Positions 1-64,000 of a stretch of DNA of 64,000 bases are shown in pieces; the first letter of the stretch is position 1; each line of letters opens with the position of its first letter. The notes under the pieces were generated by a model that worked only from the letters and a program-made list of their open reading frames with translations, was not told the origin of the DNA and did not search any database. Source of the DNA: an uncultured Clostridia bacterium (GTDB lineage: Bacteria; Bacillota; Clostridia; UMGS1883; UMGS1540); assembly GCA_937966555.1 (NCBI GenBank), contig CALCLY010000027.1:14620-78619 (forward strand). Reading direction: 5' to 3'. The translations under genes were made by a program, and so were the position numbers.

Positions 1-453
1 AATGTCTTTGGGGAGCAAAAGTCTGTTTGTGATATCTCTTGACACTTCCCCTGCCATATAATCTCTCTGCGTTGAGTTTACAACAGGGTTTTTATTTGAA
101 TTTTCCTGTTTTGCCTCCTCGTTGTTGCACTCTATAAGGCTTAAAATTTTGTCATCCGTGGTGTTTGACTGACGTACAAGTGCTCTTGTATATCTGTATG
201 TAATATACGCTTTCGCAACTTCAAATGCGCCGTGCGCCATAATCTGGCGTTCAACAAGGTCCTGCACTTCCTCCACGCTCGGCGAATGACCCAAAGACTC
301 GCATGCCAAAACAACCCTCTCGCCTATTCTTTCTATCTGCTTCGGGGTCATTCTCGCGTCTTCCAAAACAGCATCATTTGCCTTTGTAATAGCTTTGATT
401 ATCTTGTTTTCATCAAATTGAACCTCTGATCCGTTTCTTTTAATAATCTTCAT
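1..453 (-). CDS. nrdD: anaerobic ribonucleoside-triphosphate reductase NrdD, N-terminal part (gene runs off the window start)
   Basis: Reverse ORF is open to position 1, with ATG at 453-451 preceded by GAGGGGG. MKIIKRNGSEVQFDENKIIKAITKA is an ATP-cone, followed by NSNKNPVVNSTQRDYMAGEVSRD as in class III RNR. It is absent from the ORF track because there is no stop in the window. Confidence 0.8.
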   Translation of the reverse strand, partial: MKIIKRNGSEVQFDENKIIKAITKANDAVLEDARMTPKQIERIGERVVLACESLGHSPSVEEVQDLVERQIMAHGAFEVAKAYITYRYTRALVRQSNTTDDKILSLIECNNEEAKQENSNKNPVVNSTQRDYMAGEVSRDITNRLLLPKDI

Positions 454-535
454 TTTTCATACCCCCTCTGAAATAATGGAAAACATTGTATTTTAACGAT
501 TATATCTATATGTAGTTGTTGTAGTATATATAACT

Positions 536-551
536 ATACCATATATTGTGT
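536..551. promoter_or_regulatory. NrdR-box-like palindrome upstream of nrdD
   Basis: ATACCATATATTGTGT matches about 14 of 16 positions of the acaCwAtATaTwGtgt NrdR-box consensus. A second AT-rich near-palindrome, GTAGTATATATAACTA, lies at 521-536, but the spacing is not canonical. Confidence 0.35.
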
Positions 552-642
552 ATTGTGTCAAGAGCCAATTTTACAAAATTCCCGCGGCCGCGCACCGATC
601 CGCTTGGGAATCGGCTTTTTCCGCATTAAATTTTTTTAAAGC

Positions 643-671
643 TTGACAATCACTCTGCCCTATGATAGAAT
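643..671 (+). promoter_or_regulatory. sigma-A type promoter for the SGNH hydrolase gene
   Basis: TTGACA (643-648), 17-nt spacer, TAGAAT (666-671). The TTG that opens the 643 ORF is the -35 box, not a start codon. Confidence 0.55.
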
Positions 672-705
672 TAATCACGCAAATTTACAAAAAGGAATGA
701 TCTTC

Positions 706-1341
706 ATGAAATCTTTAGGAAATGTTTTTATCCTCGGAGACAGTTACTCCACATTTGAAGGCGTGATACCTGAAAATTTTGATGCGTATTACCCTTCCGC
801 AGAACAGCGCGACAGCTTGAAAACCGCGGAGGAAACGTGGTGGATGCATGTTATAAACGAAACCAATTCGCATCTTCTTAAAAATTGCAGCTATTCCGGC
901 ACCACCGTTTGCAATATTACATATGAAGGGAAATATTGCCCCGACACGTCATTTGTCGGCCGCATTGCAGACTGGCTTGACACCGGCGAATATAAACCCT
1001 CCGATATAGACACAATATTTGTGTTCGGCGGCACAAACGACTCCTGGGCGGAATCACCCATAGGCAAGCCTAAATATTCCGGACGGACAGATGAAGATTT
1101 AAAAAGCTTCTCCCCCGCCCTTTGCGAGCTTTTTGAAACTTTAAAGAAAACATGCCCGAAGGCGCGCATCATAAACATAACAAATACAGATCTTAAAGAG
1201 GAAATATCGTCCGTTATGTCCGAAATCTGCGCGCATTATTCCATACAAAATATTGTTCTTACGAAAATAGATAAAGATAACGGTCACCCCACCGTTTTGG
1301 GAATGAAAAATATTGCCGATGAAATTTTGGCGGCATTATAA
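706..1341 (+). CDS. SGNH/GDSL-family hydrolase
   Basis: FILGDSYSTF (GDS block), GGTNDSW and DNGHPT (D-x-x-H) blocks. Start moved to ATG 706, which has AAGGA 9 nt upstream. Confidence 0.8.
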   Translation: MKSLGNVFILGDSYSTFEGVIPENFDAYYPSAEQRDSLKTAEETWWMHVINETNSHLLKNCSYSGTTVCNITYEGKYCPDTSFVGRIADWLDTGEYKPSDIDTIFVFGGTNDSWAESPIGKPKYSGRTDEDLKSFSPALCELFETLKKTCPKARIINITNTDLKEEISSVMSEICAHYSIQNIVLTKIDKDNGHPTVLGMKNIADEILAAL

Positions 1342-1352
1342 AAGAAGTGCAT

Positions 1353-1389
1353 AAAAAGCGGTGCAGCAAATATTGCTGCACCGCTTTTT
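1353..1389 (+). terminator. intrinsic terminator after the SGNH gene
   Basis: GCGGTGCAGC aaatatt GCTGCACCGC perfect 10-bp stem flanked by an A-run and a TTTTT run. Confidence 0.75.
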
Positions 1390-1850
1390 GCATTTGCGTT
1401 TGAGAGCGAACAAGCGCGAGCGACCGCCGGGCTTCGGAAAAATAGTGCAGAATGGACAAACTGAGCCCAAGCAAAGCTTGGGGTTACCCGAAGGCGTACA
1501 AAGGTACGCCGAGAGGCGAAGTTTTACTTCCTTATTTGCGTTGCGGAAACAAAACGGGCGACCACACAGGGTCGCCCCTACGGCGTCGGGACAAGCTGCG
1601 CTCCGTTCCGATTTTCGGAATGAAAATCAGTCACACGCTCCGCTGTTCCTCCTTTTCCGCGAAAAGTCACGTTTGCGAATGCTATGTGTTTGTAAACGCA
1701 CACATAACGCCTTCGCGGCACTACCAACTTTTCACGGTGGTTCGAGAACGCAGAAAAGGCTTAAAATCATAAAAAGCCGCGGCGTGTACGTGGCTTTTTA
1801 TTCATATATGAGGGTAGAAATGCAACGCATTTCGTAAGCCAAGGCAAGTG
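1390..1850. repeat. mosaic REP/BIME-like intergenic repeat cluster
   Basis: Modules are shared with 4636-4770 (gagagcgaacaagcg...gccgagaggcgaagtt) and 4320-4510 (about 190-bp element). Contains REP core 1555-1581 (minus orientation), terminator-like hairpin about 1769-1799, and a gagggtag-GAAATGCaacGCATTTC-cgtaag cassette at 1810-1837. Confidence 0.9.
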
Positions 1851-2257
1851 AAACTTGAACACGTATTGGTTTTTACATGCCAATTTTCCTCAAAACTGTG
1901 TCAAACACCTTGTAAATACGAAAAGTATTCACTGCGGTATTTTCCTTGTTTAAAGAAAAATTGGCTATGAAAAAACTGCTTGCACCTGCCGATGAGGAAT
2001 TTTATTAATAATTTAAGTGCAGAGGGTGCAGTCGGGCTGACGCCCGTCAAGCCCGATAAACTTAAAGAATTTTAAAATTCCCATCGCCAGGCAACATGTG
2101 TTCGGGTTTTACTTGCCGAAGCGCCGAATGCAATTTAAAACGACTGCTTGCTGTCGTTTTAGGAGCGAGCCGTGCGAGATCCCCTTTAGCCATTGTTTGA
2201 CATTATAACTGTGTGATATATTTACAAATAGGGAAGGAATAAAGAAAGGATGATATT

Positions 2258-3301
2258 ATGGCAAAAATTTCCGAAATTTTAGACAGCGCGGTAGAAAGCT
2301 TCCTTGAGATAACCCCAAACATCACATCGCACATGGAAAACTCCGAAAATCCGCATGGTGTTACAAAATCACAAGTGGGTCTCGGAAATGTTGACAACGC
2401 TAAACAGGCATCAAAAACCGAGTTTGATTCTCACACGGGCAACAAGGCAAATCCCCACGGCGTCACAAAATCGCAAGTGGGTCTCGGAAATGTTGACAAC
2501 GCTAAACAGGCATCAAAAACCGAGTTTGATTCTCACACGGGCAACAAGGCAAATCCCCACGGCGTCACAAAATCGCAAGTGGGTCTCGGAAACGTCGACA
2601 ACGCTAAACAGGCATCAAAAACCGAGTTTGACTCGCACGTTGCCGGCACCGCGTCAAAACATTCCGCCTCCGACATTGTCTACGATTCTTCAAGCGGCAA
2701 AAGTGTAAAAGATCAGATTCTTTCGATGCAGCTTAATGCAGGTCAGGGCACGCTTTTGCACAACGAACTTCAAAACCGCGACACGGCAAATCAGCACAGC
2801 ATAGACAGCATAACCGATTTGCGCGACGTTTTGGGCTACACAATCGTTATGACGGGCGAAACTACGGACGGCACAACGTATGTTGAGCTTTTGGGCGATC
2901 CCGCGCTTCCGCAGAGCAAGACAGGCGGATTTTTGGACGAGGACGGCAGGCTCACCGTGCCGCGCGGAATTGTTGCGCGCGCCGAAGTCAATATTATGTG
3001 CGCCCAGTACGCGGCGGACACGGACGGCGTCAACAAAATAAACGGCAATAGCTTAGCAAGATTCTATCTTGATACATGGGCTTTTGCATTAAACTCAATG
3101 CGCCAGATTTGGTATAAAGACGCGTCGGGAAACAATATGGAGTTTACCAAGTTTACAAGAAGCACGGACACCGCCGCAACCATTGACGCAAAACTCGCCT
3201 TTAAAGATGTGCAGTCAAATAAGCTCACGGTGTGCGGCGCGGCAGATACGCCGATGAAGTGGAGAGCGGAGATTAAAATTTCAAGTATTTTGAAGGTTTG
3301 A
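2258..3301 (+). CDS. phage tail-fibre-like protein with three NPHGVTKSQVGLGNVDNAKQASKTEFDSH repeats
   Basis: 347-aa ORF with AAGGA-type RBS. The H-x-VTK-x-QVGLGNVDN motif is characteristic of phage tail-fibre and receptor-binding proteins. I do not recognise the C-terminal 220 aa. Confidence 0.65.
   Translation: MAKISEILDSAVESFLEITPNITSHMENSENPHGVTKSQVGLGNVDNAKQASKTEFDSHTGNKANPHGVTKSQVGLGNVDNAKQASKTEFDSHTGNKANPHGVTKSQVGLGNVDNAKQASKTEFDSHVAGTASKHSASDIVYDSSSGKSVKDQILSMQLNAGQGTLLHNELQNRDTANQHSIDSITDLRDVLGYTIVMTGETTDGTTYVELLGDPALPQSKTGGFLDEDGRLTVPRGIVARAEVNIMCAQYAADTDGVNKINGNSLARFYLDTWAFALNSMRQIWYKDASGNNMEFTKFTRSTDTAATIDAKLAFKDVQSNKLTVCGAADTPMKWRAEIKISSILKV
2348..2638 (+). repeat. in-frame 102-bp tandem repeat, 2.9 copies, inside the tail-fibre-like gene
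   Basis: Copies start at 2348, 2450 and 2552. Every difference between copies that I can see is a synonymous third-position change. Confidence 0.95.
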
Positions 3302-3302
3302 G

Positions 3303-3441
3303 GAGCGGAGCACAAAACGGGCGACCACATAGGGGCGCCCCTACGGCGTCGGGACAAGCTGCGCTCCGTTCCGACGATATGAGGGTAGAAATGCAACGCA
3401 TTTCGTAAGCAACGCGCCGAGAAGAGCGAGCCGGGCGAGCG
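3303..3441. repeat. mosaic REP/BIME-like repeat cluster
   Basis: REP core 3318-3344 (minus orientation, degenerate arm). Also a ggacaagctgcgctccgttcc hairpin module, a gagggtag-GAAATGCaacGCATTTC-cgtaag cassette, and a gagcgagccgggcgagcga tail. Confidence 0.85.
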
Positions 3442-3462
3442 ATATAAAGAAAGGAGTTTATA

Positions 3463-4263
3463 ATGCCTGTTTTAAAAACCGAAAAAACACACGGTTTCAC
3501 CGTTTTGGACAATACTTTTCTGAGAGACAAAAATCTTTCTCTTAAGGCAAAAGGCATTTTAAGTCTCATGCTTTCGCTCCCTCCGGACTGGGAGTTTTCC
3601 GAAGCGGGGCTCACCGCAATATGCAAAGAAGGCAAAGACAGCGTGCACTCCGCCTTAAAGGAGCTTGAATCCTGCGGCTATATTATGCGCGAGCGCGTCA
3701 GAAACGAAAAAGGGCGCGTCACCTCGTCGCGCTACACCGTTTCGGAAACTCCTGTTTTTGAAAAACCCGTGAAGGAAAACCCGAAAGCGGCAAAACCAAA
3801 AGCGGAAAATCCGCAGCAATTAAATAAAGAAATAATAAATAAAGACATACAAAATAAAGATGTATCAAATACTTATCGAATCGGTTCTTATGAAACGATA
3901 GGACTTGATGAGTACCGCGCATACTTAAAGCTCATAAAAAAGAACATAAGCTACGAAACGCTTTGCCGGCGGCGCAAACACGAGATTCCCAAAATTGACG
4001 GCATTTGCGACCTGCTTTGCCGGACGCTCTGTTCAAAGCGCGAAAGCATTGTGATTTCCGCGGAAAGCTATCCCGCAGACCTTGTAAAATCGCGCCTTTT
4101 AAAGCTTCATGACGGGCATGTTCTCTATGTTCTTGACTGCATGAGCGAAAACACGGCTCATATCCGCAATATAAAAAAATATATTCTTGCCGCGCTTTTT
4201 AACGCACCTTCCACCATCGATGCGTATTATGAGGCTAAGGCGAATGAATTGAGCAATATGTAA
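3463..4263 (+). CDS. mobile-element replication-initiator-like winged-HTH protein (N-terminal HTH, C-terminal DUF6017-like region)
   Basis: GFTVLDNTFLRDKNLSLKAKGILSLMLSLPPDWEFSEAGL...ALKELESCGYI pattern. The C-terminus VKSRLLKLHDGHVLYVLDCMSENTAHIRNIKKYILAALFNAPSTID resembles proteins of Firmicute conjugative elements and phages. Assigned from memory, not from a search. Confidence 0.6.
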   Translation: MPVLKTEKTHGFTVLDNTFLRDKNLSLKAKGILSLMLSLPPDWEFSEAGLTAICKEGKDSVHSALKELESCGYIMRERVRNEKGRVTSSRYTVSETPVFEKPVKENPKAAKPKAENPQQLNKEIINKDIQNKDVSNTYRIGSYETIGLDEYRAYLKLIKKNISYETLCRRRKHEIPKIDGICDLLCRTLCSKRESIVISAESYPADLVKSRLLKLHDGHVLYVLDCMSENTAHIRNIKKYILAALFNAPSTIDAYYEAKANELSNM

Positions 4264-4775
4264 CGGCGAGCGGCCGCATAGGGACAAATCACGAATTGTC
4301 CGCATGGTGTGCGGACAATAAACGGGCGACCACATAGGGTCGCCCCTACGGCGTCGGAACAAGCTGCGCTTCGTTCCGATTTTGAATACAAAATCAGTCA
4401 CATGCTCCGCTGTCCCTCCTTTTCCGCGAAAAGTCACGTTTGCTTCGGCTATGTGCCCCAAAATGTGCACATAACGCCTTCGCGGCACTACCAACTTTTC
4501 GCGGTTGTTTTGGGGAAAGCGGTTTAAAATCATAAAAAGCCGCGACCTGTGCGTGGCTTTTTATTCCTATATGAGGGTAGGAAACAACATGTTGTTTCCG
4601 TAAGCGGAGCGCCGAATGCAACCAAACGCAATGCTTGCTTTGCGTTTGAGAGCGAACAAGCGTGAGCGACCGCCGGGCTTTGGGAAAATAGCGCAGAATG
4701 GACAAACTGAGCCCAAGCAAAGCTTGGGGTTACCCGAAGGCGTACAAAGGTACGCCGAGAGGCGAAGTTTGTTCA
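4262..4775. repeat. mosaic REP/BIME-like repeat cluster
   Basis: Contains: hairpin GGACAAATCACGAATTGTCC 4282-4301; REP core 4323-4349 (minus); a 190-bp element to about 4510; terminator-like hairpin about 4533-4562; perfect palindrome GGAAACAACATGTTGTTTCC 4580-4599; AAACGCAAtgcttgcTTTGCGTTT; and a gagagcgaacaagcgtgagcgac...gaggcgaagtt tail. Confidence 0.9.
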
Positions 4776-4910
4776 TAGCATAAAGCAAATAAGATGCAGA
4801 AATTTGCTGTGCGAATTTCAACATCTTTCTGCCATCTTCGATATACACTCTAAAAAAACATTTTTGTTTATTCTTTTTGCTTTATGCGATCTGTGCATTT
4901 TTACAAAGTC

Positions 4911-5348
4911 CTATATTACGTAGTCGTTTGCTCCGCGCTCTGTATACTCCTCAATCAAATCGCGCAGCGTAACCGAATCAAGATAATCCTCCACCGCCTT
5001 ATAAAGTCCGCGCCACAGCGGCAGCGTCATACAACCCTGCGCACGCGGACAGTCGGGCGGAGACTGCTCCGCACACAGCACCGGGGCAAGGCTGCCCTCG
5101 GTACATCGGAGAATTTCGCCGGCGGTGTAACACTCCGGCGCCTTTCTGAGCATATAGCCGCCGCGGTAGCCTCTGTTGGTTTTGAGAAAACCGGCACTGT
5201 TTAAAACAGGCACAATCTGCTCCAGATATTTTTTTGAAATACCCTGCCGCTCCGCGATGTCGTTTAAAGGAATGTATTCCTCCTCGGCATGCATGGCAAG
5301 GTCAAGCATCATGCGGATTGCATAGCGGCCTTTTGTTGAAATTTTCAT
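4911..5348 (-). CDS. Rrf2-family transcriptional regulator (CymR/IscR-like)
   Basis: MKISTKGRYAIRMMLDLA N-terminal HTH typical of the Rrf2 family. Lies directly downstream of cysK on the same strand. Confidence 0.9.
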   Translation of the reverse strand: MKISTKGRYAIRMMLDLAMHAEEEYIPLNDIAERQGISKKYLEQIVPVLNSAGFLKTNRGYRGGYMLRKAPECYTAGEILRCTEGSLAPVLCAEQSPPDCPRAQGCMTLPLWRGLYKAVEDYLDSVTLRDLIEEYTERGANDYVI

Positions 5349-5360
5349 TATTTCACCTCA

Positions 5361-6290
5361 TCAGTCTTCAAACATCGGTGTTGAGAGATATCTGTCTCCG
5401 GTGTCGGGCAGTAAAGCTACAATAACTTTTCCGCGGTTTTCGGGTCTTCTTGCAAGTTCTGCCGCCGCAAATACCGCAGCTCCCGACGAAATGCCGACCA
5501 AAACGCCCTCGCGTCTTGCAATTTCTTTTCCGGTTTTGAAAGCGTCTTCGTTCTGAACGGCTATAACCTCATCGTAAATCTTGGTGTTGAGCGTTTCGGG
5601 AACAAAGCCTGCGCCTATGCCCTGTATTTTGTGAGGACCTGCAACGCCCTTTGAAAGAACGGGCGATGTTGCGGGCTCCACTGCAACAACCTTAACATTC
5701 GGGTTTTTGGATTTTAAATATTCGCCCACGCCCGTAACCGTGCCGCCCGTACCTACGCCGGCAACGAAAATATCAACTTTTCCGTCCGTATCGTTCCAGA
5801 TTTCGGGGCCGGTTGTTTTTTTGTGCGCTTCGGGGTTTGCGGGGTTTGTAAACTGGCTCGGGATAAATCCGCCCGGAGTTTCGGAAAGAAGCTCTTCAGC
5901 CTTTGCAATTGCGCCTTTCATGCCCTTTGCGCCCTCAGTCAGCACGATTTGTGCGCCGTACGCCTTTAAAAGATTGCGGCGCTCAACGCTCATGGTCTCG
6001 GGCATTGTGAGGATAATTTTATATCCTCTTGCCGCCGCAACGGACGCCAAGCCTATGCCGGTGTTGCCGCTTGTGGGTTCTATTATAACCGAGCCCGGGC
6101 GAAGCTTTCCGCTTTTTTCCGCCTCGTCAATCATGGCAAGCGCAACTCTGTCTTTTACGCTTCCGGCAGGATTGAAATATTCAAGCTTTGCCAGAATATC
6201 AGCCTCAAGACCTTCAGCCTTTATGTAGTTTGTAAGTTTCAGAAGCGGTGTGCCTCCTATTAAATCGGTTGCTTTTTCATATACTTTCAT
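5361..6290 (-). CDS. cysK: cysteine synthase A (O-acetylserine sulfhydrylase)
   Basis: [28 protein letters not shown] (PLP lysine), TSGNTG and GTGGT motifs. Start trimmed to ATG 6290, which has GGAAGGGAG upstream. Confidence 0.92.
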
Positions 6291-6366
6291 AATGAACTCC
6301 CTTCCGCCGAGCGTGCCGGCTAAAAAAATAATTAAATTTAGTTTACCTATCTGTTTTATAGGCTTT

Positions 6367-6395
6367 ATTATAGCACCGCTTCTTATGCTTGTCAA
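6367..6395 (-). promoter_or_regulatory. consensus sigma-A promoter for cysK
   Basis: On the minus strand: TTGACA (6395-6390), exactly 17 nt, TATAAT (6372-6367). Confidence 0.7.
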
Positions 6396-6448
6396 TACTT
6401 TTTTTAAAATTTTTTATTTTTTTGAAAAGAATTCAATATTGAAAACGG

Positions 6449-6950
6449 AAAAAGGCTTAAATTCATAAAAAGCCGCGGCGTGTACGTGGCTTTTTATTCC
6501 TATATGAGGGTAGGAAACAATGTGTTGTTTCCGTAAGCGGAGCGCCGAATGCAACCAAACGCAATGCTTGCTTTGCGTTTGAGAGCGAACAAGCGTGAGC
6601 GACCGTAAAAGCCGCGACCTGTGCGTGGCTTTTTATTCCTATATGAGGGTAGGAAACAATGTGTTGTTTCCGTAAGCGGAGCGCCGAATGCAACCAAACG
6701 CAATGCTTGCTTTGCGTTTGAGAGCGAACAAGCGTGAGCGACCGTAAAAGCCGCGACCTGTGCGTGGCTTTTTATTCCTATATGAGGGTAGGAAACAATG
6801 TGTTGTTTCCGTAAGCGGAGCGCCGAATGCAACCAAACGCAATGCTTGCTTTGCGTTTGAGAGCGAACAAGCGTGAGCGACCGTAAAAGCCGCGACCTGT
6901 GCGTGGCTTTTTATTCCTATATGAGGGTAGAAATGCAACGCATTTCGTAA
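6449..6950. repeat. tandem array of a 139-bp composite hairpin unit, about 3.5 copies
   Basis: Unit order: AAAAGCCGCG-N7-CGTGGCTTTTT hairpin, tatgagggtag, GGAAACAATGTGTTGTTTCC, cgtaagcggagcgccgaatgcaa, AAACGCAAtgcttgcTTTGCGTTT, gagagcgaacaagcgtgagcgaccg. The landmark gaccg recurs at 6601, 6740 and 6879, giving a 139-bp period. Copies 2-4 are near-identical. Confidence 0.95.
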
Positions 6951-7135
6951 GCCAAGGCAAGCACGGGCGACCACACAGGGTCGCCCCTACGGTCGTTTTA
7001 GGAGCGAACAAGTGTGAGCGACACCGCGGGGATAGGAAAAAAGCTTTGGAATCGACAAACTGAGCCGCAGCAAGGTAAAACTTGCTGCGGGTTACCCGAA
7101 GGCGTATGTGTATACGCCGAGAGGCGAAGTTTGCC
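6951..7135. repeat. mosaic REP/BIME-like repeat cluster
   Basis: REP core 6964-6990 (minus), ggagcgaacaagtgtgagcgac, and a variant of the ...acaaactgagcc...gttacccgaaggcgta...tacgccgagaggcgaagtt module seen at 1400-1530 and 4640-4770. Confidence 0.85.
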
Positions 7136-7214
7136 CGATAGCAAGAAAATAATAATTTCAGAAAAATCAAAATATTGATTTTTCTACTTTAAAATAAATA
7201 AAACATTACTGTTT

Positions 7215-7462
7215 ATTTTTTTCTTGCGTTCCGGAGTTTTTTAACATCCCCTTTTGTGTTGCGGAAAAAAACGGGCGACCACTGGGGGGTCGCCCCTACG
7301 GTATAATATTGAGAGCGTATAAATTCATAAAAAGCCGCGACCTGTGCGTGGCTTTTTATTCCTATATGAGGGTAGAAATGCAACGCATTTCGTAAGCGAA
7401 GCGCCGAATGCAAACTCGAAGGGCATACTTGTAGCCCTTCGAAGAGCTCGCCGTGCGAGCGA
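7215..7462. repeat. mosaic REP/BIME-like repeat cluster abutting the uxaA stop codon
   Basis: Contains the ttcttgcgttccggagttttttaacatccc module (7221-7255, also at 46583, 46647 and 50176), REP core 7272-7299 (minus), a terminator-like hairpin about 7328-7356, and the cassette unit 7363-7462 with alternative stems. Confidence 0.9.
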
Positions 7463-7464
7463 AT

Positions 7465-8835
7465 TTATAATACCACGCCGTCCTTAAATATCGATATCTC
7501 CTTGTATCCGTTTACCTCGTTTTTTGTCTCCTTACCGGACGCGACGGATATTACAAAATCGAAAAAGTCATCGTCCCGGTCCGCACCTTCAAGCACGGGC
7601 GAGGAGTCATAATCTATCCAGCCTTTTTTTCTGTCGGCAAGAACCTTGTTTGTGGATATCTTCACCGTGGGTACGGGAGCGCCGAGAGGAGTTCCCCTGC
7701 CGGTTGTGAAAAGAATCATATGCACTCCGGCGGCAGTTAAATTCGTGATTGCGACAATGTCGTTTCCGGGGCCGTTTAAAAGCGACAGACCGTTTTCCGT
7801 AACCCTGTCTCCGTAATCCAGAACAGCCGTCACTTCGCCTTTTCCGCCTTTCTGTATACATCCCGTGGATTTTTCCTCAAGGGTTGTGATTCCGCCTTCT
7901 TTATTTCCGGGCGATGGGTTCTCGTAAACCACCTGTCCGTGAGACGTGAAATAATCCTTGAAATTGTTTATAAGCTTTACGGTGTCGTCAAAAACGGCTT
8001 TGGATTTGCAGCGCTCCATAAGAAAATGCTCCGCTCCGAACATTTCGGGCACCTCCGTCAGCACACATGCGCCGCCGAAAGAAATCATCTTATCGGAAAA
8101 TCTGCCGACAAGCGGATTTGCGCTTATGCCGGAAAAGCCGTCGCTTCCGCCGCATTTAAGACCTATCTTAAGCTTTGATACGGGCACGGGCTCTCTTTTA
8201 AACGTATCGGCATATGCCTGAAGTTCCTTTATAATCTTTGTGCCTTCCGCTATTTCGTCCCCGCAGTCCTGGCAGTTTAAAAACCTGATGCGCTTTTCGT
8301 CGTAATCGCCGAGAACCTTTTTAAATTCGGCAATATTGTTATTTTCGCAGCCGAGACCCAAAACCAGCACACCTGCGGCATTCGGATTCATGCAGAGGCC
8401 TCGCAGCACAAGCTGCGTTGTTTTATGGTCGCCGCAAAGCTGCGAGCAGCCGAAAGGATGCGGAAAAGAATATGCTCCCGTAAGAGACGCAAGCTTTTCG
8501 GCAGTCTTATTTACACAGCCGACGGTATTTATTATCCATACCTCGTTTCTTATTCCGACTTCTCCGTTTCCGCGCACGTATCCCATGAAAGTTTTGTCCG
8601 TGTGAACACGTTCTATGGGTTCGTTCTTCGGGCAATATGTGTATTCCAGATTGCCCGAAAGATTCGTTTTCATGTTATGCGTGTGAACATGCTCGCCCTT
8701 TTTTATGTCACATACGGCGTGACCTATGGGGTTGCCGTATTTTATTATGTTTTCGCCCTTTTTTATATCGCAGAGCGCATATTTATGCCCGTTTTGAAGG
8801 TTAACCTCGACATTGTCAAGTACATTAATTCTCAT
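7465..8835 (-). CDS. uxaA: altronate dehydratase (UxaA family)
   Basis: N-terminal SAF-domain pattern LDNVEV...GHKYALCDIKKGENIIKYGNPIGHAV.DIKKGEHVHTHN, as in UxaA. 456 aa. Confidence 0.9.
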   Translation of the reverse strand: MRINVLDNVEVNLQNGHKYALCDIKKGENIIKYGNPIGHAVCDIKKGEHVHTHNMKTNLSGNLEYTYCPKNEPIERVHTDKTFMGYVRGNGEVGIRNEVWIINTVGCVNKTAEKLASLTGAYSFPHPFGCSQLCGDHKTTQLVLRGLCMNPNAAGVLVLGLGCENNNIAEFKKVLGDYDEKRIRFLNCQDCGDEIAEGTKIIKELQAYADTFKREPVPVSKLKIGLKCGGSDGFSGISANPLVGRFSDKMISFGGACVLTEVPEMFGAEHFLMERCKSKAVFDDTVKLINNFKDYFTSHGQVVYENPSPGNKEGGITTLEEKSTGCIQKGGKGEVTAVLDYGDRVTENGLSLLNGPGNDIVAITNLTAAGVHMILFTTGRGTPLGAPVPTVKISTNKVLADRKKGWIDYDSSPVLEGADRDDDFFDFVISVASGKETKNEVNGYKEISIFKDGVVL

Positions 8836-10093
8836 ATTTTGAAACCTCGTCGTAAAGGAAGCTTAAATCCTCGTCCCAGAAATCCTTGTTTGCCAGTATC
8901 TCGCGAAGGCTCTTTTCCTTCATAAACTTCATAACGTCCTCAGCGTCGTTGGGAGTTCCCTTTTTGTAAAACTCAACAAGCTTTGCAAATGAGAAAAGCA
9001 GCGTCTCCGGCATTTTATTGTATCTTTTTATATATTCAAGTATCGAAGGCAGCACGCGAACCTTAAATTTGCTTACGCTGTTTAACGCAATCGAGGAAAG
9101 GTAATGCCTGATGTACGGATTTGCAAATCTTTCGATAACGCTGTCTGCGTATTCCACAAGTTCACCGTGCGGCAAATCAAGCGTGGGGATAATCTCATCG
9201 TAAACGCATTTTTTGATGTACGCGAGCATTTTGGGGTCATCTATGCAGCTTTTTACAGTGTCGAATCCCGAAAGAAGCGCATAGGGCACAAGAGATGTGT
9301 GAGCGCCGTTTAATATTCTTACTTTTCTTGTTCTGTACATTTCGAGATTGTCGCAGATTATTACGTTAAGACCCGCTTTTTCAAACGGCAGATCCGTCAG
9401 AGCCTCCTTGGGGCCTTCTATTACCCAAAGGTGGAAATACTCCGATGTGTTGAGCATTTTATCTTCATAGCCGAGGTCGATTTTCTCGTCTTTGGGGTAT
9501 CCGGTGTTGATTCTGTCAACAAGCGTTGAGCAGAAAACATTTTTTTCGCCTACCCAGTCGATAAAGTCCCGGCAGAGATTCCACTCTGCGGCATATCTCA
9601 AAACGATTTCCTTAAGTTTTTTGCCGTTTTTGTCGATAAGTTCACAGGGAAGGAAAACAAATCCGTCAAGTCCGAGCGTAAATCTCTTGTAAAGCAGCGC
9701 GCAAACCTTTGCCGGGAACGATGCCGGCGGACAGTCGGTTGCTTTGTCACCCTCGTGATACGCAATGCCCGATTCCGTTGTGTTTGAAATAACAAATTTA
9801 AAATCGGGGTTTTCCGCAAGCGCCAAAAACGCGTCATAGTCGTCATAAGGCTTAACGCAGCGGACAATGGAGTCTACCTTTGTTATTTCAACGCCCTCCG
9901 TTCCGCGGATGATATGCGTGTATTTGCAGCCCTGCGCCGTGAGCATGTCGCACATTCCGCGCTCTATGGGCTGTACCGCAACAACACCGTAATTTGTAAG
10001 ACCCTTATCATTCATTTTCTGTATCATCCAGTCTGCAAAGCCGCGCAGGAAGCCGCCCTCGCCAAACTGTATTATTTTTTCTGTTCTTGACAT
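8825..10093 (-). CDS. uxaB: tagaturonate reductase / altronate oxidoreductase (mannitol dehydrogenase family)
   Basis: KIIQFGEGGFLRGFADWMIQ N-terminus as in UxaB. Start trimmed to ATG 10093, which has AAGAGGAGG upstream. The 3' end overlaps the uxaA start. Confidence 0.85.
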   Translation of the reverse strand: MSRTEKIIQFGEGGFLRGFADWMIQKMNDKGLTNYGVVAVQPIERGMCDMLTAQGCKYTHIIRGTEGVEITKVDSIVRCVKPYDDYDAFLALAENPDFKFVISNTTESGIAYHEGDKATDCPPASFPAKVCALLYKRFTLGLDGFVFLPCELIDKNGKKLKEIVLRYAAEWNLCRDFIDWVGEKNVFCSTLVDRINTGYPKDEKIDLGYEDKMLNTSEYFHLWVIEGPKEALTDLPFEKAGLNVIICDNLEMYRTRKVRILNGAHTSLVPYALLSGFDTVKSCIDDPKMLAYIKKCVYDEIIPTLDLPHGELVEYADSVIERFANPYIRHYLSSIALNSVSKFKVRVLPSILEYIKRYNKMPETLLFSFAKLVEFYKKGTPNDAEDVMKFMKEKSLREILANKDFWDEDLSFLYDEVSKYEN

Positions 10094-10244
10094 ATTTGTT
10101 CCTCCTCTTTTTCTTTTTATATTACTGTTATTGTACCGCAATTTTATAGTGTTTTCCTTTAATATATTATCATATTGAATGAAAATCTTTAATTTTTTGT
10201 TGTATTTTGTTTTGAAATGTGATATTATTGTTTCGGTGATTTAT

Positions 10245-11045
10245 ATGACTGTATTTACAGACGAAAAAATAGAGCTTTTCGACAGGCAGAAAAGAGACGC
10301 GTCTTATATAATGGACCAGGCGCACTACCACAGCAAAAACGAGCTTTATTTTTCAAAAAAAGGAAAAACAAAATATTTTATAGGTGACGAAATATTTATT
10401 CTTGAACCGGGAGACATGATTTTTGTCCCGGCAGGCTCTTTTCACAAGACGGACTGCGGCGTAAGAGAGAGAATCCTTCTTGTTTTTGACAATGATTTTT
10501 TGGGCGGCAGCTATCAAAAGTACATAGAAAGCCTCTCAAAAGACAAGCTTATAAGAATACGCCCCGACAAGCTTTCGGAGATTAACGGGATTTTCAATAA
10601 AATCGAGAAAGAAGGCATGAACAAGCAGGAGGATTACCTGGAACTCGAAAAGCTGTATCTGCGACAGCTTCTTATTCTTGTCTCGCGGTACAGACTTCAA
10701 AATGTTTCGTCCGAGCTGAGCGAAATTTACAGTATTATCCAAAATGTTGTAAAGTATATAAATGAAAATTACAGCTCCGATTTAAGTCTCCCGTATCTGG
10801 CGCACAAATACGGAATGAGTCCCGGTTATCTTTCAAGGCAGTTTAAATCCGTTACGGGCGTGGGACTTAACGAATATATAAACATTTCCAAGGTGACGGC
10901 CGCCGCAAAACTTCTTTCGGAATCGAATTTGTCCGTAACAAAAGTGTCCGAGCTTTGCGGGTATAATGACAGCAATTATTTTTCAACCGTTTTTAAAAAA
11001 TATATGGGCACAACGCCGAAAAAATATTCCGCGGAAAAGGCGTGA
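10245..11045 (+). CDS. AraC-family transcriptional regulator (cupin + HTH), divergent from uxaBA
   Basis: The C-terminal pattern LSLPYLAHKYGMSPGYLSRQFK...GYNDSNYFSTVFKKYMGTTPKKY is the AraC-type HTH pair. The start is uncertain (10179 or 10245). Confidence 0.85.
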   Translation: MTVFTDEKIELFDRQKRDASYIMDQAHYHSKNELYFSKKGKTKYFIGDEIFILEPGDMIFVPAGSFHKTDCGVRERILLVFDNDFLGGSYQKYIESLSKDKLIRIRPDKLSEINGIFNKIEKEGMNKQEDYLELEKLYLRQLLILVSRYRLQNVSSELSEIYSIIQNVVKYINENYSSDLSLPYLAHKYGMSPGYLSRQFKSVTGVGLNEYINISKVTAAAKLLSESNLSVTKVSELCGYNDSNYFSTVFKKYMGTTPKKYSAEKA

Positions 11046-11059
11046 AAAAGTAAAAACGG

Positions 11060-11136
11060 GAAGCGGAACACAAAACGGGCGACCACTGGGGGTCGCCCCT
11101 ACGGTACATTGTTGAAAGCGAACAAGCGTGAGCGAC
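11060..11136. repeat. REP/BIME-like repeat
   Basis: REP core 11076-11102 (minus orientation, loop actggggg) followed by gaaagcgaacaagcgtgagcgac. Confidence 0.85.
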
Positions 11137-11176
11137 AAAAAAGCCGCTGCAAAGGGGACTTATGCAGCAGCTTTTT
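11137..11176. terminator. bidirectional terminator-like hairpin between the convergent AraC and DegT genes
   Basis: AAAAAAGCCGCTGCA...TGCAGCAGCTTTTT, an imperfect stem flanked by an A-run and a T-run. Confidence 0.5.
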
Positions 11177-11200
11177 ACCGGATATTAGATTGTTGTCATA

Positions 11201-12508
11201 TTATTTGTTCTGCATTTCGGAAATAACTTCCAAAATAGCGTCAGCCATGTATTTAAGCTGTTCGTCCGTAAGGTCGTAAATCGGGAGATGCGTAAATCTC
11301 TTGTTGAACACTTCCTCCGTTACGGGGCAGGATTTTGCAATAGCGTCCCTGTCGTAACCCATCTGCTTTATAATGTTGAACTTGTAAAGCGGACCGAAAT
11401 GCGGAATGTTTGTAACGCCCTTCGCCGTAAGTCTTTCTTTAAATTCCTGAACGTCACCGCCGGCAAGCTCGGGAACTATCTCGAGGAGATAGAGGTGGAA
11501 AGTGGGAACAATATCGTCATTTCCGAGATCCTGCGGAACAATTGCGGGATTGCCGGAAAGTCTCTTTGTCATGTACTCTGCGCTGCGGCGTCTCTCAGCC
11601 AGAATCTTGTCATATCTCTTAAGCTGAAGCGAAAGACCGAGACCCTGAATCTCCGTTGTGGAGCAGTTGTTGCTTGCAACAAAAGGAGCGTTTTTGCCCT
11701 CAATCGCAGTGATATCGTAAAGCCAGTTCTCAATGGCGCGGCTCTGGTCCATACCGAGGAAGCGCGCGCGCTTCATTTCGCTGCGGAATTCGGGAATCTG
11801 TGTTGTTAAAATACCGCCCTCGCCGAACGATGTGCAGTTTTTAACCTCGTGAAAGCTGTAAGAGCCGAAATGACCTATTGTGCCGAGCTTTTTACCCTTG
11901 TATTCGCCGCCGAAGCCGTGAGCCGCGTCCTCAAGCACTATAATATCGTGCTTTTTCGCAAGCTCCATAATCGGGTCCATATCCACAGGGTATCCGCCTA
12001 TATGTACGGGCACAATCATTTTTGTTTTAGAGGTGATTTTGCGCTCAACATCCTTGGGGTCCATATTAAGCGTTTTCGGGTCAACATCCGCAAAAACGAG
12101 CTTTGCGCCCACGGAAAGAGGATATGCCATTGTTGCGATAAACGTAATGGAAGGCACGATTACCTCGTCTCCCTCCTTGAGATTTGCATATTTATACGCA
12201 ATCTCAAAGCCTGCCGTCGCATTTGTGACAAAAAGGCTTCCGGGCACGCCGAGATACTCGTCGCACGCCTTTTCCGCCTCCTCAACCTTTGCCGCGAGGG
12301 AAAGCTTTCCGGGAGGCGTTGCGATTTCGCCGAGCTTATCTATCTGCTTGTTTACAGCCTCAATTATCTCGTCGTATTCCTTTCCGCTGCCCTGCATGAG
12401 GAATTTTACAATTGCCTTTAAATCCTCCGCGTTATAGTTTTCGCCGACTGCCGCCCACGGCACCTTTGCGGCGCCCGTATTGTACCTGAAATCGGTGGTT
12501 TCTGCCAT
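11201..12508 (-). CDS. DegT/DnrJ/EryC1/StrS-family PLP-dependent aminotransferase
   Basis: VIVPSITFIATMAYPLSVGAKLVFADVD and SFHEVKNCTSFGEGG (PLP lysine) blocks. 435 aa. Confidence 0.85.
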   Translation of the reverse strand: MAETTDFRYNTGAAKVPWAAVGENYNAEDLKAIVKFLMQGSGKEYDEIIEAVNKQIDKLGEIATPPGKLSLAAKVEEAEKACDEYLGVPGSLFVTNATAGFEIAYKYANLKEGDEVIVPSITFIATMAYPLSVGAKLVFADVDPKTLNMDPKDVERKITSKTKMIVPVHIGGYPVDMDPIMELAKKHDIIVLEDAAHGFGGEYKGKKLGTIGHFGSYSFHEVKNCTSFGEGGILTTQIPEFRSEMKRARFLGMDQSRAIENWLYDITAIEGKNAPFVASNNCSTTEIQGLGLSLQLKRYDKILAERRRSAEYMTKRLSGNPAIVPQDLGNDDIVPTFHLYLLEIVPELAGGDVQEFKERLTAKGVTNIPHFGPLYKFNIIKQMGYDRDAIAKSCPVTEEVFNKRFTHLPIYDLTDEQLKYMADAILEVISEMQNK

Positions 12509-12573
12509 TTCCTTTTTCCTCCTTATTATAGATATTATATTAATTTAATGCTTGTATAAATTAATTATAAAAT

Positions 12574-12601
12574 AAAAAGCCCGACTTGTCAAGGCTTTTT
12601 A
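12574..12601 (-). terminator. terminator-like hairpin after mgsA
   Basis: AAAAAGCC cgacttgtcaa GGCTTTTT. Confidence 0.5.
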
Positions 12602-12626
12602 TTTAATGAATAAAAAAATATATTAA

Positions 12627-13031
12627 TTATCTTTTGGGGTTTATAATGTCTCTCCAGTCGAGGTCCCCGCGTTCTATGCCCATAATGAGAATTTCCGCCG
12701 AGGCAATGTTTGTTGCCAGCGGGATATTATGTACATCGCAAAGGCGCATAATCGTTGTTATCTCCGGCTCGTGCGGCTGCTTTGTAAGAGGGTCTCTGAA
12801 AAAGAGAACCGCGTCTATTTCGTTATAGGCAAGTCTTGCCCCTATCTGCTGATCGCCGCCCTGCGGACCCGAGAGAAATTTATAAACATACAAACCCGTC
12901 GCTTCTTCAACAAGATTACCCGTTGTGGCGGTTGCACATAGGTTATGCTTCATCAATATTCCTTTGTATGCAATGCAGAACTGAATCATGAGTTCTTTCT
13001 TTTTGTCGTGTGCAATCAATGCAATGTTCAT
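12627..13031 (-). CDS. mgsA: methylglyoxal synthase
   Basis: [12 protein letters not shown]...ATTGN...[11 protein letters not shown]...FFRDPL..QPHEPE is the MgsA signature. Start trimmed to ATG 13031, which has GGAG upstream. Confidence 0.92.
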
Positions 13032-13137
13032 TATAAATCTCCATTCCGCCGTAAACGCAAAATCGTCTACTTGCATTAGTGTTAAAAGAGTGAATTTCAA
13101 AGCGCAATTTGCACGCTTATTTCTCCGCTTTAAGAAT

Positions 13138-13166
13138 ATTATACTACAAAACAAAATGTTTGACAA
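13138..13166 (-). promoter_or_regulatory. sigma-A type promoter for mgsA
   Basis: On the minus strand: TTGTCA (13166-13161), 17 nt, TATAAT (13143-13138). Confidence 0.55.
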
Positions 13167-13270
13167 GTATTTTTATACATAATAATTGAAAATTAATGAT
13201 TTTTTTACAATTTGCCGAGTTTCGACACAATTTTTTTACCAATTTGTCATACAATAATAGCGATTAACTA

Positions 13271-13299
13271 TTGCAATATACAAAAATTCATGATATAAT
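13271..13299 (+). promoter_or_regulatory. strong sigma-A promoter with extended -10
   Basis: TTGCAA (13271-13276), 17-nt spacer ending in TGa, TATAAT (13294-13299). Confidence 0.7.
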
Positions 13300-13305
13300 A
13301 TAGTA

Positions 13306-13487
13306 GCCAAATAAAAATTCAAATAGTTAATCACACTCGGAGAGTGTTTCTTTTATATCGGAAAAATACATACGCTCTGTTCTTCTGAATCACTTTCTTG
13401 CGGTGTTTTTTGAATTTTTGTTTGGCGACAAATTCGGAGCGATGTGTTTTTAATGCGTCCGCTGCCGCGGGCGCATTTTATATTTCC
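13306..13487 (+). ncRNA. candidate structured small RNA or cis-regulatory leader upstream of the LytTR regulator gene
   Basis: Begins about 7 nt after the -10 box. The 18-nt arm GCCAAATAAAAATTCAAA (13306-13323) pairs with TTTGAATTTTTGTTTGGC (13409-13426), with 17 Watson-Crick pairs plus one G-U. An inner hairpin ACACTCggaGAGTGT is present. An 11-bp terminator stem AATGCGTCCGC tgcc GCGGGCGCATT (13452-13477) is followed by a T-rich tail. I cannot assign a known RNA family. Confidence 0.35.
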
Positions 13488-13531
13488 CTCCGAACGTACT
13501 TAAAAGATTCAATCATCGGAGGTTTTTTTCT

Positions 13532-14239
13532 ATGAAAGTATGTTTTTTCGACGATTCCGCCGAAGGAATAAAAACAATACGCGCTTACTGCGATTCCCAC
13601 TGCCGCGAAAATATATCTTACAGCTTAAATCCAGACCTGACGGACTTTTTTCGTGATCTCGGCTCGTGTGGCATATCTCTTATATTTCTCGATACACGCG
13701 TCGTGCGTGGCAGCCTCGGCAGCTTTGAACTTGCCAAAAAAATACGCGAAGCAAGCTTCTGCGTTCATATTGTGTTTATGTCGGCATATTATGAAGATAT
13801 GCCGTTCTGCTTTCAGAATCTTATACGCCCCTCGGGCTTTCTTCTGAAAAATTCAACAGCAAACGATATTGATTCCATTTTAAACGCCGTGACTGCGGCG
13901 GACTCCGTCCCGGAAACCTCTGCCGTCAAAATAAGCGTGCGCGCCGGCGGCGAACAGTTTTCTTTTTCTACGGATGAAATAATGTATTTCACCACCATCG
14001 GCAAAAAGCTTGCCTTAAAAACCTCCGACTGCCAGACCGTGGAGTTTTACGGCACGCTCAAAGATATAGAATCCAAGTATTCCGAATACTTTTTAAGATG
14101 CCACAGCGGTTTTCTTGTCAACAAAAAATACATACGCCGCTTTTCGAAAAGCTCGATAAAGCTGAAAAACAGCGCCGAAGAGCTGCCCGTTTCGAAGAAA
14201 TATGTTAAAAACGTCACAAATTTTGCACATTTGTCTTAA
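13532..14239 (+). CDS. LytTR-family response regulator (receiver + LytTR DNA-binding domain), no adjacent kinase
   Basis: Receiver acidic residues (FFDDS, LIFLDTR) and conserved K (FLLKN). The C-terminal region IMYFTTIGKKLALKT...YGTLKDIE....FLRCHSGFLVNKKYI is LytTR-like. Confidence 0.85.
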   Translation: MKVCFFDDSAEGIKTIRAYCDSHCRENISYSLNPDLTDFFRDLGSCGISLIFLDTRVVRGSLGSFELAKKIREASFCVHIVFMSAYYEDMPFCFQNLIRPSGFLLKNSTANDIDSILNAVTAADSVPETSAVKISVRAGGEQFSFSTDEIMYFTTIGKKLALKTSDCQTVEFYGTLKDIESKYSEYFLRCHSGFLVNKKYIRRFSKSSIKLKNSAEELPVSKKYVKNVTNFAHLS

Positions 14240-14305
14240 TTTTATTTCCGTTTATCGGATATAAAGTCAATTTATCCTAAAAAAACATTTATTTGTCAGA
14301 AAATC

Positions 14306-14334
14306 TTGAAAACATCATGGTGAATTATTATAAT
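14306..14334 (+). promoter_or_regulatory. sigma-A promoter for the 451-aa secreted protein gene
   Basis: TTGAAA (14306-14311), 17 nt, TATAAT (14329-14334). Confidence 0.65.
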
Positions 14335-14410
14335 ACTAATAGGCACACAGATGTAGCGACAGGCTTTTTTGACCTGTCCTCAAACAAATTATAAAAGGAG
14401 AATATGTTTT

Positions 14411-15766
14411 ATGGAGAGAAAAACAAAGAAAACATTGGCGGTTATTGCCGCTGCCGTAATGTGTACGGCATCCGTAAGCGTTTCCGCCGCAGAGTGGAGA
14501 CTTTCCGGATATGAAACATCAAACGAAGGTCTCGGACCTTTCTATCAGCAGTCGGCTCTTATTTATCAGGAGTTTGACGGCAACGGTTTTGCAACAGGCA
14601 GAACGGTTTCCGGCTGGGAAGCCCAGGAAGAGGGTCTTAAAGGCTACGGCAAAGTAGAATTTAAAAACCCCTGGGTTGACATCACATACCCCAACAAAGA
14701 GTATGCTCAGATGTATGTTGACAACGACTATTCCGGCAGAGTGTTCTTCACCGGCAGACAGGGCAAAGACGTTGTAGAGTACAGAGACAGCCTCTTTATG
14801 TGGGAGCTTTCCGCACCGCACAAGGCTTACACAAGAACACAGGCAAGATTTGCAAGCGGCTGGTACACAGACGAGAGCTATCCCGTAAATTACTCGGGCA
14901 CAAACGCTCTTGTTAAAGCTACAAGACCTTACTACGGCTTCGGCGATTACAAGGTAACGGGCAAGAACAGCGTTTCGCTCGTTCCCGCAGCTTTGAAATC
15001 ATACCGCGACGCACAGTATGCTTCCGTTTCCGGCGGCCTCACAATTGACGACATTAACCCGCACTACAATGTTGTCGCTTACGACGTTACGGGACTTGAC
15101 ATAAAGATTCCGAGACTTTTCGATCTCAGACTTGAAGGTCCTACATACAATTTTGACGGCACAGTTGCAAAACCCTTCGGTCTCGTGAAGGTTGCTTCCG
15201 ATTCCGCTGACTGGGAATTGCCCAACTACGCTGTTGCAAACCTTCTCACAACAATGAACGACACACTTTCCGGCGCGCTCAACTATGCTGACATCACATG
15301 GACAGCAGGCGGCTTCGAAGTTGCTCCTCCGCACAGAACATACCAGTTTATGACTGTTGACGGCATTGTTATGGACGGTTCCGCTATCCCGGGAACATAC
15401 CCGACTCTCTACAAGCCCTACATCTACAGATACGTTGGCAATGCTAACCCTGAGATCACATGGACTCCCGAGAGAGTAAACCAGGATGGTCAGGTTATCC
15501 TCAGAAGATTTGTAAACGGCACAAAAGATACAAACGATATCACAGGTCTTAAAGACAGCGGTATCTACAGCAATCCTCAGTACGTTGAGGTTGTAGATTC
15601 CAAAACAGCTTCCAAGTACCTCACAGCCGTATACAAATTCATATACAACGGCAAGGAATACTGCCTCGATTCACAGGGCAACAGATTTGTTGTTGACTGG
15701 AGCATCGACTGCGCAACAAAAGTATTCGACGGTTCGACATATCTTTCACCCTACATTGCTAAATAA
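14411..15766 (+). CDS. secreted protein of unknown function (signal peptide, aromatic-rich)
   Basis: Start trimmed to MERKTKKTLAVIAAAVMCTASVSVSAAEW, with AAAGGAG upstream. I recognise no domain. Bracketed by a strong promoter and a strong terminator. Confidence 0.8.
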   Translation: MERKTKKTLAVIAAAVMCTASVSVSAAEWRLSGYETSNEGLGPFYQQSALIYQEFDGNGFATGRTVSGWEAQEEGLKGYGKVEFKNPWVDITYPNKEYAQMYVDNDYSGRVFFTGRQGKDVVEYRDSLFMWELSAPHKAYTRTQARFASGWYTDESYPVNYSGTNALVKATRPYYGFGDYKVTGKNSVSLVPAALKSYRDAQYASVSGGLTIDDINPHYNVVAYDVTGLDIKIPRLFDLRLEGPTYNFDGTVAKPFGLVKVASDSADWELPNYAVANLLTTMNDTLSGALNYADITWTAGGFEVAPPHRTYQFMTVDGIVMDGSAIPGTYPTLYKPYIYRYVGNANPEITWTPERVNQDGQVILRRFVNGTKDTNDITGLKDSGIYSNPQYVEVVDSKTASKYLTAVYKFIYNGKEYCLDSQGNRFVVDWSIDCATKVFDGSTYLSPYIAK

Positions 15767-15802
15767 CTTAATTTAAATACATGTGTGCTGTATGCCAAAA
15801 AA

Positions 15803-15848
15803 GGGCTGCCGCGGTGATTTTGTTCACAGCGGCAGCCCCGCTTTTTTA
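15803..15848 (+). terminator. intrinsic terminator
   Basis: GGGCTGCCGC (15803-15812) pairs with GCGGCAGCCC (15829-15838), followed by a T6 run. Confidence 0.7.
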
Positions 15849-15850
15849 TT

Positions 15851-16030
15851 GTCGCTCACGCTTATTCGCTCTCAACAATGTACCGTAGGGGCGACCCTGT
15901 GTGGTCGCCCGTGCTTACATTCGGCGCTTCGCTTACGAAACGGCAAGTCGTTTCTACCCTCATATCGTCGGAACGAAGCGCAGCTTGTTCCGACGCCGTA
16001 GGGGCGCCCCCCAGTGGTCGCCCGTTTATT
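15851..16030. repeat. mosaic REP/BIME-like repeat cluster
   Basis: REP cores 15885-15911 and 15998-16024 (both plus orientation). A third stem variant of the cassette occurs here (cttacGAAACGgcaagtCGTTTCtaccctcata), together with the gaacgaagcgcagcttgttcc module. Confidence 0.9.
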
Positions 16031-16152
16031 TTCCTCAAACCACACGGGCAGCTCATATCTATTAAAATGTTCATTTTCAAATTCTAATTTACAAAACGGC
16101 ATTTTTATGATATATTATATAGGAAAAAACTAAACTGTAAAGGAGACTTCAC

Positions 16153-19100
16153 ATGAAAAAACATTTAAGCGCCCTTTTGGCTTTATGCATTGCCGTTTTG
16201 CTGCTGCCCTCAGCGGCGTTTGCCTCGGACGACGACACAATAAACGGTATAATGTATGACAAAGAGCATGTCACGGTATCGGACATATCATATTCAAACA
16301 ATCAATCCTGGGACTTTAATAAGGCAGGCTCATGGGACCGCCCCGAATGGCTCGGCATAGGCGACTGCATCGTCTCCCCGTGGGACGGCGGGTATGCCAG
16401 AAGGTCCCCGTATATTCTCACCGTAACGTTTACGTCAGACGCGGATTTTACGGTGTCTCTCGATTACGCCTTCTCGGCACACTACTCAAACGGATATGTT
16501 GCGGTTGACGGCACAAAATACATAGAACTTGAAAACAGCGGCAGCGACATAGATCAATATCATTGCTTAAAAGATCACCTCAGCCAAAAGCTTTCGGCAG
16601 GCACGCACAAGGTGGAAATATACTTCCATAAAGGGGGAGACAACGGAAACTTCATGGCGTATGTCTATAACTTCACCGCCTGCACCGCAGACCACGGCGC
16701 CATAGCCGGCAATGTTGTTTTGCCCGACTGCTACAACGGCGGATATACGGATTTCACCTGTTCGGTATGCGGCTATTCGTGGCGCGCGGACGAGACGCCG
16801 CGCCTTGAGCACGAGTTTTCGGACGGGGTATGCATTCACTGCGGCGAATACAAAATGGATCAGGACGAAAACGGCGTATATCTTATTAAATACCCGGGTC
16901 AGCTCAGCCAGTTTTCAAGAATAGTAAACGAAACAAATGCCGGCGCTTCGGCAAAGCTTGTAAACGATATTTTATTCAATGAAAACGTTCTGAATGAAAA
17001 CGGCGAATTAAACGCGGAAAACCGCGCGTCATTTACGCAGTTTACGCCCATCGGCACACCGTCAAACCCCTTCTCGGGCACATTTGACGGGGACGGGCAC
17101 ACCGTAAGCGGACTTTATATTTACCCCGAGGAGGCAATCACGCAGGGCAGGGAAGATGCAACAAAACTTGCTCTTGTCGGCTGCGCGTCGGGTGCGGCGG
17201 TGAAAAACGTTACGATTAAAGACTCGTATGTAAAGGGCACGGAATATGCCGCGGGCATATGCGCCAATTCGAAGGAGTCTCTCATAGAAAACTGCCGCGT
17301 GCTTGATTCGCGCATAGAGGCGCTCTCCAACGCAGGCGGAATATGTGCGAAAATCGAGGTGTCGAAATCTTCCAAATCCGCCTCCGTAAAGCGCTGTGTA
17401 AACTCTGCCGCAGTTACAGCTTCAAACGAGCGCGCGGCAGGCATTGCGGCAAACCTTTATTACTATAACATTTCAATAGAAAACTGTTTAAACCTCGGCA
17501 GTATAAACGCCGGCTCCGCGGCAGGCGGCATCGCGGCATATGCCGGAACTTATCCGTATTCAATATCAAGCTGCCTTGATTTGGGCAATATACAAGCCAA
17601 CACCAACAAAGGTCACATAATCGGCGAATACTATTATTCAAAGTTCAAAGTAACAAACTGCGGCTATGTACTGGACGGCACAAGTCCCCTTGGCAGCGGC
17701 AGCGGCAGCGGCTTTACAAATGACAGCCGTGCCTTTTCGAAAGACGCGTTATCCTCCGGCGCGGCGGCATATTATTTAAACGGCAGTCAAAGCGAGAATG
17801 TTTCCTGGTATCAGACTCTGGGGGAGGACCCCTACCCCACGCCGGACAGCAACCGTAAAACCGTTTATGCCGCGGGAAACTATTTCTCAAACATAAACTG
17901 CCCTCACGCAAACACCGAATCGGTTCACGTCGACCCGACATGCACAGATGAAGGCTATGACGGCGAAAAGTGTGCGGACTGCGGCGTGGTTCTCAAAAAG
18001 ACCGTGACCATTCCTCCCACGGGCGAGCACGATTATAAGGATTATGTATGCACCGTGTGCAAAGACGGAGAAACACCCGACGGCACGGGAACGGACACGG
18101 ATCCCATTATCATAAGTAACCCCGGAAACCTGCTGTGGCTCAGCCAGTATTATAACGACAAGCTGCGCGAAAATGCTTCTCTTCCGGAATATGTATATGT
18201 TTCAACCGCCTGCGCGATTGACATGAGTCTCCTCCCTGCCGGAACCAAGTTTGACCCTATCGGAAGCGACTCAAAGCCCTTCAGCGGCATATTTGACGGC
18301 GGCAATTCAAAAAACAGCTTTGAGATAGCTATAGATAATTTAAGCGTAAACGCTCTTGACAACGCGGGTCTTTTCGGATACACATCAAACGCCTCCATTA
18401 AGAATGTTCTTTTAACCAACGCCGACATACACGGCAGAAACAATGTCGGCGCAATTGCGGGAGCTTCGTATTCGATTTCATCGACCCACACCGTTTTGTC
18501 ACGCAACATAGTTGACCACTCTAAAATCAGCGGCACAAACAACGTGGGCGGCATTGTCGGCACGCTCGGCAATTGCGTTCTTTCGGAATGCAGCGTCTCC
18601 TCAACCGGGTTATCCGTTTCGGGGTCCGGCTACACATATATCGGCGGAATCGCTGCCATAAACAACGGCAGCGTAACAAACTCGCTTGCCGTGAATAACA
18701 TAATGACCGGCAGCGACGACGGCTCAAATTATACGGGAGGTATCACGGCGTTTAACCAAGGCTATACAGCGCTCTCCGCGGCGTACTCCTGCAAATACAA
18801 CAAAGCCACATACAGCGGCGGAATTGTCTGCGTCGGCAAAACCCCGTTATCCTCTTATTACTTCACGCAGCATAAGATTAATTCCATGGCGGACGGCACA
18901 CCTGCTTCCTCCGAACAATTTGCTTCGGGCGAAATATGCTACGCTTTAAATTCCGGCGTAACGTACGGCGCGCAGATATGGTACCAGGTTCTTACAGCAT
19001 CCGAAGGAGTGCCGCTGCCGATTTTTTACGAAAAAGGAACTGTGTACAAAAACAAAGACGGCTACTCAAACACGCCCGAGCTTGTGCTGACGCTTTCGGG

Positions 19101-19338
19101 CAATGAACTTAATGTCCGCAACCCCATAGCGGCGGACGCGGAATCAAAATCGGCTTTGCTTCATTTTGCGGCATACAAAGACGGCGAGCTTATCTCCTTC
19201 CGCCGCATGACAGTTAAAAGGGACTGCACGGTTAATATTTCGGAGCTGGGGCTCGACATAGAAAATGCCGACTCGGTTAAAATCTTTGCCTGGGGCGGCG
19301 CCGCATCTCCTGCCGAAAAACCTCTTATTTATAAATAA
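16153..19338 (+). CDS. large secreted surface protein with two GLUG-type repeat regions and Cys-rich modules
   Basis: Signal peptide MKKHLSALLALCIAVLLLPSAAFA. The lead-in motifs NPFSGTFDGDGHTVSGLYI and KPFSGIFDGGN are each followed by repeated xGGIxG units, as in GLUG-motif proteins. CxxC pairs are also present (TCSVCGY...CIHCGE, CADCG...CTVCKDG). Confidence 0.75.
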   Translation: MKKHLSALLALCIAVLLLPSAAFASDDDTINGIMYDKEHVTVSDISYSNNQSWDFNKAGSWDRPEWLGIGDCIVSPWDGGYARRSPYILTVTFTSDADFTVSLDYAFSAHYSNGYVAVDGTKYIELENSGSDIDQYHCLKDHLSQKLSAGTHKVEIYFHKGGDNGNFMAYVYNFTACTADHGAIAGNVVLPDCYNGGYTDFTCSVCGYSWRADETPRLEHEFSDGVCIHCGEYKMDQDENGVYLIKYPGQLSQFSRIVNETNAGASAKLVNDILFNENVLNENGELNAENRASFTQFTPIGTPSNPFSGTFDGDGHTVSGLYIYPEEAITQGREDATKLALVGCASGAAVKNVTIKDSYVKGTEYAAGICANSKESLIENCRVLDSRIEALSNAGGICAKIEVSKSSKSASVKRCVNSAAVTASNERAAGIAANLYYYNISIENCLNLGSINAGSAAGGIAAYAGTYPYSISSCLDLGNIQANTNKGHIIGEYYYSKFKVTNCGYVLDGTSPLGSGSGSGFTNDSRAFSKDALSSGAAAYYLNGSQSENVSWYQTLGEDPYPTPDSNRKTVYAAGNYFSNINCPHANTESVHVDPTCTDEGYDGEKCADCGVVLKKTVTIPPTGEHDYKDYVCTVCKDGETPDGTGTDTDPIIISNPGNLLWLSQYYNDKLRENASLPEYVYVSTACAIDMSLLPAGTKFDPIGSDSKPFSGIFDGGNSKNSFEIAIDNLSVNALDNAGLFGYTSNASIKNVLLTNADIHGRNNVGAIAGASYSISSTHTVLSRNIVDHSKISGTNNVGGIVGTLGNCVLSECSVSSTGLSVSGSGYTYIGGIAAINNGSVTNSLAVNNIMTGSDDGSNYTGGITAFNQGYTALSAAYSCKYNKATYSGGIVCVGKTPLSSYYFTQHKINSMADGTPASSEQFASGEICYALNSGVTYGAQIWYQVLTASEGVPLPIFYEKGTVYKNKDGYSNTPELVLTLSGNELNVRNPIAADAESKSALLHFAAYKDGELISFRRMTVKRDCTVNISELGLDIENADSVKIFAWGGAASPAEKPLIYK

Positions 19339-19354
19339 TATGTAAGTAATTATT

Positions 19355-19397
19355 TTAAAAAACCTTTCGTATATTATATTATACGGAAGGTTTTTTT
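19355..19397 (+). terminator. intrinsic terminator after the GLUG protein gene
   Basis: AAAAAACCTTTCGTATA ttatat TATACGGAAGGTTTTTTT. Confidence 0.7.
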
Positions 19398-19400
19398 ATT

Positions 19401-19490
19401 GGCCGCTCACACTTGTTCGCTTTCAAACGCAAAGTAGGGGCGACCCTATGTGGTCGCCCGTCTTGTGCTCCGCACACCAAACAAACAAGG
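19401..19490. repeat. REP/BIME-like repeat
   Basis: gctcacacttgttcgctttcaaacgcaaa, then REP core 19434-19460 (plus), then the start of the ccgcacaccaaac module. Confidence 0.85.
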
Positions 19491-19498
19491 AGGTAAAC

Positions 19499-19705
19499 AT
19501 GAAAAACAAATCAAAAAAAAGGCTGCGCGTTTTTACGGCGCAGCTAATAGTCTCCCTGCTTTTGCTGGGAGCTTTATCGCTTATGAAAATATATATCCCG
19601 TCCGGCGCGGCTCAGCTTGCCGATGCCGTAAAATACAACGCAAACCCGGAGTATATTTCCGAAAACATAAAAAACTTTATTTTAAAATATACTCCGCAGA
19701 GGTAG
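19499..19705 (+). CDS. small membrane protein, unknown function (68 aa)
   Basis: ATG 19499 with AAGGAGG 7 nt upstream. MKNKSKKRLRVFTAQLIVSLLLLGALSLMKIY contains one transmembrane helix. The longer 19448 ORF begins inside a REP core. Confidence 0.5.
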   Translation: MKNKSKKRLRVFTAQLIVSLLLLGALSLMKIYIPSGAAQLADAVKYNANPEYISENIKNFILKYTPQR

Positions 19706-19709
19706 CTTT

Positions 19710-20168
19710 TCACTTTTTGTCGCTCAAAAGACGGCTGAGTTCAGACATAAACGTGTTTATATCCTTAAACTGTCTGTAAACCGAGGCAAAGCGGACATAT
19801 GCCACCTCATCAAGACTTTTGAGCTTGTCCATAACAAGCTCGCCTATCTGCTCCGTTGTGACTTCCCTCTCCATTGTGTTTGCAATTATATTTTCGATTT
19901 CATCCACAACAACCTCCAGGTTGCCTATGGAAACGGGGCGCTTTTCGCACGCGCGCAAAAGACCGCGCATGAGCTTATCCCTCGAAAACGCTTCGCGCGT
20001 GGAATCCTTTTTAACAACCATAATCGGCACGCGTTCAACCTTTTCATATGTTGTAAAACGCTTTTCGCACTTTACACACTCTCTGCGCCTGCGTATCGAA
20101 TCGCCCTCCTCAATTGGGCGCGAATCTATAACGCGGCTTTCTTCGCATCCGCAGAACGGACATTTCAT
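19710..20168 (-). CDS. nrdR: transcriptional repressor NrdR
   Basis: [18 protein letters not shown] zinc ribbon plus an ATP-cone. 152 aa. Confidence 0.93.
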
Positions 20169-20173
20169 AAGGA

Positions 20174-20614
20174 CTACTTCCTTTCCTCATACTGAGCAAT
20201 TTTATCGATTCTGCCCTGGTGACGGCCGCCCATATATTCCGAATAAAGCCATGCGTCAAGCGACTCGAGCGCAAGCACCGGGCCCGTTATTCTGCCGCCG
20301 AAGCAGATGATGTTAGAATTGTTGTGTTCCTTTGTGAGACCTGCCGAGGTGGGCTCCGTAACCACCGCCGCGCGGATGCCGCGCACCTTGTTTGCCGCGA
20401 TGCACATGCCTATTCCCGTTCCGCAGCAGAGTATGCCCCTCTCGCACTCTCCGCTTGCAACGGATTCAGCAACGGGGAACGCAATGTCGGGGTAATCTGC
20501 CTTTTCGCCCTCGCCGCAGCCGAAGTCCTTCACCTTAAATCCTCTTTCTTTTAAATGGCGTATGATCTCAAGCTTAAGCTCATACGCACCGTGGTCACAG
20601 CCTATTGCTATCAT
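20174..20614 (-). CDS. rpiB: ribose-5-phosphate isomerase B (RpiB/LacA/LacB family)
   Basis: [14 protein letters not shown]...[13 protein letters not shown] motifs. ATG 20614 is preferred over 20623 because of RBS spacing. Confidence 0.9.
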
Positions 20615-20640
20615 ATTTATCATCCTTTCTTTATATGTTG

Positions 20641-20925
20641 TAGCTCACGCTTGTTCGCTCCTAAAACGACCGTAGGGGCGACCCTGTGTGGTCGCCCGTG
20701 CATGCATTCGGCGCTTCAACAACACATTGTTTCCTACCCTCATAGAGGTATAAAAAGCCACGTACACGCCGCGGCTTTTTATGATTTTAAGCCGCTTTCA
20801 ATAATGTACCGGTGTGGTCGCCCGTTTTGTTTCCGCACACCAAACGGACAATTCGTGAATTGTTCCTACAAAATAAAATCCAAATGCGCGGACAACAATT
20901 TTTCCGCATCCAATAATGTCCCGAC
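20641..20925. repeat. mosaic REP/BIME-like repeat cluster
   Basis: Contains gctcacgcttgttcgctc, REP core 20672-20698 (plus), inverted cassette and terminator-like hairpin modules, half REP 20814-20824, hairpin GGACAATTCGTGAATTGTTCC, and the aaatgcgcggacaacaatttttccgca module (an inverted copy is at about 63268-63298). Confidence 0.9.
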
Positions 20926-20931
20926 GCCGGC

Positions 20932-21612
20932 TCACTTCATCTTTTCTTCTCTCACTCTTTCCGCCTGCGGTTTTCTTATATAAACGGGCAGCAATTTTTC
21001 GGGCGGCACCGTTTCTTTGCCGATTGCCGCAAATGCCACACCCGCCGCGCGCTGATACATAAGCTGCGGCGGCGCAAACTCCGCACGTTCTCCGAGAGTT
21101 TTTATTATTTCATCGCGGTACACCGCGGCTCCGTCTCCCGCAAAAAGGGCGCCTTTGGGAAGCTCTGAAAGAAGCTCCGCCAGCGGCAATGCGCGCATTG
21201 CCCGAAGTTCTTTTAAACTGCCGTTTTCCCATCTGTACAATGCGTTATAAACCTCGCTGCGGCGCGCGTCCATAATGGGGCAGATTATCTTTTTCGAATT
21301 GCAAAGTCCCATGCACATCGCCTCAAGGCTTGAAACGCCGCATGTCTCTTTCCCGGCGCCTGCCGCAAGTCCCTTGACGGTTCCGACGCCTATGCGCAGT
21401 CCCGTGAAAGATCCCGGCCCCGTTGACACGGCGAAAACGTCTATATCCGAAATGTCCGCCTTGGCGGAGGTGATAACACTGTCTATAAGCGGCATCAGCG
21501 TTTCCGAATGTGTAAGACCCACATTCAAATAACTTTCGGAAAGCAGCTTATTGTCTTTCACAAGCGCCGCACCCGCGGAAACGGCGCTGCTTTCAACTCC
21601 GAGTATAATCAA
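20932..21612 (-). CDS. tsaB: tRNA t6A biosynthesis protein TsaB
   Basis: MIILGVESSAVSAGAALV...GPGSFTGLRIGV motifs. Overlaps the tsaE stop. Confidence 0.9.
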   Translation of the reverse strand: MIILGVESSAVSAGAALVKDNKLLSESYLNVGLTHSETLMPLIDSVITSAKADISDIDVFAVSTGPGSFTGLRIGVGTVKGLAAGAGKETCGVSSLEAMCMGLCNSKKIICPIMDARRSEVYNALYRWENGSLKELRAMRALPLAELLSELPKGALFAGDGAAVYRDEIIKTLGERAEFAPPQLMYQRAAGVAFAAIGKETVPPEKLLPVYIRKPQAERVREEKMK

Positions 21613-22019
21613 AATTCCGTCACCTCAATATATCTTTCGTTCTCATTCTCTGTTTTTGTAAATTTTACCAAAGTGGCATTGCCGCGGAACAAATCCGCAA
21701 AACCGTCAAACCATTCAACCACCGTGATAACCCCGTCCGCAAGAGGGTCAAAGCCAATCTCGAAAAGTTCTTCCTCATCGCTTAAGCGGTACAAATCAAA
21801 GTGATGTACGGGAATTTTTCCTTCGTAAATATTCATGATAGTAAAAGTCGGGCTCGAAACCCTTCCGTCATATCCGCAGCCGCGCGCAATTCCGCGCGTG
21901 AATGCGGTTTTCCCCGCACCCAGCTCGCCCGAAAGGCAAAATGTGTGCGGCACACCGTATTTAAGTGCTATGGACGCGGCAAACTTTTCCGTGTCCTCAG
22001 TGCTTTTTGAATGAAACAT
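21609..22019 (-). CDS. tsaE: tRNA t6A biosynthesis ATPase TsaE
   Basis: LSGELGAGKTAFTRGIARG Walker A and SPTFTIMNIY...HFDLYRL blocks. Confidence 0.9.
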   Translation of the reverse strand: MFHSKSTEDTEKFAASIALKYGVPHTFCLSGELGAGKTAFTRGIARGCGYDGRVSSPTFTIMNIYEGKIPVHHFDLYRLSDEEELFEIGFDPLADGVITVVEWFDGFADLFRGNATLVKFTKTENENERYIEVTEF

Positions 22020-22040
22020 AATAATCTTTGCCTTTCTTCC

Positions 22041-22225
22041 TCACGCTTGTTCACTCTCCATAAATACCGTGAAAAGTTGGTAGTGCCGCGAAGGCGTTAT
22101 GTGTGCATTTATAAACACCAAGCATTCGCAAACGTGACTTTTCGCGGAAAAGGAGGGACAGCGGAGCGCAGCTTGTCCCGACGCCGTAGGGGCGACCCTA
22201 TGTGGTCGCCCGTTTTGTTTCCTCA
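22041..22225. repeat. mosaic REP/BIME-like repeat cluster
   Basis: The ccgtgaaaagttggtagtgccgcgaaggcg...acgtgacttttcgcgg element has 11-bp inverted ends. REP core 22186-22212 (plus). It lacks the CTGATTTTG...CAAAATCAG hairpin that is present in the copies at 26.4 and 30.5 kb. Confidence 0.9.
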
Positions 22226-22246
22226 ACACCATGCGGCAGCAAACTC

Positions 22247-23773
22247 TCATCCCCAGAATTTCTGATCCAGATTTCTGTACTGAACCGCCTCGGCAACATG
22301 CATCATGCCGATTTTTTCAGACCCCGCAAGATCTGCAATCGTCCTCGAAACCTTAAGGATTCTGCTGTGCGCACGCGCGCTCAAATGCATCACTTCAAAC
22401 GCGCCTTTCAAAACCTTTTCGGCTTCCCTGTCAAGCTCGCAGTATTTTGAAATATTCTCGCCCGAAAGACCTGCATTTGTGTAAAAACCGCAGCCCTTGT
22501 ATCTTTCCGCCTGGATTTCGCGCGCCTTCACAACTCTCTTTTTAATCTGTGCCGAGGTTTCCGCCGGCGGCAGCTTTATGTCTTTATATGAAAGGCTTGA
22601 AGCCTCTGTTTGTATATCAATTCTGTCAAGCAGAGGACCGCTGATTTTTGAAAGATATCTCTGAACGGACGCCTCCGAGCAGCGGCATTTTCTGTTCCTG
22701 TCGCCGTAATAGCCGCATTTACACGGGTTCATCGCCGCGACAAGCATTGTGCGGCATGGATATGTAACGCTTGCGGCAACGCGCGTTATGCGCACCTCTC
22801 CGTCTTCAATAGGCTGGCGCATAACCTCCGTGGCATCGCGCCGAAACTCCGGAAACTCGTCCAGAAACAAAACTCCGTTGTGCGCCAGGGAAAGCTCCCC
22901 GGGGCGCGGCACCGAGCCGCCGCCGACAAGACCCACGGTTGAAATGCTGTGGTGCGGCGCGCGGAACGGACGTCTTGTTATAAGCGAAAGTCCGTTTTTC
23001 AAAAGTCCGGCAACGCTGTATATTTTTGTGGTTTCAAGCGCTTCCTCGGGCGTGAGGTCGGGCAATATTGAAGGAATACGCTGTGCAAGCATCGTTTTCC
23101 CCGAGCCGGGAGAGCCGACAATAAGGCAATTGTGACCGCCCGACGCCGCAACCTCTATCGCACGCTTGACGATAGTCTGTCCGCGAACCTCCGAAAAGTC
23201 GTACGGATAGACAGAATTTCTTTTGAAAAGTTCATTAAAGTTTACAAAGGTTTCCTGCATTGGGGTTTCGCCCGTGAGAAGTTCCGCCGCCTGGCGCAGC
23301 GTTTTCACGCCGAAAATTGCCGTTTTTCTCACAAGCGCCGCTTCCTTCGCGTTGTCATAAGGCACCACAAAGCGGCACAGTCCGGCTTTCGCCGTGTCCA
23401 TCACCGCCGGCAGAACGCCCGGCACGGGCCGAACCTCGCCCGAGAGCGAAAGCTCACCCAAAACAACCGTGGGTTCTATGCCGGTTTTAATCTGCTCTGT
23501 CGCCTTCAAAATCGCAATTGCTATGGGCAAGTCGAAAAGAGATCCCTCTTTTTTTATGCCCGACGGCGCAAGGTTTATCGTGTACCGGCGCGACGGAAAC
23601 TCATATCCGCAGTTTTTTATGGCGGCGCGCACTCTCTCGCGCGCTTCTTTCACCGTGGCGTCCGGCAGACCCACAATTTCAAATGCGGGCAGCCCCTGAG
23701 AAACATCCGCCTCAACGGTAACAATATGCCCGTCAAGACCCGTCAGACAGCAGGTTTTAACCTCTGCAATCAT
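22247..23773 (-). CDS. comM: YifB/ComM-family Mg-chelatase-like ATPase
   Basis: LIVGSPGSGKTMLAQRIPSILP Walker A, GVLFLDEFPEF Walker B and a C-terminal SARAHSRILKVSRTIADLAG region. 508 aa. Confidence 0.9.
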   Translation of the reverse strand: MIAEVKTCCLTGLDGHIVTVEADVSQGLPAFEIVGLPDATVKEARERVRAAIKNCGYEFPSRRYTINLAPSGIKKEGSLFDLPIAIAILKATEQIKTGIEPTVVLGELSLSGEVRPVPGVLPAVMDTAKAGLCRFVVPYDNAKEAALVRKTAIFGVKTLRQAAELLTGETPMQETFVNFNELFKRNSVYPYDFSEVRGQTIVKRAIEVAASGGHNCLIVGSPGSGKTMLAQRIPSILPDLTPEEALETTKIYSVAGLLKNGLSLITRRPFRAPHHSISTVGLVGGGSVPRPGELSLAHNGVLFLDEFPEFRRDATEVMRQPIEDGEVRITRVAASVTYPCRTMLVAAMNPCKCGYYGDRNRKCRCSEASVQRYLSKISGPLLDRIDIQTEASSLSYKDIKLPPAETSAQIKKRVVKAREIQAERYKGCGFYTNAGLSGENISKYCELDREAEKVLKGAFEVMHLSARAHSRILKVSRTIADLAGSEKIGMMHVAEAVQYRNLDQKFWG

Positions 23774-24312
23774 TTTGTTATCTCCTTTTGGTTATATTCT
23801 TCGCCGCCCAGCGTTTTCCAATGGAATGTACCGTCAAATATCATATAGCTGTGGGGCGAATCCTGTTTCGGAATCGAAACGGAACCCGGATTTATATATG
23901 TGTAATTATCGTATTCTCTGCACTCCGGCACATGCGTGTGACCGCACAGCAGAATTTCTCCGTGCAGCTTTGAGAGAAAATCGTCGCTCAAGTTGTGCCC
24001 GTGAGCCGCATAAATCGTAACGCCGTCCGCAAGCAGAACCGCGCGCGGCGCAAGAATGTCAAACGGCAGCACCATGGCGTCAACCTCTGTGTCGCAGTTG
24101 CCGCGAACGCATATTATTTTGTCCGCCGCCGGCTGAAGAAGCGATATAACCTCCTTTGGGTCGTACAAATCAGGCAATGCGTTTCTCGGTCCGTGATAAA
24201 GTATATCTCCGAGAAGCAAAAGCCTGTCGGGATTTTCTCTTTTGTATGCCTCCATAAGTTTTGATACGTATTTTGCAGAACCGTGAAGGTCCGATGCTAT
24301 CATAATTTTCAT
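23770..24312 (-). CDS. yfcE: YfcE-family metallophosphoesterase (MJ0936-type phosphodiesterase)
   Basis: MKIMIASDLHGS, LLLGDILYHGPRN, VRGNCD and GHTH motifs. Confidence 0.85.
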   Translation of the reverse strand: MKIMIASDLHGSAKYVSKLMEAYKRENPDRLLLLGDILYHGPRNALPDLYDPKEVISLLQPAADKIICVRGNCDTEVDAMVLPFDILAPRAVLLADGVTIYAAHGHNLSDDFLSKLHGEILLCGHTHVPECREYDNYTYINPGSVSIPKQDSPHSYMIFDGTFHWKTLGGEEYNQKEITK

Positions 24313-24330
24313 GTTATTCTCCTTCCTTTG

Positions 24331-24415
24331 AGCTTCGCTGCTCTACCACCTTTTCGCTTTCAAAGCGCCGTAGGGGCGACCCTGTGTGGTCGCCCGTTTT
24401 GTTTGCGCACACCGC
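24331..24415. repeat. REP/BIME-like repeat
   Basis: REP core 24370-24396 (plus) followed by ttttgtttgcgcacaccgcac. Confidence 0.85.
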
Positions 24416-24426
24416 ACATTTCTTAC

Positions 24427-25278
24427 CTATCTCTTAAACCCTTCTCCCAAAACCTCTTTGGCGTCATTTATAATAACAAACGCATCGGGATCAAACTCGC
24501 GCACGGTTTTGACAAGCTGCGGAAGTTCCTTGGGGCGCACCACGCAAAGCAGCATAAGTCCGTCATCTCCCGAATACATGCCGCGGCAATGTATTCCCGA
24601 AACGCCGCGTTCGAACCTTTCCATAACGCAGCGCGCTATTTCCTCATTTTTCTTCGAGAAAATATGCACGGTTTTCGCATCGTCTCCCCACGTAACAAGA
24701 ATGTCCGTGATTTTCGCCGAAACGTACATGGAAAGGAGCGAATAAAATGTTATGTCAAAATCGCCGAAAACTATGCCCGAAAGCGCTATGGTTGCGCAGT
24801 CTATTATAAGAATCAGACGCGCTATGGAAATATGAGGGAAAAACTTTTTTAAAATAAGACCGGCAAAGTCGCTGCCGCCCGTGGACGAACCCACGCGCAC
24901 CACAAGCCCGAGTCCCACGCCGCAAAGCACGCCGCCCGAAAGCGCAGCAACCAAAACATTGCCCGTATACGGCGGAAAATAGCTTACAACTTCAAGAAAA
25001 ACTGTGAAAAGCAGCGTTCCCGAAACAGTTTTTGCAATCGCATATTTGCCCAAATGTCTGTAACCCAGCACAAAAAGCACCGCGTTTAACACAAGGTTTG
25101 TAATTGACAGTTTAATGCCGAAAAGGTGAAGCAGCACCGTTGCAACAGTTGTTACGCCGCCCGTGGAAATTTTACCCGGCGCCAAAAACATCGCCGCGCT
25201 CAGCGCCATGAGAAAGGTTCCGGCTGCGATAAAAGCCTGTTCAAAAAGTATTGTCTTCACCTTTTTTTGCATATTCAA
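24427..25278 (-). CDS. YitT-family membrane protein (DUF2179 C-terminal domain)
   Basis: Multi-transmembrane N-terminus containing GGVTT and GGSDF-type segments, and a soluble C-terminal domain HIFSKKNEEIA...RGVSGIHCRGMYSGDD. Confidence 0.8.
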   Translation of the reverse strand: MNMQKKVKTILFEQAFIAAGTFLMALSAAMFLAPGKISTGGVTTVATVLLHLFGIKLSITNLVLNAVLFVLGYRHLGKYAIAKTVSGTLLFTVFLEVVSYFPPYTGNVLVAALSGGVLCGVGLGLVVRVGSSTGGSDFAGLILKKFFPHISIARLILIIDCATIALSGIVFGDFDITFYSLLSMYVSAKITDILVTWGDDAKTVHIFSKKNEEIARCVMERFERGVSGIHCRGMYSGDDGLMLLCVVRPKELPQLVKTVREFDPDAFVIINDAKEVLGEGFKR

Positions 25279-25283
25279 TCTCC

Positions 25284-26291
25284 TTATTCAATTGCTGTAT
25301 TGACGGATGTTGAAACGATTTCAACCCAGGTCTGACCGGGGTTTAATTTAATTTCGTTTCCGCTTCCGTCTTTCCATACGGTTTTTGCGGTTCTGCTTTC
25401 CTTGCTCCATTTAACCGGCACGCATTTGCCTGCCGTGAGGAAATATCCTTCGCCGCTTCCCACATCGGAAATATTTATTCTTGCACTTCCGTCACCCAAA
25501 GGCGCTTCATGCATTTTCATCACGATAATATTCTCCGCCGCAATCTTCGCGCCCTCCTGCAAAGCGTAGGGAGAACCGTTTACGATGCGCGAATATGTTC
25601 CGCTCTCCGCGTCATATTCAAATTTCACCGAATAGAACGATGCGAACGGTATGTAAACCGAGCTTGCCGCGTCACCCTCGGGGGTGTAGCGCTCGTCTGC
25701 GAAATTAAGCGGCGCTTTTTCGCGGTCTGTTCTGTAGCTTTTGGCGCTTATCTGCTCGTTTATAAGCTTCATGGAAGTAAACGCGCTGTGATAGTCGTTT
25801 TTATGTTTTCTTTCGCGCCAGAATGCGCCGGCGTCATAAATTCCGTTTATGTTGTTTATGCCGAGTGCCGGAATATCCTCCATCGCCCTGGGACTCCAGC
25901 CGAAATGCGTGTAAATTGCGTCATGCTCCGAGGCATAGTCGAGAAAATAGTGTCTCGATGAGCGCACGGGACCGATTTTTTCGGTTTCCGTCTCGTTGAA
26001 AAGAGCCATAAGACGTGTTGCGCTGCCCTCAACGGTTATCTCATAAATAAGATATGCCTCCGAAAGTCCGGCATGAGGCCATGCGTCTTTATTGTCGTTA
26101 TCTATCATAACGGCAACGGGTCTTTTTGTTGCTTTCTCGTATTTTACCGCAAAATCGTCCTTCTGCGGTTCCGGCGCAGCGGTCTCCGTCGGTGCCGGAA
26201 TGCTCTCCGTCTCGGCTTTTTTCTTTCCGCACGCTGAAAAAGCGCCCGCCATCATAATAACCGCCAGAAATAAACTCAGTTTCTTTTTCAT
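25284..26291 (-). CDS. DUF3048-like lipoprotein
   Basis: Start trimmed to MKKKLSLFLAVIMMAGAFSACGKK (lipobox), with GGAG upstream. The pattern PVAVMIDN...WPHAGLSEAYLIYE...EGSATRLMALF resembles the DUF3048 family. Confidence 0.75.
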   Translation of the reverse strand: MKKKLSLFLAVIMMAGAFSACGKKKAETESIPAPTETAAPEPQKDDFAVKYEKATKRPVAVMIDNDNKDAWPHAGLSEAYLIYEITVEGSATRLMALFNETETEKIGPVRSSRHYFLDYASEHDAIYTHFGWSPRAMEDIPALGINNINGIYDAGAFWRERKHKNDYHSAFTSMKLINEQISAKSYRTDREKAPLNFADERYTPEGDAASSVYIPFASFYSVKFEYDAESGTYSRIVNGSPYALQEGAKIAAENIIVMKMHEAPLGDGSARINISDVGSGEGYFLTAGKCVPVKWSKESRTAKTVWKDGSGNEIKLNPGQTWVEIVSTSVNTAIE

Positions 26292-26320
26292 AAGAATCTC
26301 CAATCCGATATCAAATTTTC

Positions 26321-26545
26321 GCTCACGCTTGTTCGCTCTCCATAGCCACCGTGAAAAGTTGGTAGTGCCGCGAATGCGTATATGTGTGCATTTATAAACA
26401 CCAAGCATTCGCAAACGTGACTTTTCGCGGAAAAGGAGGGACAGCGGAGCGTGTGACTGATTTTGTATTCAAAATCAGAACGAAGCGCAGCTTGTTCCGA
26501 CGCCGTAGGGGCGACCCTGCGTGGTCGCCCGCCTTGTGTTACGCG
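26321..26545. repeat. mosaic REP/BIME-like repeat cluster
   Basis: gctcacgcttgttcgctctc, then the 190-bp element including the CTGATTTTGtattCAAAATCAG hairpin, then REP core 26505-26531 (plus). Confidence 0.9.
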
Positions 26546-26613
26546 CATACGATATTTTTTACATATCAACAAATCTATTTTACCACTTTTTAACCAAAAA
26601 GGCAAGAAAAATA

Positions 26614-28533
26614 TTATTCAAGCTCAAACGCACCGGTATAAAGTCTGTAATAAGTGCCTTTTTTGGCAATAAGCTCGTCATGGCTGCCGCGTTCAATTAT
26701 TCTGCCGTGGTCAAGCACCATAATAACATCGGAGTTTCTTACGGTGGAAAGCCTGTGCGCTATAACAAACACGGTTCTGCCCTCCATAAGCTTGTCCATG
26801 CCGCGCTGAACTATCGCCTCGGTGCGCGTGTCAATGGAGGACGTTGCCTCGTCAAGTATCATAACCGGCGGATCGGCAACGGCAGCACGCGCTATTGCGA
26901 TAAGCTGTCTCTGACCCTGCGAAAGGTTTGCGCCGTTATTTGAAAGCTCTGTTTCATATCCCTGCGGAAGTCTTGAAATAAAATCGTCCGCGCCGGCAAG
27001 TTCCGCCGCTTTTCTGCACTCGTTGTCCGTGGCTTCAAGTCTGCCGTAGCGGATATTGTCCATAACGGTGCCGGTGAAAAGATTCGTCTCCTGCAAAACT
27101 ATGCCTAAGGATTTTCTCAAATCATCCTTCTTTATTTTGTTTATATTTATGCCGTCATAGCGGATTTTTCCGTCTTCGATATCGTAAAACCTGTTGATAA
27201 GGTTTGTGATTGTTGTTTTTCCGGCGCCGGTTGCGCCCACGAAAGCCACCTTCTGACCCGGCTCGGCATATACGGAAACGTCGTGCAGAATCTGCTTGCC
27301 CTTCGTATAGGAAAAGTCAACGTCAACCATTCTCACATCGCCGCGAAGCTCCGTATAAGTCAGGCTTCCGTCTCCGTGGGGGTGCTTCCACGCCCATTTT
27401 CCGGTGTGTTCCGCACTTTCTTCTATGCTGCCGTCTTCTTTGATTTTCGCGTTTACCAAAGTTACATATCCGTCATCTGCCTCAGGCTTTTCGTCCGCCA
27501 GTTCAAAAACACGCTCCGCGCCGGCAAGACCCATTACAATGGCGTTAATCTGCTGCGAAAGCTGGTTTATGTTTCCCGTAAACTGCTTTGTCATATTAAG
27601 AAACGGCACAACTATGCTTATGTCGAGTATCGCTCCCGAAAGGCTTAAATTAGGCAGACGCATTGTTATGAAAAATCCGCCGGCAAGCGCAATTATAACA
27701 TAGATTATGTTACCGATATTGCCTATTACGGGGCCCAGAATATTTGCATATGCGTTTGCTTTTTTCGTGTCCTCGTAAAGAGCGTCGTTTATTTCATCAA
27801 AATCGCGTTCGCACTCTCTCTCGTGCGAAAAGACCTTGACAACCTTCTGACCGTTCATCATTTCCTGAACAAAGCCCTCCGCGCGGCCTATTGATTTCTG
27901 CTGACGTATGAAATATTTTGCCGAGCCGCCGCCGACATTTTTTGTCACAAGCATCATAAGCGCAACGCCCAAAAGCAGCACAAGTGTCATCCATACGCTG
28001 TAATAAATCATTACGAAAAAGACGAGTATAACCACCGACCCTGCGCGAAGAAGCGAGGGCAGCGCCTGTGACACAAGCTGTCTTAAAGCGTCTATATCGT
28101 TTGTGTAATGGCTCATGATATCGCCGTGTTTGTTTTGGTCAAAGTATTTTATCGGCAGTTTCTGCATTCCGCCGAACATTTTACAGCGCATTTTGCAAAG
28201 AAATCCCTGCGTGATAAATGCCATAAGCTGCGTGTAAAGAAGCGTCGCGGCAAGTGAAATCACATAAAGCGTTATAAGTATTGCCATTTTCGGAACAAGC
28301 TCCGCGTGCGCCGCGCTCCAGTCGGAGGTTTCGATGTATTTGCTTATAATCGCTATAACCTTTTGCAGGAAAACGTCCGGCAAAGCCGCGGCAAGAGCCG
28401 AAAAGAGTATGCAGAAAATTGTGACGGGGACAAGAACCGGATAATACTCAAAAAGCGTTTTCAGCACTCTGCCGAAAACACCTTTTTTCGGCTGCCCGCC
28501 GCGCGGTGCGGCTTTCATATTATTTCTGCTCAT
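26614..28533 (-). CDS. ABC transporter, fused permease/ATP-binding protein (exporter type)
   Basis: Six-transmembrane N-terminal half, GATGAGKTT Walker A, LSQGQRQLIAIARA signature and ILDEATS Walker B. Start trimmed to ATG 28533 (GGGAGGGGA upstream), overlapping the upstream partner. Confidence 0.9.
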   Translation of the reverse strand: MSRNNMKAAPRGGQPKKGVFGRVLKTLFEYYPVLVPVTIFCILFSALAAALPDVFLQKVIAIISKYIETSDWSAAHAELVPKMAILITLYVISLAATLLYTQLMAFITQGFLCKMRCKMFGGMQKLPIKYFDQNKHGDIMSHYTNDIDALRQLVSQALPSLLRAGSVVILVFFVMIYYSVWMTLVLLLGVALMMLVTKNVGGGSAKYFIRQQKSIGRAEGFVQEMMNGQKVVKVFSHERECERDFDEINDALYEDTKKANAYANILGPVIGNIGNIIYVIIALAGGFFITMRLPNLSLSGAILDISIVVPFLNMTKQFTGNINQLSQQINAIVMGLAGAERVFELADEKPEADDGYVTLVNAKIKEDGSIEESAEHTGKWAWKHPHGDGSLTYTELRGDVRMVDVDFSYTKGKQILHDVSVYAEPGQKVAFVGATGAGKTTITNLINRFYDIEDGKIRYDGININKIKKDDLRKSLGIVLQETNLFTGTVMDNIRYGRLEATDNECRKAAELAGADDFISRLPQGYETELSNNGANLSQGQRQLIAIARAAVADPPVMILDEATSSIDTRTEAIVQRGMDKLMEGRTVFVIAHRLSTVRNSDVIMVLDHGRIIERGSHDELIAKKGTYYRLYTGAFELE

Positions 28534-30268
28534 CTTTGTCCCCTCCCTTCGTCTGCTGCTCAAAGATTTCTCTGTATATCTCGCTGCGCTCCATAAGCTC
28601 GCTGTGCGTGCCGGAATCTGCAACCGTGCCGTTGTCCATTACAACTATAATATCCGCATCCTCAACCGAGGCAATGCGCTGCGCTATTATAATTTTTGTG
28701 GTTTCCGGAATGTATTTTTTAAACGCCGAGCGGATAAGCGCGTCGGTTTTCGTGTCAACCGCGCTTGTGGAGTCGTCAAGAATAAGTATTTTCGGCTTTT
28801 TCAAAAGTGCGCGCGCTATGCACAGGCGCTGCTTCTGACCGCCCGAAACATTTGTTCCTCCCTGTTCGATACGCGTTTCATATTTATCGGGAAAGCTTTC
28901 CACAAACTCGTCCGCACAGGCAAGGCGGCAGGCCTCGCGCAGCTCATCGTCTGTAGCGTTTTCATTGCCCCATCTGAGGTTTTCGGCTATCGTGCCGGAA
29001 AACAGCAGATTTTTCTGAAGCACCATTGATACCGCGCCGCGGAGCGTGTCGAGGTGATATTTTCTTACATCCTCGCCGCCTACCGAAACCGTACCCTCGG
29101 TCACATCGTAAAGCCTCGGAATCAGCTGCACAAGAGACGATTTTGAAGAACCCGTGCCTCCTATGATTCCCACAGTCATGCCCGATTTTATATGAAGATT
29201 TATATCCGAAAGCGCATATTTTTTTGCGCCCGCACTGTATTTAAAGCTTACTCCGTCAAAATCCACAGAGCCGTCTTTCACGGTCATCAAGGGATTTTCG
29301 GGTTCGGTCAGCGCCGGAGTTTCGCCCAAAACTTCGGTTATACGTTTGCCGGACTCCGCGCTCATCGTCAGCATGACGAAAATCATTGAAAGCATCATAA
29401 GCGACATAAGCACCTGCACGCCGTAGCTTAAAAGTGCCGAAATCTGACCGACGTCCAAAGCCGCGCCGCCGCTGCCTATAGCAAGCGACGAGCCTATCCA
29501 CAAAATGAAAACCATGTTAAAATACATGCATAGGGTCATAAGCGGAGTGTTAAGCGCCACAATTCTCTCCGCAAACACAAAGTCCTTTTTTATGTCCTCC
29601 GCGGCATTGTTGAATTTGTCTTTTTCGTAGTCCTCGCGCGCAAAGCCTTTTACAACGCGCATTCCGCGCACGTTTTCCTCAACCGATTCGTTAAGCTTAT
29701 CGTATTTTCTGAAAACGCGCCTGAACGCCGGCATGGCTTTTTTGCCTATAAACCACAGGCCGCAGCCGAGCACCGGTATAACAATAACAAACGCCGTGGC
29801 AAGCTTGCCGCCCATCTTAAACGCCATTATTACGGAGAAAATCATCATCAGAGGGCTTCGCACAGCCGTTCTTATCAGCATCATGAATGCCATCTGAACA
29901 TTGCTTACGTCCGTTGTAAGTCTTGTAACAAGCGAGGCGGACGAAAATTTGTCTATATTTTCAAAGCTGTAGCGCTGAATTGCGCGGAACATATCCGACC
30001 TTAAATTTTTCGCAAAACCCGCCGAAGCCTTTGAACACGTAAATCCCGCCAGTCCGCCGCACATAAGAGACGCGCACGCCATTATAACAAGCAGAAGCCC
30101 CGTTCCCAAAAGCTCGCGTATGTCCGTTCCTTTTCGTATATCGTTTACAAGTCCCGCCGTTATAAACGGGATTATTGTTTCAAAGATTGCCTCGCCCACA
30201 ATGAGCAAAAGTGTGTAGATTGCCGGTTTTTTAAATTCTCTTACCGATGCCCAAAGTTTTTTAATCAT
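28520..30268 (-). CDS. ABC transporter, fused permease/ATP-binding protein (heterodimer partner)
   Basis: GGTGSSKSS Walker A, VSGGQKQRLCIARA signature and ILDDSTSAVD Walker B. Start trimmed to MIKKLW (ATG 30268, AAGGAAGGAG upstream). Confidence 0.9.
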   Translation of the reverse strand: MIKKLWASVREFKKPAIYTLLLIVGEAIFETIIPFITAGLVNDIRKGTDIRELLGTGLLLVIMACASLMCGGLAGFTCSKASAGFAKNLRSDMFRAIQRYSFENIDKFSSASLVTRLTTDVSNVQMAFMMLIRTAVRSPLMMIFSVIMAFKMGGKLATAFVIVIPVLGCGLWFIGKKAMPAFRRVFRKYDKLNESVEENVRGMRVVKGFAREDYEKDKFNNAAEDIKKDFVFAERIVALNTPLMTLCMYFNMVFILWIGSSLAIGSGGAALDVGQISALLSYGVQVLMSLMMLSMIFVMLTMSAESGKRITEVLGETPALTEPENPLMTVKDGSVDFDGVSFKYSAGAKKYALSDINLHIKSGMTVGIIGGTGSSKSSLVQLIPRLYDVTEGTVSVGGEDVRKYHLDTLRGAVSMVLQKNLLFSGTIAENLRWGNENATDDELREACRLACADEFVESFPDKYETRIEQGGTNVSGGQKQRLCIARALLKKPKILILDDSTSAVDTKTDALIRSAFKKYIPETTKIIIAQRIASVEDADIIVVMDNGTVADSGTHSELMERSEIYREIFEQQTKGGDKDEQK

Positions 30269-30291
30269 GTTATTCTCCTTCCTTAGCATTC

Positions 30292-30715
30292 ACTGCCGCT
30301 TACGCTTGTTCGCTCTCAAACAATGTATCGTAGGGGCGACCCTGCGTGGTCGCCCGTTTTGTTTTTCTCACACCAAACGGACAATTCGTGAATTGTCCCT
30401 ACGCGTCGGAACATACACGCCGCGGCTTTTTATGATTTTAAGCCTTTTCTGCGTTCTCGATCCACCGCGAAAAGTTGGTAGTGCCGCGAATGCGTATATG
30501 TGTGCATTTATAAACACCAAGCATTCGCAAACGTGACTTTTCGCGGAAAAGGAGGGACAGCGGAGCGTGTGACTGATTTTGTTTTCAAAATCGGAACGAA
30601 GCGCAGCTTGTTCCGACGCCGTAGGGGCGACCCTGCGTGGTCGCCCGTTTTGTTTTTCTCACACCAAACGGACAATTCGTGAATTGTCCCTACGCGTCGG
30701 AACGTACACACCGCG
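30292..30715. repeat. mosaic REP/BIME-like repeat cluster with internal 89-bp direct duplication
   Basis: REP cores 30330-30356 and 30621-30647 (plus). Each is followed by ttttgtttttctcacaccaaacGGACAATTCGTGAATTGTCCctacgcgtcggaac. The two copies lie 291 bp apart and flank a 190-bp element. Confidence 0.92.
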
Positions 30716-30802
30716 TCTGTCCGCTCTTATTTTACCAAAAAGCGGCCCCGACAATACTTTGTCAAAGCCACTTCTTTTTAATTCCGCTAAAAATCTTTTG
30801 TA

Positions 30803-31540
30803 CTATTCCTCGTCGGGAATATCGCAGTTATGGAACACGTTCTGAACATCATCGTTATCGTCAAGCATGTCGATAAGCTTTGTCATGTTCTTCAAATCGT
30901 CTTCCGATGTGAGGGTTACGGTTGTCTGGGGAACTCTCAAAACCTCCGCCGACTCTATTTTGTAGCCCTTCTCTTCAAGCGCCGCACAAACCGCGCCGAA
31001 AACGTCCGGATCTGTTGAAACTTCAAAATATCCGTCATCCTCTGCGGAAAAATCGTCTGCTCCGGCATCGAGCGCGTCCATCATAAGCTGATCCTCGTCC
31101 GCTCCCTCGCCGTTTACTATTATAATTCCCTTCTTGTCAAACATGAATGTTACACATCCCGTCTGACCGAGGTTGCCGCCGCATTTGTCAAAATAATGTC
31201 TCATGTCGGCAGCGGTTCTGTTTCTGTTGTCGGTGAGTGTTTCAACAATAACCGCAACGCCGCTCGGACCGTAGCCTTCATATACGATTTCCTCGTAATT
31301 GTCGCCGCCCGTTTCGCCTGCCGCTTTTTTGATGCAGCGCTGAATATTGTCGTTTGGCATATTGTTTGAGCGCGCCTTCAAAATAGCGTCGCGCAGCTTT
31401 GTGTTGCTCTCCGGGTCCGCTCCGCCGGCTTTAACGATTACCGAAATTTCTCTGCCGAGCTTTGTGAATATTTTGGCTCTCTGATTGTCACTTTTTTCTT
31501 TTTTATGTTTTATGTTACTCCACTTGGAATGACCTGACAC
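30803..31540 (-). CDS. yebC: YebC/PmpR-family transcriptional regulator
   Basis: [14 protein letters not shown]...[10 protein letters not shown] signature. 245 aa. Confidence 0.92.
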
Positions 31541-31569
31541 TGTACTTCCTCCTAAACTACCCTGTTAAA

Positions 31570-32730
31570 TTATGCTTTTTTTGCCGCAAGCTTTATTTTG
31601 CTTATAGCCTTGTCGTTGAACTTAAATCCGAGCTCTTCCGCCCACTTGTCGGTGTATTCCTCCGCAAGGTTTGAAAGCTTCTTGGTTTTTGCCTTTTCAA
31701 CAGCCTCGTCGTAAAGCTCGCCGCTTTGGGGCAGCGGAAGTCTCTTTATAATATGGTAGCCGTAAGAAGTTTTAACCGGTTCTGCCGTAAGCTCGTTTTC
31801 CTTGAGCGCAAATGCAGCCGTTTCAAACTCCGATACCATTTCACCCTTTGTGAACACATAACCCTCGGGGCTGTTTATCTCGCCCGTCTCGGCATTTTTG
31901 TCCGCGGTGTTTTCTTTCATAAGCTTGTCAAAATCAGCTCCGCCCTGAAGCTCCGCAATAAGGTCTTTTGCTTTCTGCAGAGCAGCGGCGTCTTTATCCT
32001 CGGCGGATGTATCTGCCGAAGCGTCTGCCGAAGAATCCGCGGACTTGTCCGCATTTTCGTCTGCCGCGTCTCCGCTTTCAACCGTTGTCTCGCCCGATGC
32101 AGCCTTGTCCGCCTCGTTTGAAATAAGAATATGCTTTACATATACATACTCGGATTCGTAGAAGTTTTTAACGTCTTCGTCCGTCACCGTGATTTCACCG
32201 GGTTTTGCCTCCGTGCCGTCGCCGAAATATTTCTCGCTGACTTTCTGAGCGTATGCCTCGGCTTCGAGTATTTTTTCAACGTCCTGAAGCGTAAATCCGC
32301 CTTCGCTGAAATACTGCTCATAGTTGTATCTGCCGCCGTACTGCTCAATTATCTGAGTTTTCTGTTTTGCGATACTGTCGCGGTCTTCATCTGTCAGAGT
32401 TATACCGTCCGCAATTGCCTTTGCCTTCATAACAAGGGAGCTTTTTGCGTATTCTTTTGCTTTGTCGCGCGCATAGTCTGCCGCCGTAACATCGCCTATT
32501 TTAACCGTGTTCCATTCTTCCTCCGTGGAAGTTGCCGAAAGCGTGTCTCCTCCGCCCGACTGTGCCGCGGATATAGCCGCCGACTTGCCCTGCTGCAGAT
32601 AGAAGTTAAATTCCCCTCTTCCCACAGAGTCCGTGTCCGTGTATGCCATTCTTGTAACGTCTTTTATATTGCACGCGCTGACAAGAAAAAGCATTGATGT
32701 TGCCAATAGAGCCGAAAGTAACTTTTTCAT
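31570..32730 (-). CDS. PrsA-like parvulin peptidyl-prolyl isomerase lipoprotein
   Basis: Lipobox LFLVSAC, an acidic low-complexity linker, and a parvulin core VKHILIS...GYVFTKGEMVSEFE...SYGYHIIKR. Confidence 0.8.
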   Translation of the reverse strand: MKKLLSALLATSMLFLVSACNIKDVTRMAYTDTDSVGRGEFNFYLQQGKSAAISAAQSGGGDTLSATSTEEEWNTVKIGDVTAADYARDKAKEYAKSSLVMKAKAIADGITLTDEDRDSIAKQKTQIIEQYGGRYNYEQYFSEGGFTLQDVEKILEAEAYAQKVSEKYFGDGTEAKPGEITVTDEDVKNFYESEYVYVKHILISNEADKAASGETTVESGDAADENADKSADSSADASADTSAEDKDAAALQKAKDLIAELQGGADFDKLMKENTADKNAETGEINSPEGYVFTKGEMVSEFETAAFALKENELTAEPVKTSYGYHIIKRLPLPQSGELYDEAVEKAKTKKLSNLAEEYTDKWAEELGFKFNDKAISKIKLAAKKA

Positions 32731-32775
32731 ATTCTTACTCCTTTATCACATAATAGTTGATTCTATTATTATATA

Positions 32776-35700
32776 CTAAGCTTTGGAAATTTTCAAGTCT
32801 TTTAACAAATTTTTTAAATTATTTATTATTTTTTCACTGTTTTTCTCGGTATTTTTCAGTGTAATATACGGTTTTTCTCCCGCGCTGAACAAAATGTTTC
32901 TCTTATATTTCGCAATAACCGCGGCGATTCCCTCGGGCTGCGGCGGATTGTTTTCGTCCACCGTGAGCACAATTTTGTTTCCGCTGCCCTGAATTTCGCG
33001 TATGCCCGCCTCGGAGGCGTAAACGCGCAGCGACGCCACCTCGATAAGCATAAGCGTTTCGTGCGGCAGATCGCCGTAGCGGTCGCAAAGCTCGTCCGAC
33101 ACGCGGACCTTGTCTTCATCGCTTTCAATATCGGCAATGGTTCTGTAAGCCTCAAGACGCTGTCTTGTGTCGCCTATATAGCTTTCGGGGATACCGGCGT
33201 CCACGGCAAGGTCGATTACGGCCTCGGTCTTTTGCGGCATACCTTCGCCGCCGCGCAGCTCCGCAATTTCCTCGTTTAAAAGCCGCATGTACATGTCGTA
33301 GCCGACGGTTGACATAAACCCGTGCTGCTCGGGCCCGAAAATATCGCCCGCACCGCGTATTTCAAGGTCGCGCAGCGCTATTTTAAAGCCTGCGCCGAGC
33401 TCCGTAAATTCTTTAATTGCAACAAGCCTTTTTTCCGCAACCTCGGAAAGGGATTTGTCCGGCTTGAACATCAGATACGCATATGCGATTCTGTCCGAAC
33501 GCCCAACCCTTCCGCGCAGCTGATAAAGCTGAGAAAGACCCATGCAGTCGGCATTTTCTACAATCATTGTGTTTACGTTCGGGATATCGAGTCCCGTTTC
33601 GATTATTGTTGTACAGACCAAAACGTCTATCTCTCCGCGCAGCATTTTGAGCATTATGTCCTCAAGCTCGCGCTCGTTCATTCTTCCGTGCGCCACGGCA
33701 ATGCGCGCCTCGGGGAAAATTGCCTGCAGTTTTTCCGCCTTGGTGTAAATACCTGAAATCCTGTTGTATACGTAATACACCTGCCCTCCGCGCTGAAGCT
33801 CGCGGCCGATGGCGTCTGCGGCAATGCCGTCGCTGTATTCCATAACATATGTCTGAATTGCGTGCCGGTCCTCGGGCGGCATGGCGATGACGCTCATGTC
33901 GCGTATTCCGCTCATAGCCATGTTGAGCGTGCGCGGAATGGGCGTCGCGGTCAGGGTGAGCACGTCTATGCCGCGCTTTAAATTTTTTATTTTTTCTTTG
34001 TGCGCCACACCGAAGCGCTGCTCCTCGTCAATTACAAGAAGTCCGAGTTTTTTAAACTCCACATCGTCGCCCAGAAGGCGGTGCGTTCCTATTATAATAT
34101 CAATTTCGCCGCTTTTTAATTTTTTAAGTATTTCGCGCTGCTGCGCCGCCGTACGGAAGCGCGATAGCATCTCGATTTTCACGGGGAAAGACTGCATTCT
34201 CTTTAAAAAGCTGCCGAAATGCTGCTGCGCCAAAATGGTGGTGGGCACAAGATATGCGCACTGGAACCCGTCCGTCACGCACTTAAACGCGGCGCGCATC
34301 GCAACCTCCGTTTTGCCGTAGCCCACGTCTCCGCACAAAAGTCTGTCCATGGGACATTCTTTTTCCATGTCGCGCTTGATTTCCTCAATGCTTTTGAGCT
34401 GGTCGGGCGTTTCCTCATACTGGAACTCGTCTTCAAACTCCGTCTGCCACGAGGTGTCCTTTGAAAACGCGTGGCCGCGCATGCGGCTTCTCTCCGCATA
34501 CAGTTCTATAAGCTTTATGGCAAGCTTTTTCGCGCTTTGGCGCACCTTGTTTTTCGTGTTCTGCCACTGTGTTCCGCCGAGTTTGTTTATCTTCGGCTTC
34601 GGCGTGTCCTCCCCGGCATGGGAATATTTGTAAAGAAGATTCAGCTGATTTACGGGCACGTACAAAACATCCGTCCCCTGATAATCTATTTTAAGATAAT
34701 CGCGCGAGGCTCCGCCCACGTTTATCGAGACAAGCTCCGTAAATCTGCCTATACCGTGCGTGCGGTGAACCACATAGTCGCCTATGGCAAGCTCGTCAAA
34801 GCTTCGTATTGCCTTGCCGGCGTCCGCGCTTTTTCTTCTGTGCGTCCGTTTTTCCGTGAAAAGGTCGCTTCCGCTCACAAACACAACCTTTGCCGAAGGA
34901 TATTCGAAGCTTTTCGGGATGTATACCGAATATATTCCTGCCGTTCCCTCGCGCGGCGCTTTTGTGCTTTCGAGTATTTCCGACGGAAGACCCTTATCCT
35001 CCAAAAGCTCGTGAATACCTGCCGCGCGCGCATCGCTCCCCGCCATTATGAAAATTGTGTATCCGGTTTTGCGCCAGTATATAACGTCGTCCGCCAGAGC
35101 CGCCGTGTCACCCGAATAGCTCGAAAGGACTTTAACCCCGAAATCAAACGTGGCGCCGGGCAGAAATCCGCCGCCCGATGCGCTCAGCGCGCCGACGCCG
35201 AGGAGCGTTTTTTTCTCCATTTCGCTTTCAAGCTTTTTAAAGTCCGCAATCGGATAATTTTTTATATCTCCGCCCGAAAGCATTTTGTCCGCAAGTTTTT
35301 CTTCAACGCTTGCCGCAAAATCCGCCGCGCTCTCGCAAAGCCTTTTCGGCTCGTCAAAAACAAAAAGCGTGCCGTCCCCGAACCAGTCGGTCACATATGC
35401 GCTTCCCTTGTCCGCATCCGCCGGAATTATAACCGCTCTTTCGGCATTCTCGGTCGAAAGCTGAGTTTTAACGTCGAAAATGCGTATGCTGTCTACCTCA
35501 TCGTCAAAAAATTCTATTCTGTATGCGTTTTCCGCCGCAGGCGAGAAAACGTCGCAAATTCCGCCGCGCAGCGCAAACTGTCCGCACCCCGTAACCTCCG
35601 GCGTGCGGCTGTAGCCCATGTCGACAAGAGTTTTGCTTATGTCCTCAACCGTTTTGCCGTATTCTATAATAAGCGTCTTTTCTTCAAACTCTTTTTCGGG

Positions 35701-36078
35701 CATGACAAAACAGCAAAGCGCCGCCGCACTCATAACCGCAGACGCTCCGCCGTGTATCATATTCAAAGCTTCTATTCTTGCCGCGTGAAGATCGTAGCTT
35801 GCCGCAAGGGCATCGCCCGCCGTCACATCGTCCGCCATAAGCCTTGCGGGCGGCATCGGCATGAAAGCTCCGAGCTCCTCATGGTATTGCTTTGCAAGCG
35901 GCTCGTTTGCCGTCACAATGCAAAGCCTTTTGCCCGTTTTTTGCGCAATTCCGGCAAGAATATGTGATTTTGACGTTTCGGAAACTCCCGAAACTCCGAT
36001 TTTTCCGCCCTTTTCCGCAGCCGCACACAGCTTTTCAAAGCCCGGCAGCCGAAAAAGCGGATCCAAAAAAATATTCAT
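32776..36078 (-). CDS. mfd: transcription-repair coupling factor
   Basis: 1100 aa. CarD-like region GDYVVHRTHGIGRF, helicase motifs LLCGDVGYGKTEVA and LVIDEEQRFG, and a TRG-type C-terminus. Confidence 0.95.
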   Translation of the reverse strand: MNIFLDPLFRLPGFEKLCAAAEKGGKIGVSGVSETSKSHILAGIAQKTGKRLCIVTANEPLAKQYHEELGAFMPMPPARLMADDVTAGDALAASYDLHAARIEALNMIHGGASAVMSAAALCCFVMPEKEFEEKTLIIEYGKTVEDISKTLVDMGYSRTPEVTGCGQFALRGGICDVFSPAAENAYRIEFFDDEVDSIRIFDVKTQLSTENAERAVIIPADADKGSAYVTDWFGDGTLFVFDEPKRLCESAADFAASVEEKLADKMLSGGDIKNYPIADFKKLESEMEKKTLLGVGALSASGGGFLPGATFDFGVKVLSSYSGDTAALADDVIYWRKTGYTIFIMAGSDARAAGIHELLEDKGLPSEILESTKAPREGTAGIYSVYIPKSFEYPSAKVVFVSGSDLFTEKRTHRRKSADAGKAIRSFDELAIGDYVVHRTHGIGRFTELVSINVGGASRDYLKIDYQGTDVLYVPVNQLNLLYKYSHAGEDTPKPKINKLGGTQWQNTKNKVRQSAKKLAIKLIELYAERSRMRGHAFSKDTSWQTEFEDEFQYEETPDQLKSIEEIKRDMEKECPMDRLLCGDVGYGKTEVAMRAAFKCVTDGFQCAYLVPTTILAQQHFGSFLKRMQSFPVKIEMLSRFRTAAQQREILKKLKSGEIDIIIGTHRLLGDDVEFKKLGLLVIDEEQRFGVAHKEKIKNLKRGIDVLTLTATPIPRTLNMAMSGIRDMSVIAMPPEDRHAIQTYVMEYSDGIAADAIGRELQRGGQVYYVYNRISGIYTKAEKLQAIFPEARIAVAHGRMNERELEDIMLKMLRGEIDVLVCTTIIETGLDIPNVNTMIVENADCMGLSQLYQLRGRVGRSDRIAYAYLMFKPDKSLSEVAEKRLVAIKEFTELGAGFKIALRDLEIRGAGDIFGPEQHGFMSTVGYDMYMRLLNEEIAELRGGEGMPQKTEAVIDLAVDAGIPESYIGDTRQRLEAYRTIADIESDEDKVRVSDELCDRYGDLPHETLMLIEVASLRVYASEAGIREIQGSGNKIVLTVDENNPPQPEGIAAVIAKYKRNILFSAGEKPYITLKNTEKNSEKIINNLKNLLKDLKISKA

Positions 36079-36104
36079 AATTTACTCCATGGCGCTTACG
36101 CATT

Positions 36105-36680
36105 TTACTGCTCTCCGAAATCCGTTCCGTTAAACTTATTCATCGCCGCGGAAACGCCGCGGGAAATTATTTCCTCCGTAATTTTGTCCGTTTCTTTTAT
36201 GCACCTTGTAACCCTCACGCCGTCCTCCTTCGAAAACGTGCCGAGAACGTGATTTGCAAGTTCAGCGCCGCTTACCTTTCCCACGCCTATGCGCACTCTC
36301 GGGAAGGCGTCGCTCTGCAAATGATATATAATCGACTTCATGCCGTTATGTCCGCCGTCACTGCCCGAGGGGCGAATGCGCAGCCTGCCCGTGTCAAGCG
36401 CAACATCATCGTATATTATTATTACGTTCTCCGGCGGAATTTTATAATATCTCGCAATTTCACCCACCGCTTCGCCGCTGTTGTTCATAAAAGTTGAGGG
36501 CTTCGCCAGAATAACGCGCTCGCCGCCTATAATCCCTTCGCCCAAAAGCGAACGGAATTTGATTTTTTTCACGCTTATTTTGTACACAGCCGAAAGGTAG
36601 TCTATAGCCATAAACCCCACGTTGTGCCTTGTGTATTTATATTTTTCACCCGGATTGCCGAGTCCCGCGATTAAGTACAT
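36105..36680 (-). CDS. pth: peptidyl-tRNA hydrolase
   Basis: MYLIAGLGNPGEKYKYTRHNVGF...GGHNGMKSI signature. Confidence 0.95.
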   Translation of the reverse strand: MYLIAGLGNPGEKYKYTRHNVGFMAIDYLSAVYKISVKKIKFRSLLGEGIIGGERVILAKPSTFMNNSGEAVGEIARYYKIPPENVIIIYDDVALDTGRLRIRPSGSDGGHNGMKSIIYHLQSDAFPRVRIGVGKVSGAELANHVLGTFSKEDGVRVTRCIKETDKITEEIISRGVSAAMNKFNGTDFGEQ

Positions 36681-36686
36681 TTTTTG

Positions 36687-37922
36687 TCACTGAGCAAGAT
36701 ACGCCTTCTGCTCCTCCGAAAGCGCGTCTATACTTTTTCCCCACGTCTTTATTTTAAGCTCCGCCACGAATTTATCTATTTCCGCCGGAACGTCATACAC
36801 TTTATTCTGAAGCTTTTCGTAATTTTCCGCCATGTATTTTACGGACATTGTCTGAATGGCAAAGCTCATATCCATAATTTCCGCCGGGTGACCGTCCCCC
36901 GCGGCAAGATTTACAAGCCTTCCCTCCGCCAAAAGGTAGAGCGAATTGCCGTTTCTGAGTCTGTATTCCGTAATATTCGGCTTGATCTCTCCGGAATATT
37001 CCGAAAGAGACAAAAGGTCGGGCTTTGAAATCTCAACGTCAAAGTGACCGGCGTTTGCCATCATCGCGCCGTTTTTCATCTTCTCGAAATGACGCTTTGT
37101 CAAAACGTCCTTACAGCCTGTAAGCGTTACGAAAACATCGCCCAATGCCGCCGCCTCGTCCATGGGCATAATCTCAAATCCGTCCATAGCCGCCTCAATT
37201 GCCTTTACTGCGTCAACCTCACACACAATCACCTTTGCACCCAGACCCTTGGCGCGCATTGCGCACCCTCTGCCGCACCAGCCGTAGCCTGCTATAACAA
37301 CCGTTTTTCCGGCAACTATGAGATTTGTCGTGCGGTCGATTCCGTCCCAGACGGACTGACCCGTTCCGTAGCGGTTGTCAAAAAGGTGCTTGCAGAGCGC
37401 GTCGTTTGCGGAAATCATCGGGAAAAGCAGCTCGCCGCGTTTTTCCTTTGCGCGGAGGCGCATAACGCCCGTTGTCGTCTCCTCCGAGCCGCCGCGTATT
37501 TTAGCGCACAGCGCGCGTTTTTCGGAGTGCAGCGCGGCAACAAGGTCGCCGCCGTCGTCTATAAACACATCGGGCTTTGCGTCAAGCGCCGCGCCGATAT
37601 GTCTGAAATACTCTTCGTCCGACACGCCGTGAACCGCGAAAACGTCGATTCCGCCGTGAAGCAGCGCCGCCGCAACATCGTCCTGCGTTGAAAGGGGGTT
37701 GCAGCCCGTAACCGTAACTTTTGCGCCGCCTGCCTTAAGCACGCGCGCCATGTACGCGGTTTTTGCCTCAACGTGAATGCTTATCGTTATGTTAAGTCCT
37801 TCAAACGGCTTTGTCTTCTCAAAGTCCTTTTCTATGTAGTTTAAAAGGGGCATATGCCTTTTTACCCACTCGATTTTTGCGTCTCCGCTTTTGTAAAGCG
37901 AAATGTCTTTTACTATACTCAT
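36687..37922 (-). CDS. ahcY: adenosylhomocysteinase
   Basis: GCNPLSTQDDVAAAL, the NAD-binding GYGWCGRG motif and HFDVEI blocks. 411 aa. Confidence 0.92.
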   Translation of the reverse strand: MSIVKDISLYKSGDAKIEWVKRHMPLLNYIEKDFEKTKPFEGLNITISIHVEAKTAYMARVLKAGGAKVTVTGCNPLSTQDDVAAALLHGGIDVFAVHGVSDEEYFRHIGAALDAKPDVFIDDGGDLVAALHSEKRALCAKIRGGSEETTTGVMRLRAKEKRGELLFPMISANDALCKHLFDNRYGTGQSVWDGIDRTTNLIVAGKTVVIAGYGWCGRGCAMRAKGLGAKVIVCEVDAVKAIEAAMDGFEIMPMDEAAALGDVFVTLTGCKDVLTKRHFEKMKNGAMMANAGHFDVEISKPDLLSLSEYSGEIKPNITEYRLRNGNSLYLLAEGRLVNLAAGDGHPAEIMDMSFAIQTMSVKYMAENYEKLQNKVYDVPAEIDKFVAELKIKTWGKSIDALSEEQKAYLAQ

Positions 37923-37939
37923 CGGTTAATCCGTCTCCT

Positions 37940-38737
37940 TTATATCTTATGAAATTCGGGTTTTCTCTCTTTGAACGTTGCAATGTATTTAAACCCGGCG
38001 CGCCTTGCAAGCTCCAGCCCCTTCTCAAGGCAGAGACCCACATTCTGCGGCGTGTGCGCGTCCGTCCCTATTGTGAGAATCTCGCCGCCCAGCGCACGGT
38101 ATTTTTTGATAAGCTCAATCCCCGGAAGGCTCGCTCCGCCGTCGCGCATGCCGGAAACATTTATCTCAATTCCTTTTCCGAGAGACACCGCCTGCCTTAA
38201 AACAATTATGGCCATATCCTCATAGTCGCTCACGTTTACCGGAATTTTCTGCTTTGCAATGTACCTGCATATGTAGTTTAAGTGGCCGAAAACATCGTAA
38301 AGACCTGTTTTCGCCGCCTCCGCCGCTTCAAGAAAATATTTTGAAAGCCATGCCGAAACGTTTGCCATGGTGTATGTCTCAAACGCCAGATCTATGTCCC
38401 CCGTAACGTTGTGCACGGAGCCTATTACAAAGTCGTAATCATGAGAATCAAGCATTTTTTTCACGTTTTCGGGATAAAGCTGCGCCTGCCCCGCCTCAAT
38501 GCCGGCGGCAATGTCTATCTTGTCACCGTAAAGTCCGCGGACGCGCGAAAGCTCTTCAAAATATTTTTTCGGGTCGTATTCGCTTATGCAGTCTTTGTCC
38601 TTCTGGAACGGGTCGAAATGGTCCGTTATTGCTATATGCGTGATGCCCGACGCTATCGCTTTTTTTACAATTTCCTCCATCGGCGCATGCGAGTCGAAAG
38701 AAATTTCACTGTGAATATGATAATCTGCCAAAAACAT
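37940..38737 (-). CDS. PHP-family histidinol-phosphatase-like protein (HisJ family)
   Basis: MFLADYHIHSEISFDS, ITDH, GSVH and GTDAH metal-binding motifs. Confidence 0.8.
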   Translation of the reverse strand: MFLADYHIHSEISFDSHAPMEEIVKKAIASGITHIAITDHFDPFQKDKDCISEYDPKKYFEELSRVRGLYGDKIDIAAGIEAGQAQLYPENVKKMLDSHDYDFVIGSVHNVTGDIDLAFETYTMANVSAWLSKYFLEAAEAAKTGLYDVFGHLNYICRYIAKQKIPVNVSDYEDMAIIVLRQAVSLGKGIEINVSGMRDGGASLPGIELIKKYRALGGEILTIGTDAHTPQNVGLCLEKGLELARRAGFKYIATFKERKPEFHKI

Positions 38738-38860
38738 ACAGAACCCTTTCCTTCCTAATAGTATCCGATATTAAATTATATAACAATGTCCTTTTAATGT
38801 CAATCCTTTTCCGTGAAAAGTTGGTGAGCGGAATATTTTGCAAAAAGTTTGTTTAAAAAC

Positions 38861-38889
38861 TTGACTTTATTTTCCTTCGGGGGTATAAT
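38861..38889 (+). promoter_or_regulatory. sigma-A promoter for the LRR protein gene
   Basis: TTGACT (38861-38866), 17 nt, TATAAT (38884-38889). Confidence 0.6.
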
Positions 38890-39023
38890 TAGAACGAAAG
38901 TTAAAAATTTTTTTGTGTTTTTATTCCACATAATCATTGTACGGATTAAAGCATTTTAAATGTATCGGGAATAATTAAAACAAAAGTATTCTGATTTAAA
39001 TATAATTTTGGAGGGCAATATCA

Positions 39024-41726
39024 GTGAAAAAGAAAATAATACTGTCACTTATTTTAATGTGTGTAGGAATAATATCATTAGGTGTGCTGAACGCCGCGGC
39101 ATATACATACGGTGATCTGACATATAAGAAATCTGGCTATACAATAACAATTACCGGTTGTAATAAATCCGCAGCCAATGTTGTAATTCCGTCAAAAATT
39201 AAAGGCAGAACCGTGACAAGTATAGATGATGATGCGTTTAGAGGTTGCAGCGGTCTTACAAGTATAACGATACCCGACAGCGTAGCGAGCATAGGTGATT
39301 ATGCGTTTAACGGTTGCAGCAGCCTTACGAGTATAACAATATCTGACAGTGTGACGAGCATAGGTGATGGTGCGTTTAGCGGTTGCAGCAGCCTTAAAAG
39401 CATAACAATACCCGACGGTGTTAAGAGCAGCATAGGAAGTGATATGTTTAGAGGTTGCAGCAGCCTTACGAGTATAACAATACCCGACAGCGTGACGAGC
39501 ATAGGTTATTCTGCGTTTAGCGGCTGCACCGGTCTTACGAGCGTAACGATAGGTAACGGCGTGACAAGCATAGGTGGTTCTGCGTTTAGCGGTTGCAGCA
39601 GTCTTACGAGCGTAACAATACCCGACAGCGTGACAAGCATAAGTGATTCTGCGTTTTACGGTTGCGGCAGCCTTACGAGCGTAACGATACCCGACAGCGT
39701 GACAAGCATAGGTGATAATGCGTTTGCAGATTGCAAAAATCTTGCGAAAGTAACAATACCCGACAGCGTGACAAGCATAGGTGATTCTGCGTTTAGCGGC
39801 TGTGAAAGCCTTATGCGAATAACAATGCCCGACAGCGTGACAAGCATAGGTGATTATGCGTTTAGCGGTTGCAGCAGCCTTACGGGCATAACGATACCCG
39901 GCAGTGTAACGAGCATAGGTTATTCTGCGTTTGGAAATTGCAGCAGTCTTAACCGAGTAAACATAACTGACATAGCGGCTTGGTGTAAAATAGATTTTTG
40001 GCCTAATTATTCCAATCCGTTAACATATGCCCACAATTTGTATCTAAACGGAAAGTTGGTAGAAAACCTTGTGATACCGGGCGGTGTAACGAGTATAAGC
40101 TATTATGCATTTAGCGACTGCACCGGTATTAAGAGTGTAACAATACCCGACAGCGTGACAAGCATAGGTGATAATGCGTTTGCAGATTGCAAAAATCTTG
40201 CGAAAGTAACAATACCCGACAGCGTGACGAGCATAGGTGGGTATGCGTTTGGCGGTTGCACCGGTCTTACGAGCATAACGATACCCGACAGCGTGACGAG
40301 CATAGGTGGGTATGCGTTTGGCGGTTGCACCGGTCTTACAAGCGTAACGATACCCGACAGTGTGACGAGCATAGGTGATGGTGCGTTTAGAGGTTGCACC
40401 GGTCTTACAAGCGTAACAATACCCGACAGCGTAACAAGCATAGGTGGGTATACGTTTAGCGGTTGCCGACGCCTTACGAGCATAACAATACCCGACAGCG
40501 TAACGAGCATAGGTGATTATGCGTTTGACGATTGCAAAAATCTTAACAGGGTGGATATAACGGACATAGCTGCCTGGTGTAAAATAAACTTTATAAAATC
40601 TTATGATGGAAATGTTTCAAATCCATTAATGTATGCAGACAACTTGTATTTAAATGGAGAACGGGTAGAAAACCTTGTGATACCGGACGGTGTAACGAGT
40701 ATAAGCGATTATGCTTTTTACGGTTGCACCGGGCTTACAAGTGTAACATTCCCGGACGGATTAAATATTATACCGGAATCAGCTTTTAGCAATTGCAGCA
40801 ACCTTAAAGCAATTACAATTCCCGCAAGCATGGAGTACATAAGAAATGGTGCTTTCAGCGGCTGTAAAAACATAAAATATATCTTCTTCAAAGGCAGCCG
40901 TGACTTTTGGGACAACGAAATGCTTATATACACAGGAAATGACGCTTTAAACAATGCAGAAATAATTTGCGACGCAAAAGAAAAAACATATAACTTTGTA
41001 ACAAACTGCGAAAAAACATTGTCTCCCGTTACAGCTTACTATATTGCCGTTAAGCCTAAAACAGACACTCTGAGCAGAAAAAAATATGTGACAGGCTGGT
41101 ATGATAACCCGGAGCTTTCCGGAGAGCCCGTAGAATTCCCGTATTACAGCGACAAAACAACGCTTTATGCCAAATTGGCGGACAGAACCGGGGAAAGCTT
41201 TGAAAGCGCCGTTTATGTCCCCGAAAACGGGAGCAGTACGATAAATAAAAATATAGATAATAAATATTATGGGACGTTTATTCCCGAAAAAACGGGAGAG
41301 TATATTTTTAAATCCACCGCCGGCAAATACTTATACTTATATAACAGTAATAAAGCTGAGCTGGCATCAGGCAGCAACAGTATAACATTCAGCCTTGCCG
41401 CAGGAGAGATATATTATATAATGAATACATATATGTACTCCTATGGTGGTACTTTAACGGTTACACAGGCAGGCTATAAAGGAACATCAACGTCAATTTC
41501 AAATAACGGTAAAAAAATAAGAATTTTGCCGAATAAAATAGAACCCGGCACAAAAATAACAGTTGCGCTGTATAACGGAGACAAGTTTGTCGGAACAAAG
41601 GTTGCCACGTATCGGGGCGGCGCGATAGAGTTTACAACAAACACGGAATACACAAGCATAAAGGTTATGGCGTGGAACGCAGACAATTTGACGCCGTGCG
41701 CAAAGGCAGAGGTTGTTGAAAGGTAA
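39024..41726 (+). CDS. BspA-type leucine-rich-repeat surface protein
   Basis: GTG start with GGAGGG upstream and a signal-anchor sequence. More than 20 copies of the 23-aa unit LTSITIPDSVTSIGDYAFSGCSS. The non-LRR C-terminal region is about 300 aa. Confidence 0.85.
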   Translation: MKKKIILSLILMCVGIISLGVLNAAAYTYGDLTYKKSGYTITITGCNKSAANVVIPSKIKGRTVTSIDDDAFRGCSGLTSITIPDSVASIGDYAFNGCSSLTSITISDSVTSIGDGAFSGCSSLKSITIPDGVKSSIGSDMFRGCSSLTSITIPDSVTSIGYSAFSGCTGLTSVTIGNGVTSIGGSAFSGCSSLTSVTIPDSVTSISDSAFYGCGSLTSVTIPDSVTSIGDNAFADCKNLAKVTIPDSVTSIGDSAFSGCESLMRITMPDSVTSIGDYAFSGCSSLTGITIPGSVTSIGYSAFGNCSSLNRVNITDIAAWCKIDFWPNYSNPLTYAHNLYLNGKLVENLVIPGGVTSISYYAFSDCTGIKSVTIPDSVTSIGDNAFADCKNLAKVTIPDSVTSIGGYAFGGCTGLTSITIPDSVTSIGGYAFGGCTGLTSVTIPDSVTSIGDGAFRGCTGLTSVTIPDSVTSIGGYTFSGCRRLTSITIPDSVTSIGDYAFDDCKNLNRVDITDIAAWCKINFIKSYDGNVSNPLMYADNLYLNGERVENLVIPDGVTSISDYAFYGCTGLTSVTFPDGLNIIPESAFSNCSNLKAITIPASMEYIRNGAFSGCKNIKYIFFKGSRDFWDNEMLIYTGNDALNNAEIICDAKEKTYNFVTNCEKTLSPVTAYYIAVKPKTDTLSRKKYVTGWYDNPELSGEPVEFPYYSDKTTLYAKLADRTGESFESAVYVPENGSSTINKNIDNKYYGTFIPEKTGEYIFKSTAGKYLYLYNSNKAELASGSNSITFSLAAGEIYYIMNTYMYSYGGTLTVTQAGYKGTSTSISNNGKKIRILPNKIEPGTKITVALYNGDKFVGTKVATYRGGAIEFTTNTEYTSIKVMAWNADNLTPCAKAEVVER

Positions 41727-41754
41727 AATGCATAATTAATAACCGCGAAAGCGG

Positions 41755-41902
41755 TTAAAATCATAAAAAGCCGCGGCGTGTACGTGGCTTTTTATTCCTA
41801 TATGAGGGTAGGAAACAATGTGTTGTTTCCGTAAGCGGAGCGCCGAATGCAACCAAACGCAATGCTTGCTTTGCGTTTGAGAGCGAACAAGCGTGAGCGA
41901 CC
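41755..41902. repeat. single copy of the 139-bp composite unit between the convergent LRR and sigG genes
   Basis: Same module order as the 6449-6950 array. It ends 2 nt before the sigG stop codon (41905-41907). Confidence 0.92.
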
Positions 41903-41904
41903 TA

Positions 41905-42678
41905 CTACAAATACTTCTTCATATGCCCCAGCGCGCTTTTTTCAAGCCTTGACACCTGCGCCTGGCTTATCCCTATTTCGTCCGCCACCTCCATCTGTGT
42001 TTTTCCGCGGAAAAAGCGCAGGTCAAGAATCTGTTTTTCCCTGTCGCACAGTCTTTTCATAGCCTCCTTAAGGGAGATATCCTCAACCCAGTTTTCGTCC
42101 GAATTTTTATCGTCTTTCACCTGGTCCATAACAAAAACCGCGTCCGCTCCGTCATGATACACGGGTTCAAAAAGGGACAAGGGGTCCATGATGGCGTCAA
42201 GGGCATTGCAGACGTCCTCTTTCGGAATTTCCATAATTTTTGCGATTTCGTCCACGGTGGGCTCCTTCTGCCGCTCCGCCGTGAGCTTTTCTTTAACTGC
42301 CAGCGCCTTATACGCCGTGTCCCTCACCGAGCGGCTGACGCGGATTATGTTATAGTCGCGCAGATAGCGGCGCAGCTCGCCTATAATCATGGGCACGGCA
42401 TATGTTGAAAACTTCACCATGTGGCTTGTATCAAAGTTATCTATGGCTTTTATAAGCCCTATGCAGCCGACCTGAAAAAGGTCGTCCGCGCTTTCTCCGC
42501 GCCCGCCGAACTTCTGAATAACGCTTAAAACAAGGCGCAGATTTCCGTATATAAATTTTTCGCGCGCGGCGGTGTTTCCCCTCTTTATCTCCGCCATAAG
42601 CTCCTCTTTTTCCTTTTCCGAAAGAAGCGGAAGCGCCGATGTGGTCACGCCGCATATTTCAACTTTTGACACAGCCAT
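41905..42678 (-). CDS. sigG: sporulation sigma factor SigG
   Basis: VSKVEICGV, GNLRLVLSVIQKF, DLFQVGCIGL.KAIDNFD, KFSTYAVPMIIGE.RRYLRD and GISQAQVSRLEK track B. subtilis SigG closely. Start trimmed to MAVSK (ATG 42678). Confidence 0.88.
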   Translation of the reverse strand: MAVSKVEICGVTTSALPLLSEKEKEELMAEIKRGNTAAREKFIYGNLRLVLSVIQKFGGRGESADDLFQVGCIGLIKAIDNFDTSHMVKFSTYAVPMIIGELRRYLRDYNIIRVSRSVRDTAYKALAVKEKLTAERQKEPTVDEIAKIMEIPKEDVCNALDAIMDPLSLFEPVYHDGADAVFVMDQVKDDKNSDENWVEDISLKEAMKRLCDREKQILDLRFFRGKTQMEVADEIGISQAQVSRLEKSALGHMKKYL

Positions 42679-42808
42679 AAAAAAATCCCCCGTCCGCACA
42701 TTTTTTATTAAACCCGCAAAATCGGATTTAATATGTACAAACGGGGGAAAAATATGTTTCGTCATGTATTCTTCCCGTTTTACGGAAATTTATTCTCTTT
42801 GATCTCTT

Positions 42809-43543
42809 TTAATCTCCTTCAATCATTCTGTAGCCGACGCCCATTTCCGTGAGAATGTATTTGGGCTCTGCCGGGTCTTTTTCAATTTTGCGCCTGATGC
42901 TTGCCATGTTTACGCGCAGAATACTGTTTTCGCTGTCGGCAGGCACCGTACCCCAGATGTTTCTCATCAGAAAATCGTACGTAAGCACCCTTCCGGCATG
43001 CACCGAAAGCAGCGAAATCAGGTTGAACTCCTTCTGGGTGAAATGGATTTCTTCCCCGTCAACCAAAACGCGTCTCTTGTCATAGTCAACCAAAAGCCCG
43101 TCCGCGCGAAACGGCGTTTTCGAAGAACGGATACTCTCCGCACGGTGGGCATGTCTTAAAGCCGTGCGTACGCGCGCCAAAAGCTCCGCTGTGCCGAACG
43201 GCTTTGTTATATAATCATCCGCTCCGCAGTCCAGAGCCTCAACCTTGTCCGCTTCATGTGTGCGCGCAGATACAACAAGTATCGGCATACGGCTTGTCTC
43301 CCTCACGCTTTTTATTATATTTATCCCGTCTTCATCAGGAAGTCCCAAGTCGAGAATGACAATATCGGGCATGTACGAGCCTATCATCAGCCGCGCAGTC
43401 GCAGCATTTTGTGCAATACGGACCGCATATCCGTGAGCCTCCAAAACCGCCGACATAAAATCCGCGATATTTTCCTCATCCTCAACCACGATAACACTGT
43501 ATTTGTTATTGTTTGCCTTTGTTTTCGGCTTTGACTTTTCCAT
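42809..43543 (-). CDS. OmpR-family response regulator (KdpE-like)
   Basis: Receiver VIVVEDEE...DIVILDLGLPDEDG and a winged-helix C-terminus ILTEMGVGYRM. The start overlaps the end of the kinase gene. Confidence 0.9.
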   Translation of the reverse strand: MEKSKPKTKANNNKYSVIVVEDEENIADFMSAVLEAHGYAVRIAQNAATARLMIGSYMPDIVILDLGLPDEDGINIIKSVRETSRMPILVVSARTHEADKVEALDCGADDYITKPFGTAELLARVRTALRHAHRAESIRSSKTPFRADGLLVDYDKRRVLVDGEEIHFTQKEFNLISLLSVHAGRVLTYDFLMRNIWGTVPADSENSILRVNMASIRRKIEKDPAEPKYILTEMGVGYRMIEGD

Positions 43544-44612
43544 TTTCTTCAAGCGGCAGCATGAACGATACCGCCGCACCTCCGTTCTTTAAATTTTCCG
43601 CCTTCATTTTGCCGCCGTGCGCTTTTATAATCGTGCTGCACAATGAAAGACCTATCCCCATATTCCTTTTTCCGTCCGTCGGAGCATTGCCCGAATAGTT
43701 TACTTCGCCGCTTAAAATATTCGGGAGAGCCGCGGGGTCAAATCCAACTCCGTTGTCACTGACGCTGAAAACGGCGAAATCGCCTTTTCTTTTTAAATCA
43801 AGATTAATTTCCGTGGCGCATTTCGAATGAGTTGCCGCGTTTTCAAGCAGATTGAGAAGAACCTGTTCAATCAGAATTGCATCCATCGGCAACAGCATAA
43901 CGTCATCGGGAATACTTGCATGCACCTTCCTATTGGGAAAACTCTGCCTGAATTTGCGCAGCGTTGCATCTATAACTTCCTCCGGAATTTCGGGTGTTTT
44001 ATTGATTTTCGTTCCGCCGGAATCGTTTATACGCGTAATCGAAAGAAGATTTTCAACCATGCGCAGAAGGTGACACGCCTCTTCGTTTATGCTCCCGATA
44101 AGCCGTGCATTGTTCTCCTCGGAAAGTCTTTTTCCGTTTTCCAAAACAGCGGAGCTTGCGCCTATTATCGATGTTAATGGTGTGCGCACATCGTGCGAGA
44201 TGGCACGCAGCAGATTGCTTCTCATTTTTTCTTTTTCCGCAAGCGCCTTGACGCGCTCCGTCTGCTTTATCCGCGCCGTCAGCATACTTGTTATAACCGA
44301 AACCGACACCATGCACGTTATTGCAAGCGGATATCCCGACAATGCAAAATTAAACTCAAAAAACGGATACGTAAATACAAGATTTACAATAAGCGCGCTT
44401 AAAACCGATGCCGCAATGCCGCATAACACACCGTTTGTAAATCGCGTCACCAAAAACACCGCCATAAGAAACATCATAGGGATAACGGTTTCTCCTTCGC
44501 CGTTTAAATGAAACAGATAACATATACCCGAAACGGCGGCAAGGATCAGCACGGTTACCAAAATATCCCTTATGTGAATCTCAAAAACATCGGAAAGTTT
44601 AATCTTTTTCAT
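43506..44612 (-). CDS. sensor histidine kinase resembling the C-terminal half of KdpD (membrane DUF4118-like + HisKA + HATPase)
   Basis: About four transmembrane helices, then LRAISHDVRTPLTSI (H-box), the N-box LLENAATHS, and G-boxes DNGVGF / GIGLSLC. The N-terminal KdpD sensor domain is absent. Confidence 0.85.
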   Translation of the reverse strand: MKKIKLSDVFEIHIRDILVTVLILAAVSGICYLFHLNGEGETVIPMMFLMAVFLVTRFTNGVLCGIAASVLSALIVNLVFTYPFFEFNFALSGYPLAITCMVSVSVITSMLTARIKQTERVKALAEKEKMRSNLLRAISHDVRTPLTSIIGASSAVLENGKRLSEENNARLIGSINEEACHLLRMVENLLSITRINDSGGTKINKTPEIPEEVIDATLRKFRQSFPNRKVHASIPDDVMLLPMDAILIEQVLLNLLENAATHSKCATEINLDLKRKGDFAVFSVSDNGVGFDPAALPNILSGEVNYSGNAPTDGKRNMGIGLSLCSTIIKAHGGKMKAENLKNGGAAVSFMLPLEENGKVKAENKGKQ

Positions 44613-44774
44613 TGGTATCCCCTCTTTCCTTTTTTACAGTATATCACAAATATTCCGAAATGTACATACTTTGCGCGTTAAGAAACCGTTAAGAAAACTT
44701 TTTTTGAAAAAAACTATTGATTTATCACTTATTTTATTATAAAATATTTTAAAATAACTTGAAAGGAACATTTT

Positions 44775-45896
44775 ATGGAACTATTATTCGGAAACATTTT
44801 AAACACCACCTGGCAGCAGGCGGTAATGTGGGTGCTGGGCGCGATTTTGATTTATCTCGCGATCAAAAAAGACATGGAGCCGGCGCTCCTTCTGCCGATG
44901 GGCTTTGGTGCAATTTTGGTAAACCTGCCGATGTCGGGCGCGGTAACGCAGATTTACGAAGGCGTGAAAGAGGCGGGCGTGCTTGACATTTTGTTTGACA
45001 GCGGCATTGCAAACGAACTTTTTCCGCTTTTGCTTTTTGTGGGAATAGGCGCCATGATTGATTTTACACCCCTTCTTACAAATCCTAAGCTTATGCTGTT
45101 CGGCGCGGCGGCACAATTCGGAATTTTCATGACGCTGAGCCTTGCGGCACTTTTCGGCTTTGACATAAAAGACGCGGCGTCGATAGCCATAATAGGCGCG
45201 GCGGACGGACCTACCTCGATTTTTGTTGCAAACTATTTAAAATCAAACTACATAGGCGCCATAATCGTTGCGGCTTATTCTTACATGGCTTTGGTGCCTA
45301 TCGTTCAGCCGCCGATTATAAAGCTTCTCACAACAAAAAAAGAGCGCCTCATACGCATGCCTTACGCTTCAAAAACAATTTCAAAGAGAACAAAAATTCT
45401 CTTCCCCATTATAATCACCGTTATTGTGGGACTTGTTTCCCCGAGAAGCGTGGCGCTTATAGGCTTTCTGATGTTCGGAAATCTGCTCCGCGAATGCGGC
45501 GTCTTAAACTCGCTTTCCGAAAGCGCGCAAAACGTTCTGGCAAATCTTGTAACGCTTTTGCTCGGAATCACCGTGGCTTCGAAAATGCAGGCGGAGGCTT
45601 TTCTCGCTCCGCAGACGCTGCTTATCCTCCTTCTCGGACTTTTCGCATTTGTTTTTGACACGGCGGGCGGCGTGATTTTCGCGAAAATCATGAATCTTTT
45701 CACCAAAAACAAGGTAAACCCCATGATAGGTGCGGCAGGCATATCGGCTTTCCCGATGTCGGCGCGCGTTGTTCACAAAATAGGTCTTGCGGAGGATAAC
45801 CAGAATTTTCTCCTCATGCACGCCGTGGGCGCAAACGTTTCGGGGCAGATAGCTTCCGTAATTGCCGGCGGACTGCTTCTTAATCTTATTGCTTAG
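44775..45896 (+). CDS. sodium-ion-translocating decarboxylase beta subunit (OadB/GcdB/MmdB family)
   Basis: Polytopic membrane protein. N-terminus WQQAVMWVLGAILIYLAIKKDMEPALLLPMGFGAILVNLP and GAADGPTSIF are typical of the family. Confidence 0.85.
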   Translation: MELLFGNILNTTWQQAVMWVLGAILIYLAIKKDMEPALLLPMGFGAILVNLPMSGAVTQIYEGVKEAGVLDILFDSGIANELFPLLLFVGIGAMIDFTPLLTNPKLMLFGAAAQFGIFMTLSLAALFGFDIKDAASIAIIGAADGPTSIFVANYLKSNYIGAIIVAAYSYMALVPIVQPPIIKLLTTKKERLIRMPYASKTISKRTKILFPIIITVIVGLVSPRSVALIGFLMFGNLLRECGVLNSLSESAQNVLANLVTLLLGITVASKMQAEAFLAPQTLLILLLGLFAFVFDTAGGVIFAKIMNLFTKNKVNPMIGAAGISAFPMSARVVHKIGLAEDNQNFLLMHAVGANVSGQIASVIAGGLLLNLIA

Positions 45897-45910
45897 AAAG
45901 GCGGTTAAAC

Positions 45911-46036
45911 ATGAATTTTGACATAAATCTTTTTCTTTATACACTTCCCGTTATGGGGAAAGGCATGGCAGGCATTTTTATTGTGACCGCCGCGATTATA
46001 CTGTGCATGAAACTTATGACGGCGGCGGATAAGTAG
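45911..46036 (+). CDS. small OadG-like membrane subunit (41 aa)
   Basis: MNFDINLFLYTLPVMGKGMAGIFIVTAAIILCMKLMTAADK contains one transmembrane helix and the GMxxIF pattern of gamma subunits. Below the ORF-track size cutoff. Its TAG stop lies inside REP core 46033-46059. Confidence 0.5.
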   Translation: MNFDINLFLYTLPVMGKGMAGIFIVTAAIILCMKLMTAADK

Positions 46037-46059
46037 GGGCGACCCTATGTGGTCGCCCG
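46033..46059 (+). repeat. REP core immediately upstream of the RAYT gene
   Basis: GTAGGGGCGACCctatgtGGTCGCCCG. Confidence 0.95.
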
Positions 46060-46077
46060 AAATAAAGGAATGACGAA

Positions 46078-46530
46078 ATGAACAAAATGCCAGAAAGAAA
46101 GCAAACCAGGTTGAAGGATTATGATTATTCGCAAAACGGATATTATTTCATAACAATATGTACCCATAACAGACAAAATTTATTCGGTGAAATCGTAGGG
46201 GCGACCCTATGTGGTCGCCCGAATAATCCTGATAAAATGATTGAAAAATGGTTATTGGAATTGGAAAACAAGTTTGATGGTGTCAAAATATGCGAATATA
46301 TTATAATGCCGAATCATTTGCATTTTATAATATCGAAAACGGGCGACCACGCAGGGTCGCCCCTACGGGATATTGTGGGTTGGTTTAAAACAATGACAAC
46401 AAATGAATATATAGAAAATGTAAAAAAAATATGTTTCCGCCGTTTGATAAAAAAATATGGCAACGCAATTATTACGAACATATTATTCGCGATGAAAGTG
46501 ATTATATTGAAACGAAGGAATATATATTAA
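46078..46530 (+). CDS. REP-associated tyrosine transposase (RAYT; IS200/IS605-type Y1 HUH family), zero-frame ORF that ends before the catalytic Tyr motif
   Basis: KQTRLKDYDYSQNGYYFITICT N-terminus, HUH motif MPNHLHFII and WFKTMTTNEY helix. REP cores lie in frame at 46195-46221 (VGATLCGRP) and 46340-46366 (TGDHAGSPLR). After the A8 run (46422-46429) the zero frame reads unrelated sequence. Confidence 0.8.
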   Translation: MNKMPERKQTRLKDYDYSQNGYYFITICTHNRQNLFGEIVGATLCGRPNNPDKMIEKWLLELENKFDGVKICEYIIMPNHLHFIISKTGDHAGSPLRDIVGWFKTMTTNEYIENVKKICFRRLIKKYGNAIITNILFAMKVIILKRRNIY

Positions 46531-46547
46531 ATAATCCTTTAAAATGA
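46428..46547 (+). other. -1 frame continuation of the RAYT gene encoding the catalytic-Tyr module
   Basis: The -1 frame reads NMFPPFDKKIWQRNYYEHIIRDESDYIETKEYILNNPLK then stop at 46545-46547, which is the conserved C-terminus of this family. It joins the zero frame at the A_AAA_AAA heptamer 46422-46428. This is a frameshifted pseudogene, a homopolymer sequencing error or recoding. Confidence 0.7.
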
Positions 46548-46552
46548 GAAAA

Positions 46553-46689
46553 GTAAGGGCGACCCTATGCGGCCGCCCCATTTTGCGTTCCGGAGTTTTT
46601 TAACATCCCGAATGATTTGTTTTACTTAAAAATTTTTTTTAGATATTTTCTTGCGTTCCGGAGTAGGGGCGACCCTATGTGGTCGCCCG
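46553..46689. repeat. REP cores and accessory modules downstream of the RAYT gene
   Basis: Degenerate REP 46553-46579, the gcgttccggagttttttaacatccc module at 46583-46612 with a partial copy at 46647-46663, and REP core 46663-46689 (plus). Confidence 0.9.
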
Positions 46690-46718
46690 AATAATCCACT
46701 ATGTTGTTGATTTCAATA

Positions 46719-48113
46719 TTATAAGTTTTGTCCTTCTTCTAATCTTTCGATTTCTTTTTCCGCGGCTTCAATAGATTTCAAAACCGCTTCTTTTGCCGGT
46801 GCGCCGTAAACCTTTCTCTGGCTTACGCACGTTTCCATGCTTATCGCGTCATAGATGTCCTCATCAAAAACATCCGAGAAGCTTTTGAATTCCTCAAGAG
46901 TAAGGTCATCAAGAGCCTTGTCGCGGCTTATCGCATAAAATACCAGCTTGCCTATAACCGCATGCGCGTCCCGAAACGGCATTCCGTGTTTAACAAGATA
47001 ATCCGCAGCGTCCGTGGCGTTTGTGAAGCCGCCTTTTGCGCCTTTGTACATGTTTTCGGCGTTTATTTTCATTGTTTCAACCATTTTGCGGAACACAGGC
47101 ACGCACAAAAGCACCGTGTCAACCGCGTCAAACACCTGTTCCTTGTCTTCCTGCATATCTTTGTTGTATGCAAGCGGAATACCCTTCATCATTGTGAGAA
47201 GACCCATAAGGCTGCCGTATACTCTGCCGGTTTTTCCGCGGATAAGTTCGGCAACGTCGGGGTTTTTCTTCTGCGGCATTATGCTGCTTCCGGTGGAATA
47301 CGCATCGTCCATCTCAACAAATGAAAATTCGTTGCTGCTCCAGAGAATAAGTTCCTCGCAGAAGCGGCTCAAATGCATCATAAGAACCGACATGTCAAAC
47401 ACCGCTTCAAGCGCAAAATCCCTGTCGCTCACACCGTCCAATGAATTGTCGCTTATCTTTGAAAAGCCGAGCTCGCGGCAGACATATTCTCTGTCAAGAG
47501 GGTATGTTGTGCCGGCAAGCGCACCGCTGCCCAGAGGCATAACGGATGTGCGTGCCGCGCAGCCGCGCAGCCTGTCCGCATCGCGCAGAAGCATTTCAAC
47601 ATATGCCATGAAATGGTGCGCAAGTGTTATCGGCTGCGCCTTCTGCAAATGCGTGTAACCGGGCATGATGGTTTCTGTGTTTTCTTTCGCAAGAGTTATA
47701 AGCGATTTTATGAGCTTTATTGTCTCTTTTGAAATTTCGTGCAGAGCGGAAAGCATGTACATGCGCAGGTCAAGCGCCACCTGGTCGTTTCTGCTTCTGC
47801 CCGTGTGAAGTCTTTTGCCGGCTTCGCCTATCCTGTCCGTCAGGATTTTTTCAATATTCATGTGAATGTCTTCGGCGTCTATTAAAAACTCAACCTTGCC
47901 GGCTTCAATATCGGCAAGAATTTCGCGCAGCGTTTTTACAATAAGTTCGGAGTCCTCCGCCGGGATAATTCCCTGCTTGCCGAGCATTTTTGCATGCGCT
48001 ATGCTGCCTTCAATGTCTTCCCTGTACATTCTTTTGTCAAAGCGGATGGACGAGTTGAAATCGTCCACCGCCTTGTCTGTGCTTTTTTGGAATCTTCCTC
48101 CCCAAAGCTTCAT
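46719..48113 (-). CDS. argH: argininosuccinate lyase
   Basis: MKLWGGRF..., [12 protein letters not shown] and [12 protein letters not shown] signature motifs. 464 aa. Confidence 0.95.
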
Positions 48114-48128
48114 GTAATTTCTCCTTTT

Positions 48129-48235
48129 GTCGCTTTGCGCTCAATATTGTATTCAAAATCGGAACAAAGCGCAGCTTGTCCCGACGCCGTAGGGGCGGCC
48201 CCATGTGGTCGCCCGTTTTGTTTTCCGCACCTTAC
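48129..48235. repeat. REP/BIME-like repeat between argH and argG
   Basis: ttgtattcaaaatcggaacaaagcgcagcttgtcccgacgcc, then REP core 48189-48215 (plus, degenerate left arm). Confidence 0.85.
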
Positions 48236-48243
48236 GCGGCGCA

Positions 48244-49464
48244 TTACTTATTATCTTTAACTTTTTTAAGCATCTGGGCGCGAACCTTAAGCGGCAGTCC
48301 GAACAGATTTATAAATCCTGCAGCGTCCTTCTGGTCGTAAACTTCGTCTTCCGAGAATGTTGCGATATCTTCGTCATAAAGTGAATAGGGCGATGTTGTT
48401 CCGGCAGGCATGCAGTTGCCTTTGTAAAGTTTCATTTTAACTTTACCCGTAACGGTTTCCTGCGTGGAATCCACAAATGCACTCATAGCTTCGCGCAGCG
48501 GCGTAAACCAAAGTCCGTCATATACAAGATCTGCAAATTTGTTTGAAAGGTCGGCTTTGTAATGAAGCGTCTGCTTGTCGAGACATAGATATTCAAGCTC
48601 TTTGTGAGCCGCATACAAAAGTGTGCCGCCCGGTGTTTCGTAAACGCCGCGGCTCTTCATGCCCACAAGTCTGTTCTCCACGATATCTTCAATTCCGACG
48701 CCGTTTGCCGCAGCAAGCTCGTTTGCTTTCTTGAGAAGCTCTGCCGCGCTGTCATACTTAACTCCGTCAATTGCAACCGGAATACCCTTTTCAAATTCAA
48801 TTTCAACATATGTGGGTTTGTCGGGTGCCTGTTCGGGGGAAACCATGAGTTTCAGGAGTTTGTCGTACTGCGGCTCGTTTGCCGGGTCTTCAAGGTCCAT
48901 GCCCTCATGGCTTAAGTGCCATATATTTCTGTCCATGGAATAGTTGTCTTCTTTTGTAACGGGTACGGGAATGCCGCGCTTTTCTGCGTATTCGATTTCT
49001 TCTTCACGCGATTTAATATCCCATATTCTCCAGGGAGCGATTATTTTCATCTGCGGTGCGAGAGCTTTTATTGTGAGCTCGAAACGAACCTGGTCGTTTC
49101 CTTTGCCCGTGCAGCCGTGGCATATTGCCGTGGCGCCTTCCGCTTCGGCTATTTCAATAAGACGCTTTGCGATGCAGGGACGTGCGTGAGATGTGCCGAG
49201 CATGTATTTGCCTTCGTAAACCGCGCCGGCTTTCAGCGTCGGCCAGATGTAATTTCTTACGTAGTCCTCCTGAAGATTTTCTATATAAAGTTTTGAAGCG
49301 CCTGTCTTAAGAGCCTTTTCTTCGAGACCGTCCGTCTCTTTGCCCTGACCTACGTCACCGCATACGGCTATAACTTCGCAGTCATAATTTTCCTTAAGCC
49401 ACGGAATGATTATTGACGTGTCAAGACCGCCCGAGTATGCAAGAACAACTTTTTCTTTTGCCAT
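48244..49464 (-). CDS. argG: argininosuccinate synthase
   Basis: [32 protein letters not shown] and similar motifs. 406 aa. Confidence 0.95.
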
Positions 49465-49595
49465 TTTAAAAACATCCTTTCGCCAAAAAATTTATTTGCT
49501 TTAATACTATTTTAATGCTATAATAGAAAAAAGTAAAGAGTTTTTTTGATATTTATGCATTTTTATGCAATATAAATAAAATAAGGAGCAAAGAC

Positions 49596-50096
49596 ATGAA
49601 AATTTTAGGCATAGACCCGGGTTACGCTATAGTAGGCTTCGGAATAGTCGAATATAAGGGCAATAAGTTCACTCCGATAGAGTACGGAGCAATCACAACG
49701 GACAACAAAATGCCGTTTCCCGAAAGGCTGAAATACATATATGACAGAACGACTGATATAATAAATATGCATAAACCTGAATTTTTATCTATAGAAGAAC
49801 TGTTCTTCAACACGAATGTCAAAACCGCCATTGCCGTGGGACATGCGCGCGGAGTGCTGCTTCTGGCGGCGCAGAACCTCGGAGTGCCGATATACGAATA
49901 CACTCCGCTTCAGATAAAACAGGCAGTCACCGGCTACGGCAGAGCGGATAAAAACCAGGTTCAGCAGATGGTTAAAACGCTTTTGTCTCTTCAGAAGGTG
50001 CCCAAACCCGACGATACCGCCGATGCACTTGCCGTCGCGGTGTGCCATGCTCATTCGTATAACCCGAATACGTCAAATCTTTTCAGAGTGCAGTAA
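49596..50096 (+). CDS. ruvC: crossover junction endodeoxyribonuclease RuvC
   Basis: [18 protein letters not shown]...IEELFFN...[19 protein letters not shown]...[12 protein letters not shown]. Confidence 0.93.
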
Positions 50097-50175
50097 AAGA
50101 ATTTTTGTTTTTGATGTATTTATAGGAAATAAAACAGAAGGATTTGTATTATTTAATAATGTTGTTTAAATATTT

Positions 50176-50206
50176 TTCTTGCGTTCCGGAGCTTTTTAAC
50201 ATCCCC
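50176..50206. repeat. copy of the ttcttgcgttccggag(c/t)tttttaacatcccc module overlapping the 3' end of the Fe-S protein gene
   Basis: Same module as at 7221-7255 and 46583-46612. The stop codon (50196-50198) and the last two codons of the minus-strand ORF lie inside it. Confidence 0.75.
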
Positions 50207-50858
50207 TGCCCCCTTTGGGGCAGACGCTCATACATACCCCGCATACGGCGCCGCGCCCTATACTTTTAAATTTCTCTTTCATGTAGTCGCTGCACGCCTT
50301 GGCGTCAAAAATATCGTCTCTTGTCATGCCGCTTTGATACGCAACATTTTTTATGGCAAGCGCGCCGCATGCCTTGGAGCAGAGCGAGCAGCTGCCGCAC
50401 AAATCCTCCTGCACGCGGCAAAGCGTTTTCAAAGGAGCATTTGTGAAAACCGTGGCAAGCCTTACGCGCGGACCGAATTTGTGCGATATGAAAAGCGCGC
50501 TTTTTCCTATATATCCGAGCCCTGCGCGCACGGCAGCCGTTTTGTGCGGAAAAATGCCCTGCATGCCGTTTACGGACTGGCTTGCCGGCACTGCGGCGGC
50601 TCTGTAACCCATGCTCTGAAGATATAAAACAAGCTGCAGCGTGACGCTGTCAAGATACGCGTTGACGGTTCTGTAATGGTGAAAATACGTGTGCGTGGGG
50701 GAGGCGTCTATCTGCTCTGCCACAGCGTCCGAAAGGTGCAGCACGCATGATATAGCGGAAGGCAGTCCCTCAAAGGGCGTATCTTCGGAACATTCGGCAA
50801 AGCCCGAGTCCGAAATAAATCTGTCTTTTAAAAATTTATTGATATCGTCATTTAACAT
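50196..50858 (-). CDS. 4Fe-4S double-cluster protein, QueG/reductive-dehalogenase-like (short form)
   Basis: CGSCSLCSKACGALA and CGVCMSVCPKG ferredoxin-type motifs, plus the central pattern GLGYIGKSALFISHKFGPRVRLATVFT. The assignment to QueG is tentative. Confidence 0.6.
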   Translation of the reverse strand: MLNDDINKFLKDRFISDSGFAECSEDTPFEGLPSAISCVLHLSDAVAEQIDASPTHTYFHHYRTVNAYLDSVTLQLVLYLQSMGYRAAAVPASQSVNGMQGIFPHKTAAVRAGLGYIGKSALFISHKFGPRVRLATVFTNAPLKTLCRVQEDLCGSCSLCSKACGALAIKNVAYQSGMTRDDIFDAKACSDYMKEKFKSIGRGAVCGVCMSVCPKGGRGC

Positions 50859-50931
50859 AATGATTATTCATGTCCTTTGCGTGTATTTTATATAATAAGT
50901 ATAACTTAAATCGGCTTTAATGTCAATTCCC

Positions 50932-50960
50932 TTGACAAATCGGGAAAAAAGCTTTAAAAT
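50932..50960 (+). promoter_or_regulatory. sigma-A promoter upstream of the hypothetical-nifS-thiI-cinA gene string
   Basis: TTGACA (50932-50937), 17 nt, TAAAAT (50955-50960). Confidence 0.6.
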
Positions 50961-50997
50961 ATAGTATTGAAAAGCCGTCGAAAGGTAGGAATGCTTT

Positions 50998-51357
50998 ATG
51001 AAACAGAATCACGAACTCAAAAGACAGCTTATAGAAAACGAAATACACAGCATTGTTATGGCGGACAAACGCGCAATACTGCTCGATAATCTGCGCCGCC
51101 GGAAAAAGCGCCTCGGCAATTTGAAGCTCGGCGATACGGTGCTTCTTTTTGAATACATGGGAAGAAAGAAACATGCTTCGTCCGATGAAAACGACACGCT
51201 TTACAGAATTACGGAGGGCAAAGTCATTCAGGTTACAAAAAGCGGTTTTTTCCTTGACGGATTAAACGGCAGAGGTCATAAAACAATGGAGTTTGTGAAC
51301 AAAGCGCATATAATAAGCGGCAGAGTTCAGCTCTTATTAAAGGAAAAGAATGTATGA
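50998..51357 (+). CDS. hypothetical protein (119 aa)
   Basis: ORF with AAAGGTAGGA upstream. Its stop overlaps the nifS-like start (ATGA at 51354). I recognise no domain. Confidence 0.55.
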   Translation: MKQNHELKRQLIENEIHSIVMADKRAILLDNLRRRKKRLGNLKLGDTVLLFEYMGRKKHASSDENDTLYRITEGKVIQVTKSGFFLDGLNGRGHKTMEFVNKAHIISGRVQLLLKEKNV

Positions 51358-52472
51358 TTTATTTTGACAACAGCGCAACCACAAAGCCGTGCCGCGCCGC
51401 GGTGCAGGCTGCGGCGCGCGCCATGGAAGACGTGTTCGGGAATCCCTCGTCGTCTCACGGCGCCGGGATTGCGGCGCGTGCGGAGCTTAAGGCGGCAAGA
51501 GAAGAAGTGGCTTCTTCCCTGCATGTTACCCCCGATGAGATTTATTTTACTTCGGGCGGAACAATGTCTGACAATATCGCCGTTTTCGGCGGTGCGAAAA
51601 AAGGCGTCGGCAATCACGCGGTTACAACAAAAATTGAACATGAAGCGGTTCTGCTCTGCTTTGAAGAGCTTGAAAAGCGCGGTTTTGACGTGACGTATTT
51701 AACGCCGGAAAGCGACGGAAATATTTCGCTTTCGCAGATAGAAAAGGCGCTTACGCCCGAGACCTCGCTTGTGAGCATAATGACCGTAAACAACGAAACG
51801 GGCGCAATGCTGCCCGTTGACGGTGTGAAAGCTTTGATAAACAGAATCTGTCCGCGTGCGCTTTTTCACACGGACGCGGTTCAGGCGTTCGGCAAAACGG
51901 AGCTTTACCCCGATAAGTGGGGTGTTGACCTTCTGAGCGTTTCGGGCCACAAAGTTCACGCACCCAAGGGCGTGGGCGCGCTTTATATAAGACGCGGCGT
52001 TTCGCTTCTGCCGCATATTTTCGGCGGAGGACAGGAGAAAAATATTCATTCGGGAACGGAAAATCTCCCGGGAATTATGGGTCTTGCCGCGGCTGTGCGC
52101 GAGTTTGATATTCCGTGTAAAACCGTTTCAGAGATAAACGCGTACATGCGCCGCGGAATTTCAAAGCTTGACGGAGCGGAGATTAACAGCCCCGAAGACG
52201 CATCGCCGTATGTCCTCAATGTGTCGTTCGGAAAAATCCCCTCGGAAGTTATGCTAAATTCCATGGCGGCGGAGGGAATATGCGCCTCGGCAGGGAGCGC
52301 GTGCGCGGCAAACCGTTCGGGCGAAAGCTACGTTTTGCGCGCCATGGGCAGAAGCCCGAAAAGTGCAATCCGTTTCAGCTTTTCGCGTTTCAATACGCTT
52401 GAAGAAGCGGAAAAAACAATGGATTTTCTTAATAAAACCGTTCCCCTGCTTACGGAAATTGCAGGGAGGTAA
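51354..52472 (+). CDS. cysteine desulfurase (NifS/IscS-like class V aminotransferase)
   Basis: IYFDNSATT, SGGTMSDN, SVSGHKVHAPKGVGALY (PLP lysine) and the SAGSACA active-site Cys loop. Confidence 0.9.
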   Translation: MIYFDNSATTKPCRAAVQAAARAMEDVFGNPSSSHGAGIAARAELKAAREEVASSLHVTPDEIYFTSGGTMSDNIAVFGGAKKGVGNHAVTTKIEHEAVLLCFEELEKRGFDVTYLTPESDGNISLSQIEKALTPETSLVSIMTVNNETGAMLPVDGVKALINRICPRALFHTDAVQAFGKTELYPDKWGVDLLSVSGHKVHAPKGVGALYIRRGVSLLPHIFGGGQEKNIHSGTENLPGIMGLAAAVREFDIPCKTVSEINAYMRRGISKLDGAEINSPEDASPYVLNVSFGKIPSEVMLNSMAAEGICASAGSACAANRSGESYVLRAMGRSPKSAIRFSFSRFNTLEEAEKTMDFLNKTVPLLTEIAGR

Positions 52473-52514
52473 AACTGTGCCGGTGCAGGGCGGCGGAAGG
52501 GAGATCAAATTAAT

Positions 52515-53672
52515 ATGAAAGAAATTATACTTATTAAATACGGAGAAATAATACTTAAAGGCTTAAACAGACATATATTCGAAGATAAACTTGTAGGAAA
52601 CATCAAAAAAGCGGTGGGAGACAGTGCGCATGTTTATAAGTCGCTTGCAACGATTTATGCCGAGCCCCGGGAAGGCGCCGACATAGACGAGCTCATAGCG
52701 AAAATACGAAACGTTTTCGGAATAGTTTCAATAGCGCGCGCCGCGGTGTGCGAAAAGGAACTTTCCGATATCTGTGCCGCTGCGGCGGAATATTTAAAGG
52801 ACGAGCTTTCCCTGGTTAAAACTTTCAAGGTTGAGACAAAGCGCGCGGACAAGAAATATCCGCTCAAATCTCCGCAAATCAGCGCGGAAGTGGGCGGCGC
52901 ACTTTTGGATGCTTTCAAAAATTTAAGCGTCGACGTGAAAAATCCCGACCTTATCGTAAACGTTGAGGTGCGCGAAAGCGCGGCGTATGTATACGGCGGA
53001 AGAATCCGCGGCAGAGGCGGCATGCCAACGGGTACGGCAGGCAAAGCCATGCTGCTGCTCTCCGGCGGAATAGACAGCCCCGTTGCAGGCTACATGATAG
53101 CAAAGCGCGGCGCAACACTTGAGGGAATACACTTTTTCTCGCACCCTTTCACAAGCGAGCTTGCAAAACAGAAGGTGCTTGACCTGGCAAGGGAGCTTAA
53201 AGGCTTTACGGGTTCTCTGCGTGTGCATATTGTGCCGTTTACGCAGCCGCAGCTTCAGATGCGCGAAAAATGCCCGGCGGAGCACTTAACGCTTATTATG
53301 CGCAGAATGATGATGATGATAGCCTCGGAAATTGCGAAAAAACAGGGTGCTTTGTGCCTTGTTACGGGCGAAAGCCTGGGTCAGGTTGCAAGCCAGACCA
53401 TGGAGGCGCTTGCCGTGACGGATGATGCGGCTTCTCTTCCGTGTTTCCGTCCCGTAATAGGCATGGACAAAGAAGATATTGTAGCCATAGCGCGCGATAT
53501 AGGCACATTTGAAACGTCTATACTGCCTTATGAGGACTGCTGCACGATTTTTGTGCCCAAGCACCCCACAACAAGACCGAAACTTGAAAAAATTCTTGCC
53601 TCCGAAGCGCTTCTGGACGTTGAGACGCTGGTGCGCGACGCTGTCGAGGGAACAGAGGTTGTGGATGTCTGA
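52515..53672 (+). CDS. thiI: tRNA 4-thiouridine synthase ThiI
   Basis: [14 protein letters not shown], a THUMP region, and the PP-loop [12 protein letters not shown]. Confidence 0.93.
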
Positions 53673-54129
53673 TATATTTGAAAAACTTATAAACAAACAT
53701 ATTACGGTTTCCTGTGCGGAATCCTGCACGGGAGGTCTTTTGGCGGCGGCTTTTACGGATGCGCCGGGGATTTCCGCGGTGTTTTTCGAAGGTGCCGTCA
53801 CATATGCAAATGAGGCTAAAGAGCGCCTCGGGGTAAAGGCGGAAACGCTGCAAAACTTCGGAGCGGTGAGCGAAAATACCGCGCTCGAGATGGCGGAATG
53901 CATAAGAAAACGCGCAAAAAGCGACATAGGTCTTTCCACCACCGGAATCGCAGGTCCGGGCGGCGGCACACCCGAAAAACCCGTGGGACTTGTGTACTGC
54001 GCGATATCATCCGAAAAAGAAACGCGCGTTTATAAGCTGAATCTAAGCGGAAGCCGCGACGAGATAAGACGGCAGACGGTTAAATTTCTGCTGGAAAAAC
54101 TGGAGGAGTACATAGATGAACAATATTAA
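53665..54129 (+). CDS. CinA C-terminal-domain protein (nicotinamide-nucleotide amidohydrolase PncC-like)
   Basis: Start trimmed to MSDIFEKLI (ATG 53665, overlapping the thiI stop). [25 protein letters not shown]...[13 protein letters not shown] signature. Confidence 0.85.
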
Positions 54130-54922
54130 ACTTTGGGATAAAACCCCGTTTTTTGACGAAAATATCAATCAGCCGGAGCCGTTTTTAAAGCCGTATATAA
54201 AAGACGGCGCAAAATCCGCGGTTATTGTGTGCCCGGGCGGCGCATACCGCGACCTTGCCGAACATGAGGGCCATCCCGTTGCGCTGTGGCTCAATTCCAT
54301 AGGCATTACGGCGTTTGTGCTTACATACCGCCTCGCTCCGTACACGGAGAAAGCCATAACGGGCGATATTTTGAGAGCCGTGCGCGTGGTGCGCAGCAAT
54401 GCGGAAAACTTCGGCATTAAAAAAAACAAAATTGGCGTTCTGGGCTTTTCCGCAGGCGGACATTTGGCGTCTTCCGCGGCGGTGCATTTTTCGGATTTTG
54501 TTTTCCCGAAAACAGATGACACCGATAACGAAAGCTCGCGCCCCGATGCGGCAATACTTTGCTACCCCGTAATATCGCCGGACAGCGGCATGTGTCATGG
54601 AGACTCTTTTAAAAATCTTTTGGGCGAAAAGTTCGGAGACGAAAAACTGATGAATTATTATTCCAACGAAAAAGCGGTGAAACCCGACACACCGCCCTGC
54701 TTTTTGTGGCACACGGGAGGGGATGACGGAGTTCCGCCCGAAAACAGCCTGGAGTTTGCGAAAGGTCTGCAAAAAAATAAAATTCCGTACGAAATTCACA
54801 TTTATGCCGGCGGCAGACACGGAATGGGTCTTGCGCAAAATCTTAAAGGCGAGAATACGTTCCGCATAGAAAAATGGACCGAAAGCTGCGAAGAATGGCT
54901 TAAATCAATAGATTTTATTTAA
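54116..54922 (+). CDS. alpha/beta-hydrolase fold esterase
   Basis: VCPGGAY oxyanion region, the nucleophile elbow GFSAGGH, and a C-terminal GGRHG. 268 aa. Confidence 0.8.
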
Positions 54923-54944
54923 ATTCAGGACAGGGAGATAAACG

Positions 54945-57116
54945 ATGAACAATCCTCCGATTTTGCAAAAAATCACAGATACACTTGAAGAAAACTATAT
55001 GCCGTACGCCATGAGCGTAATTATTTCGCGTGCAATTCCGGAGATAGACGGCTTCAAGCCGTCGCACAGGAAGCTTCTTTACACCATGTATAAGATGGGG
55101 CTTCTGCGCGGCAACAGAACAAAATCGGCAAACATTGTCGGAGAAACGATGAAATTAAACCCCCACGGCGATATGGCTATATATGACACAATGGTAAGGC
55201 TGACGCGCGGCAATGCCGCTCTGCTGCATCCGCTTGTGGATTCGAAGGGAAACTTCGGAAAGCAGTACAGCCGTGACATGTCATGCGCCGCACCGCGTTA
55301 TACCGAGGCGAAGCTTGACAGTTTCTGTTCCGAAATTTTCGGGGATATAGACCGCGACACCGTGGATTTTACCGATAATTACGACGGCACAATGAAAGAG
55401 CCCGTGCTGCTGCCCGTGAGCCTTCCCACAATTCTTTTAAACGCAAACCAGGGAATTGCCGTGGGCATGGCAAGCAACATATGCTCGTTTAACTTAAAAG
55501 AACTCTGCGAAAGCACGATTGCCCTTTTAAAAAATCCCGGAGCGGATATAGGAGATATTCTGCTTGCGCCCGATTTCCCGGGCGGCGGCATATTGCTTTA
55601 CGACCGCGCCGCAATGCAGGAAATTTACAAAACCGGGCGCGGCAGCTTCCGCGTTCGCTCAAAATACGGTTTTGACAAGAAAAATAACTGCATAGAAATT
55701 ACCGAAATTCCGTACACGACCACAAGCGAAGCGATTATAGACAAAATTGTTGACCTTATTAAAGACAACAAAATAAGAGAAATTGCCGATATAAGAGACG
55801 AGACGGACTTAAAGGGTCTTAAAATTACAATAGATTTAAAGCGCGGAACGGATCCCGACAAGCTCATGACAAAGCTTTACAAAATGACGCCTCTGCAGGA
55901 CAGCTTTGCGTGCAACTTCAATATTCTTATAGACGGTGCGCCGCGCGTTATGGGCGTTTACGAGATACTCGGCGAATGGATAAAATTCCGCACAAACTGC
56001 ATAAAAAGAAGGCTTTCGTTTGATATAAAAAAGAAGTCCGAAAAGCTGCATCTGCTGCTCGGTCTGCGCGAAATTCTGCTTGACATTGACAAGGCAATCA
56101 AAATCGTGCGTGACACGGAGGAAGACGACCGCGTTGTGCCCAATCTCATGGAGGGCTTCGGAATAGACGAGATTCAGGCGGAATACGTTGCGGAAATCAA
56201 ACTCAGAAATTTAAACAAGCAATATATTTTAAAACGTCTTGAGGAAACGGAGGATCTGCAAAAAGAAATCGCACACCTTAAAGAAATTCTCGGTTCCGAA
56301 AAAGAAGTTAAAAAACTTATACGCGAAAATCTTAAAGAAATTGCAAAAAAATACGGCTGCCCCAGAAAAACGGAGATTATAGAAGAAAACGAGGCGCCCG
56401 TGTATGCCGAGGAGGAATATATAGAGGACTACAACCTGCGCATATTCTTAACGCGCGCAAACTACTTCAAAAAAATCTCGCTTGTATCGCTGCGCAGCGC
56501 CTCGGAGCAAAAGCTTAAAGAAGACGATGAGATAATTGCCGAATTTGAAAGCGTAAACCGCGCCGATGTGGTTTTTATAAGCGACAGGCAAAATGCCTAT
56601 AAGGCGCGCCTTTCCGATATTGCCGACTGCAAGGCGAGCGCATGGGGCGAGTTTTTGCCGAATGTTTTAAATATGCCTGAGGACGAAAAAATACTTTATT
56701 GCGTTCCGACGCAGGACTATTCGGGGAATATGCTTTTCGCGTTTGAAAACGGAAAGGTTGCCAAAGTTCCGCTTGCATCTTATGCCACAAAAACAAACAG
56801 GAAAAAGCTGCAAAACGCATACGGCTCCGCATCGCCGCTTATATCGGCGCTCTTTTTGCCGGAGGACGGAGATATTGCTCTTTTCTCGGATTCGGGCAAG
56901 CTTATGGTTATAAACACCTCGGAAATACCGCTTAAAACAACGCGCTCAACACAGGGCGTTCAGGTTATGAGAATGAAAAAAGGCTGCGTGCTTTCAAAAA
57001 TGACGGCGGCGCAAAATGCCGGTCTTTCGGAGTTTGAAGCATACAGGGCAAAGTCGCTCCCCTCGGGAGGGTATTACCCAAAAGGCGGAGACGATCCGCA
57101 GATATCAATTTTTTAA
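54945..57116 (+). CDS. parC: type IIA topoisomerase subunit A (ParC/GyrA family)
   Basis: YAMSVIISRAIPEIDGFKPSHRKLLYTM, KSANIVGETMKLNPHGD and AAPRYTEAKL (catalytic Tyr region). No subunit B gene is adjacent, and ParC versus GyrA is not resolved. Confidence 0.8.
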   Translation: MNNPPILQKITDTLEENYMPYAMSVIISRAIPEIDGFKPSHRKLLYTMYKMGLLRGNRTKSANIVGETMKLNPHGDMAIYDTMVRLTRGNAALLHPLVDSKGNFGKQYSRDMSCAAPRYTEAKLDSFCSEIFGDIDRDTVDFTDNYDGTMKEPVLLPVSLPTILLNANQGIAVGMASNICSFNLKELCESTIALLKNPGADIGDILLAPDFPGGGILLYDRAAMQEIYKTGRGSFRVRSKYGFDKKNNCIEITEIPYTTTSEAIIDKIVDLIKDNKIREIADIRDETDLKGLKITIDLKRGTDPDKLMTKLYKMTPLQDSFACNFNILIDGAPRVMGVYEILGEWIKFRTNCIKRRLSFDIKKKSEKLHLLLGLREILLDIDKAIKIVRDTEEDDRVVPNLMEGFGIDEIQAEYVAEIKLRNLNKQYILKRLEETEDLQKEIAHLKEILGSEKEVKKLIRENLKEIAKKYGCPRKTEIIEENEAPVYAEEEYIEDYNLRIFLTRANYFKKISLVSLRSASEQKLKEDDEIIAEFESVNRADVVFISDRQNAYKARLSDIADCKASAWGEFLPNVLNMPEDEKILYCVPTQDYSGNMLFAFENGKVAKVPLASYATKTNRKKLQNAYGSASPLISALFLPEDGDIALFSDSGKLMVINTSEIPLKTTRSTQGVQVMRMKKGCVLSKMTAAQNAGLSEFEAYRAKSLPSGGYYPKGGDDPQISIF

Positions 57117-57140
57117 GAGTAAAAACTAAGGAGAAAACCA

Positions 57141-57686
57141 ATGAAAAAATTTAATTTGAAAAAACAGGCTGAATGTGCGGTTCTTGCCGCGATTTTATGT
57201 ATTGCCGCACCGATGGCGATTCAGATAGGACCTGTTCCGATTTCGCTTGCAACATTCGTTATAATGCTTGCCGGCGTTATACTGCCGCCCGTGCAGGCGG
57301 CGGCAGCGGTGCTTATATACATACTTTTGGGCTGTTTCGGACTTCCGGTATTTTCGGGTGCGCGCGGCGGTGTTCAGATTCTGTTTTCGAGCACCGGCGG
57401 ATATATTATGTCGTACGTTTTTTATGCGCTTGTTATAAGCCTTGTGTGCAAAAAAAGATGTAATTCCGAAATGAAAAATGTTCTTATTGCAGTTTTGGGA
57501 TGCGTTTTGGGAACAGTTGTTTGCTACCTTTTCGGCACAGCGTGGTTTGTTAAGCTTTCGGGCAGTGATGTGGCATATGCCATGGGTGTTTGCGTGCTGC
57601 CGTTTCTGCCGCTTGACGCGGTTAAAATCGTTTTGGCGTCCGTTGCCGGAACTGCTGTGAGAACAAGACTCGAGAAGCTGAATTAA
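57141..57686 (+). CDS. bioY: biotin transporter BioY
   Basis: Six-transmembrane protein with PVPISLATF.VMLAG and GGYIMSY motifs. Confidence 0.85.
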   Translation: MKKFNLKKQAECAVLAAILCIAAPMAIQIGPVPISLATFVIMLAGVILPPVQAAAAVLIYILLGCFGLPVFSGARGGVQILFSSTGGYIMSYVFYALVISLVCKKRCNSEMKNVLIAVLGCVLGTVVCYLFGTAWFVKLSGSDVAYAMGVCVLPFLPLDAVKIVLASVAGTAVRTRLEKLN

Positions 57687-57689
57687 AAC

Positions 57690-57869
57690 GCTCACGCTTG
57701 TTCGCTCTTCGAAGGGCTACAAGTATGCCCTTCGAGTTTTCCATTCGGCGCTCCGCTTACGGAAACAACATGTTGTTTCCTACCCTCATATAGGAATAAA
57801 AAGCCACGTACACGCCGCGGCTTTTTATGATTTTAAGCCTTTTTGCGCTCTCCATAAATACCGTGAAAA
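57690..57869. repeat. inverted copy of the composite unit (alternative-stem version) between the convergent bioY and sigF genes
   Basis: Order: gctcacgcttgttcgctc, CTTCGAAGGGCTacaagtatGCCCTTCGAG, ttccattcggcgctccgcttac, GGAAACAACATGTTGTTTCC, taccctcata, AAAAAGCCACG-N7-CGCGGCTTTTT, and a ctctccataaataccgtgaaaa tail. Confidence 0.9.
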
Positions 57870-57882
57870 ATATGTGTTTCGC

Positions 57883-58560
57883 TCACTCCATTTCCTCGCG
57901 CAGCCTTGCCATAATTTTCTTCTCGAGCCGCGAAACATACACCTGGTTTCTGCCTATAATACGCGCGGTTTCGCTTTGCGTTTTGTCGCGGAAAAATCTG
58001 TAATAAATCAGAAGGCGTGCTTCACCGCTTTCTTTTTTTATTGCCTCAAAAAGCGAGATTCGCCGCGCAAGCATTTCTTCGTCATCGGTATTAAGGGCGA
58101 TTTTGTCAAGCAGCGGCATGTCCTCGGCAGCTTCTTCGTAAATCGACCGGGGAGGGCACGTTGCGGCAAGAGACGCGGTGAGCTCCTCGGTAGGGATTCC
58201 GCTTTCTTTTGAAAGCTCGGAAAGAGTTGGTTCACGCCCCAGTTTTTCGCGCAGCTGTCCGGCGCATATTCCGGCATGCACGGCATTTTCCTTAAGCTTT
58301 CGGCTTACCTTTATAATGCCGTCATCACGCAGAAAACGGCGTATTTCACCCATTATGAGCGGCACGGCATATGTAGAAAAGCACAGACCGCGGCTTTTGT
58401 CAAAGCGCTTTGCGGCTTTTATAAGACCAATCGCGCCTATCTGGCACAGGTCATCATATTCGGCGCCTCTTCCGCGGAATCTTCGCGCGGAGGAATGCAC
58501 AAGCCCGAAATTTTCAAGAATAAGCCTTTGTGTATCATCTGTCAGCGTGTTTTGCATCAT
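57883..58560 (-). CDS. sigF: sporulation sigma factor SigF
   Basis: DDLCQIGAIGLIKAAKRFD, FSTYAVPLIMGEIRRFLRDDG and IGRNQVYVSRLEKK. Third gene of a spoIIAA-spoIIAB-sigF arrangement. Confidence 0.9.
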   Translation of the reverse strand: MMQNTLTDDTQRLILENFGLVHSSARRFRGRGAEYDDLCQIGAIGLIKAAKRFDKSRGLCFSTYAVPLIMGEIRRFLRDDGIIKVSRKLKENAVHAGICAGQLREKLGREPTLSELSKESGIPTEELTASLAATCPPRSIYEEAAEDMPLLDKIALNTDDEEMLARRISLFEAIKKESGEARLLIYYRFFRDKTQSETARIIGRNQVYVSRLEKKIMARLREEME

Positions 58561-58967
58561 AATTTTTTTGTCATTACAACGGTTGTGCCGCGGCGCGGCG
58601 CCGATGTTACCGACAGCGTGTCCATAAATGTTTCCATAACCGTAAAACCCATGCCGCTGCGCTCGGAATCGGGTTTTGAAGTGTAAAGCGGCGTCATGGC
58701 GCGCTCCACGTCCTCGATGCCGCGGCCGCTGTCCGAGACGGTGAAGGTTACAAGCCTTTCGTTTACGGAAATCTCCATCGTGACAATGCCGTCCGTGCCT
58801 TCATAGCCGTGTATTATGGCGTTTGTGACGGCTTCGCTCACTGCGGTTTTAATGTCTGCGATGTCCGAAACGGCGGGGTCTAAGTATGACACGAATGCCG
58901 CCGCCGTCATTCTTGCAAAGCTTTCGTTTACAGAATGTGACGAAAATTCTATTCTTGTTTTGTTCAT
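58557..58967 (-). CDS. spoIIAB: anti-sigma F factor SpoIIAB (serine kinase)
   Basis: ESFARMTAAAFVS, AVSEAVTNAIIHGY (N-box), DSGRGIED and ERSGMGFTVM (G-boxes). Confidence 0.92.
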   Translation of the reverse strand: MNKTRIEFSSHSVNESFARMTAAAFVSYLDPAVSDIADIKTAVSEAVTNAIIHGYEGTDGIVTMEISVNERLVTFTVSDSGRGIEDVERAMTPLYTSKPDSERSGMGFTVMETFMDTLSVTSAPRRGTTVVMTKKL

Positions 58968-59305
58968 TTTGCGGCACCTCCCAAAGCTTCGTCAAGATTT
59001 TTGCAAAGCGGAATAATTTTGTTCATGCCGGCAAGCGTAAGCAGACGGCGCGTGTGTCCCGACGGTGCGGAAACAAAGGTTTTTCCGCCTGTTGCAAGCA
59101 CGTTTTTGTATCTGCCTATTATGATTCCGAGGCCGGCGCTGTCCATAAATTTCAGCTTTTTCAGGTCAAAAATAAGATTTTTTGCATCGGAGCCGAAAAA
59201 TGCGCGGTCGATTTCCTCGCGTATGTTTCCGGCGTTGTGGTGATCGAGTTCACCTTCGAGGGACACAATGAGAGTTTGTCCCGTTTTTTTAAATAAAATA
59301 TGCAT
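58964..59305 (-). CDS. spoIIAA: anti-anti-sigma factor SpoIIAA (STAS domain)
   Basis: Start trimmed to MHILFKKTGQTLIVSLEGELDHH (AAGAGGAG upstream). The phosphorylatable Ser lies in the context FMDSAGLGII. Confidence 0.88.
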   Translation of the reverse strand: MHILFKKTGQTLIVSLEGELDHHNAGNIREEIDRAFFGSDAKNLIFDLKKLKFMDSAGLGIIIGRYKNVLATGGKTFVSAPSGHTRRLLTLAGMNKIIPLCKNLDEALGGAAK

Positions 59306-59336
59306 GATATCACTCCTCTTAAATTTATATTTGACA

Positions 59337-59386
59337 TGCCGAAACCCCCTTCCTTTGGCGAAAAACTTCTGTTTTTGTCGATTAGG
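59337..59386. promoter_or_regulatory. three Spo0A-box-like heptamers upstream of spoIIAA
   Basis: TGCCGAA (59337-59343), TGGCGAA (59356-59362) and TGTCGAT (59380-59386), compared with the TGNCGAA 0A-box consensus. They lie unusually close to the start codon and I could not place a promoter. Confidence 0.3.
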
Positions 59387-59467
59387 TAAAAAATAGAAAA
59401 CATGCATAATAATTATGTAAACCAATTATGTTTTTTCAAAAAAATAATTCACAATAAAACCAAAATG

Positions 59468-59574
59468 TTTTCCACATAAAAAATGCCCTAAAAAGCAGTT
59501 TTACACACAGTTATCCACACAATCCACATATATAACGGGGCTTTTTCGGCCGATATGTGGATAACTTCAAAACG
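59468..59574. promoter_or_regulatory. DnaA-box cluster
   Basis: Two perfect TTATCCACA boxes in opposite orientation (59511-59519 and TGTGGATAA 59566-59574). TTTTCCACA (59468-59476) has one mismatch. Two further two-mismatch boxes are TTTTACACA 59499-59507 and cAATCCACA 59520-59528. The surroundings are AT-rich. Confidence 0.5.
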
Positions 59575-59671
59575 CGTTTTTAAGGCAAAAAACAGGTTTA
59601 CAAAATACATATACAAATTTGAAAAATTTATAAATCCGCGTTTCATCTTTTTTACATGTTTCAAAAAAAAC

Positions 59672-59700
59672 TTGACTGTAAAGACAATTTGTGCTAAAAT
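59672..59700 (+). promoter_or_regulatory. sigma-A promoter for the LCP-family gene
   Basis: TTGACT (59672-59677), 17 nt, TAAAAT (59695-59700). This leaves a leader of about 140 nt. Confidence 0.6.
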
Positions 59701-59848
59701 GATATTCGGTGAAATGTGAAAATATTCGCATTTGCCGATACTTTGCGAAAAATTCGGATAAACACTGTATAAAGCGGAATGATTAATAAGTTCGGAAACG
59801 GGTAAAATTATATCCGAAGAGATCATTCCTTATTGAAAGGATAAAAAA

Positions 59849-60730
59849 ATGAATACAAAAAAATATGTGACGATTGTTCTTGCGGCGCTTTTGGTGTTCG
59901 CGGCGGCTTTCGGCGGAATTTATGCGGCAAGAATAATGGTGAAACCCTTTGAGGCGGGTCAGCACGGCGACGCGGTGCACCCGGTTGTGGGAGGAAAAAT
60001 CCGTTTTCTCGTTGTCGGAACGGACAGAGTTGCGGTTAACACGGACACGATTTTGGTTGCAAGCGCAAACCTTGAAACGGGGCATATAAGCGTTATGTCG
60101 GTGCCGCGCGATACGCGCGTTACCGTAAACGGCAGCACAATGAAGATAAACGCGGTTTACGGATATGCGCGGGCAAAGGGCAAAAACGATGAAGAGCTTT
60201 TAATTGACACCGTCACGGACGTTACGGGAATAGATATAAATTACTACGCCATAATAAACACCGAGGCGTTCAAAGACATTGTTGATACGCTGGGCGGTGT
60301 GGAATACGACGTTCCGAGAGATTATGACTATGACGATCCGTTTCAGGATCTGCACATCCACATAAAGAAGGGCAAGCAGGTCTTAAACGGAACTGATGCC
60401 GAGGGTCTTGTAAGATTCCGCCACGACTATGCAAGAGCAGATCTTGAAAGGGTGGAGGTTCAGCAGTCATTCATATCGGAGCTTATAAAACAGAAGCTCA
60501 ACGCAAAGTATATTACAAAGATTCCGAAAATTTACAACAAGGTCAGCAAAAACGTTGTCAGCAACATAAAGGTGGACGATATTATAGACTGCGCAAAGGC
60601 GCTTTCGAAGGCGGAAAGCAACCCCATCGAAACGTTCACGCTGCCGAGCGCTCCGAAGTATATAAACAACACTTCTTATGTAATTGTAGATAAAGAAGCA
60701 ACCGCGGAGCTTGTTGCTGAAAAATTTTGA
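59849..60730 (+). CDS. LytR-CpsA-Psr (LCP) family cell-envelope phosphotransferase
   Basis: N-terminal transmembrane anchor, then FLVVGTDR...NTDTILVAS...SVMSVPRDT.V...KINAVY and VRFRHDYARADLERV, the LCP core motifs. Confidence 0.88.
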   Translation: MNTKKYVTIVLAALLVFAAAFGGIYAARIMVKPFEAGQHGDAVHPVVGGKIRFLVVGTDRVAVNTDTILVASANLETGHISVMSVPRDTRVTVNGSTMKINAVYGYARAKGKNDEELLIDTVTDVTGIDINYYAIINTEAFKDIVDTLGGVEYDVPRDYDYDDPFQDLHIHIKKGKQVLNGTDAEGLVRFRHDYARADLERVEVQQSFISELIKQKLNAKYITKIPKIYNKVSKNVVSNIKVDDIIDCAKALSKAESNPIETFTLPSAPKYINNTSYVIVDKEATAELVAEKF

Positions 60731-60768
60731 TTATATTGTCTAAATTTTTATTTAATGGGCAAAAGGAC

Positions 60769-60797
60769 TTGACAAAAAATTATCAAAGATGTATAAT
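60769..60797 (+). promoter_or_regulatory. sigma-A promoter for the membrane-protein gene
   Basis: TTGACA (60769-60774), 17 nt, TATAAT (60792-60797). Confidence 0.6.
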
Positions 60798-60885
60798 TAC
60801 TACGGTTTACAGGGACAGTATATAAATTGTCTTTAAGACACGGATGCCCCTTGATTTTCAGATTCTATTACACAAAGGAGAAATT

Positions 60886-61443
60886 ATGCAGGGGTTATCT
60901 TATGTTTTGAGCGCGCTCGGATTGATTTCCATGATCTGCGCCTCAATGATTAAAGGCACAAAATTCAGCATCGTTCTGTTTTTGGTTTTCTGCGGAAACA
61001 TGCTTGTCGCTACGAGTTATCTTATAGGCGGCGCGGGAATAAACGGTGCGGCTGCCTGCTATTTCGGCGGAATACAGACGCTTATAAACTATTTCTACAG
61101 CTCGAGGAACATACCGCTGCCGCGGTGGCTGATTGCTTTTTACGCGGGATTTACGATTGTTCTTAACATTTTTGTTGCCGGCGGCATTTCACTGCTCGGT
61201 CTGCTTGTTATAGTGGCGTCTTTGATATTTATCGTTTGCGTGTGCCAGAAAAACGGCACGGCATACCGCTTTTGGACGCTGATTAACATGCTGCTCTGGT
61301 GCATTTACGATATTCTGTCGGGCTCATACAGCGTGCTTGTGGCACATGTGCCGCAGCTTATATTTGTAATAGCCGGCATTCTGATTTACGACAGACAGGC
61401 GTATGCTGAAAAGTTTTCACGCCTCAGCAAAAAAACATCTTAA
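60886..61443 (+). CDS. polytopic membrane protein (possibly YgjV-like)
   Basis: Start trimmed to MQGLSYVL (AAAGGAG upstream). About five transmembrane helices. The family assignment is weak. Confidence 0.55.
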   Translation: MQGLSYVLSALGLISMICASMIKGTKFSIVLFLVFCGNMLVATSYLIGGAGINGAAACYFGGIQTLINYFYSSRNIPLPRWLIAFYAGFTIVLNIFVAGGISLLGLLVIVASLIFIVCVCQKNGTAYRFWTLINMLLWCIYDILSGSYSVLVAHVPQLIFVIAGILIYDRQAYAEKFSRLSKKTS

Positions 61444-61473
61444 AAATAAATTATTTTAAGAAGGAGACAAGCA

Positions 61474-62109
61474 ATGAAAAAGTTTTTAGCGGTTTTGATT
61501 TGTGCGTTTATGGTTTGTACATTAATAACGGCATGCGGTGACAAAACGGAGAAAACTCCCGAAAACACTGCGGCGCCGGAGGCTTCGGCCGATATAACTC
61601 AGAAAGAGGAGAATAAGATAATGGTTGAGATTACTATGAAAGACGGCGGCAAAATGCAGCTTGAGCTTTATCCCGATGTTGCGCCCGCCACGGTTGAAAA
61701 CTTTGTAAAACTTGTAAACGACGGGTTTTATGACGGACTCACATTCCACAGAATTATAAAAGGCTTTATGATTCAGGGCGGCGACCCGGAGGGCACCGGC
61801 ATGGGCGGATCCAAAGACACGATAAAAGGCGAATTTAAGCAAAACGGTGTTCAGAATGATTTGAAGCACACGCGCGGCGTAATTTCCATGGCGCGTTCGC
61901 AGAATCCGAACAGCGCAAGCTCGCAGTTCTTTATAATGCATGACGACGCACCCTATCTTGACGGACAGTATGCGGCTTTCGGCAAAATGGTTTCGGGCTT
62001 TGAAGAGCTTGACAAACTTGCGGAAACGCCCGTACAGGACGGAAACGGCACAGTTGCAAAAGGCGATCAGCCGCAGATTGAAACAATAAAGATTATCGAT
62101 AATAATTAA
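61474..62109 (+). CDS. cyclophilin-type peptidyl-prolyl isomerase lipoprotein
   Basis: Lipobox LITAC, then FHRIIKGFMIQGGDPEGTGMGG and SMARS...NSASSQFFI. Confidence 0.9.
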   Translation: MKKFLAVLICAFMVCTLITACGDKTEKTPENTAAPEASADITQKEENKIMVEITMKDGGKMQLELYPDVAPATVENFVKLVNDGFYDGLTFHRIIKGFMIQGGDPEGTGMGGSKDTIKGEFKQNGVQNDLKHTRGVISMARSQNPNSASSQFFIMHDDAPYLDGQYAAFGKMVSGFEELDKLAETPVQDGNGTVAKGDQPQIETIKIIDNN

Positions 62110-62150
62110 ATTTATTATATATTAATTATTAATTAATGGAGGTTTTTAAA

Positions 62151-63167
62151 ATGTCAGTAAAAGTTGCTATTAACGGTTTCGGACGTATCGGCCGTCTGGC
62201 TTTCCGTCAGATGTTCGGTGCAGAGGGCTATGAGGTTGTTGCTATCAACGATTTAACAAGCCCCAAGATGCTTGCTCATCTTTTGAAATACGATTCGTCT
62301 CAGGGCAAATACGCTCTTGCGGACAAAGTTGAAGCAGGCGAAGATTCCATCACGGTTGACGGTAAAGAAATCAAAATCTACGCTTTCCCGGATGCAAACA
62401 ACTGCCCCTGGGGAGCTCTTGATGTAGACGTTGTTTTGGAGTGCTCCGGCTTCTATACATCAAAAGAAAAAGCACAGGCTCATATCAATGCAGGTGCTAA
62501 GAAGGTTGTTATTTCAGCTCCGGCAGGAAGTGACCTTCCCACAATCGTTTACAATGTAAACCACAACACACTTAAAGCAGATGATAAAATTATATCCGCT
62601 GCTTCCTGCACAACAAACTGCCTCGCTCCCATGGCTGATACTCTTAACAAGTACGCTGCTATTCAGAGCGGTATCATGTGCACAATCCACGCTTACACAG
62701 GCGATCAGATGACACTTGACGGTCCTCAGAGAAAGGGTGACCTCCGTCGTTCGCGTGCAGCTGCGGTAAACATCGTTCCTAACTCCACAGGTGCTGCAAA
62801 GGCAATCGGTCTTGTTATCCCCGAGCTCAACGGTAAGCTCATCGGCGCTGCTCAGCGTGTTCCCACACCCACAGGTTCAACAACAATTCTTACAGCTGTT
62901 GTTAAGGGCAAAGACGTTACAAAAGAGGGCATCAACGCTGCTATGAAAGCTGCTGCAAACGAGTCCTTCGGATACAACACAGACGAAATCGTATCGAGCG
63001 ATATCGTTGGCATGAGATTCGGTTCACTCTTTGACGCAACACAGACAATGGTTGCTCCCATAGGTGACGATCTTTATGAGGTTCAGGTTGTTTCCTGGTA
63101 TGATAACGAAAATTCGTACACAAGCCAGATGGTTAGAACAATCAAATACTTCGCTGAACTTGCATAA
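62151..63167 (+). CDS. gap: type I glyceraldehyde-3-phosphate dehydrogenase
   Basis: [27 protein letters not shown] (catalytic Cys) and WYDNE. Start at ATG 62151 after GGAGG. Confidence 0.95.
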
Positions 63168-63183
63168 TTTCAGTTGATTTTTT

Positions 63184-63216
63184 AAAGGCTGCCGCAATTT
63201 AGCGGCAGCTTTTTTT
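63184..63216 (+). terminator. intrinsic terminator after gap
   Basis: GCTGCCGC aattta GCGGCAGC followed by T7. Confidence 0.8.
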
Positions 63217-63373
63217 ATGCGAAGTTTTAAAAATTTTGCCGTTTGTATGAAGATTTGTTTGCAGGGTGTGCGGAAAAAAATTTGTTGTCCGCGCATTTTT
63301 ATTCATATTTTTTGTATAAAATTATTTTTTTCTGTCAATACTTCATGTACAAAGAAAAAATGAGGGTGATGGA

Positions 63374-64000
63374 ATGAAAAAGAAAGTTTTGATTTTTTTC
63401 GTATCGGCAATATTTGTTTTGGTTTTCACGGCGGCATCGTATTCGTGCGGATTCGGTGAGGATCTGGAAAACAGCGTCATAAGGCTGCATGTGCTTGCAA
63501 ACAGCGACAGCGCGGAAGATCAGGCACTGAAACTTCGCGTGCGCGACAGGATTTTAAAAGACGGCAGAGAGCTTTTTAAAAATGCAAAATCAGAGGAAGA
63601 GGCACGCAGAATTTTAAGCGAAAACAGAGATTTTCTTGAAAATTCCGCCCGTGACGAAATTTTCAGTGCAGGGTATGACTACCCGGTTGCGGTGAATATG
63701 GGAAAATACGATTTCCCGATGAAGGTTTATGAAAATTACGCGTTTCCTTCCGGGGAATATGAGGCTGTGAGAGTTGAGATAGGGAAAGCCGAAGGGCAGA
63801 ACTGGTGGTGCGTCATGTTTCCGCCGCTGTGCTTTGTTGACGGCACAGTGGACGAAGAAAAAGCGGAGGAAACGCTGCGCTCCGCGCTTACGGCAGATGA
63901 GTTTGATGTGATTTCCGCATCCGGCGGAGTTGATTTGAGATTTAAAGTTGTGGATGTTTTTCAGTCGTCATTTAAGGCGGTTAAGACAGCATTGGCAAAG
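63374..64000 (+). CDS. spoIIR: stage II sporulation protein R (3' end beyond the window)
   Basis: MKKKVLIFFVSAIF..., VIRLHVLANSDSAEDQALKLRVRDRIL, GEYEAVRVEIG.AEGQNWWCVMFPPLCF. The ORF is open to the window end, so it is missing from the ORF track. Confidence 0.88.
   Translation, partial: MKKKVLIFFVSAIFVLVFTAASYSCGFGEDLENSVIRLHVLANSDSAEDQALKLRVRDRILKDGRELFKNAKSEEEARRILSENRDFLENSARDEIFSAGYDYPVAVNMGKYDFPMKVYENYAFPSGEYEAVRVEIGKAEGQNWWCVMFPPLCFVDGTVDEEKAEETLRSALTADEFDVISASGGVDLRFKVVDVFQSSFKAVKTALAK

Follow-up and report, generated by a model that had tools for sequence, protein, structure and literature searches.

The RAYT gene and its reading frames

In the window, i.e., the whole stretch of 64,000 nucleotides analyzed here, an open reading frame on the plus strand (46078..46530) encodes, in what is called the zero frame below, a protein of 150 amino acids (P0015) that represents the N-terminal part of a RAYT. 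The features of this gene are as follows.

46078..46530, plus strand, zero frame: residues 1-117 of the RAYT N-terminal core, followed by 33 out-of-frame residues
46315..46323, plus strand, zero frame: codons of the HUH motif, H80-L81-H82 (motif as defined in PMC3479197; H80 and H82 are invariant in relatives)
46422..46429, plus strand: A8 tract, the site of the frame break, which holds the heptamer A_AAA_AAA (46422-46428); recognized from the sequence, the reading frames and the comparison of alleles
46428..46547, plus strand: continuation in the -1 frame, NMFPPFDKKIWQRNYYEHIIRDESDYIETKEYILNNPLK and then a stop, coding for the C-terminal helix with the catalytic Tyr
46521..46523, plus strand: codon of the catalytic tyrosine, Y149 of the fusion, readable only in the -1 frame (aligns with Y115 of 4ER8 and is invariant in relatives)

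The sequence at 46420-46433 reads GTAAAAAAAATATG, with 46420 as the start of a codon (GTA AAA AAA ATA), and the A8 run that an earlier annotation from the sequence (the first-pass annotation) had placed at 46422-46429 was confirmed by the sequence and by translation of the frames. Past K117, the zero frame continues with 33 unrelated residues (ICFRRL...RRNIY) and ends with TAA at 46528-46530; the stop at 46530 had been given correctly, but the residues had been counted as 34. When base 46428 is re-read, translation proceeds as N-M-F-P-P-F-D-K-K-I-W-Q-R-N-Y-Y-E-H..NNPLK to TGA at 46545-46547, and a fusion of 156 amino acids with the junction peptide NVKKNMFPPFDK is obtained.

That the -1 frame entered at the heptamer restores the conserved C-terminus, as had been proposed, was borne out by the profile searches. 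Indeed, Pfam Y1_Tnp (PF01797; cut-off, 23 bits) matched the fusion with 35.1 bits over positions 6-120 of its 121, whereas the zero-frame product reached only 21.8 bits (positions 5-87 of 121) and stayed below the cut-off. Among the NCBIfam models, REP_Tyr_transpos (NF047646) was the top one for the fusion with 75.6 bits, which misses its curated cut-off of 80, and transpos_IS200 scored far lower (27.7 bits). Furthermore, the -1 segment was 100% identical to intact relatives over 41 residues (tblastn, 1e-22).

Residues 124-156 of the fusion were found to align with residues 90-122 of E. coli TnpAREP (4ER8), in which catalysis relies on tyrosine Y115 and N119 takes part in metal binding (PMC3479197). 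In this alignment, Y149, which is part of EYILNNP, corresponds to Y115, and N153 corresponds to N119; both residues are invariant in 17 relatives, and both lie 3' of the frame break. Because of the alignment to Y115, the nucleophile is assigned here to Y149. The catalytic Tyr is thus located downstream of the shift, as had been claimed, but not in NYYEH, where it had been sought. On its sequence, the gene is a short RAYT, i.e., a putative HUH/Y1 single-strand DNA nuclease that would recognize GTAG-tagged REP hairpins. It shares with TnpAREP the HUH motif, the Tyr and Asn on the C-terminal helix (Y115/N119 as Y149/N153) and a REP hairpin with 5' GTAG as the substrate; nonetheless, the sequence alignment is confined to the last 33 residues (E = 0.005), and, unlike TnpAREP, the protein ends at K156 with neither a counterpart of H123 nor the C-terminal extension with E161. 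The 38-amino-acid ORF at 46431..46547 is not taken to be translated on its own, since its ATG lacks a ribosome-binding site and an exact look-up of the peptide in the collection gave no match.

REP elements in and around the gene

The REP at this locus is a hairpin of the form GTAG-GGGCGACC-ctatgt-GGTCGCCC, of which 19 copies are present in the 64 kb versus 0 expected. Those at the RAYT gene are listed below.

46033..46059, plus strand: upstream flanking REP, GTAG and hairpin; its TAG is the stop codon of a 41-amino-acid ORF (45911..46036)
46195..46220, plus strand: REP inside the coding sequence, 0 mismatches to the consensus, encoding the conserved VGATLCGRP
46341..46366, minus strand: second REP inside the coding sequence, inverted, encoding the conserved GDHAGSPLR
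46553..46578, plus strand: degenerate REP variant just past the stop codon, GTAA and then GGGCGACCCTATGCGGCCGCCC
46663..46688, plus strand: downstream flanking REP, GTAG and a perfect hairpin, before the convergent argH (46719..48113, minus strand)

The two REPs that flank the gene (46033 and 46663) are in direct, not inverted, orientation. We also noticed that the two elements within the coding sequence, both of which are true REPs, are mutually inverted and bracket the HUH codons. In distant relatives, RAYT genes contain internal copies of the REP of their own genome, and it is precisely at these internal elements that the gene is broken in some decayed relatives. A literature search, which was not exhaustive, returned nothing on REPs inside RAYT coding sequences.

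The site of the frame break in homologues

When the best 120 homologues were compared, 117 of them were found to be uninterrupted (153-229 amino acids), and the only products cut short were P0015, P0032, and P0022; the first two of these are the product of the window called from two different starts. No interruption is seen in relatives at 81-87% identity (L005-L007). The position after K116 falls in a variable loop, where VKNN, VKQN, VREK, VKDG and others occur among relatives, and at the site itself the second RAYT gene described below (paralogue B) and the outgroups (81-87% identity) read AAT AAT or other codons. A scan of genome contigs returned intact relatives (at most 87% identity) and no representative of the species with the frameshift, and a scan of metagenome contigs for the pattern GAAAATGTAAAAAAN{2,3}TATGTTTCC gave two matches, both of them unrelated and due to chance.

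Alleles of the tract within the species

We then collected 41 related loci of the same species from human-gut metagenomes, with an argH ~99.7-99.8% identical to that of the window; together with the window, this makes 42 gene copies, and the alleles were called from assembled contigs. The copy next to argH occurs in three states: namely, GTAAAAAATAATATG (A6-T-A2, encoding VKNNMF), GTAAAAAAAAATATG (A9, encoding VKKNMF in frame), and GTAAAAAAAATATG (A8, the frameshift). Among the 42 gene copies, GTAAAAAATAAT was found in 21, GTGAAAAATAAT in 8 (paralogue B), A9 in 9, and A8 in 4. A6-T-A2 is the commonest allele, accounts for ~80% of the argH-side copies, and is also present in outgroups. From the codons of paralogue B and the outgroups at this site (AAT AAT or others), A6-T-A2 is considered ancestral and the uninterrupted A run derived. 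A plain miscount of A9 as A8 had been rejected at first, when the commonest intact allele was seen to be A6-T-A2 and A8 resembled a deletion of its T; it was reopened once the A9 allele appeared.

In terms of contigs, the intact proteins P0121, P0122, and P0124 are encoded by 40, 24, and 15, respectively, and the A9 protein (P0135) by 10 from several studies. The A8 products amount to ~9 contigs in total (P0015, 5-6; P0022, 2; P0032, 1 from NCBI/ENA) and come from several assemblies and from ENA, JGI/IMG, and NCBI; no contig was on record for P0032 when it was looked up separately. Exact look-up in the protein collection returned neither A7 nor A10.

A8 is seen on two argH haplotypes, with two spacer structures and two upstream contexts; it may have arisen more than once, but recombination or the inversion between the paralogues could also account for this distribution. 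The window and L003 share one of these argH haplotypes. The other, that of the A8 locus L002, is exactly that of the A9 locus L054, two rare SNPs included, and A8 and A9 are therefore placed one slippage step apart. Each A8 lineage can be told by private markers. In the window type, OAD-beta lies upstream, the spacer before argH is 171 nt long, and argH bears one SNP of its own; in L001/L002, there is a TAC to TAT change and the spacer measures 333 nt. Neither an A9 version of the exact window protein nor an A8 version on the plain P0135 background exists among ~15 billion proteins. In the collection searched, no haplotype was seen in both the A8 and A9 states, and no reversion was observed among the alleles of the species.

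Further disabling mutations in the 119-nt segment read in the -1 frame were found in none of the A8 alleles; at ~0.3% divergence, less than one change is expected. The sole substitution in this segment, the TAC to TAT change of L001/L002, is synonymous in the -1 frame but replaces a residue in the zero frame. This would match what maintained function predicts, but one substitution has no statistical power.

A second, intact RAYT gene

On an ENA contig (k119_132427), we found two RAYT genes ~18 kb apart in inverted orientation: one is frameshifted, with flanks 100% identical to those in the window, and the other is intact (P0123, 156 amino acids) and matches Y1_Tnp. The pair is also present, again inverted, on scaffold_441. 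The two paralogues are 92.5% identical in DNA and have one REP in common. A single copy per genome, which is typical of RAYTs though not strictly defining, is thus not what is found here. The position of the intact copy relative to the window can be read from the following match.

61038..64000, no strand assigned: last part of the window, which L025 3509-6471 matches at 100%; on L025, P0123 (minus strand in the orientation of the window) lies ~38 nt beyond 64000

Given this match of L025 3509-6471 with 64000-61038, the intact copy would start ~38 nt past the end of the window. We thus infer from an identical contig (100% over the parts compared) that the genome of the window has the intact paralogue as well. 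With an intact paralogue ~18 kb away, the broken copy is probably redundant.

Error, recoding or switch

One reading offered in the first-pass annotation was a homopolymer sequencing error, and it had suggested looking for A9 in sister genomes. In this reading, which we extend to assembly errors, an A would have dropped out of a tract that is really A9. A9 is indeed present in close strains (P0135), one of which shares its argH haplotype with an A8 contig. This does not make A8 an error, however, because A8 recurs in ~9 contigs of different assemblies and sources on marked haplotypes of its own; A9 is never seen on the window-type haplotype, nor is A8 on the plain P0135 background. Megahit assemblies within the same ERZ27 accession range, furthermore, gave A6-T-A2, A9 or A8 in different samples, and the other homopolymers of at least 7 nt in the window sit within long intact ORFs. 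An assembly error is disfavored because the A8 lineages bear private markers; a random homopolymer error appears unlikely from these sequences, and we consider it very unlikely that the frame break is due to an error of any of these kinds. Programmed recoding, another reading that had been put forward, is in our view highly improbable. It supposes that A8 was selected so that an HUH-only regulator and a set fraction of the full transposase both arise, by -1 frameshifting or by +1 transcriptional slippage, as in IS1, IS3, and IS1447. The heptamer A_AAA_AAA (46422-46428) is in the zero-frame register, as X_XXY_YYZ requires, and A8 has the length of the A or T runs (~7-9 nt or more) that go with transcriptional slippage of the IS1447, IS630, and dnaX type; in IS1447 of Clostridium thermocellum, slippage is ~16% in each direction on A9 and A7 suffices, and A8 is productive in some IS elements (PMC1088944). 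At its junction, the -1 product would read VKKNMF, as does the natural allele P0135, and the single downstream substitution, as mentioned, is synonymous in the -1 frame. Nonetheless, the coincidence of A_AAA_AAA with the frame break is not an independent one, because the break itself is an indel inside the A tract. The stimulatory elements looked for were not found, either: the 106 nt from the tract onward have no notable structure (z = -0.39; 64 of 200 shuffles fold equally well), no hairpin is adjacent in the 80 nt ending at the tract (z = +0.23 versus shuffles), and no Shine-Dalgarno-like (GGAGG-like) element is visible in the AT-rich 40 nt upstream. The A run is, moreover, unpreserved over evolution at this site; it is derived and polymorphic within one species, where A8 is a minority allele, and nearly all of the best homologues (117 of 120) have a single frame through a loop that varies among neighbors. 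An intact paralogue is also nearby. Programmed recoding is therefore unsupported, given that homologues preserve neither the site nor the two-frame layout and that no stimulatory structure was found, and the tempting claim of programmed frameshifting in RAYTs has been removed.

The allelic states also bring to mind a phase-variable switch, in which replication slippage between A9 and A8 toggles this RAYT copy (copy A) and is under selection because it would keep REP/REPIN activity in balance with its cost to the host, as proposed for Neisseria RAYTs. The coexistence of in-frame A9 and out-of-frame A8 in one species, the occurrence of A8 on two argH haplotypes, one of which is that of the A9 strain, and the precedent of Neisseria, where homopolymer frameshifts recur and revert, would be consistent with such a switch. 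We regard an evolved switch as unlikely here, however, because most strains (~80% of the argH-side copies, and outgroups too) carry the stable, interrupted A6-T-A2 and the species thus keeps no switch; in addition, no haplotype was found in both states, the collection has no A7 or A10, and the tract is far into the gene (three quarters of the way) and is confined to one of the two paralogues. It is likewise quite unlikely that the A9/A8 tract is a working rheostat for one RAYT paralogue, heritably switchable by replication slippage and leaky via slippage of RNA polymerase. If this were true, A8 strains would make mainly an HUH-only REP binder that modulates the intact paralogue, together with a few percent of the full enzyme, and it would be the first homopolymer-controlled dosage of a domesticated REP transposase in Firmicutes.

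A probable recent frameshift in one of two paralogues

We consider it likely, then, that the window has a real, heritable, recent, strain-level frameshift in one redundant RAYT paralogue at a mutable A tract. A genuine frameshift had been among the readings of the first-pass annotation and is the best supported of them, with the qualification that only one member of a pair of paralogues is hit and that the mutation is recent and polymorphic within the species. A one-base indel in the A-rich tract would split the enzyme, so that the metal-binding HUH core (residues 1-117) stays in the zero frame and the C-terminal helix, with the nucleophile Y149 and with N153, which aligns with the metal ligand N119 of TnpAREP, shifts to the -1 frame. 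From this split it follows that standard decoding gives a protein of 150 amino acids without the catalytic tyrosine. As for its origin, the ancestral AAAAAATAA (Lys-Asn-Asn) would have become A9 by a T-to-A change in some strains, and A8 would have come from A9 by a single slip in replication or else by loss of the T. The paralogue ~18 kb off could supply the activity, and loss of the copy in the window is probably tolerated.

The truncated product is inferred to be inactive and to be complemented by the paralogue. To call it "inactive" may be too strong, nonetheless, as A8 tracts are known to yield measurable slippage products. Slippage of RNA polymerase or of the ribosome on A8 would give a little of the 156-amino-acid protein, as a by-product rather than an evolved signal, and a small amount of the full-length protein is probably made by such adventitious slippage. 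The rescued protein, whether from one additional A in the mRNA or from a -1 slip of the ribosome, would share the VKKNMF junction with the natural A9 allele. E. coli genes avoid AAAAAAA in every frame (PMC4066793).

Comparison with known systems

In Neisseria, non-functional RAYT copies result mostly from frameshifts in short homopolymers, which recur on different backgrounds and sometimes revert, and the authors suggested that replication slippage might serve to turn RAYTs on and off adaptively (Bertels et al., bioRxiv 10.1101/2021.07.10.451892). The case in the window would fit this pattern of homopolymer frameshifts in a new host. As in Neisseria, a homopolymer is frameshifted, in-frame and out-of-frame states exist among close relatives (A8/A9; L002/L054), and there are several copies per genome, only some of them functional (here, the frameshifted copy A and the intact paralogue B on one contig). 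Unlike Neisseria, the host is a Clostridia species of the human gut and the RAYT is short (156 amino acids); also, the tract arose recently (A6-T-A2 to A9 to A8) and is no standing feature, with no reversion observed. Decay of REPs/REPINs after loss of the RAYT is not expected here because paralogue B is intact. A Firmicutes example is thereby added to the Neisseria pattern of RAYT loss at homopolymers, and it bears on the balance between REP/REPINs and their transposase.

Frameshifted or nonsense RAYTs in Pseudomonas fluorescens and Stenotrophomonas, where two to four RAYTs exist per genome, were read as recent pseudogenization (Nunvar et al. 2013, PMC3686654). The present gene is similar in being a frameshifted RAYT in a genome with several copies; in those bacteria, however, there is a different RAYT for each REP class, whereas the paralogues here, at 92.5% identity, have one shared REP. 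The slippage of IS1447, of IS3-family elements, and of IS630-type elements and the frameshifting of IS1 and IS3 resemble our case in that an A run of 7-9 nt or A_AAA_AAN is found at the frame junction, but the run and the two-ORF layout are conserved family-wide in those elements, often with a stem-loop, and neither is the case here. Also comparable is apoB, a eukaryotic gene with a one-base deletion in an A8 run, where mRNA slippage is described, in a passage of Baranov et al. 2005 (PMC1088944), as rescuing the frameshift in part, to ~10% of the full-length product. The case in the window also shows that a slippery heptamer where two frames meet may be no more than the scar of an indel in a mutable A tract.

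The segment between the two RAYT genes

Apart from the frameshift, the two inverted RAYT genes bound a segment of ~17-18 kb, both orientations of which are found in the population. The RAYT genes are mosaic: the 5' block tracks the upstream flank, and the 3' block tracks the downstream flank. A locus with an invertible segment and with REPs in coding sequences may be of more interest than the frameshift itself. In the window, the GC skew of the segment is +0.04, opposite to that of both flanks (-0.09).

REPs within the RAYT gene

Two genuine REPs, the GTAG-tagged hairpin repeats of this genome, are located within the coding sequence of the window RAYT (REP-associated tyrosine transposase) in mutually inverted orientation, with the HUH codons between them, and both are translated as conserved peptides:

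46195-46220, plus strand: internal REP, translated as VGATLCGRP
46341-46366, minus strand: internal REP, translated as GDHAGSPLR

In RAYT relatives from other phyla, moreover, the internal REPs match the REP of their own genome (loci L008, L011, L012, and L017; alignment A2); for example, the internal REP in two Chloroflexota MAGs is GTAGGGGCGAAGCATCCGCC, of which 7-8 further copies are found outside the gene within 6 kb. In some relatives, the number of TGDHxG repeats after the HUH motif also varies. No description of REPs inside RAYT coding sequences was found in our non-exhaustive search of the literature.

We also noticed that in three decayed RAYT relatives the breaks coincide with the positions of the internal REPs:

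L014, 3001-3296: residues 48-89 missing, which is exactly the inter-REP segment including HUH
L013, 2431-3198: insertion of ~320 nt at residue 89
L015, 3001-3443: frame change between residues 34 and 60

Segment between the two RAYT paralogues

Two mutually inverted RAYT paralogues ~18 kb apart bracket a segment (locus: window 46078-64000 and beyond). Both orientations of this segment are present in the population (L025, L046/L064, i.e., scaffold_441, and L062-L065), giving the following arrangements:

Arrangement 1: OADb>RAYT<argH + SpoIIR>/<RAYT<LactB
Arrangement 2: OADb>RAYT<SpoIIR + argH>/<RAYT<LactB

The RAYT genes themselves are mosaic; namely, their 5' block goes with the upstream flank and their 3' block with the downstream flank. 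GC skew is +0.04 across 46.7-64 kb of the window and, opposite in sign, -0.09 on either side, which suggests that the orientation in the window is the derived one.

The spacer between the RAYT and argH stops (window 46548-46718) is furthermore strain-dependent in length (L001, L004, L040, and L043-L061), amounting to 103, 171, 333, 337, or ~355 nt. Its indels are bordered by short direct repeats (TTGCGTTCCGGAGT and GAATGATTT), and not every strain has its terminal REP.

REPs and A8 runs elsewhere in the window

The 19 REPs at 1556-48214 of the window are strand-biased in orientation: the minus strand carries all five that map below 11.1 kb, and beyond 15.9 kb every REP is on the plus strand with the sole exception of the inverted copy within the RAYT gene. 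The switch lies between 11.1 and 15.9 kb, where the GC-skew profile of the window has no obvious counterpart.

A further A8 run (19513-19520), with a REP 55 nt upstream, falls within the initial codons of what may be an ORF for a small membrane protein inside 19448..19705 (start at the internal MKNKSKKRL); a frame break was looked for at this run, and no evidence of one was found.

Also, the GTAG tag of the REP upstream of RAYT (46033-46036) supplies the TAG stop of a hydrophobic 41-aa ORF (45911..46036) 3' of the OAD-beta gene, an arrangement reported for GTAG REPs generally (Di Nocera et al. 2013).
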